Source: Lingula anatina (taxonomy: Eukaryota; Animalia; Brachiopoda). From it: a stretch of DNA of 64,000 nt. Position 1 is the first letter of the stretch; each line of letters begins with the position of its first letter. The DNA is taken from the NCBI GenBank assembly GCA_051362555.1, contig CM120640.1, forward strand, positions 31,577,967 through 31,641,966, written 5' to 3'. Position numbers and translations under genes: made by a program. The notes beneath the pieces are model-generated. The model was not told the DNA's origin. It searched no databases and saw only the letters and a program-made list of their open reading frames with translations. Positions 1-64,000 of the stretch are shown one piece after another.

Positions 1-2268
1 GGATGATCTAAAATATCAGTAGCATGGTATAATAACACTGTCATTGTTTGGGAATTATTTAATATTGATCTGATTTAGAATTCATTGTATTGTAATGATA
101 AAACTGCCTCCAGAGGAGTGACCATGCTGTGGCCTGTCTCTATCGTATTCTAGTTCTTTCATACAGATGGGTTAGTTTTTTTAACAAGACCTCCTCTCTC
201 ATTCTGTTGAAACTAGTTTACTTTTTCACTGAAGAAAAGGTAAGCCAACACATCCTGTAAAAATTTGAGAATATTTCATGTGATTATCTAGGTGAGCCAA
301 TAGAAATGTATTCCACCTATCCAACGACGACGCGAACAGGTGAAGTGTTCGCGCCGGGATCCACCACTCGCTCGTTGGATGACCCTGCGTATGTGTATGC
401 TGTCAAACCTGCCAGACGTATGTAATGTACAATCCAGTAAAGTTAAAAAACTTGAATCTTAGTATTCATACGTCTTTCATGGGGGTTTTATAAGCAAGGA
501 AGACAAATAGGTGGAAAATTAGAAGGACTAGAGGGACCTTCAGGCATCTTAATTATTTTAGATGAGAAAACAATATTTATAAAGAGCGCTTATCTTTGTT
601 TCACTTCTAGACTAGTTGCTCGCCACTTAATTTCTCTTTATAATTGCATATTATGGAAAACACACATGCACTGAAGTATACTATTTAATTCTCGTGCTTT
701 TAATTATGGCGAAAAAAACACGACAGAATCAATGAACAACAACAACGATTGAATGAAGACGTTCTTTTCATTTATAAAATGATGTAAATACATTTATAAT
801 GATTAACATGGTAAATAAGTAAATATATGTGTAACAATGTTGATATTTAATGGAAATATACAACTTTTTCTTTCTACTGGCAGTACTATGGCTGGTTTAC
901 ACTTCATGCTCTTGGGGCACTCTTGTTTACAACTTCAACCAATAAAGGATTAAATGTTTAATTAACGTGGATTACAACTCATTCTATTATATGTATACTA
1001 CATACTATACTTATGACTATGGAAATAACCACTTTTGGCAATTTAAGGATTCAAAATTGCTTACTATAGACCGTTCGGAGGAATATCATCATTAGTGCAG
1101 CACTCTAAAAACTTTTTCCCTCGTACTAAAAGTTCTTGAAATGCTTTCATATAACCTTTTGCTTGGCTTGTAATGTCTTTTCTAACAAAATTGCACAAAG
1201 CGGCCTGTAAGACGAATCTCGCAAAGATGATTTTAAATTACAACTACATGAGGTTGCAGTCATGAGTTTTTAAACTTCGTTGTGAACTCCAGGAATTCCG
1301 TCGTTCTTTTGCAGCAATTCCTACTCCTTAAGCACTCCTTAAGTTTTACACGCCATAACAATTGAATACATAACTTTGTTAGCTTTTTAAATGAAAAAAA
1401 GATTAGTTGGGATTCCACTTAGACTAAAGACCCTAACTTACATACTTTCCACTGTACATTTTCTTTATACAACGTGAATAAATAAGTTAAATATTTACGA
1501 TATGAAGTAACCCATCAGGTTATTTACCTAGTTCACAATATGTTGTGTAATTTGACTCAAGACACTTAAATGTTAACTTTAAATATAAAATATATAAGTA
1601 CTTGTTAAATTATAATCTTCAAGTAAGAATGTTGAAATAACATTAAAGAAACAGAATTTTAAAGCTGTTTTGACAATAGTGTACTGAAGCGTGAGAAACT
1701 TGATACTAAGTAAGTCAACCTGGAATTGCATTAAACTGAAAGAAAAGATTTCGAAAAGAGTCTTTTAGGTGAAACCTTACCCATATCATTTCTAAGATAA
1801 ACTTATGTGTGACTTGAAACGTAAAGGTGTTTTTTACGTTTGAAAGGTTCTTCTGCAATTTCTGAGCGGTGGTAAAACGTGACTGTCACATTCCTTTGGA
1901 AAAGTTCTTAACGTAAACTTTCTTTCGGAGCCTCCCTTATATTTTCTTAATTTAAAATAAAACACGAGGAATACTGTCAGATCTAGGTATGGCACTTGTT
2001 TATGATTAAATATTCTAATTGTAACATCCGTTTCCGGCATTTTGAAACTTCACTACAGTGGTCCTAGGTCTTGATACGATTTGGCCTCTGAAACAGAAAA
2101 GTCATAATGTTATTGTAACCTTAATGTCACTAGCTGAATTTTATTATTATAGGTTCAATCAATCCTGAAATGCAAACTATGACCTTTTTTATACTTAAGC
2201 AAAAACACATTTTAATTCAAATTAAACTTTTTCGCAAAAAAAAAAAAAAAAAAAAAAAAAACATTCTT

Positions 2269-5200
2269 TCATTTACACGTACTTTTCATATTGTGCTTGG
2301 CCTTGTTCGTTGACGTAGGGTAGGCGTATTCAGATGATGGTTTACTTCTAGCATCCAAAGTATGGCTTCTTGCAGCGTAGTCTACTGGTGTACCTGGTCT
2401 GTATGGTCTACCATAACTGTAGACGGAGCCACCTCCGCCTCTCTGTGACTTTAATGTACCCGGTGTACCATATATGACATTTGGTGGCGCACTTCTCATG
2501 GTGTTACTCTCGTAAACGGACCCTGGATGTCGCAGAACTAAGCCATCTGAAAAGATCATATACTCACATATTGGAACACTGTTTTCATAAAAACCTATTT
2601 TTTCAATATCTTCTAAGATCACGGTTGAATAACACATTTATTCGTACTGCTGTAAAGTACTTTAAGTTTACTCAGTATCTAAGTGTTCACGATTTTCAGT
2701 AAAAAACTGTTTCTTACTCTGTTTTTGTAACTGTTTCTTAGACTGAATAGATTATTTCATTTATAAAGGTCTTAAATAAATTCGAAAAAATATCTCTTAC
2801 GTGGATCATTGACACTGTGCACAGATCTTGACAGGGTGGGAACGTCCGTGTACAGGCCGTTATCGTGTGGCGGTTGTTTGGAAGGGAGTGTACCATTGAC
2901 TCCTCCAGCATATGCCCCATTGTTAACATACACCACAGAGCCTGGTGCTTTATACACGCTGCCTGTCATTACACTACCACGATCCCACTCGTCTTCTGCC
3001 TTAAGGAATTTGTCAATGGTCATACTTTTTAAACGTTTTACTTTCGGCAAGAACATGACAAGGAGGATTAACGTCGCTGTGCACCAAAGTCCAAACGCAG
3101 TTGCGGGGTCCCAATAGTCGGAAAAGTCTTCCCGTGAATGTGGAGAAAGGTGACCGATCAATGTCCATGCAATCCATAAGGCAGCAGTGGCACCAGCTGC
3201 GATTCCAATTAGAATATTCTCTCTGTGATTTGATTTAACTCTGTAGGATCTTACAGCCAGAATTATACAAAGGAGAATCAGGAACATTACGTAGACAAGC
3301 GATAAGACGTGGCTACTAAAATGTAAATGTCTGCAATACCATGTTTGTCCCGTGACCCAAACTCCTTGGGCTGGTTCTACTATTAACCACGTCGAGTCAA
3401 TTCCAACCTGGACAAGGAGAATGAATAGGAAAAGCAGTATTTGGAACACACCATGAAGATAACCAGTCTTCTTTGATTGGAAAATATTCATAAGCTTCAC
3501 AATCAGCACACCAAACATAAAGGCGTAGCAAAATCCAATACCAAATCGAATGATGCCACACGTTGCCGTGGTCTGATACGGTACGTAGGCGAAAAGAACC
3601 AGATAGCTGAGAAATATACCAAACAAAAGGAGCTGCCCCAGCCACAACACTTTCCACTTTGAGAATGGGGTACCAGACACCTTTACAATAATGTAGACCT
3701 CAAATACAATGATCAGGAGAATACCAAGACTTGACAGCACAAGAATTGCGATAACCCAAGAGTCTTGTTTCCGTATTCCTGACGGGGCCTTTTGCTGCTG
3801 TGGGGCGGCGGTTGGTTGAGTCTGTCCGCCGTTACCACCATTAGTTGTCCGCAACGTAGTGGACGTAGTAGACGCGGTGGTAGCACTTGAAGTTTGCTCT
3901 GCAGAGATGGTGGTGGTAGTGATGGGAGAAGTAACGGCTTCACACACTTGACAAGTTGGACAAGTAGAACTGCCCATATTTGGAGGCTGGGACAATGGTG
4001 TTCCCTTCACATATGTTTCTATCTGGAAAAAAATCAATTGTTTAAGAAAAATTGCGCAAGTGCCTACTATAAAAAAAGTGTCCTTTTTCCGCTATGTACA
4101 TACAATGATTATTAGGTGCCACACTGTTGTCGTAATTTACTTTATTATTATTTAAGTACTCAACATTTATGGTGCAATCGACTTTTTAAAAATGGGGCAA
4201 CATAAACTGAATATTGGAGGCAGGAAGGTACAGAAATATGAGTATTCAGTGACCATACTATTAATTCAATCAGTTTTATTTCTTTAATTGCTTGCCTGCC
4301 AAGCGACTTAATGAAGCCTTAATTTTCAAATATTTCTGAAAAAGTCAATAGAAAAAAGGGACATGACCAATTTAGTCCCCCTTATTTTAGGTATATCTAT
4401 TTTAGGTATGTCTTAGTCTTTAACTGGATTGATTGGATTGATTGGATTGTAAGTATCACACTGTTAAATGCAGTATAATGAATCTGTATGCACTCAATAA
4501 CCGTATACAAAATTCAGACGGCATGAACATAACCGCCCCTTTAAGGAAACCGCCAATTATCTTTTTTATCATAAAATACGAATATGCCTGCATTAAAGGT
4601 ACCCACTTACCGATTCATACTGGTTGCGATTTGCACTAAACTTGTTAATGGCAAATTTCACAACTGCTGCGTCTCCGTTCCCCTGGAAAGAAACCCCAGG
4701 GAGTGAAATTTTAAGGATTTCTGCATAAATTTTGTCTAGCTGGGCGTCACTGTTTGAGAACTCGGTGCAAATTTGGTTGACGTTTGGACACATGGCACTC
4801 CGGGCATTCTCTATACCATGAAGAGCGACGTCAACTGCTTGAATGACGTACGCAGTGGATAAATCAATCTCAGAAGTATCCAAATTATTGGTGTTAGGCT
4901 CACAAGGAACCCCCCTATTCGTGGAGCCTGGCAGATCGCAGGCAAATTTTTCCTCCCAGAATGACGCAAAAATTGGGTTTTGAGTTGTGAGGTTTGTTGT
5001 TGGTCTGAGAGCGCGGTAGTAGTCACGGAACGCATTGAAGGAATCCATGTTACCGGGCACTAACGATAATGTCACGGCCCCGTCAGCGGCCTCCTCTACG
5101 CCCTTGACTACTTGCATGAGTGTACCCCATGACGTAGTGGAAATAAATGTAAATTCCCTTTCCGCACCTCTTCTTTTTATTGCTTGTAACACATTTCTAG

Positions 5201-6044
5201 CCTCCACGTGAGTTCCGAAGATGATGACTCCTTTGGTATTTGGAAACGCACTGAGTTTGTCAACAACGCCGTCCATAACTGCATTGTTTACAACGAGTGG
5301 TAATTTAATCTCCTGCGCAACGCACAGACCATTTTCGACGGCCATCTTTTTAAAATTTTCTTTTCCCGCGGTTCCATCTTCGTCTGCCCGGTACATTACT
5401 TGCACAGCGTCCCAGTTTGACTGCGCCTTGATAATCTCGATAAGAACTTGGGATTGCTCACTGTCTGATGGCTGCGTGCGGAGAAACGTTTTAAACACAT
5501 TTGTGTCGCTTAATGTGGGGCTGTTTGCAGAATGACTTATAACAGTCTTTTTCATATGACCTAATATTCTGCCGGCTTCCAAAGCCTGGCTACTTCGTGC
5601 TGGTCCAATATAAGCTAAGATATTGGAAGGCTTCACTGGTGGATCAGCACCATATGCCAAATCACAGCGTTCCAAATTGAATAGGTACTGAACAGCCTGG
5701 TGGGGCCGCGTACAAAAGTCAAACGCCAGCCCCCCAACATCCACACCTTCGAATAATTTCGTCTCATTGTATCGCTGACGAAATGTCTCCAGCGCCCAGA
5801 AAAATGCCTGCATGTTTTGTATGCCCTTTTCTCGGAGTGCTCCACATTTGTAAGGGTTGGGGTCAATCTCGTGCACATCGAACATACCGGCCAAATAGAA
5901 GTGATTTAGAGGCTGGTCTTTGTTTGCCACTAAATGGGCGTAGGGCTGCTGTGAGGCACAGCTCTGTGACGGATCACATTCTTGGCTGTAGGCTAATGTG
6001 AGGACGGCTCCAAGATATGCAACTGTTACAATCATTATGTTCAT
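2269..6044 (-). CDS. Class C (metabotropic glutamate receptor-like) GPCR, orphan; 3 coding exons 6044-4611, 4022-2801, 2546-2269 (~977 aa)
   Basis: Signal peptide (MNIMIVTVAYLGAVLTLAYS), then a Venus flytrap domain with class C motifs (LAGMFDVH, GIQNMQAFFWALE, IGPARSSQA, ISHSANSPTLSD, FLRTQPSD, FWEEKFAC). The 7TM_3 domain has seven hydrophobic helices (LLLFGIFLSY, CGIIRFGIGFCY, NHRENILIG, MFLPKV). Junctions TCG|GTAAGT..CCAG|ATA and CCAC|GTAAGA..TTCAG|AT keep frame. Confidence 0.9.
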
Positions 6045-6945
6045 CTGAAAGTGGATAAACATGACTATTATAACTTATTTAAAAACTAAATTAATCTGTG
6101 TTAAATACGGTGTATTTTGTAATGATAATAATATGATAATGTAGTCTTACATGGCGCTTTACAGATTAAGAGATAAAATGACAACTGAATTAGATGTAAA
6201 AATGACAAATTAAAAGTAAAAAAATAAAAATTACAACTAACTAAAGAAATTCTAAAATTATGAGTCTAAGAGTTACTTATACTAAATTAGAAAAATCTAA
6301 AAAGAATTAGAAGATTAAAAAATAAAATGTTGCTTTATCAGTCACTACAACTGATTAAAAAATGTAGGTCTTTAAAAGTCAATACTTTCAAGTTTTAGTA
6401 TATGTATATTTTTTAATTTCACCTTAAACTCTATCACATCGATACAGGAATGTGACTGTTGGTTTTCTCATTACAAATAAGAGAACGGTAATTTAATGAA
6501 GACACAATAATGTCATAATTACAATTATGGGCACAATATGCAGTTGTGTTAATGTCACGGATGAAAAATACTCAGACATTTTTGATAAGACAGGTAGGGA
6601 GATAATAGTCAGTCGGTCCATCTTGATATCAGACGGCATGTATATATCACGCGTTCAGGTTAGGTGATATTAAAAGAGATATCTGATGTGAACGATGATG
6701 TGCAGTGCCCAGTGGAGAAATCCTGAAGTATTTAGTATTCTTCGAAAAAATGGGATAGCTAGTTTCTGTTAAATAAAGTGACTTGGGTTCACCGCAAACA
6801 TATTTTCTATTGTAACACTTGAATTTACGTAGCACCTAAATCAGTCCACTACTGAATTCAAAAGATATAAAACCACAAGCAAAAGGAAGGCATCCATCAA
6901 ACCGCATAAATGTGATCTTAGAACCAAACAATTAATACTTCATAC

Positions 6946-7020
6946 CTCTGATGAATATTCCAAACAAATATCTCAAACAACTATCTTCAAAAACTCGACT
7001 GCATCAACTTACTGCACTTC
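6946..7020 (-). other. Probable non-coding 5'UTR exon of the class C GPCR
   Basis: The ATG at 6044 directly follows an acceptor TTTCAG. Donor GAG|GTATG at 6946. TATA-like TATATG at about 7040, ~25-30 nt upstream of a GCAGT initiator-like site. Confidence 0.45.
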
Positions 7021-10000
7021 GTCTACGGCCATTTGACATATACCTCCGGCCAATGCCTAAATCTAAATCCAACTTGTTATTAACCTCATATAATTTCGAT
7101 CCACCCTGGGCATAGCGCTTATCTTCTTACAACTTACCGTGATTGCTGATAGCTTTACTTTGAGATAAATAGAAATTATGTACTTTATATACATATATAT
7201 ATAGAGAGACCTAAATATATTGGTTTACACACGTCCCACAAGCAAGTTATGCGTCACTAGTATAAGCAATGATATAGTGTAAACATTATCCAGGCTATGT
7301 TGTCTTATTGGACCCGTGTTGCAACCTGTGTCTGTCCCACCCTCATCAATCTTCCTCGTGAACCCAGCCTTCTCTCCCCGTCAACATATCATCTACGTCA
7401 CTTATTCAAATGTCTTTTGGGGTTTAGGGCCAGGTAGTTCTTAAAATAAACGTGTGATTCTCACTCATTAGAAGACTCATCAATTTTTTTGTCCATGAAT
7501 CACACTTGAAAGACCCGTCACTGGATTAAGATGAATAGACAGTATAATGCAACATGTACATAATTTCAATTTAAGCTAATTGTTATTTCTTCAAGTCTAC
7601 CCAAAGTGAGCGCACATAAAAAGATAGAGGTCTTTTAAAGGTCCCTTTAAAGAGAAAAGAAATAAAGAAAATGGTGTCAATGTAATATCCAAAGTTACGC
7701 CCATAATGAGATATGTATATTTTTAGTGGATAACATGGCGAATGTTTCGATTTTTTTCCACAGTCACTGACATACTCACCGAGTCATTTCATGATAATGT
7801 AAAATGATAAGGACGTGTATATTTACTATTAGTCTCTGAATTTATAATCAATTCAGTAAACGCAGTGACATTATTGCTGTATTAAGCCCGGTGTTGATGC
7901 AATGTACAGACGTAGACTTCAAACGCAAGGGTGGGTCCTCCAAATTGACAGATTTACTTTTTATATAAATATGGAATAGCTTTTAGACATATGGAACTTT
8001 CAAATATTTTTAATATCTCATTAATTATCTTGCAGCTAAATGTGACTTGTGAGGGTTTGCTAAAGGTCGTGCGAAATACCAGTGGCATGTAATCGAGTTT
8101 AGAAAATAAAGCGTCGAAAAGTTGGTCAGAAACGCCGTATTAATTAGTAGAATTGTACACAACATATAATGAATTGAGTGAACTGGATTTCACATTGTGC
8201 CCGATATAAGTTGAGATTTGACCACTAGCGGATGGTCTGATTATCAGGTGTAACGTCTATGATCATCTTGTAAGAGGGTGATTAATACGACCTCGGGTAA
8301 TAGTAGGGAAATAATCAGTTATTAGGCGTTGAAAATGATGCCTTGTAATTGACTTTCTGCGCCTCATTTGTATTATATATATAGAGAGTCAGACACACAG
8401 GTCGCTTCCCTGCCATTATGCAAGTTCATACCATTATCGTCAGCAAGTCAGGATATTTTACCGATGAATGGAAATATTTTCCGATTAAAATTTTAAAAGT
8501 AAAAACATCCGCGCGCGCACACACACACACGCATAGAAAGAGGGGGGGGCGGCGGTGGTGGTGGTGTAATTATACACCAAAATGATATGAAGAATACATG
8601 TATGCATAAGGGGCTGCAATATTTATCAATTTTTATAACTAAACAAAGCATAAATACCATGTATGTTAGTCATCCAGTCGTAAAGATTTTTTTTTTAAAT
8701 CACCAATTAAAAAATCGTCTTCCTCAGTACACCGACACGAGATAAGCAGTGTCTTTGTTATGATAATGGTAAAACATTCATCAATACACATCACGTTGTG
8801 CATCTTCCCGAGGTGGAAAAAGTTTCACAATATTCTTTAAGAAAAAAAGGGAGCATTTTTCTTCCCCATTCTATACCTAGATGAAAGGTGATCTCTTTTT
8901 TAACATGCTGCAGACGCACAAAAACGTCTGCCTGATAAAGCGCAGTTGATATTGACAAAAAGTTGGAGGATACATATTCAGTCTCCGCCCTAAAAGAAAA
9001 CTAGTTCTTGTCTTACTATTAGCCCCCTTGGTCGCCCATTACCGGTGCCTGACCAAGTCACCTGCTATAACACCACTCAATACAGGAACTTGCCAAATAT
9101 GTACAATAAAAACAAACATGACAGCAAGTTAAATTGTGTGTCAAAAATGACATGTGCTATTTTGAAATATAGTCTCGCGTGGTAGTTCCATGCAATACCT
9201 GATTTTTTAATTACAAGCATGCAGGCGGGCTAAGGTCATGCTTGTGTTACAATAATAGTAATATACACAATGAAAGACTCCACTTTCATAATGACCCAAT
9301 ATTCCATTTAACTCAATGGGTGTTGGAACATTAAAATGCATCAGAAGTTCACATACCCCAACCATACTAACCATACCCTGATGTAGGGGAGAACTGCAAT
9401 TTCCCTACATTTTACGCCTGCCCTCAAATAGCACGTACACTTTTAACTTCAACAAAACACTTAAAGACCCGTAACTTTAACTTAAGAGTTTTGACCCCTA
9501 TGTAAAGAACCAAAATTGTAGTGAAGTGCCTACCTTGTCGTCTTTGTCTACAGTGCGCTGCTCCTAAAATCTAAGTAGCTGTCCTGAGTAAAATCATGTG
9601 TCGAGCCATCAGACTTCACCAGGTGTGTAAAATGGGTCGGGTCGGCAGTAGCGCTCAGAAACCATCCTTTAACACTCCCAGTTGTCACAGGAGGCCGGAT
9701 ACCAGTGAGGATAATGCATACAACCCGTTACCATACATGGGTAATTATTACCTGCAGTCAACCGTGGGATATCTCAACATTCCTTTAAAAGAGCGAAACA
9801 ATTTACATCCCAAAACTTGCCCGACCTGTTTTTAAACTACATTAATTCATGCTAAATGCCATTACACTTTATGCAGGATTGCGCCAATTGTCGCGTAGTA
9901 TATACCTGTCCAAAAGGTAAACAGGAGCTGGCATTCTCATATTTCACATAGATGAATTCCCCCCAAGGGTCACTGCTGTGTTAGTTGAGACATCATATTG

Positions 10001-11054
10001 ATGCTTTTTTTCTGTGACATTCAGGCGTAAAATCCATGATCAGCGACAGCAAATAACGCTTAATTTTACCCCCGTTTCGAAAACATTACAGAAAATATAC
10101 ATATTTGATTATTTGAGAATGGGGTAGAACTTAGGAGGATCCTCATTTGAAACAACAGGCACTGAGATTAAGATGTAGCTAAAATAAAGCTTTTTTCATT
10201 TGAAATAATGAAAACATGAACCATATCATAGTATAGCAGAAGTTTTTTTTATTTCCGGATATATCTTAATATTTGTAATATATTTTTTGCCATATCAAAA
10301 AGTCTTACAATGTGATGGGCTAATACAATGGGAAAGTACATAAAAATGTTACGCATTTGAACATGTACGTATTGAACTTGTATGTGTTTATTTCACCATA
10401 CCCAGATGACTATCTGCAGCGCCAGCAATCCAAAAATTGTAAATTAAAAAAAAAATATGTTAAACATTTCCACACATTAGCAATAAAATTCAACTTATCA
10501 TAACTGGTTTTGTTGGGAGTGTAGATAAAGCATCAAGGCATGTACACATTACTCCACTGAGCATCTGATCAGATATTCTGTGAATTAATGTATACTGAAT
10601 ATGCATTATTAAGCTGAGATATCCAAGTAGACCCTAAAAGCCCAAACCATATCAAATGGAATATAATTGATAAAATTCAAATATACTCATTAAGAAAAAA
10701 TTACTTGTCTATCTTTTTGGCAAATGTGTAAAAGGCTACAGTAATGACTTGATCTTTTCAAAGGGTAAAAAAATTATCAATCATTCAGATTGTATTACAT
10801 CATTTTGGTTTCATTAAATAATTATCTTTCTACATATCATTTGTGTACTTTTACTGAAGTCATAAAAGTAATTACCATAATTCTACATAATTCTAGAAAA
10901 CAACTGGAAAATGCTCACAGTTTTATTCTGTCAGCTTTTACTCAGTGTTGCACCACACTTGCTAGTTGGGCAATGTACCATACTCAACTCTCCCTTAAAA
11001 ACTCACTTAAAAGTTTTCCCTTTCATTAATACAAAACTGTTCTCCATGAAGGTG

Positions 11055-14000
11055 TTAATTTGTGATTAAGAGAACTTTTTCAAGCATAAAACTTGCCATC
11101 AAAATAAACACCACTTGCAGAAAAGTCACCAACAATGTCATCCCTTGATATAGCAGCTTGGGAGAGAAGACGCTCCACACAAACAAGTGGTACCGTTGGA
11201 GTGTGACTAGAACTGTGTACACGGCATTGGGAATGCTCTGACTTAAAATGAGTAGACATGCCAGCTGAAGAAAGCTGCAAATAAACAAATTTAAATATAG
11301 AACATCTTTTCCCTTAGGAATTCTTTGGAAGTATTTTCTTGAAATCCAAAAGAGAAATAAAAAGTTTTATTTACTTTCAAAACAACTGGCAACAATAACT
11401 GGCAACAGCTTGATAATTTTCATTAAGATACCCACTTAGCTTAACAACCTTTACACAGTTATATTAAGTTGGAATAGTTGCTAAAAACAAGACATAAATT
11501 ACTTCTATCCATTATTCATACGAAAATTAGCAAACTTGTTTCCATACCTTTCCTTTAACTGCTTCCCAAATTTACCACGTAGAACACATCTCTCTGTTAG
11601 TTTCACCAACAACCCAAGGAACCAGAATACTGGCCCTGCGTAGGTGGCAGAACACATCAGTGTCCCAATCAAGACAGGACTGTATCCATCTAAACCAACA
11701 TAGCCAGCTGATACATCAACTGTTGTAATGCTGTTTGAGTTTCCCTGGAATGCATGTTGCATTGGAAAGCTATTAAAGTGAACAATAATAGTAAAATGGA
11801 AGTTCTATCCCTTTTTTGACTAGCAATTTAGGATAACTGTAGCGTATGTAGATTTAAAATCATAGTGTAATGCTTCATAATGTAAAAAAAAAAACATTTT
11901 TCACATCTCAAACTTTAAGATTTTATCATTATCATGTTACTATTATTATTATTATTATATCACTTTTAAGAGCTCCATCATTATTCAAATTTCTGATATA
12001 TATTTTGTACATATAAATATGTATTAGCGGAAAAAAAGTATTATTATTAAGATTTAATATTAATGTGTGCTTATCTGCATGTATGCACAGCAGGTTAAGT
12101 TTAATGCATTATAAACTGTATTCTTATGATGCATACATTAGGTCTCACCTGGTAAAAGAATGCAGCATTTCCCATCCAAATATATAAAAATATCACACTG
12201 GAATCTTCAGAAAATGCTTCCACAATATCAACAACACAGCGAGAGATCAAAACTTGCTGCAGCAGTATCTGTGCAACCAGGGGAATGTTATGTGGTCTCA
12301 TTAGCAATGTTATGGTCAATGTCCATAAAACTAAAAGTGATTTTGTCAGCTGTAAAAATGTTTGTGTGTTATATGGCTGTAACTTTAGATTCCTGACAGT
12401 CTTGTGAGCTGTATATAGAAGACTTAATGCTACCACAGCATAAACAACCCTGGCTTCCAGCACACCTCTAGAAAGCAAGAAAAAGTTTGTCAACAGTTTC
12501 TTAGTAATGAAAAAAAGTTACAAAAATTAGTTAATTTATTTTGACAATTGATATTTTTAATGTTGAAACATTACATTATTTTCATGAAATTTACAAATTT
12601 GTTGATAATAGTAAATTCAATTTCAAACACTGATTATGGCCTCCCTAAATCAGATCTGACAGTAAATCTGGAAAAAATATTTTAACTCTGCAAATCTATA
12701 CAACTGACACAATTCCTCTTACTTTGTGACTTCTGAATATATTCGAGGTAACACAAGACTACCATTTGCAGCTTTGAAGGTAAAAATTCCCACTGCTGCA
12801 ATAAACACCATTATCTTCAAGAACTGGTCATCTGTGAGTGACATCAAAAGGAAAGTGATCACAGCAAGAGAAACCACCACTATCACAGATAAGGCAGATT
12901 TATTTTCAGGGCTGCAAATAGAAATGAACAATATCATAGAACAGAATCATAACAAAATATATATGAAAAAAGTACTTACTGCAAAGAATTAAGTACCTGT
13001 ACATGAACAACATCAAAATTAATTGTAAAAGCAAAATGATGACCTTAAACACGGTACTAGTAATGTCATTCAGTATATCAGATGTAAAAGACGTATATCA
13101 ATTTATGCAGATTTTATTTAATATGGTATATTACAGTGGATAGCTGACTTATTTCAAAACACAACTCCAATGTCTGTTACCTGACCAACCAGTCCCCAAT
13201 ATCAGTCTGATCTGCCCATTTTATCCCAGTCTGGTTCCATGAACGAAGCAAGCGACAAAGCATCAGAACTATAAGCATTCCAAACACAGTCCAATGGTTA
13301 ACACGTGAAGATGCTTTTCTCATAGAATTTCCAGTATTTTTATTTGACACACTTGATGTATTTCTGTGAAGTTTATTACCAGGGCTGATTTCATGAAGTT
13401 CAGAGGAGGGATGCATCACTGTCCTGAAACAATTTCCTGATTGTTCCGCATGCTTCTGGTCAGGCTTCCTGCAATTTGTTTGGTCAGTGTTACAAGCATC
13501 TTTTAGAGTCATAGAAACAGCATCTGATATTTTGTTCTCATCCTCTAGTTGGTCCTTGTAACTCCATATTGCAAGGCCGGTGACAGCCATGTGTACTGTC
13601 ATTGTAAAGAAATACCAGGTCTGGTGCTCCTCTTCCACAAAACTGCTGGACAACAAGCTTATAGTGTGTAAGACGTTTCCTAGCAGGAAGCATTTTGTAA
13701 CAATTGGTAGCCTGGTCATCTGGAATAGAAAAAATACTCCTTTGAAAGATTAGCTGGTCGAATAAGATCCCGAAAACATCATTAAGTTGTAAAAGAAATA
13801 CCAGTGCTTATCTTAACTTCCATATAAAAAAATTGTTTGATAAAATTGCAACAACTGGATAAACTTGAAATATGCTAGTGATAAAAGTTAAAGGGATAAT
13901 AACTCTTCGTTTTGGCCAAAAAATGAATTTTCCTGGAGTAAACAACAATTTTCCCATACTTCCCAATGGTTAATCAATCCACTTTTAATTCAAAGTTAGT

Positions 14001-17000
14001 CCCTGGTTTTTTTCTAAAAAGTTTGTTTTTTTTTTGTTATAATCTCTTAAGAGATTATAACAAAAGAGGTTATAATCTCTTAAGAGATTATAACAAAGTA
14101 TAGCCATCAATGGAGGTCACATGGTCTAAAGACAAGCTCAGATATCAGAATAATAGCTATAACTGCTGTTTTTGTGGTACAACAGAATATATTATATTTC
14201 TACAAGTTGTTCACAATGTTTTTATTGTGAAATATAGATCTCATACGAAGAGTTATTATCCCTTTAATCAAAATACAACTGCTTAAAACATGTTGCTATT
14301 TTTTATTGACTTTTACCATTTTACTTGATATACATACCCAACATCACTTCATAAAAAGAAAATCACCTGCACAAGTAATGATTTCACTACAGCCAAAAAT
14401 GCTGTAAACAAAAGTATCCCACTGGCTCCCATGGTGAAGACAATACCACCGGTTACCACAACTAGAATAACAGCAGGTATACCATTGGTCCCAGGACACA
14501 GTAGCTCACTCTTGTAAGAGGTTGTGCACACAGTGAAGTGCCCTGCCACTGCTACCACACCACTGGCCACACACAACCACCTCACAGTGCCACAACTGGG
14601 GACCTGCACACTACTGCCATCTGGTGAGAAGAGAGCAGCAACTATTGCTACTGGTACCTGTAATGAAAAAGTTGTCAGGTAACAATACATGTATAAACAG
14701 TCTTCATTTACATGTACCAAGAGACAAAAATCTTTAATGGTTGGCAAAAGAGGGCCATGATTATTTGCTCTCAATACTGTACAAGTTGAATAGGCAGGCA
14801 AATTGCAATTTTTCTCCATTCATACGTAATGGATTATGCAGGTAATATATAGTAGGTAAAGGATAATTATGCAAGATTCAAAAAATCCCATCACCATGCA
14901 ATAACTCACCATGCAAAGGAGGGAGATGGCTATTATCATAGCATACAGGTCATAGCTGGCTAGGGATCTCGCAACTTGGTCTCTCATGGCAACAACTGAA
15001 TCCCTGTAAGCTTTCATAACATGATACGCTGACTGCTCATCAAGAGCTACTTCTTTGTTATAATACATGTGAAGCCATGATTCATGTTTCTTGATGGCTT
15101 GCTCATACTGAATAAAAACAAACTCTGAAATAGAGAAAAAGAAAAAATCACATTTTACTGCAAATGTAAGCAAAGGTGTCATAATGCAGCATTTTCCATA
15201 AAAAAAAACTTGGGTTGGCACTATTATGAAAAAAAATATAACTGAAAAGAAAATTTTAAAAAAAGCTTTTAAAAAAGCTCTCTTTCAATAATCTACAACC
15301 TCTCAGTAGTCATATGATCATTATGATTTAATGTCCATGACTCTTGTCAGCACAGGTTTTTTTCACCAAATGACAGAAAAAAACTTCAAATTCTGAAAAT
15401 ATTATTTTGCCTGATACCAAATTTCATTAAACTGAAAAGATATGAGTCTTTGTTTTTACAATTAGAAAAAATTAAACATTTACTTTAAATTAAATATACG
15501 CTTACTATAAGTGAAACAGCAAATAAAATGCCACACATGTAGGTCATGGATTCTGGTTCTCACCTTTTTCATAATTGGCCACATTTTGTTTGTACACAAG
15601 GGCCACTTGGTGTGCATTCAGTTGCATTGCCCTCAGTGCCAGTCTCAAGTCATATTTCCATAGGACATCAGTGGGCAGTGCTCCCAGGTTGTTCTGGGGA
15701 ATGGGAACCCCCATCAAAGTGGACAGAATGGGCGCTAGGTCAATCTGCTGGAGTGTGGACCAATCAAACTGGACACCTAACAAATAATTAAGGGATTTAT
15801 CAAGTCCACAAACCCATATGTTCCGTGCTTTCAATAAAAATGAACATTAAAAAGGGCAAATGTTAAGCTAACTTGTATACTTATAATAGTATCAGGAAAA
15901 AAGACTGTAAACCTATTCTACTACTTTTTAAAAATGGTCAAGGATAACAATTTCAAACATCTGAACAACAGAACCTCTACTACCTTTCTTGTTAGAGTAG
16001 AGTGAACTGAGCAAAACCAGTGGTGTGGAGACTTCAGTAACAGAAGACCCCCCATGACTTCCCTGGTCACTCATGCCATGATCTCCACACAGGACCACAA
16101 GGGTGGGCAGCTCTAGGTCACTGTCCTGGTAAACAACAACTGGACATTAAATGTGAAAAAACTGATATCATCACCTACAACACTACCAGTACTTTCTAAA
16201 CATACACCTTCAGAGACAGAATAGTAGTACAGTGCAGGCCATGTAATCTGAGAAAACTCTCCACTTTAAAAAGTGCGATGAATTATCAACCAGAAGGTTA
16301 CAAACAGGATAGACTTTTGCTAAAAATCATCCACTAATTGTACCTATCTCACTGTATAAGTGTAAGTTATTCTTTATTAAAAGCTAAGGCACACTGCACT
16401 TCTGTGGAACGGATAATAACTACATATAAGTCCAACCTGTTTTATCACAGCTTTGTGTATTTTCTCCATTATTCCATCCATCTCCTTCAACTTTGGTCCC
16501 ATAAGTGGACTATGTGGTCCAGCCAGATGACCAATGTGGTCAAGGCCCAGGTAATGAAGGATCATGACATCCCAGTCTGTTCTCTCCAGCTCATCTGGCA
16601 AATGCCTAGTGACATTGTCATCTACCTTTAATAACCAAAGTAAAAATATCAAACCAGCATATATCATTTCACATTAAAACATGTAATGCCAACATTTCAG
16701 GTTTTGTATCACTCAATCATGCTACATAACCTCTTCAAACGTTAAAATGAATGTGTCAACCTTCCTTTTTCATCAATCAACCTTTAAAAAATACATGTCA
16801 GAAAAAACAGTAATCAGTATAAAATTTCCAGTCATTCTTCAGTCATTTTACTTATAGGTAAGTACAAATAAGAATATGAGAATAAGAATATCTCAACATT
16901 TTACCTCAGTATAGTCAGTAACAAAGAATGAAGTAGTCCCATCTTCACGGAGAAAATGTCCAGGAAATAATCGGATCCAGGTGTCATCTCCATAAAACAC

Positions 17001-18050
17001 TATTTTCTTCCCATTTCTATGAAGCTGTGTGATAAAATTGTCTTCAGTCAGAGATTTAGAGTCAAAGTTGAGTACCACATCTATAAAACCTGGTATTCCC
17101 CCCGTAGTTATTGCCTAGAAAGAACCAGTTAGCAAAATAATTCATTCAAAAGACAATTCTGACTATCACCCTGCAACAAAAATACTTTTCATTTCTCCTT
17201 AGATTACTATGTTATATATAACAATCTATCTCAGAATGACTCTGAAAATAGATCTACATGCAATAACTTTTAACTTTTTAGTCTTTTTAAATTTAAAAAT
17301 GCCATTAGTATTAATAAATTGACATGAAATTATCTTCACAAATTAAAATCTGTTTAAAACACACAGAATACAAACCTTTATTCTTGGCATAGTTACAGTT
17401 GGAGGATGTGCCTTAGCCACAAAACTCACAGCTTCTTGTTTAGTAATCTGATCTTTAACATAAGGCATGCCCCGGTCTTTGGTGGTATTGAAAACAAAAT
17501 CTGCCCTCAGTGCATCTATTAAAACAATGACCATTCTTCCAAACAAGGGTGGAACTGGGAGTGAAGGAGTTTCAGTTTGGGTGAACTTGTCTTGTATTGG
17601 CTGAGGTGGTAAATCAATGAAAGATGCATGACCTGAAACATATCAAAATACAACATGTACTACCCTCATCATTAACAATACAAAAATGTGATGAAACATC
17701 CCCCCCCCCCCCCAAAAAAAAAATGTGATAGAAATATTTCACTTATGATGTGGTTTCAAACTTGAACAGTAAATAAAGGTATTTAAGATAAGATTTCAAA
17801 ATCTCACAGTATAAAACACCAAACAGCTATTGAATCATCAGTTTAACAAGATGCCACAAATTGCTCCATAAACTGAACAGCGACAATATTCATACAATTA
17901 TCTTGAATTTCATTTTTTAAAATGTACCCAGTATAATATGTTACCTGATATTGCTGACTTGACTGGGAAAAAGCCTTTTAGAAAAACCAAGAAACCCAAT
18001 ACCTCTAGGCAAACACAACCCAGAATGAAGACAGATCTCTTTATTTTCAT
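11055..18050 (-). CDS. PIGG: GPI ethanolamine phosphate transferase 2 (PIG-G/GPI7); ~13 coding exons (approx. 18050-17945, 17632-17376, 17114-16905, 16625-16437, 16125-15984, 15776-15564, 15125-14910, 14657-14368, 13719-13181, 12911-12723, 12467-12150, 11745-11548, 11264-11055)
   Basis: Motifs FLKGFFP, VLIDALRADF, AHPPTVTMPRIK, FYGDDTW, TTSFFVTDYTEVDDNVTRHL, ILHYLGLDHIGH, CGDHGMS..GSHGG, QIDLAP, SSSFVEEEHQTWYF, RSWNQTG.KW, GNSNSITTVDVSAGYVG and RYHLFVWSVFSPKLLY, spread over GT-AG-bounded exons. A 5'UTR exon ends at about 18793. Confidence 0.95.
13892..14263. mobile_element. MITE with TTAA target-site duplication (Kolobok-like) in a PIGG intron
   Basis: TIR AGGGATAATAACTCTTCGT / ACGAAGAGTTATTATCCCT (19 bp perfect), flanked by TTAA on both sides. 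AG termini with a TTAA TSD fit Kolobok rather than piggyBac (CC termini). Confidence 0.75.
14032..14094. repeat. Two tandem perfect palindromes GTTATAATCTCTTAAGAGATTATAAC
   Basis: 34-bp perfect palindrome at 14032-14065 and a 26-bp copy at 14069-14094. Confidence 0.9.
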
Positions 18051-18792
18051 CCTGCTTCACAACTCTGAAAAAAGAGAATTAAGGACATGTACAAACACAT
18101 AATTGAGTGGATTCTTTTAAAATCATCCAGTTGATTCAATATAAAATGGTAAAATTCAGTGACAATCAAACCAGGTGATAGGTTTCAGGGTGAGACTTCC
18201 ATGTCAGTTTGTCATTGAATTTTACCAAATATTTTTATGTGTAAATGTATATTCTTGACACAAACAAACAATATACATCATTACAAGTACCAGTACACTT
18301 ATTTGTACTATAATATACATGTACTGTACCCTGTATGTTCAAAGCATTATGAATTATGTACATGTATAAACAATCTACATCCATAGACCTGACTGCCATA
18401 GACTGTAAGGTACCCAAAACACAGCAAACTAAAGCATAATTGTGATTTCATTAACAATAATAATTTGTAGGCTACAAAGTTCCAAAATATTATACCAAGG
18501 ATGGGAGGTTTTACAAATATCAAGTAAATTGAAGTGATGGAGACCAAAAAATATACCTCATCCAATTTTTACTAGCACATCTCTATTTCAGATCTTGTGA
18601 ATATTGAATTTAACTTTCAGTGGTGGTAATTAACTACATGTAGATTTTAGTAGAAAATACTCGGCGGCAAAGAGTAGATCTACACACAGTCAGTACACAC
18701 GATTGTTGGACATTTTTCTGACTGTTTTCTCATACAGTAGTGACTAAAATACTAAACGTTAAACTCTTGTGAGTGTTTCTCATAAACCATAC

Positions 18793-18949
18793 CAGTATAA
18801 AATGAGATCCAGGCCCTTATGCTCCACACTGCCGTTCTTATTATCCTTTATTGACCATAATTATAAATGAATCTTCCGAATCCCCCACGCCGGAAGGCGA
18901 CGTCTGCAAATAACTCCCAAGATGCAACATAGCGGAAGTGTGGAACAGC

Positions 18950-18950
<1 letters not shown>
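18793..18950. promoter_or_regulatory. Bidirectional promoter shared by PIGG (-) and KRI1 (+)
   Basis: The PIGG 5'UTR exon donor at about 18793 and the KRI1 ATG at 18950 are under 160 bp apart. ETS/GABP-type motifs CCGGAAG (18890) and GCGGAAGTG (18932). Locally CpG-rich. Confidence 0.65.
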
Positions 18951-26725
<7,775 letters not shown>

Positions 26726-27119
26726 CACGCTTCATTTGAACAGTCTTTGAAAGAAATGATTAGCAACAAGACTACCAGTACTTGAATAGTTATACAAATG
26801 CTCATTTTAAAGATCTTTTATTTATTATCATAAGAAAAATAAAATGTATAATTACAGTAGTTCTAAAATACTACTAACTGTTGTATGCAATTGACTTTGT
26901 TGCAAAATTGATTTTTAATTCCTTCTTTATGCCTAGCACTCAGTTCACTGCAAAACTAGCATGACTAGAAGATCCAATAAACATACAGGTTTAGCTATTT
27001 GGACCTTTAATAACTGAATAACAATTACAACCATAACTGGTACATTACATTTAAGTTACTTCATCTCTTTCTCCAAAGATTAAATGTGGGTTCTCCATAA
27101 ACAATGAAGAATATAAAAA

Positions 27120-27153
<34 letters not shown>

Positions 27154-27191
27154 AATAAGTGAACAAATATTTCTTGTAATGTAATATGATA

Positions 27192-27257
27192 TATTATGTG
27201 CGCATTTCATGTGATGGCAAATCACATTTGCACGATTCAGTTTCAAAGACATTATTT
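27192..27257 (-). repeat. 66-bp dispersed repeat (copy 2), likely 3' tail of a LINE/SINE
   Basis: 65/66 identical to 25402-25467. On the minus strand it ends in AAATGCGCACATAATA followed by ATTAC-type short repeats, resembling L2/CR1 tails. Confidence 0.7.
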
Positions 27258-27738
27258 CAACATGAAATATAAAAGTTGTTGAATAACAATAAATACATCA
27301 AGAACAAACGTTTACATATATTTCGAAATATGCAAAATTTATAACATTGCAGCTATTAAATCCCTATAATAAAATATCATTAATAACAATGCCAATAAGT
27401 CCCTGATTGAATAAATAGCACACCAAATCTTTATGGACACTACAAATCATCTGAGATACATACATACGCGGCCTGCAGGTTACATGAGTAACCTGGATAT
27501 TGCTACAGGTAACTGATCTGTATACATTTTGAGTGAAATCCAAATGTCAAATACAGACAGAGATGTTTAAAATTTATTGACTTATCTCAATGCTAAAACA
27601 TTTAAGAGGAAATAATTATTTTCAATATTTCTGGACCTAATAACGTCATACATGGAAGTTTCTGGTCTAAGGTGGTAGAGAACTTATCACCCTGATGTGG
27701 TATTTCTTGCCTACATAACCAAAATCTAAGAACTGTCA

Positions 27739-30700
27739 TCAATCCTGATCCTTCTTGAACTCCTAAAAAGAGAAAATTAAAGCACAATGCGTATAAAAGA
27801 AGTCTTCTGATTTACATTACTGTGTTATTATGTTTTTTTTTTTTTTTCCAACAAAAAAATGCATGCTATTGTACTACTAGCAACAACATTTGGTGAAAAA
27901 TGCATACATAAATGTTGGGATATAATAAACTATAGTTAAAATAAATAAGGTGATAAAAGTGATAATATGCAGAGCCTGAATGAGTAATCTATGATACTCT
28001 TACACCATGGTAAGTTTACACCTTTTTATTAAGTGTCATATCTACCAAAAACGATGCCTAACAGAAAAGTAAACAATTATGCTAGACATTAAAATTATTC
28101 CTGCTTCACACTTTCAACAAAACCATTTCACAGAAATGAACTTACGTGCTTTATATATGATAAAAATACATCCCATCCTAATGTAACAAAGTTAACATAT
28201 ATCACTCTCAGCTTAGGAGGTAGAAAATAAAAGTTGATGCACTGAGCAGCTGGCCATACTGTCCAATCAGCCTGGAATATAGAACCTTGCTTTAGACATT
28301 TCATAACTACATATCAATATATATCTAGAACTATATATCTTTATATACATATTTCTGTAGAATAAACATTTGAGCATTATAGAAATAGTGTTTACTTTTT
28401 TAAATTCCTCAAATAAAGAATTTACATACAATGCTCAGCAAGCGTATTACTTATTCACTTGTACAACACACTATTTTATATATCAATTAAAAACACTTAA
28501 TGTTTACTGAAAAAATCTTTTTTCACCAATCACAAATATTTTTAAAGTTACTTCTGTAGTGCAGTCAGTGCTCTAGCACAGTCAAATGTCATGAAAATAT
28601 TTTCTATACAAATAATGAACTTCAAGGACAACTATTAATTTCAATTTTCCTGCTGTAAGCATTGAGAATCTCACCATATAAACTGTCCAAAATTTGGACT
28701 TAAATTCCTGTACCCCCTTGTCCCATGACTGCCCTTCTAAAAGACCCATTCCTAGATAATAATAAAAATGAATATGAAAGGCAATGCTTTAACCATAATA
28801 AAAACTAAAATGGTTTTTCAACATATCAAACATTTCTTTTCAATTATTAACTTGTTTTGTAAGTGTTGTCAATATTGAAACTAGTAATTTCTTTTGTACA
28901 AAAATGTGCATTAAGCAAGAGTTTGGTTGTGTAGTGAAGTCATTTTTCACAAATTTAACACCAAAAATAAAGATGTAATAAATGTTGGTAACTACTTGTA
29001 CTTGCTAAGGGTATAAACAAAACATAAACACAGACAGTGTTAAAAAAAGTTTTTGTCAAGGATATACATGTAAATTTTAGTGCACGTTTTAGCATCAAAA
29101 ATAACACATACGGCTAAAACCTATAACAATATTAATAATAATAATAATAATGATAATAATAATAATAATAATAATTTGAAAATAATCAATACTGGGATAA
29201 TTTGGACTAGTAACTTTTGAGGAAGTGAGGTTTATCAAAATTGATGCTAACATGTACCTTAACAGTTATGGTTTAGGAATTATAAAAGTCATAAGGGGTT
29301 AAGATTAAGAAAATGTCTGTTTAGATTAACTTAAACATAAAAGAAGTTATTTGTGATAACACTAAGTGCTCTTTAGCTTGAAAGTAGTCTTTGAGTAAAA
29401 AAAAGAAATGATTGAATCTTTGTGCAAAACTGGTAATGGAAATCATCTGAAATAGCCTTAAATGAGGCTGTTAGAAATCCATGTCATATATGAGACTAAA
29501 AAATGGTGAAAATCAGGGTGAAATTGGGTTAATTTTTATGAAAATGTTGCAACTGTGTATGCAGCAGCAATGAAGTCTTAGAAAGCAACATATAAGTGCA
29601 TACAAAACATGGTGAATTTGTATAAGCAGATAAATATCCATGAATAAGTTCTGTCAGCTTTAATTTGTTGCAGCACCATACTAGCTAGTCTGCCACTATT
29701 TTTCACCCCTCTCTCCTCTTAATCTTGCAACATTTTGATCGAGTTTTTGCTAAATTGCCAGATTTTGTGCTATTTTGGATGATCCCCATGAAGTGGTTAT
29801 CTCAAAATATTTCTAGTCAAAACCACTTCATGTTCACAATAAAAACAAACATTTCAATGCATATTTTGATATAAATAACCAGGGGCGGATCCAGAGATAT
29901 TTTCTGACAAAATATCTTTGTTAATTCGTCCCGATTTTTTACTGTCTTCCGACAGAAAATATTAGATACCCGTCAATGTAAACTTAAAAATCTGACCGTC
30001 TTCCGGAAGACCCAGAAGACATCCTAAATTCGTCCCTGAATAACCCTTTAACACCTATTCAGATTTTTTTCTCTGATACCTCTTTCAGCTTACCCATAAG
30101 AAAGCCAAAAGCAAAAAAAGGTGAGGCAAATATTTGGTCCAGAAGTATTTTCTTTGCAATGGTTTTGAATTGTGTTCCCTTCAGAATTCTGTCTAGGAAG
30201 CTATACCAAGCATGACTGGCTGGGCCTTGCAGGACTAGCCCAATCGTAACCATACGACCTGAAATGCAGTGGCAAATAATCTAGAGCCCTCAATCAATTC
30301 TTTTTTCAATATGATCCTAAAAGGTTCCAAAAACACTGGACAAACAGCTGCCATACCTGTAAAAAATATAAAGCTGCAAGAAAATGAAGAGGAGGGGGTA
30401 CAAAAGCATAGGAAATAAATATTTTAGTTTGAGGAATTTGATCTCACCGCCAAAGAAAATTACTAGTGACACTGGTGACATTATTAGTTGCTCCACCATA
30501 ATCTTCTGTGCAATAGTCTTAAAGTCTCTGCCTGGAAGCCACCAATCTAGGTATTTATAATACTTATGAGCCATGGGTCCAAAGAAGAATCCCACCACTG
30601 TCATTCGACCTAAGATAGGATAAATTCATAACATGTATTTAATAAAAGTGCATTTGCATTTCAATACAATACAGTTTTGTTATCTGATATCATATGTGCA

Positions 30701-31150
30701 AATAAGTTAACTCCAAGTTTATGTCCATTAACATAAGGACCCAGTAAATATTTACCAAGCCCTTCAAAAGGCAAAATGCCTTGTACATATGTGTGTATAT
30801 ATATATATATACTAATATCAATTAACAGTAAGTAGCAATCTACTTATATGTACATGTACACTGTATGTAGTCTGCCAAGCACTGCATGACAACAGTATGA
30901 TTGTGAGGCATGTTTATCGAGCTTCAGTAGTTGTATAGCGAAACTTGACTTCGTGGACAAGGAGGATCAAACACAAACCTGTTCTTTTCCAGTCTCTTGT
31001 CCATGCCCCTCCTTTCTTTTTTATCCGTCTACCTTCAAAAGTCTGAACAATGGAATCTCCAGCTCCTAACAACACGCCGGCACTTATTGTGTTTGTTAAG
31101 AATAAATGCCTCCCAAACAAGATATTGTAAATTGACCTTACTCCATTCAT
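27739..31150 (-). CDS. MPV17L2: MPV17/PXMP2-family protein (MPV17-like 2); exons 31150-30979, [30609-30448 OR 30258-30094], 28751-28675, 28271-28146, 27762-27739 (~186-187 aa)
   Basis: Motifs [15 protein letters not shown]...GDSIVQ, DWKRTGRM, GP..H.(W/Y)Y..LD, K...(D/E)Q...[51 protein letters not shown]. All junctions are GT-AG and frame-consistent. Confidence 0.88.
29880..30038. mobile_element. Short MITE (159 bp), CAGGG...CCCTG termini, 6-bp TSD AATAAC
   Basis: Left end CAGGGGCGGATCCAG and right-end reverse complement CAGGGACGAATTTAG; AATAAC immediately before and after. Confidence 0.7.
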
Positions 31151-31677
31151 TGTGATGTCCCTCTGCTTTTAAATAAGGCGGTGGACATTAAATAAAAGTT
31201 CTTAAAATACGGATCTACCATCATCTATATTGCACTAGGATTATGTCATCAGCTGGCGGAAGTTGATATCTGCACAGGCGTCAACGTTACCAACGTCAGT
31301 TTCACACGCTAACGTTACAAATGAGTTTGAACGTCATGTGCAGTGCAAATCGGAATGTTCATTAATGTCAAAAATAAGTATAAGAGAATGTGATTAAACT
31401 ATTATATACGAGCTTAACGACAGTAAAACAGAACAGGAATGTATATCAGACTTCAACGGCTAAAACGTGGGTCTAACTTCAGACTGGCTTGTCTTGTAAG
31501 AGGCTCGTCAATGTGCGCCGTCTTTCGGAACAAGTGCTCCACGCGTGATTTCACGCGAACAAACAAAGTTTGTGTCAAATTGTGTGTGAAGTGACGGAAC
31601 ATGTATGGTGGAATGTGATGAATATTTACCCGGGGTATTTCCCCTGATCTTCCCTAGTGTTTTGGTGCTACAACGAA
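31150..31677. promoter_or_regulatory. Divergent promoter region between MPV17L2 (-) and CSPG4 (+)
   Basis: Start codons 527 bp apart, head-to-head. CpG-richer than the flanks. GCGGAAGT (ETS-like) at about 31256. Confidence 0.5.
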
Positions 31678-34600
31678 TGAAGATGTGTTCAGCGAGGATG
31701 ATTTTATCAGCAATCGTTTTGTTCCTTTTCACGTTGCTGGATGTCTCTTGTGCAGGTGAGTTTGGTATATATTGCATTCAACGTTGAATAGAAATATTCT
31801 AATCGAGTTCAGACTACCGAGTACGACTTCGAGTTATAACTTCACGTGAAGTGGGCGGATAAATATTAAAAAAAAGGACATGAACAGTGAATGCAAGGCT
31901 GCCAGTAACGGAGGAAGTGTCCAAAATGGATTTTTGCGTTTATATGAATTAGTTCATATGACTTTGACTAATTCTGTCATATGAAGATATTATGTGAATA
32001 TAGCCACTCATTCTCAATATATAGGTCCGTTTGAAAAAAACAGAAAAGTGAAAAATGAAGTTAAAGATTTAATGCGTATGCTACTTTTATAAATCTTTTG
32101 TAGTGTAAATCTATTTATCTAAGCAGTGTGTCTAGCTTTTTGTGTAAACCATGGAATTTTGTTTAATTCATGCCTTGCTTGCATGGGGAAATTTTCTGAT
32201 TAAGTAACGAAGGTTGCAGCTGTTTAAGTAATGAAAGTTTTAAAAATAGCAACCCTTCAGGATAATATTTGTAAGTAATATTCGCAAAAATTAAACTGCG
32301 ATAAGAGGTTATTAAGAGATGCATGTTTATTTTACTGACACATATGTCCTGACCAATAGGTATATTTTTTCACAGTGCCTGATAACAAAGGTTTTGTAAA
32401 TTACTTTCTATTAGAATGCAGTTCGGGAAAAACAGTTAACTGAGGCGTGTCAGCACACCGTCAAGCTTATCATGTATACATCTGAATTGAAGATTTTATT
32501 AATGGCTAGAATATTACAAAAACATGAAACAACTAAAAACAATGACCTGTGCAAAAGAAATAATGTGATAATGTGAAATGGTGTTGAGAAGGTTTTAAAT
32601 TGAGTCCGTCTATGATAGTAATTGTTATTTTTTATGCTAGACTGATGTAATTAAAATTCAACTTGGACAAAGAATTCTTCAGCTCACTAATTTTTAATAA
32701 TATAAAAAAATGTTAAATGGGCCTATATATTGAGAATGAGTGAGTAATACTCTGCAACTGTATAAATATTACACAGTAGTCAGCAACTAAATATTTTAAT
32801 TACATTATAAAACAGGATTCACATTTATCTTACTCCTATACTTGATATCATCACCATATTGTCCATGAGCATTTGGATATCAGATGGGTGGTTAACGTAA
32901 ATAAATTTTTATATTTTATCAAGAAAGGAAGCTATCATGGTGAGGAAAGAAAGTTGAAACGACAAGATGATAGTTTTTTTTTTCCTTGTAGCAATTTTTA
33001 GGTCTGTGTCTTAGAGGTTTTTTTCTTTGTAGCTTTTTTAGATCTTTTGCTTAGAAAAAGCTTATTGTTGCATTTCAGTCCATGAAAGAAAGTGGGAGAA
33101 CATCAATACTTTTATTTTTATACTTATTCCTTTAATCCTACCATGTATAGTACTTTAGATATATTTACTTCTTGAAAATAACAAATATCTTGGTAGACCA
33201 CAGATTGAATAAGTTATCCACACTTTCTTATATCTGGTCTTACTGTTCATCATAAAGGGCAACTTGTATTTATTTGACATTTAGTTGAAGGTTTATAGGT
33301 TTCCCCAGCTTGAAAGCAACAAGAAATTGGAAGCTTGCAGAATTTTACTGTGAACCCTTTCAGTTATTTGACAGTTCAGACAAAACAAACCTGTGCATGT
33401 GTACTTGCTGAATGGGTTAGACTACTCTAATTAGCTGTCACATTTTCTTTGGGGAACAATTGTGTTTAAGAGTGCATTCCCAGAGATTTAGATCGATCCA
33501 ACTAGATCAACCTAACTCCCTGGGGGTTCATGCTAAATTGCTGTCAGCCACCGCGCATGGAAGTTAATTACCCCCTTACAGCCTTATAGAAAATTTCTGC
33601 TTTCTTTCTGTGCTAGATATAACCCTGTCTTTTTCGGCAGGTCACTTGAATAAGTATGCACCCACAGCCCCAGCCATATGCAATGCATGCACAGTACTTT
33701 GTTATAACAGACTTTTACAAACTGGAGAGACGGATAAATATGCTAAATTACGACCAGAAATTTGGTGAAGGTGCAGTTTTAATTTAAACTTTTTTATGAC
33801 TGACAGAGTGATTAATTATCCCTTGGCATTTCCATCTTCATTAGGAACTAGTAGAAGTGGTTTATCATAGCCATTTTGGTTACCTTGCAAAACTGAGCTT
33901 GCTTTGCTGTGAATCGAGAGCAACTGATGTGCTTGTTTATAATGAATGGCAGCCAAGGATTGAAGTTTTGTTACTTTTTATTACAGCATAAAGGTGGCTT
34001 GGTTGAAAGTCCTACTTTAATAGAAAAACTTTTGACACAGATTGGAAAAAATGTGAAATATAGCTATTTTCCTCAAAATCTAGAAGATCAATTTCATTTA
34101 ACCTTTTCCTAAACAAGATGCATTCAGTAAAACATTGATTCAGTGGAGGATTTTCCAACGAATGCAGGTTTGATTTGAGGGCAAGCTTACTTGTTATGGA
34201 CGTGCATTTATGTACTAGTATGTAAGCTTTTCTTTAACATTATAACCAAAAGAGACACATGGGAGTAATTTCAGTTACCAGGAAAGAATGATGGAACAAA
34301 ATTCATTTAAATCATCACACAGCAAGAAATGGCAAAACAGGATATATTCCCATAAAAATGTATTTAACATTTTGCATGTGAACAAATTGATTTCCATGGC
34401 ACTTGTGGAGCAAATAGCATGACACGATATAGATTTTCCCTCAGGATATATTAGTTTTGTTTGGCTGACTTGCACTTGACCCTGCTTTTTATAACAGATG
34501 GTATGCTACATTTAAAGGAAATTAGAGAGCTCTTATTAAAACTTTCATCTTTTAATGACGCTGATTAACTGGAGCAATGTATGGTTTGAATCATAGACCA

Positions 34601-37600
34601 GTGAGCTCCACCAGTTAATAAACAAAAATGCCAGTATAGTAGATCATGTAAGAAGGAGAAGGAGAAAGGGATAAGATGACTACTGTATCTATGATTGTGT
34701 ACATGGAATAGGCAATGACTCCTGAGGCCAGAGGCAGAGACCCCACAAGTAAAAATCTACTGCTGTAATAGGCCCCCCTCACAGCCATTCCCTGTTTAAT
34801 GTTATGTGTCACATTGCATAATTCCTTATTAATGTTACAGTAAATAAGCTAGTGTGAACACAGGAAGTAATTTATCAAAAAAAGGCTCTAAAATTCCTGT
34901 CTGATTATTTCTGTATCTTGGGCAGGTGAGTGAATTGAAAGTCACATTTGATTTCTGAAGACCAACCTGGGCATTTTCTTTGAGAGATAAGAATGTTCCT
35001 ATATCTTTCAAACTGCACACCTAATTATCTCTGTCTTCTTCCTATTAGTATTAGAATTTCTGTTGATAAGTTCAGTGTTACTTTAGGAATAACAAACTTC
35101 CCAGATATGTGACTGTGGCAACATTTTCTGGGTAAAATTTTTGCACCCTTATATTCACTATTATATTAATGAATGCAAATAGGCAAAAAATTATTTTACA
35201 TTTTTTCCTACTCATTATAAAATAAGAATAATGGGTTTCTTACAGGTTTGATTATGAAAGTTCTGTAAAATTATATTGCTAGGAATCATATTATTAAATC
35301 GTAGCTGGTATTTTGGTGATTTCACATAGACACATGGTGTGTTTTGCTATAGATAAGGAATTGTAGAAACTGCATACATTATGGAATGTAGATTTTAAAT
35401 GAGCATTGAACATTTTAACTGAGTGAGTGATACATTGATTAGAAATTTAACAATGTCTCTTCTTTGCTTTCAGTTTCTTTATACGGAAATGATTTCCTCC
35501 ATGTTCCGTTCCGCGATGCTGGAAGCACCACTAATGTCCGCCTTGAGTTCCGCACCAGTGTTGCCAATGGTGTCTTGTTTGTGGCAGCAGGGAGCACAGA
35601 TTACTGCATCATTGAACTGAAGTCGGGAACCATCCAGGTCCGCATAGAGTTGGGATCTGGAGAAACTGTTCTGGAATCCCCTCCAGGACTATATCTGAAT
35701 GATCTGGCGTGGCATGTGGTCAACTTAAAAAGAAAAGGGGGTAGCGTGCAACTCACTGTAGATTACATCTATGAGACAACAAAGAGAATTCCAGGGAGGT
35801 TTTATGAACTTAACATTGATGATGGTGTCTATGTTGGAGGTGTCAGGGATACTGGTGGCTTATACTACACTCACAATCTTCTTGGATACAGGGGGTGTCT
35901 AAAACATATTCATTTCAATACCTACAGTATTCTAGATATTGTAAGACATAGCAAGGGGAACAAGAAAATCACCAAGGATGTACAGTCCCACTGCAGCAGA
36001 GAATTTAACTCTGAACCTAAACAAGCAATCAGTTTTACAGACAAGACCTCATATGTTGGATTTTTTGTGCAGAGTTCTCAAAATGAAATAACATTTGCGT
36101 GCAATCTAAGGACTAGATCCAAAACTGGAATAGTACTCTTTATCTTAGGAAGAAAGCTCAAGTCAAATTTCATTTTATTAGTACTGAACAATGGATTACT
36201 GACATTGTCTACAAAAAGAAATGGCAAAGTGAAAAGTGTTTCTACTAAAATTATTTTGAGTGATGGAAATAAACACTACATCAGTCTCAAAATTTCTGCA
36301 CTTCACATGGAGTTGGAAACTGAAACAGAACACAAGCAGCATTATTTTACCTCTAAAGAACAGAGCTCTTTAGATCTTTCTTCTATGTGGTTCATTGGTG
36401 GGCTGAGTTCCAAGATGACCACAATTGCTGCCAACCTGGGCATTGACTCATTAAAGAACTTACCAAAAAACATTGCTGGAATTTCCTTACAGGGTTGCAT
36501 GAAAGATGTAAAAATTGATGGCAAAGCCATGGGACTTCTTTCAGCGCAGATCACACATCTCATAACCCCAGGCTGTGCTTGGACTTTTCCTTGCTCCGCG
36601 TCTCCTTGTGATGAAGGGTCAGTGTGCGTAGAGCATAGTTACACACAGTTTGAATGTGTCATAAAAGACCTGAAAACCGCAACAGACTACATGCTACCTG
36701 CGGATGCCACTGTTTTACCTACTGTAGACCTGGTGCGCTTACACCCACTTGTTGTAAGGGAGGGAGGGTCTGAGGTGATCACAGAAGACAATGTGGATTT
36801 TGTGTTCAACTACAGGGCATATGGAATGAGGGATTCTGCAATATTTTTCCATGTTGTTGAGCCACCTAAACATGGAGAGTTGGAGGTAAGAGTGAGAAGC
36901 CGGTCAGAGAACAGCCTATTTACTCTACTAGATCTGACTATTGGAAAGGTGCTTTATATAAATGATGGATCGGAAGAAAATTCAGACCAAGTGACATTTG
37001 CTGTTGAACTTTTAGGGGGAGCAGACAGTGACCTCCCTGAGATACTCAAAAAACCGTATCGTTTCACACTAAGGATACAGGTTCAGCCTGTTAATGATCC
37101 GCCTATTTTAAAACTCCCACCAGGGGGGACTGTCGGTGTTCTTAAACATGCCAAGACACCCCTGAGTCAAAAGTCATTAAATGTGGTTGACCCAGACAGC
37201 AATCCAGACCAGATTACTTACAATGTGGCCTTTGAGGGTCCTGAACATGTGGTTGCCAGTCACTTTGAATTGGCTCAGAAACCAGGTGAAAGTGTCACAG
37301 CCTTCACTCAAAAGGAAGTCGCTGACAGAAAAGTGTTTTTTGTTAATCAGGGAGAACAAAAGACCAGAGTTAATGTTCAGGTTAATGATGGAAAGGACAG
37401 TAGTGTTAGGAAGATGATAACTTTTGTTACCATCCCTATTGAACTGTCAGTGACCCACAATACTGGTGTGAATGTATTCCCCACCAGTTATTCTTTAATT
37501 CTTCCAGAGAATCTCACCACTGCCACAAATATTCAGCGCCAAGACATTGATGTCAGATATGAAATTACCAAGTCTCCAAAATATGGTGAAATTCAGAAGC

Positions 37601-40600
37601 AAAAATCTAGCACAAAAGAATGGTTTCCTGTCAGCATTTTTTCTCAGAAGCATATTGACAGGGGCAGGCTGAGGTATTTCCACACAGGCAGAGCTTTACA
37701 TGCTATTCCTGACATGTTTGTCTTCACTGCTTCAACCCAAGGTGCTAGCATTCAATCCAGACAGTTTCACATTACCTTCGATCAGGTGCAGCTGCAGCTG
37801 AACAAAAACACAAAGCTTCAATTAGAAGGTGTGATGGAAATGGAGCTTAACAAATCTCACCTGAGTGCTTCTACGAACAATCCTAATACCCTCCCTGATG
37901 CTGTAATGTACAAGCTTATAACCACACCAAGACAAGGGCACCTGCTCAAATTAAAGAACAGCAACAGTAATGAGTATCAGCAAAGACTAGGGCAGAGCTC
38001 AAATTTTACCCAAAAAGATATCAATGATGGCCTCATCTTATATAAGCTGCACAGGACATCAGATAATGTTGTTAATGACAACTTTCAGTTTAGGCTGCAG
38101 TTCAAGGATGCAGGCAGCATTCAGTCTACTGCTTTTACATTTGAGATTGAATTTATACCTGTTGAAAGTGATATTTTGTTTACTAACAGACTGCTAAAAG
38201 ATGTTTTAGAAGGCGGAAGAAAAGTGATTACTAGAGACTATTTTTACCTGGAAACTGATCAGATTTCAGAATTTAAATTTACTCTGCTTACATTTCCCAA
38301 TCATGGCATTTTGCAGCTTATTAACTCAGAAAGTGACACCGTCATCAGCAACAATATTTCCCAGTTCAGTAACGCAGACATAAGAGAAGGCAATGTAGTG
38401 TACAAACATGATGACTCGGAGTACGAATTTGACAGTTTTGACTTCATGGCCACACCCATTATTGGGCCATCATCAGAAGACAAGCTGGAAATGGAGATTG
38501 TGGAATACACTGACACATTTCATATAAAAATTCTCCTTCGCAATGACAACCCACCAGTAAGGGTAGTGGACAAAGTATTCAATATTGTTAGGAATGGGAT
38601 GAGGCCATTTACAGATGAGGACGTAAAATATACAGATCCAGATATTAATTTTGACAGTAGCAACTTGCAGTACACAAGGCGTGGAATTTCAAATGGAGAG
38701 ATAGTGAATTCTACTGATCCCACTCTCAAAGTTTATCATTTCACTCAAAAAGACCTGGAAACTGGTCAGTTGATGTTTGTCCACAAAGGAAAAGAATATG
38801 CTCGGATATCCATTAAGGTAACAGATGGCCAGTTTCATGATATTGCACTTATGACAATTCATGCATCTGACCCATACATCAAACTAATAAACAACACAGG
38901 GCTGGCTGTTTTCAAAGGTAAAAGTGTTGCCCTGCGGTCTGATAACCTTAGCATTGAAACCAACATTAATGCTGCAGATAATGAGATTCGAATTATCATT
39001 ATATCTGCTCCAAGATATGGTAAGATTTTAAGAAGAGGACATATCTCCTCGGAATTCAATATGCAAGATGTAAAAAGAGGGCATGTTAAGTATGAACATG
39101 GTAACAGTGGACATGTGAAAGACTCCTTCAAGTTTGCTATACACGTCAAAGATGTGAGCATTCAGGGCACCTGCAACATTACAGTGTTTTTGGAGGACCA
39201 TCATCATCCACCAAAGTTTCAGCATAACAAGATGCTGGTTGTGGAGGAGGGACACACTGGAGTCATAAGTGACAACATTCTACTTGTCACACATTCCATT
39301 ACGCCACCAGAGGACATTTTGTTCACCATCCAAGATGGGCCCAAGTTTGGTCATCTGGATCTCACAGATTCACAGTTAAATGTTCACAATTTCACTCAGG
39401 GAGATATAGACTCTGGAAAGTTGGCATATGTTCACACTGAGCCTGGTGTAGTTGAAGATGTTATAACATTTGATGTGTCTAATGGGGTGCTTACATTACG
39501 GGGTTTGGAGTTTGTCATTGACATCATTCCAGAGGTACTCCCTGTCAGTGTTACCAATATAACCCTGAAAGAGGGAGGGACGAAAGCCTTGACAAAGCAG
39601 TACATGCAGGTGACAAACAAGCATTTCAAAGATGACAATTTTGAGTACGAGATTACACAGCAGCCCAACTACGGTTGGATAGAGAGAACTCAGGCACAAG
39701 GTGTTCGATTAGACCAATTTAGCTCCCAGGATATTCATAACGAGTTCATATATTATACACACAATGGAGAGGAATTCTACACTGATGAGTTCACTGTCCT
39801 GGCTAGAGCCATGGGGTCTGGCAAACAGAGCAAACCCCATACCATATATATCACCCTGATACCAGTAAATGACCAAGTCCCCCAGATAGTGACCAATAAA
39901 GATCTGCATGTGTGGAAAGGGTCTATTACATTGCTGACCAGTGCCCATCTTAGTGCCACTGACCAAGACACCCTGCCTGAAGACCTTCGTTATAAAATCA
40001 CCAGTCCAGATTGTGGGTATGTGGCCTTAAAGGAAAAGACTGGAGATGAGATTGTACAGTTTACACAAGCTATGCTGGACAGCAATCAGCTTGTGTTTGT
40101 TCACAGTGGTGAGTTTTGTTTGAGAATTGAGAATAAGTTTTAATTAGAGATGCGGTTGTTAAAGAAGTACGTGCGAAGTACTATCTGTGCCAAAATGTGT
40201 AGTCAGGTACAGGCCAAAAAAGTGTTTTGTTGCATTTAGCTGAGCTTGTTTGTGACAAGTTAAGATTTGTGACATTCAGCATTAATGCAGACCTATCAGG
40301 TTGAAAGAGTCCTTGAGTTTCAGCTGTAGTGATTGTAACCCTCTTACCTGTAAAATAGGCTCTGAAAGACTTGAAAAGACAAACACTAATCAACATATCA
40401 TTGCTTAACATATTATTTGTCCAAGTATCTTTGTAGGATAGTGCCTGTTACTACGGTAAAGTCTTGAAAATTTCGTCGTTCTTGAAAATTTCGTCGGCAG
40501 ACGATTTTCCGCCGACGTAATTTTTTTCCCTTTGAAAACTTCGTCTACCTTGAAAATGAGGTACTCGATAATTTTTGAAAAGTTCGTCACCAAATATGGC

Positions 40601-43600
40601 CGCGTTGTCCAGCTCAAACATGAAGGTAATGCGTCAGTTGATTCAAGACAATGATACGATCAGGATATCATTGCCGATAACACTCTCAATGGGAGACAGG
40701 AACAATAGTGCGCCCCTGCGAGCGGTTACCCACAATATAGATGGTTTAGATGTGAATTCCCGTTCTCAATTGCGGGAACGTCGGCCTTTTGTCTTTAGTT
40801 TCATTACTATTACCTGGCTTAAGGTGCGTTATCAAGCCGGCAAATAGAAGTCAGGCCGCGGCTTTGTCATTTGTAACGCCGTTATTGTTATCGGCGGCTG
40901 TCCTAAATGAGGAAGACACAATGAAAAAAATCAAGATATTATCTCGAAGTGAAATGTACCCGTCACTTCTATTCATGTCCATGTTCAGTTTAGGACCATT
41001 TAACGATTACCTGGATCGTACATGGAGATCGTTCGCAATGCGAATGGGACGAGATGGCAATATTCATATTTGTAGCGGACTCCGTTCGCATAAGATCTTC
41101 AGCGGGAGATCGTTCGCGATGTAAGCGATAATAAAATGCACTTTTCATATTAGTGCAAGGGAACTTCGTTCGTGGAAGATTGTCAGCAGGAGATCATTAT
41201 TTTAACTCCCCCTCCCTCTTTGAATTTTATTAATAATATATATTTTTCATTTTATCTTTAATCCCCCCCTTCCCCCGCTCACGGCATATCTTCAGCGGAG
41301 AATCGTTCGCGTAATATCGGCAAGACTTTGTTCGCATAAGATCGTCAGAGGGAGATCGTTCGCGATCCGAGCGAGACGAACAGGCAATTTTCGTATCATC
41401 ATCGGGAGATCGTTCGCGATGTAAGCAAGAATGAAATGCAATTTTCATATTAGTTCAAGGGATTTAGGGAACTTCGTTCGCGGAAGATCGTCAGTGGGAG
41501 ATTATTTAACCCCCCCACACACACACACACACACAATCACACACACACTTTGGATTTAAAAAAAATATTCATTTTCATTTGATCTTTAATCCGCCCCCTG
41601 CCCCGCTCACGGTATATCTTCGGCAGAGAATCGTTCGCGTAATATTCTCAGGACTTTGTTCGCGTAAGATCATATCAGAGGGAGATCGTTCGCGATCCTT
41701 GCTAGACGAAAAGGCTATTTTCACATCTTCATCGGGAGATTGTTCGCGATGTAAGCAATAATAAAATGCAGTTTTCATATTAGTTCAAGGAACTTAAATT
41801 TAAAATCGTCAACGGGAGATCAGTATTTTAACTCCCTGTAAATTTTTAGGAAGTTACAGATTGTAATTTTAGAAGGCCTGACACTCAATCCTGGGAAAAG
41901 CCCTGCATGCAACAAACGTTCCCAAGTGCGTAATTTTTTTTAACATGTCGCGTCCAGGTTATGATGCAAGGTTGCAATTAGGCTTATCTTGATCCTTCTC
42001 CTCTATCACTGTATCAGGAGGTATGTTTCTTACCGAGAAGATAATTCTCAACATGTTTTCGGGTACAGTAAGTTAAGTATAACTTTACGAGATGCACTAA
42101 TAAATAGATTATTATTTACCACCAGAAAATGACTTAGGAAGTAGTAATAAATATCCCACAATATAGGAGGGTCAAAGATAACAGTCGCTACGGATAAACT
42201 CCGAAGGCCGGATTTTTGAAAATTTCGTCATACCCAGGAGTCGGGGAGAGGTAATTTTGAAAAATTAGTCGGATTTACACAATTAAAAATATTAATTAAT
42301 TTTTAAGCGACGAAATTTTCAAGACTTTACCGTACTACTCTAATCAGGTATTGTAATTTTCACCCAAACTAAAAAAAAAAAGACATGCATGCAGGAAGAT
42401 TTTTTGCATGATGTTATTATGAGGTTAATAATCAAAAGTTAAGACTCGGGCAGTGGCATAGATATTCATGGAGATACAGTTTTCTTTCTTTTTTTTTCAT
42501 GGGTTTATTAGAAATGAATCTTACATGCGACAATAATTGCTAGTAATGCATTTTGAATCAAAAAAAGACTTTCATAACTTTAGGGGTGTGGCTGTTTCAG
42601 ACAAGTTGCCACTGCCTCATATGCAAATTCTAGCACCTCTTTTGTACCACTGTCTCCTGAAATATTAAATGGAGAACATTGAAACTTGAGGGATTGATAA
42701 ATCTATGACAAGAGCTGTGCCTGCTGTACATGACATTGTTGTGAAATCTGGGGACTTTTTTTGTGGGGTGTGGGGATATATGATTGTTACCCATCAAAAC
42801 ATTTATTGTAAAATTAGTGCTGATCCAGTGTTGTAAAGGAGGAGAGGGGGTTCCTTATTTTTCCTGAACTCTCCTGTTCACATCCATGATCCCTACTTAA
42901 TAAGAAGCAGCATTCTGGGCAAGAGTTTCATCAGCTTTTGTGTGTAAATATAATGGAAAATTATGGGTTCATCCCACTGGGAATTTAACACTTCTGTCAC
43001 ATTGGTTATGCAAACATTTTGTGTTACATTAGTATACCCATTGTTGGCTGTTTTATATATACTACAGCGCCCTCCAATAGGGACGAAATGGACATCATTT
43101 AATAAGTGATATTAAACAAGTATGCAAGTTCTACATGCAATGTGTGCATTACAGACATGACCAAAATGTTCACATTTTTTGTGGAATGAATCTGTGATAG
43201 ATAACATGGATTTGAGTGACAACTGGAACAGCTGTAGGCTTTTAACTCAGATAATGGCATTATATTATTGATATTTTTGAGCTGCGTCACTTAAAGTGAA
43301 TGATTATCTTTCAGGTGATGCTTCAGGGAGCTTCCATTTCCAGGTGAATGATGGCATCAACTACTCAGACAGAGAGATTTTCCGCATTACTGCAAGCCCA
43401 CTGGTACTTCATCATAACACTGATGCAAAGCTAGATGTTTACCCAGGCACTCTGCACCCAGTCACAGTGGCAGTGCTCAATGCCAGTACAAATGATGCCA
43501 ACCAGACACGCCCCCTGGTGTACACTTTGAAAACTAGGCCTAGGTATGGGAAATTGGTGACTACTGTGAATGGTAGCAATTTAGAAGTGTCGTCCTTTAC

Positions 43601-45809
43601 TCAGGCTGAGGTGAATGCTGGTGAGATAGCATATCAACACATGCAGGCTTTAAGTCAGTGGTCAATAGATGATACCTTCACATACGAATTGAGCACTCTG
43701 TATGCTGCATCAGTCACTGAGAGACTGGAAATTTCAATCTCTTATGACAATATCAATGCCAAGAATCAGGACCAACTTGTTAAAATGTCAGAAGTTAAAG
43801 TTCTTGAGGGCGGGCAAATTACATTTAATGAAAATCATTTAGATGTGTCTAGATTAACTGAAAAGATAAAGTCAATCAGCAGAAGTGCAGTTTTGAAATT
43901 TTTCATCACAAAATTTCCCAGCCATGGATACTTGTTGATTAATGATCTGAATGCTACTGCAGGTGCATATTTCCTGGAGAAGGAAATCAAAAATAACCGC
44001 TTTAAATATTTGAATGATCACTCAGATGCACACTGGGACAGCTTTGACTTCAGCCTTAAGGTCACAGGTCTAGGGTCCAAGATTACTTCACCAAAGTTCA
44101 ATGCCACTGTTAACATCACAATCATACCAGTGAATGATCAGCCATTTAGGATTGTAACAAAACATCCAACAATAGAGGTGATTCAAGGATTTACAATTAA
44201 CATTACTCCGCAGCATCTGAAGACTACAGATCTAGACTCTCCTCCAGAGAACCTTACATACACTATACTCACAGGGCCAACTAATGGAATTGTGGCCTTT
44301 GCTAATGCCCCTAAACTTGCTATCAGTTCTTTTACACAGAAGGATATCAATCAACTCAGACTGATATTTGTACAGGATGGGACCAGAGCTTCAGGCACTT
44401 TTAATTTTAAAGTATCAGATGGTCAGTTTGCCCCTTTTTATAAAGTGTTCACAATCAATGTGATCCCTCTCACATTAGACGTTGTCAGCAGTTCTGGACT
44501 GCAGTTGTTGCAGAGTCAGTCTGCTGTGCATTTAAACCAGTCACATTTGAACATCTCCACCAACGGGCTGCAGGAGGACATCGCGTTTTTCATATCTGAG
44601 CCACCACAATTTGGAGAACTGTTCATAGAAGATAAAACAGTCGAGCAGTTTTCACATCACAGTCTAATAGAGTCCCAGGTTGTGTACATCCAGACCGACA
44701 TGACTGCGGGTCAAGACTCGTTTGTTCTGAATGCAACAATTGCTGATCACCATATCATGGTTCCAATGAGTGTATCTGTTCAGCCATTTGTCAAGCAGGG
44801 CAACGTCAGCATTCCATCAGGTTCAAGGGTGCCGATTTCACTGTCAGAACTGAATGCAACAGCATTAGCAATAGCTACTAACAGCAATCCAGTATATTAT
44901 GTGATAAAACGACCAGTGTTTGGTATATTGAAGAAGACTATTATTAAAAGGTCAACACAGTCTGTGGATGGTAGTTTTACCTTCACTCATGATGACATTA
45001 TTAAAAATAGTGTGTATTATGAAGCAGATTTAGTGCATGTCCCAACCAATGGCCTAATCCATGACAAATTTGGGTACAGATTGACAGCTCCCAATGTTCA
45101 GCCTGCTGAAGGGGAGGTCATCATAAAACTTCAGCCTCCATTACTAACAACTGGGGCTATAACACCAAGTCCAGGTTTGGAGAAAGAAAAGGGTGCAGAT
45201 CAAAGCACTATGTTTGATCAAACAGACATTGGAGATGCTGAAAGAAAAAATAATAGCAACTCTGACAGTGTGTCAATAGACAAAGCAGTCAGGGAGTCAG
45301 ATATTAGTGGACTTCCCCCAACTGCATGGGTCATAACACTCGTCTTAGCTGTAGTGGTTACATTAGTGTTATTAATGATAGGGATTGCTGTTTGCAAGTA
45401 TAAGTATGACCAAAGAAAGAGGGGGACCTTTCAGCCACAAAGAGAGGACTCGCAGACCCCCCTGTCCCAGTCACATGTGACAATTGAACCGCAACGTTGG
45501 TCACAAAGTCAAAGCATGGATGAACTACCACAAAGTCATTTAATGGCCAGCTGCAGCCACAGGTCACCTCCAAGGTCACCCGATCCTTCAAGGACAGAGG
45601 TCAGTAGGGCAGTTCCAGAGGTCAAGGTCACACCTTTGATTAATTTGGAAGAACAGGTCAAGCTTAAGACACCAGAGGGCAGCATTGCATCCCTAACAAC
45701 TGATAGTCAAAGCCAGATGACTTTTGATTGGGATATGGTAGACCCTGAAATACTGAAACAGTGCAGAATTACGAATCCAGTACTGAAAGATAACCAATAT
45801 TGGGTGTAA
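31677..45809 (+). CDS. CSPG4: Chondroitin sulfate proteoglycan 4 / NG2 / kon-tiki (perdido) ortholog; 3 exons 31677-31755, 35474-40108, 43315-45809 (~2402 aa)
   Basis: Signal peptide exon; two laminin-G domains (VSLYGNDF..LEFRTS..G.LF, LNDLAWH, GYRGCL); many CSPG repeats (P.HG.L, FTQ.DI..G...Y.H, I.PVND); TM helix WVITLVLAVVVTLVLLMIGIAVC; C-terminal PDZ-binding NQYWV as in NG2. Confidence 0.95.
32005..32742. mobile_element. Non-autonomous DNA transposon with CACTC termini (CMC/EnSpm-like) in CSPG4 intron 1
   Basis: TIR CACTCATTCTCAATATATAGG (21 bp perfect, ~29 bp with mismatches) at both ends; flanks AGC / AGT (imperfect 3-bp TSD). Confidence 0.65.
40454..42332. mobile_element. Non-autonomous Tc1/mariner-type DNA transposon (~1.9 kb) in CSPG4 intron 2
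   Basis: TIR CGGTAAAGTCTTGAAAATTTCGTCG / CGACGAAATTTTCAAGACTTTACCG flanked by TA. Subterminal repeats TTGAAAA(T/C)TTCGTC. No transposase ORF. Confidence 0.85.
41020..41830. repeat. Internal tandem repeat of the transposon (about two ~330-bp units built from GGGAGATCGTTCGCGAT sub-repeats)
   Basis: Repeated GGGAGATCGTTCGCGATGTAAGC..AAATGCA.TTTTCATATTAG blocks at about 41104, 41405 and 41734; paired spurious ORFs 41230-41448 and 41575-41778. Confidence 0.8.
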
Positions 45810-47498
45810 ATTGAAGCATTGCATTTTTTTGGAACTGGGCAGCGATGTAAAATGTAATGGTTATCATGTAAGGGTTGCTTTATCAGATTTTGGCTAATCA
45901 GTTGCAATTATATTTGCTCAGTTGGGCAATGTCAAATAAAGATTTTGTACCTACCGGTATGTTGAAGACTTCCGAACAGTTAGTTGAAGTTGAGAGTATT
46001 ACCAATTTTAGTTTATTACCATATCTAATATAAATGCCAAGAATCGAATCCTTTTATTGTCATCTTGAAGAAACAAGAATTTAGACCACCCGATACTTTT
46101 CTTTCTTTTTTACATTTTGTACTTTTTTACGATATCATCATGTCTTCTAGCTACATCTATTATCTAAAATGATATTACAAGTTTACTTATATTATTGGTA
46201 TTAGTGTTGTATACAGATCTGGTGTGTGCATTTTTTCTAGAGATTACATCTCTTACAATGTTAAACACGTTATAACAAACATATCTGAAGACTAGCTGTA
46301 CTTGTGACAGTTCTGTTACAGCAGTTGATGTTACTGCAAAAAATAATAATTATGACGTTAGTCAGTGTGTTCAGTATGCAATAAAGTCTTTTCATATCTT
46401 GCACACAGTAAAATTTCAAGTTTTTTGGTTATGTTAAATAACTTTGAAGCAGCCACTGTTTCCAAAACTGTACAATCTAGCGTTCTTCGGTACTAGTTTT
46501 TGGGGGATAAGAGATACCACATGGAAATTGATTTGACAGAAGATATTTGCTGATATTTCTGAACTGGGGATATGCATTTTGTGCTCTCCCACTTGAATTA
46601 ATCATCAATCTAATGCTCTTTCAATATCCATGATTACTAAAATTCTGAAACTCTAGCAACCACGACTGCTCAGACTTGGCAATAATTGTATTCTATTCAA
46701 TAAATTGAGTGCATGTCTTAGGAAATGAATCGAGATCAAATGTGAAAAGATGTACAACTTTCACATTTAAGGAGTACTTGCACAAATCTTAAATTCAAAT
46801 GACTCGTTTCCAGTAGTGGAATATGGTGGAAACCTGCATTATTTTATCAGTGTTCTATGTTTCTCTTCACAGCAATGTGTGATGATACAGATGTCGGTGA
46901 AGGACCCCAGCATTCTTCACTTCACAAGTTTTAAATGCTTTTTATCAGCAACTACTTCAAGATGCAATGATGAGTACTTATGGCATATGCTAAATCATTG
47001 CCTCTTATAACCAGGTTAAATGCATAGTGTATCAAAAAGCAAAACATTGAAATCCCAATATTAATTGCAATTTTCCAAAAATACTAAATGCACTGTACTA
47101 AATGGGTGGAAAACGCATGTCAAATTTAGGGCCAGAAATTAAGAGGAAGGTTTGTTTTTAAGTCACTTTTCTGCTGCCTGAGATTAATGTTGGTTTTGAG
47201 GCATTTGGATTTTATTCATGTTCATGTTGATTTCATTCATGTTACAAGATATTTACTCTTGCAACTTTATCTCTGAATCTCGAAAATCACACAACTTCAC
47301 TTGGGACTCTTCCTAGCAGTTTTCATGAATTTTTCGCGAGGTGTCGGTGTTTAACCTTGGCATCATTTCAATCACTGTATCCATTCACTTTTTTTTCAGA
47401 CATTTAGAAAACAAACTGCAAAATTATCTGTTCCTCACATTCACTTGTTTATTTTTTCTTTTTTTAAAGTATGATACTTTGTACAAAATGTCCAGAGT

Positions 47499-54110
<6,612 letters not shown>

Positions 54111-54125
54111 TTTGGCTTCGGGAGC

Positions 54126-54140
54126 ACGGAAAAGAGACCT
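54126..54140 (-). promoter_or_regulatory. TCT / 5'TOP polypyrimidine initiator of RPS17
   Basis: Minus strand GGTCTCTTTTCCGT lies about 20 nt upstream of the ATG-only first coding exon (AAAATG|GTGAGA), as typical of ribosomal protein genes. Confidence 0.8.
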
Positions 54141-55501
54141 ATTCGCACAAAATTATTGCTGATGTGCGATTGGCTAAAATCATTACTACCAAGACGATCC
54201 AAATCCAGAGTTTATGCGCCTTGTACACAGATTGTTCAGTAATATTTCTTTCTGTGCTCATTTTTGCACTGTGGGATATTTTGCTCAGAAACGACACCAT
54301 CCAGCTTGCCTCTTGTAGATAGTAGGGTTTAGGCAAGCAATAAGAAATGGGCACGCCATCTCCAGCCGCAACTCTAAGCTCATTCTAACCTACTGTAGCT
54401 GGAGAGAACGTGTGATAAAGGAGGTGCTTGTACATGTATTTACATGTACTTCACGCACCTAACTTTGCACACTACTGAAAACCGTTGGCTATAACAATAA
54501 GAGTCAGAGAGTGAGAGATTTGGGAACGAAGGTGGACCAACATATCTTCAACGTAGATCTGTGTTTGTGTTAAAAAATAATAATAATAAAAGAAAGAATT
54601 AAAGAATAGGCCCTAAACGACGTCTTTTTATCAAACATCCCTTTTCGACTTTTAATCAACGGGGTTTATTAATATACCAGATAAAATCAAATTTATTCAG
54701 GAAGAGTAGATTCTGCGAAAAATTAAAATTCATTTGAAAAGCAAATCAATAATCAGGTCGGGGTGGGTGGGAGTGGAGACGAGTTGTGCGTTGGTCACTA
54801 ATAGGCCTAATTCACGAGGGTTGGTGGGAATGGAAAAGTCTTTTCTTAAGTTCTTTTAGACTTGATATTTGTCACTTCTTTGAAAAAGCGATACTAAAAC
54901 ATGTACATGTAGGCCAATATGCATGTAAACTTCACAGCAAGTAGGCCTATAGTTATTATGTAGCCTACGTAGGCCTACATGTAGGCCCTATCCTCAACCC
55001 TACGCCTCCTAAATACATTTACCAATTCAATATGCAATATAGCATTTTCAACGAGTATATAGACGCATAAAACGCTTATGCCATAAAACTATCCCAAAAT
55101 ATCATTTATCTTTTTCAATATTTCTATCTACAGCAGCGAACAGTTTGCCTTCAGAGAAAAAAGTATGTTTCGAACACGATCGATTACCTATGACAGCGTT
55201 ATTGAAGTTGCTGTTTAATAGCCGTGATAAATCTATTCCTCCATTTAATTTTCTTAAATGGATTTCCGGCTGAAAGATTATGTTGTGATTTGTTGAATCG
55301 ACTTATTTATATTAATGAACCGGAACCGAAATCCAATTTAGGTCAATGCAGCTCATATGTAGATGATCTACTCACGGCTTATCAGCCGATGCTTAACCTT
55401 TGCGTTTGATAACTCGTTTATAAACTGTTGAAAACCGACTACACCCAAAACTCAAGCAGGTTGTCTGGATATAGTCCACACCGGGAGACGACAGTGAGAC
55501 G

Positions 55502-56780
55502 ATGTCTTGTCATCGGTTCTTGGGACGCTGTCTGGGGTTTTTAGTGCTTCTTTCTCACACCACAGGACTCGGGAAAGCACAGAGTGACAATTCAACGGTA
55601 AGGACAAGGGTTGGGAAACAATAAGAGCCTCGCGGTCTAGTGTTGATATTCTGTACACAATCTGCATATAAGACTCTGGGTTTTAGGTCAAATTTGTTTT
55701 AGAATAATAATGAAACCGGTCACACTATATACTCGTGTAACGAAGAATGTACATGTATTTGCTTATTCAAGCATACTTTTTCGTTTGAAAACCATTTAGG
55801 CCTGTAATAATACCGTCTCCACTGACTCATTTCTTAAAACAGCTGACATGTAAACAAATACGTTGTGCTGCTAGAGAATTCTGTGATAAATCTTACGGTG
55901 AGTTACCTTTTTTTTTCTTTCTTTTTTTCTTTTTTTTTTTTTTTTTTTTTTTTTGAAAAAATTGGGCTTATGCAGACCAAGACTTCATATGTTCAGGCAA
56001 TAAACAAACATCCAGATCACATCTAATTAAAGTATGTGTTTTCACTGGCTCACCCGTAAGGCAGGTTTGGGTATTGGCTAGTACTAAATCTTTGTGTACT
56101 TTTAGGCGAACGTTATCGATCGGTCTCTAATCAGTATCAGATGTGTGCAAATATTCCGGGTTCAGAAAAATCCTGTATACATGGATATTTGTCCGAAATG
56201 TTCGTGGCTCAGGATCAGACCTGATACGTTTGGTCGTTTATATCTATGAACATCAGGATAGCTGTAAAGGGTGACTTTCGGAAAGGATATGAAACGATTG
56301 TTCTGTCATTTATCTTGAAAGTTTGGCATGCGAATTATTCACAAGCAATAACTCAAAACAAATTTTTTCAAGGCTTACAACATGCGTTGCGATGTTATAT
56401 GTGGGTTACACGCGGGTTTGATTCATTTTCAAACATTGTGAGAGTAGCCAAGAAAATTCCGCTTAGGCTTTGTGCACGTTGGAATTAATTCAAATTATTA
56501 ACCTCAAAGAAAAATATATTAAAAGCAATGAAACTTGAATGTCGCAGTGTTCTTGTATCGCACCTGACCGCAGTATGTAGGTCTATAGACGCCTCAGCTT
56601 TTATTATGGTAAATGAGTGTCTCACAAAATAATGCATGTATGATCACTTGAAAAGCTTTATTGTATGTCTTACTATGCGGGGATTTTAGCCATAGTTGAC
56701 ATCTACTTTTGTAATAGTCATGACTTAATTTCCATGTCATCCTAATCATCCTAGAATGATATGTATTCGTCATTCATATG

Positions 56781-56829
<49 letters not shown>

Positions 56830-59629
56830 CGAGAAACGTTTAGCAGGAAGTGAGTGGTTTGGCTGACAGTCAAGTATACAGGGTTTATGTCCGATCACAT
56901 AGCAACTGCCTTGTTCGCTTTCATGATGCCGCTCTTCCTGGACAATCTGTAAAAGTGAAACAATATATTTAAGATCCAAAACACAAGCCTGGAACACAAA
57001 CTTTAGCTGAATTTATATAATTACAACTGGCGCTTGAAATTTAAGTTACTGGCGAATCGGTAGGGTCACGCTACCCTCTACCAGGGCCACCGATTGATTT
57101 TGCACTAAATATTCACAGATATGTCACTGGCTAATTCATGGCACATTTATCCACTGTGTTGCGTTGGAGAAAAGTGAACATAATTGATCTGCAGCCCTGG
57201 TAGAGGGACTTCGACTCCCCCCCCCCCTCCCCTCCCCCATCCCACCTCATCATAAAATTGAAATTAAGTAATTCTTTTACTATAACGAACAAAACAAGAA
57301 ACGAGCAAGAACAATTTGTATGCCTATGCCCAATAAATTACGAGAATATTCTTCTTATACCGGTAGGGCCTACCGAGCGAAGCAAAAATTTATCTGTGTG
57401 CCCCCGTTGTTAAAATGTTGAATACGCCAGTGTAAATCAAATATAAACAACAAAAAAGCTAGAGTTCAAGCAAAAATATGCCTTCATATAGATTCATTAG
57501 AAAATTCACAAATCTTATTCGCGAACGTAATGGAATTGTTACTGATATAGGCCTTTGCCTCTACTATGATCTTTAATATTCACAAAACGGGTCTTGAGTA
57601 TACCGAGTCCGGAAATTTCGAAACAAATATAGTTACGACATTTTCGGATACGGTATTTCCTATGCCCGTTTACCAATATACTAAATGATGTAAAATTGCA
57701 TCGAATGGATGTTGCACGTTGGTGACAGGTTCTTATTATCTGGGTTTTATATGGAGATCAATGTATGTAATGGACTTCAGAGGGTGCTGGACATATTTTG
57801 ATGTTATTCATTTGCGAAAATGTGCATATTTTCAACCACCTACACACATGAAATGTAGAAAATTTTAACCACAGTGACTGGACAATGTGGAGTGCGTGTG
57901 GTCAGAAAGAGGCCAATCACTTTTCCGCACAGCAAGGTACGTGCACGTTGCTTGTGTTAGGTTTAATATTAGAAGGCCTATTCCAGTACGAAATAGTTTT
58001 AGAGAGAGAGGGAGAGAGAGAGACTGAGCATTTAAGCAGTTTTTTTTAGCTATTTGAGAAACCAAATGTTAAACACAGAAACACTTTAGTGCATATATTT
58101 ATTTCTTCGCCATAAAGCTATCTCAAATGTAATAGTTGCTTTTGCGTGCGCTGACTGTTGGATTATTTTGACACCGCAAAAATGCGACAAAAAGAGAAAG
58201 AGACAGAATAAATAATGGAAAAGAAAATAACCTTTACTTATAAGATTATTTCACGTGCTCGTTGTCATTTTGAGGTGAAGAGCGTCTCATAAGCTGTATC
58301 AACTACTTGAGATCATGCGTTCTTCTCTTCAGAGCCTCGTCGTGCTATGATATTCCAATCCCCACCGATTGTCTTAGATAAGAAATGATGATGGGTCTGG
58401 CATACAATATATATACTGCAGTCCATTGTTAACCTTTACCTTATAATTGTGGTTCATCACTATCTGATTGTGCGAGTGCTCCTCCATATAGTATAGTAAA
58501 TATATATTATATGTATATTTAGTGGTCCATACATATTTGTATGTATGTATGTATGTGTTTATATAAAGCACAGTAAGTGGTGAGGCTTCGAAGGTTGAAA
58601 AGGATTTCCTTGTTAATTCTGTAGCGGATACTTGAGGTTTGTCTGTTTTTCTCAGCTAAGTTGATTATTCATAGCGGTTTAAAAATGAATATAATATTAT
58701 ATTATCGGTTTATACATACGTAAGACGCTCTTAGCCGTTTCGTGATATCATAAAGCATCTTATCAGACTGTATTGTTATGACTGCATTGTCATTGTCTCT
58801 AGTAACACTGATATGATATCTAAGGGAAACGCCTTGTGCCAAAGTACAATATGTAAAAAAAGTACGTACTTGCCACATACACTTCTTGTATGTAACTAGC
58901 CTTTTTATACCACGATTGATATGTCTTTGCCAAGAATTTTCTGTTGAAGTCAAATTATATTAAAGCTTATCGCAAGGTGCTCATTTATGCACTATATAAC
59001 GTGCATAAACTACTGAGACAGGTTACGCGTGCGGTAAAATTTTTCAGGAGATAAGCATCCGGAGAAGTCAAAATATGGCGAGTTATAATTTTGGACGAAT
59101 TAAAACGGTTTATTTTTTCCAAGGTTTTATCCTGGATTCTCTTCACTAGGTCAGTTGTTTAGACACAGTGGTAATAACAAAAGTGTATGGCATTTACCCG
59201 TGGTAACGGCCCATTAATACTATGAACTCTATTTTCGTCGGATGTTTATTGACAAAATCACATTTTCCACGGAGATTATTTCATATGATATGAAGGTATA
59301 TTTAATGACAATTACATGTTGAGGTGGGCCTAGCACAGATAACATATAAATGAATTATTTGCAAAAGCGTCGTTGGAGCTTATATTGACCTTGGACCGAT
59401 CATATATGACAATAGACCTTGTCAATACGGTTCAGCATGTAATGTTATCAACGAGTTATTGTTAAGTCATATATTTATTTGTTTTGTGAAATTTCTAAAT
59501 CTAATTCTTATGAATTACTTCTAAGAGAAGTTCTCCTGTCATTCTTCTTACAGCTCGAAATTGAAGTAAAAAGAACCCGCGAAAGAGATATGAAAAGGTT
59601 AAAGAAAAAGGCCTTCTTTTTGATTGGGT

Positions 59630-59698
<69 letters not shown>

Positions 59699-62578
59699 AA
59701 TGTGCAACGTATGCTTTTCTTTATTTAAACAGATTAGGGCAGGTTTACCAGTGCAGTCATTATCGCCATTGACTGATAACCGATTTTTCGACAATAAAAA
59801 AAGTGATAAACCAATAAATTATATCATAAATCTGACAAATATGCAATAAAACACCTGTCGACTTGCAGAGGAAAAAAGCGATGTATTCATATTAAATATT
59901 TTTAGATATTGCCTTATGAAATAAAAAAAAGATGTTAAAGAAAATGTATTCTGTTTTTCAGACATCGGCGACATCCAGCCATGCCTATTTTACTGTCGAC
60001 ACTTCAATGACGACAGACCTGAGCGGGGTTGCCACGGAAATAACTCCTACTTCTTCACCTTCACTTACAGAGGCATCGCAAGGCCCTAGCGAGACTTCTG
60101 CTGATTCCACAAGCACGCTTATGACAGATGCTACAATTTTCACGTCTTCTCCAGTGGCTACTGAGTCATCAGCTTCCAATATCCAAGCAACCAGCGATGC
60201 GTCGCGTGATGGAGTGACGATGAGTTCATCTCAATCACACACGACTGTCTCAGAGTCTTCTACGTATTCGCTGGAACCAACAGTGTTAGCTTCAGCGTCA
60301 GATTCATCATCAATAATATCACACTCCTCGACAGTACCAAATTTTCCTAACAGTTCAACACCCGACACCTACACGACAGAGTCGGATTCATCAAGTATGT
60401 CAACTGATGCAGCGTGGGCTTCAACGATAGAGGGAACAATCAGTTCTACCGCCATCCTGACGTCTAGCGATGTTGTGAGCTCATTTTCGTCGCAAGTGGG
60501 AAGTTCCACAATGGCTTCAACTAGGAACGTGGAGTCGGCTGCAACGACTTCACCAACCACATCGAGTGGCTTTTTCACCTCTACGGCAACCGACCTGTCA
60601 TCATCCGTCTCGGTACCGACGACATCGTCATCGACACTGCATTCAACTGGCGTGACGGGTACAACTGATGCAATCAGATCCACAGAAGAAACGACTGCAA
60701 CTAACAGTTCCCAGGTATTCCATTCCACCGTAACCACAACGATGAAAAACATGGTAACGTCAATACGAACCACCAACGGAGCGACAGCAACACATCCCGG
60801 AGAAAAGAATTTCTGTAAGTAATTATCGATTCTCACCTTTGAGTTTCCCAGCATGTCTCTGGCATATTGAGAGAGAGAAAGAGAGAGAGAAAAAAAAAGA
60901 GAGAAAGGGGAGAGATAGGGAGAAGGAAAGAGTCCTGGTGTTCTTCTTTTAGGGGTGAAAAAAAGTTAATCGCAGAAGTTATGTTTGAAAAAGTATTAAA
61001 AATCTCTTCTGAAAGGACTGAAATGAAAGTGAAAGGCATTTTGTCTAGTCTGTCTTTTAATGCAATGCTACTAGTGATCGTAAAATGTAAGACAAATAGA
61101 TCGAGTTTTGCCTTGGGGATTTTAAGCAAATTGATAGAACTCGCACCTGCTTCGTGATGTTACCGGTGTCTGCCACCAAAGTCCACAATATTGCTTTGAT
61201 AGAGTACACGACGAGAGCAACAAGTTCATTTTCGTGTCTGTATTAAGATATCAAGAGGAAAAGTTAGAGAAGGTAGGGGCTGTTTGATCGACATCTGCCA
61301 GTTGATATATCGTCAAGAAATTCTCATGTAAATTTGTTTGCGCACCGAACTATAAAAGATCAAGATAGACATATAAAGCGCACTGGAATATAAAAAAAGT
61401 GATCCTTTCGCGATACCAGTCGGTTTTCTATTAAACATGTACAAAAGGGCATTGAATGTGCACATGGCTAGACATATGGATTATTTTATATCTGTTGTAA
61501 CTTATTGCTGCTTTATTTAAATTCCGCTGAACTAAATTGTTTTATGAATTTCTCTGAATCAATATTGGACACTTGTGTATTAAAAGTGATATGTATATCT
61601 AAAAGCTCGTTTGGCACACTGAAGACCGAAAAGTGACCGAGCACCTTGAATGCCAAAACTCACCTACATGTATAATGTAACCATTTTCACTGGACTAATC
61701 CGTAAATCTATGGTATGGCAAAATCCGGTAAATATGATAAGCATGGGCTATACTTGCTTGTATGACCACTTGCTACAAAACTCGGCTTGCGGTGGATAAA
61801 TTATAATCCTGTTGTCAGTGCCATGTCCGAACATTGGGCCGTGTCTATCTAAATAGACATCAATAGCTGCCCACCTGTGTGTGTAACATATACACGACGG
61901 TATCGTTACATGACTACCAGATGATGGCTGTCTTTATTCTACGATGGCGGATTATGTGACAGGCAGTACATGTCTGATAATATTGCGTATAGGCTACAAA
62001 CTCAGCAAGTTATTAGAATATTAACTCGGGGATGCTATTATTCAAAAGAAGCAAGTGGAAAGGAACGGAAGCACAACTGGTATAGTCTTACAGTAGGATA
62101 GCACATTGGACTGATATAAAAATGCAACTTAAAAGATTAAGCTTGAGCCCTTGGTAAAAACTCTTACGAAGTATTATAACAATGTTTTTAGTTGCGGAAG
62201 GGGTTCCGCCACCTTTAAGAATCAAGCGAAGTGAGGTGAAAGGCAACAAATAAGTATTCAAATGGCGTGCAGTCCAAGCGTGTGATATACGACATTAAAT
62301 CTCAATTTACGTCATTGTAACCAAATCCACCTAATATCTATTGAAAGCACAATGGAAATTATTTGGAGCAGCTGGGGAAAATTCACGATATTAACGGTTT
62401 CATTTATGTCTGTTATTAACTCTAAACTTTCATTTTGACGTATTTTCACATTTGCAGTTGAGCACCTGCTTGAAGGAGTTCGGAACGGAGACGCCTCCTC
62501 TATTGGAATTCTGCTCGGGTTTGTGCTGGGAGTGATCCTCATCATCGTGCTGATAGCAGTGACAGTGTGTGTAATAAG
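55502..62578 (+). CDS. Mucin-like (Ser/Thr-rich) single-pass type I membrane protein, 3' end unresolved; exons 55502-55597, 59962-60814, 62458-62578
   Basis: Exon 1 encodes a signal peptide (MSCHRFLGRCLGFLVLLSHTTGLGKA-QSDNST|GTAAG), about 80 bp downstream of TATAAA at ~55419. Exon 2 is ~284 codons, very rich in Ser/Thr. Exon 3 encodes TM SIGILLGFVLGVILIIVLIAVTVCVIR|GTATG. Phases 0/1 are consistent. Confidence 0.75.
59632..59695. repeat. (TA)n microsatellite
   Basis: About 32 perfect AT units. Confidence 0.95.
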
Positions 62579-63420
62579 GTATGTATATACTTAAATGGTC
62601 CGCTTACTTTTTGGCAGATGACAGTTGTCTTAACCAGGTGTATTAAGATATGTCTACATCAGCAGATTACATTATGATAACGGGTTTAACTATCAAAGCT
62701 TGTTGCCGTTTCCTGATAAACGGGCATGGTCTAAGAGATTGTGTCAAAACGGAAAGAATAATGGACCGACGTCTTGTTTGAAACATAAGACCGTGACAAA
62801 TTGGGAGTTAATTAAATTTCGCTAGTGAAATTTTAGTTTTCGAGCATCAGCGTTGAGTTAAAAGATTTTTGTCTCCGTTTGCTATGTATATCACATCCAC
62901 AGATAAAAAGTCAGTCTTTGGTGACAAAAATATTGCCTGTCCAGTATGTCCTTGTATACACAGGGTGAAAAGTGCATTGGTAATCGTATTTACGTCTTCA
63001 TATGAATTGAATGTTTTCATGTCACGCGCTTGATCTTAAAACGCCTTAGCCTGCGTGGATGTTATTATTTACGTACCAGGTAAAAGCACTAGCAAAAAGT
63101 TAATAAACAAACGTGCATATTTACAGTGTGCGTGAGAATGAAGGGGTGAGGTAGGGTTTAGCATGATCGCTGTCGAAGATTACAATGTAACAGTATACAG
63201 TACTCGTGCTAACATGTTCCCCATATACAAGTAGAGTTATTCATATATCGTGGTGTCACAGCATATGAAAAAACAACCCTTCAGGCTTATAAGACACTCC
63301 AAGTGCCGTCTTAAAGTGCGGTTATACATTTTGTCAGATGTATACTGTGTGTAAACAATTTAGATAGATTCCTTGATAATAGTAATAAATGAAAGGAAAT
63401 GTTCTTGAAATTTTTATTGT

Positions 63421-63424
63421 TATT

Positions 63425-63463
<39 letters not shown>

Positions 63464-63465
63464 TT
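63421..63465. repeat. (TTTA)n microsatellite
   Basis: Run of TTTA units. Confidence 0.9.
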
Positions 63466-64000
63466 TTTCATTGTTTTTTTTCCATAAAGAAAGAATAAGG
63501 CATGAGTCACTGTGCACAAAATATTGTCATACAATGCAACGTCAACTCACCACCCTATGACTCACTGTTTTCAAAAACACGAAAACGATAACGGAACTGT
63601 TTGCATATTTTCTCGCAAAGAAATTGATATGAGGTGGGGAAAGGTCACTACTATAGTTTTCTTGGGTTAAATTTTGTCATCAAAATCCCCCGTTAATCAG
63701 TGCTTTTTTTTATGGAACCAGTGGTGGGTTGCGGACACATTAAATTATCGCCCTTTTTTAAGCAATATATACTAGTTTGATGGGTCCTAGTTTAAGTTTT
63801 AATCTGGACCGTCTTGTGGTCCTCTCTACTAAGTAATTGTTGCTCAAACATGAAATTAGAATCCAGGTAAATAATTTGACCAACCTGACTCAGTGAGTCG
63901 CATTAAAATATGCAGCACTGAATGAAATTATGCCGCGAGCGAAAATAGAATGTTGATGACATTTTTTGGGTTTAACCCCAGGATCAAGTGTCGCGCCGTG

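What the first reader, a model, noticed from the sequence alone, without database searches (positions are those of the whole stretch)
30094..30609. Tandemly duplicated, probably mutually exclusive exon 2 (2A/2B) in an MPV17-family membrane protein
Seen: two homologous exons (162 and 165 nt), both phase 1-1 with canonical AG/GT, separated by 189 nt. They encode the same segment: [53 protein letters not shown] and [54 protein letters not shown]. They are highly diverged yet both open, so both appear to be under selection. Knowledge: this region spans TM2-TM3 of MPV17/PXMP2 proteins and includes the conserved DQ whose Asp (D92 in human MPV17) was proposed to affect channel selectivity. Inference: one gene makes two isoforms (EQ vs DQ, YY vs WY) with a swapped core. 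I know of no such switch described for this family.
Basis: partly seen in the sequence, partly recalled or inferred. Interest (0 to 1): 0.8.

Follow-up and report, generated by a model that had tools for sequence, protein, structure and literature searches.

The report
Swappable core exon in brachiopod MPV17L2
In the lamp shell Lingula, the gene for a relative of the human mitochondrial membrane protein MPV17L2 carries two diverged copies of one exon, and RNA reads show messengers using one or the other (about one in five the first), giving two protein versions that likely differ in activity, with the choice predicted to be steered by competing RNA base pairing.

Summary
Confirmed. The minus-strand gene is Lingula MPV17L2 (not MPV17). 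Exons 2A (30609-30448) and 2B (30258-30094) are homologous, in phase and spliced either-or. In 8 RNA runs, 18 reads join exon 1 to 2A and 78 join it to 2B; each exon joins exon 3; no 2A-2B junction is listed. RefSeq already predicts both proteins (X2, X1). Synonymous sites are saturated, yet both copies keep nearly all conserved residues. 2B is family-typical; 2A departs at W75Y, D98E and A102M. Both lengths are multiples of three, so frame does not enforce exclusion. One element between the exons is predicted to pair first with exon 1 (hiding 2A), then with the next intron (hiding 2B), as in Drosophila srp; this was found post hoc and its conservation is untested. The channel-selectivity reading is untested: the MPV17L2 paper read ties it to mitoribosome assembly. 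No second exon 2 turned up in relatives, so its age is open. Starfish swap a different MPV17L2 exon, and 2A resembles an insect paralogue. Four paper searches and the scan's own notes show no earlier description. A new member of a known kind.

The parts
30979..31150 (-). Exon 1, coding part (172 nt, ATG at 31150, ends in phase 1)
   Evidence: junctions
30448..30609 (-). Exon 2A (162 nt): minor (about 19%), divergent copy; RefSeq isoform X2
30259..30447 (-). 189-nt intron between the alternative exons; no read depth in the bins lying wholly inside it and no 2A-2B junction listed
30373..30412 (-). Pyrimidine-rich element; predicted central arm that pairs either upstream or downstream. It follows a branch-point-like CTAAA whose A is 24 nt from the 2A donor
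   Evidence: prediction only
30986..31020 (-). Purine-rich 3' end of exon 1; predicted upstream partner of the central element (would loop out 2A)
   Evidence: pair I17; prediction only
30094..30258 (-). Exon 2B (165 nt): major (about 81%), family-typical copy; RefSeq isoform X1
29704..29731 (-). Purine-rich element in the intron after 2B; predicted downstream partner of the central element (would loop out 2B); single copy in the window
   Evidence: prediction only
28675..28751 (-). Exon 3 (77 nt), joined to either 2A or 2B
28146..28271 (-). Exon 4 (126 nt), carries the Pfam Mpv17_PMP22 match
27739..27762 (-). Exon 5, coding part (7 codons and stop)
   Evidence: junction; sequence; matches the RefSeq C-terminus

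Best explanation
The Lingula MPV17L2 gene has a tandemly duplicated exon 2 that is spliced either-or into a major (2B) and a minor (2A) messenger, encoding two likely functional inner-membrane proteins that differ in their two central predicted helices, and the choice is predicted to be set by one intronic element that pairs either with exon 1 or with the downstream intron. Shown: both exons, all four junctions and no listed 2A-2B junction (odds about 0.97). Inferred: both copies are kept by purifying selection (about 0.85). Inferred, weaker: while the nascent RNA ends before 29731 the element pairs with the end of exon 1 and loops out 2A, favouring 2B; in transcripts not yet committed when the downstream arm appears, a stronger helix forms that loops out 2B and leaves 2A to join exon 3 (about 0.4). 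Inferred: 2B supplies the ordinary MPV17L2 role in mitoribosome assembly, and 2A gives a tuned variant with altered helix packing or partner binding; the duplication is more likely confined to the brachiopod line than ancient (about 0.75).
For: Junction reads (8 of the 9 listed runs laid): 1-2A 18 reads in 6 of 8 runs, 1-2B 78 in 8 of 8. 2A-3: 14 joints in 3 of 4 runs plus 8 loose ends matching exon 3 in 2 of 4 runs. 2B-3: 39 joints plus 47 loose ends. The 2A share is 18 of 96 upstream and 22 of 108 downstream (Fisher p 0.86), as strict exclusion predicts. RefSeq predicts X1 and X2 on each of two contigs. Third-position identity is 17 of 53 and fourfold sites 3 of 11, against 37 of 53 at second positions. 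Both exons keep G64, G69, P70, H73, Y76, L79, D80, K94, Q99 and P104; against a profile without Lingula they score 73.4 (2A) and 80.4 (2B) bits, inside the 58-108 range of other homologues. Both isoforms give confident models with the same helices (pLDDT 93.3 and 93.8). Downstream duplex -38.7 kcal/mol: reached by 0 of 60 shuffles, 2 of 88 real segments and 0 of 55 geometry-matched segments; core pair probabilities 0.84-1.0. Upstream duplex -32.8: 2 of 300 shuffles, 5 of 224 real segments; it dominates in truncated transcripts (0.69-0.97 at 8 of 9 sampled positions from 30415 to 30391; 0.06 at 30409).
Against: Junctions with fewer than 3 reads in every run are not listed, and one row was hidden, so rare 2A-2B or 1-3 products are not excluded. 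No protein-level evidence and no tissue labels; the isoform ratio does not differ detectably between runs (chi-square p 0.16 and 0.25; Fisher p 0.15). The RNA pairing was found post hoc among six region pairs, rests on low-complexity purine and pyrimidine tracts, and has no conservation test. The best control for the two-arm sum (-70.9) nearly equals the observed -71.5 (0 of 70). The stronger helix would hide the major exon, so the model needs co-transcriptional timing. Exon-1 alleles seen in runs X7-X9 weaken the local upstream duplex from -22.2 to -17.8. AlphaFold models built from family alignments would look alike for any member. 2A varies at 4 amino-acid sites among haplotypes and 2B at 2. 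The exon tree does not place 2A with 2B.
Confidence: 0.75

Rival explanations
1. Exon 2A is a minor, drifting copy: it is spliced in by leakiness, and its product is tolerated rather than selected.
For: Minor share (19%, 95% interval 12-28%). Long branch (1.3-1.76 against 0.48-0.63 for 2B). It departs from conserved columns: W75Y (0 of 73 homologues), D98E (2 of 73), A102M (6 of 73). Four polymorphic amino-acid sites in 53.
Against: Synonymous sites are saturated while frame, splice sites and ten near-invariant residues are intact. It is used in 6 of 8 runs from all 3 studies, including the runs with many fixed differences from the window.
Confidence: 0.12
2. Exclusion is enforced not by RNA pairing but by a distant branch point too close to the 2A donor (steric hindrance), as in OGDH exons 4a/4b, or by a pyrimidine-binding repressor on the same tract.
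For: A branch-like CTAAA lies 24 nt from the 2A donor, followed by the most pyrimidine-rich 45 nt among the gene's five introns (37 of 45). Mononucleotide shuffle p 0.004; 2 of 195 GTRAG sites in the window show this combination, this one probably among them. OGDH branch points lie 25-41 nt from the donor (PMC7969005 passages).
Against: Seven AGs lie between the tract and the 2B acceptor (+74 to +167), several of them YAG, and the AG-free zone is only 22 nt. The OGDH paper reports no fish orthologue with a YAG downstream of the distant branch point. A conventional branch-like site lies 35 nt upstream of 2B.
Confidence: 0.25
3. One reading: the swap changes the selectivity of an MPV17-type channel through D98E and W75Y.
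For: Both positions are strongly conserved (D 70 of 73, W 61 of 73; DQ in 131 of 141 motif matches). MPV17, Sym1 and PXMP2 form pores, and it has been proposed that all family members are channels.
Against: None of the passages read reports channel activity for MPV17L2. D to E keeps the charge. The D92 paper could not be read. No solved structure of the family was found to place the residue.
Confidence: 0.12
4. The 2A/2B pair is an old protostome feature, kept as alternative exons in Lingula and split into two genes in arthropods.
For: 2A scores +22 bits towards the insect paralogue clade over the pancrustacean one, rank 1 of 67 outside rows; 2B scores -17.8. The core of that clade is supported by the flanks alone (98/88); seven further rows were assigned to it by resemblance. 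A 22-row exon tree nests 2A among the termite paralogues (86/99).
Against: The groups were chosen after the resemblance was seen; without the cockroach and termite rows the margin falls to +11.4 (rank 2). 2A is a long branch, and a 2A+2B clade is not rejected (p-AU 0.10 and 0.26). None of 37 metagenome loci has two exon-2 copies; L021 has Lingula's intron positions and one exon 2. None of the 149 new representatives holds two exon-2 stretches in one gene. Octopus, Littorina, Branchiostoma floridae and Ptychodera records carry no isoform suffix. FKTIA is shared by 2A and 2B and by 0 of 73 others in full, though one has 4 of 5.
Confidence: 0.15

Closest known systems
Internal tandem exon duplication-derived substitutions (PMC8373072: passages and supplement search; PMC9741552: abstract and supplement search)
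   Same: Two adjacent homologous exons, one used per transcript, with key residues kept and changes mostly conservative.
   Different: The human catalogue of 236 events has no MPV17 or PXMP2 entry (0 hits in its supplement). Tissue specificity, common there, is not shown here.
SLC25A3 internal exon pair, dated to Vertebrata in the PMC8373072 supplement; its role as the mitochondrial phosphate carrier is recalled
   Same: A mitochondrial inner-membrane protein whose membrane segment is swapped by homologous alternative exons.
   Different: Unrelated family; the functional difference is characterised there (recalled) and unknown here.
Drosophila serpent exons 4.1/4.2, bidirectional RNA pairing (PMC4691838: abstract and first results section; PMC6071210: abstract)
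   Same: Two alternative exons, sequence between them pairing upstream or downstream, each pairing favouring one exon.
   Different: srp uses four conserved intronic elements proven by compensatory mutation. Here one central element is predicted to serve both pairings, the upstream arm is coding sequence, and nothing is tested.
Human MPV17L2 (PMC4117752: abstract start and passages)
   Same: Best-hit subfamily; the central helices and conserved residues match homologues named MPV17L2.
   Different: No exon swap is known there. Location and ribosome association were not tested for the Lingula proteins.
OGDH exons 4a/4b, distant branch points (PMC7969005: passages)
   Same: Short intron between the exons, with a branch-like site and pyrimidine tract near the donor.
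   Different: The long AG-free zone is absent here (22 nt).

Membership tests
Mutually exclusive tandem-duplicated exons | Adjacent exons homologous to each other, similar length, same phase | tested here: met
   162 and 165 nt, phase 1-1, 42% identity, score 101 against shuffle maximum 37
Mutually exclusive tandem-duplicated exons | Each exon joined to both flanking constitutive exons in RNA | tested here: met
   All four junctions seen
Mutually exclusive tandem-duplicated exons | The two exons are not joined to each other, and not both skipped | tested here: met
   No 2A-2B row in 8 runs; no 1-3 row in the 4 runs that could show it. Listing needs 3 reads from 2 starts in one run, and one row was hidden (none)
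Mutually exclusive tandem-duplicated exons | Both copies conserved across species | tested here: inconclusive
   Both are intact in the window, two RefSeq contigs and divergent runs, all Lingula; no other brachiopod or phoronid genome could be searched
Mutually exclusive tandem-duplicated exons | Tissue- or stage-regulated choice | tested here: inconclusive
   No significant difference among 8 unlabelled runs at low counts
MPV17/PMP22 family | Pfam PF04117 domain and an all-helical small membrane-protein layout | tested here: met
   Exon 4 peptide E 5e-18; six predicted helices
MPV17L2 subfamily | Nearest relatives are MPV17L2, not MPV17, MPV17L or PXMP2 | tested here: met
   Among 76 hits, every informative name is MPV17-like protein 2 or equivalent. 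Best hits only; no tree with the other subfamilies was built
MPV17L2 subfamily | Inner mitochondrial membrane location and mitoribosome association | not testable with these tools
   Known for the human protein; assumed by orthology
MPV17-type channels | Pore activity whose selectivity depends on the conserved Asp | not testable with these tools
   Source paper not held; no family structure found
Bidirectional RNA pairing (srp type) | Complementary arms upstream and downstream, stronger than chance | tested here: inconclusive
   0 of 60, 2 of 88, 0 of 55, 2 of 300, 5 of 224 and 0 of 70 controls; post hoc, low-complexity arms
Bidirectional RNA pairing (srp type) | Arms conserved with compensatory changes; mutation and rescue | not testable with these tools
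   No second genomic sequence of the introns was available
Distant branch point exclusion (OGDH type) | Long AG-free zone from the branch point to the acceptor | tested here: not met
   Seven AGs between +74 and +167; AG-free zone 22 nt

The most novel reading that the evidence does not exclude
MPV17L2 has two ancient, functionally distinct core types. Lingula keeps them as alternative exons chosen by a single-element RNA switch with one arm in coding sequence, arthropods split them into separate genes, and starfish reach a similar diversification by swapping the last exon; Lingula would then offer a natural matched pair for finding what the central helices of this family transport or bind.
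Probability: 0.12. Interest if true: 0.68.

Novelty: new member of a known kind. Interest (0 to 1): 0.4.

Why it matters
What MPV17-family proteins carry or bind is still open. Two natural isoforms that are identical except for the two central helices are a clean pair for asking what those helices do. MPV17L2 appears to have been diversified repeatedly (exon 2 in Lingula, the last exon in starfish, whole genes in insects and Littorina), which suggests a recurring use for a second version of a supposed housekeeping factor. If the predicted RNA switch holds, it would extend bidirectional pairing control beyond the insect cases read here. Limits: the mechanism class is well known, both isoforms are already in RefSeq, and no functional difference is shown.

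Tried and rejected
No whole genome is held, so paralogues and a second copy of the introns could not be examined. Frame-based (NMD) exclusion rejected: both-included and both-skipped forms stay in frame. 'Isoform X1/X2' labels in Periplaneta, Hetaerina and Cloeon are not exon-2 swaps, so my first idea of a conserved insect exon pair failed; the Cryptotermes partner isoform was not seen. A search with the 2A region found only Lingula (1 of 3 candidates). In the 1.84-billion library, of three multi-stretch hits one is two fused MPV17-family genes, one an unrelated repeat protein and one an ordinary single-copy gene; only the best 150 of 1270 hits were seen. Four of six RNA duplex tests were at chance, including the 30-nt inverted repeat I1; the 2B-acceptor/intron-1 duplex (0 of 40) was not followed up. 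No solved relative by sequence or Foldseek; VIA-align best Z 7.1, rmsd 4.1, 120 aligned, to a TIM22-complex chain, within the range the tool calls common. The Atlas only confirmed the family. Exon trees were unresolved; 44 and 22 rows were chosen by hand from the 78 aligned proteins (the second set includes two locus exons), leaving out most vertebrate near-duplicates and fragments. The MPV17 channel paper (Antonenkov 2015) was not available. No complex prediction was run. Paper searches for a prior description gave 5, 5, 10 and 0 papers, none on this event by title and abstract start; MetazExp (PMC8728262, listing only) may hold the event as a database entry and was not checked.

Full report
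Observation. The two exons are present as described, on the minus strand: 2A at 30609-30448 (162 nt) and 2B at 30258-30094 (165 nt), 189 nt apart, each with AG/GT ends and phase 1-1. The rest of the coding gene is exon 1 (31150-30979), exon 3 (28751-28675), exon 4 (28271-28146) and a short exon 5 (27762-27739). The two peptides are 42% identical, far above shuffles (101 against at most 37 in 2000).

Identity. The 2B peptide matches 'mpv17-like protein 2 isoform X1 [Lingula anatina]' at 100%. RefSeq holds X1 (XP_013405159.1, XP_013417706.1) and X2 (XP_013405160.1, XP_013417707.1) on two contigs, and X2 carries 2A. The window differs from these records at a few residues (four in exon 1 against XP_013417706.1), so it is another haplotype or population. 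Of 76 homologues, all those with an informative name are MPV17L2. I built no tree with MPV17, MPV17L or PXMP2, so the assignment rests on best hits. Human MPV17L2 is an inner-membrane protein needed for mitoribosome assembly; channel activity is cited for its relatives (PMC4117752 passages; PMC6166979 passages).

Splicing. I laid 8 of 9 listed RNA runs, from 3 studies, with 6-30% of each run read. Exon 1-2A reads per run (X1, X4, X7, X8, X2, X3, X9, X5): 2, 0, 4, 3, 0, 3, 2, 4 = 18. Exon 1-2B: 16, 2, 8, 10, 13, 12, 11, 6 = 78. In one search, 2A-3 joints were 7, 0, 4, 3 and 2B-3 joints 18, 2, 11, 8. In one search exon 3 lay outside the stretch; loose ends matching it numbered 3 (X3) and 5 (X9) at the 2A donor, none listed for X2 and X5, and 14, 15, 9, 9 at the 2B donor. 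No 2A-2B junction is listed in either call, no 1-3 junction, and bins wholly inside the 189-nt intron have no depth. A row needs 3 reads from 2 starts in one run, and hid one row, so rare exceptions remain possible. The 2A share is 19% upstream and 20% downstream (unlisted loose ends counted as 0). Mates are not independent, so these are rough. The share does not differ significantly among runs, and the runs have no tissue labels.

Selection. Between the copies, third positions agree in 17 of 53 codons and fourfold sites in 3 of 11, while second positions agree in 37 of 53. The duplication is therefore old enough to saturate silent sites, yet both frames are open and ten near-invariant residues are shared. 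Against 73 non-Lingula homologues, 2A departs at W75Y (0 of 73; F in 12), D98E (2 of 73) and A102M (6 of 73); 2B departs at F111L and has a one-residue insertion; both depart at F61 and V91 (isoform B numbering). Among library representatives, DQ appears in 131 of 141 motif matches and Y at the W position in 3 of 143. Fixed differences in runs X7-X9 within 2B are 3 synonymous and 2 non-synonymous; 2A is too thinly covered for such a count and shows one non-synonymous change (one search showed only its best-supported rows). Both isoforms fold confidently, and the swapped segment covers helices 54-82 and 88-117. No solved relative was found, so I cannot say which way these residues face.

How exclusion may be enforced. 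Both exon lengths are multiples of three, so joint inclusion would stay in frame. The intron between them has a branch-like site 24 nt from the 2A donor and the most pyrimidine-rich tract of the gene's introns, which recalls OGDH (PMC7969005 passages), but seven AGs follow, so the defining AG-free zone is missing. The same tract (30412-30373) is nearly complementary to 29731-29704 in the next intron: -38.7 kcal/mol, reached by 0 of 60 shuffles, 2 of 88 real segments and 0 of 55 geometry-matched segments, with core pair probabilities of 0.84-1.0. This helix would loop out 2B. In transcripts cut before that arm, the tract pairs instead with the end of exon 1, which would loop out 2A (-32.8, 2 of 300 shuffles, 5 of 224 real segments). 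The two-arm sum beats 70 of 70 controls, but only just (-71.5 against -70.9). The layout resembles Drosophila srp (PMC4691838 abstract and section 5; PMC6071210 abstract). It was found post hoc, the arms are low in complexity, alleles in runs X7-X9 weaken the upstream arm, and conservation could not be tested. I give it about 0.4.

Age. No other brachiopod or phoronid sequence could be identified among the hits. None of 37 metagenome loci has two exon-2 copies; many are transcripts or partial. In most arthropod-like loci exons 2 and 3 are fused, and L021, with Lingula's intron positions, has a single exon 2 that is 33 of 54 identical to 2B and 22 of 53 to 2A. No tandem exon 2 appears among 149 new library representatives. 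2B therefore looks like the conservative copy. One result pulls the other way: 2A resembles the insect paralogue of termites, cockroach and louse more than any other outside sequence does (rank 1 of 67; 86/99 on a long branch), while 2B resembles the other arthropod paralogue. A 2A+2B clade is not rejected (p-AU 0.10 and 0.26). Convergence after a lineage-limited duplication is my preferred reading; an old split stays open at about 0.15.

Parallel case. RefSeq isoforms X1 and X2 of MPV17L2 in Asterias, Patiria and Acanthaster are identical up to the position of the exon 3/4 boundary and differ by 18 substitutions over the homologous last segment. This is the pattern of a duplicated, alternatively used last exon shared by three starfish genera; I saw proteins only, not their DNA. 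Littorina has two neighbouring genes.

Prior knowledge. Four paper searches found no description of this event (listings only). The human catalogue of 236 tandem exon substitutions has no MPV17 or PXMP2 entry (PMC8373072 passages and supplement), nor does the one held supplement file of PMC9741552 (abstract). Subscription papers are mostly outside the library. The scan's notes hold no look-alike sequence and only similar cases in other genes.

Verdict. A real, expressed, mutually exclusive exon pair in Lingula MPV17L2, already predicted by RefSeq but apparently not described in print. It is a new member of a well-known kind, with a testable RNA-switch hypothesis and an unresolved link to arthropod paralogues. 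Interest 0.4.

Noticed in passing
Proteins P0056/P0090 (Asterias), P0060/P0092 (Patiria), P0064/P0094 (Acanthaster): Starfish MPV17L2 isoforms X1 and X2 swap a homologous last coding segment (18 substitutions each), the pattern of a duplicated terminal exon conserved across three genera.
   Followed up: partly
window 30448-30609 against P0023, P0024, P0026, L028, L030: Exon 2A resembles one insect MPV17L2 paralogue and 2B the other arthropod paralogue: old split or convergence.
   Followed up: partly
window 29880-30038: A 159-bp repeat in the intron after 2B with CAGGG...CCCTG ends and AATAAC repeated on both sides; reads from many other loci pile on it. It looks like a small non-autonomous DNA transposon and lies inside the loop of the predicted downstream helix.
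   Followed up: partly
window 30362-30351 (minus strand, intron position about +91): A pyrimidine tract ending in ACAG is followed directly by GTATGG, an acceptor-then-donor motif like a recursive splice site; no read supports its use.
   Followed up: no
window 30290-30306 and 29399-29415: 17-nt inverted repeat (94% complementary) whose upstream arm covers the branch-like site 35 nt before exon 2B; it could add to hiding 2B.
   Followed up: partly
window 31678-45809 (+): A large gene starts about 530 bp from the MPV17L2 start codon, head to head; its long ORFs (35443-40143, 43281-45809) look like a CSPG4/NG2-type proteoglycan (label recalled, not searched).
   Followed up: no
window 2772-6074 (-), 11055-17642 (-), about 19700-23200 (+): Exons resembling a class C GPCR, a PIGG-type GPI ethanolamine-phosphate transferase and KRI1 (labels recalled from the translations, not searched).
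   Followed up: no
window 50076-50306 and 51452-51739 (+): The same stretch occurs twice about 1.4 kb apart (identical translated ends): a local duplication or repeat.
   Followed up: no
L010, L011, L012, L028, L030, L032: In these arthropod-like genomic loci exons 2 and 3 are fused, in both paralogue types, so the Lingula-style swap cannot occur there.
   Followed up: yes
P0027 and P0065 (Littorina saxatilis): Two MPV17L2 genes with consecutive accessions on one chromosome, sisters in the flank tree (96/34): a whole-gene duplication.
   Followed up: partly
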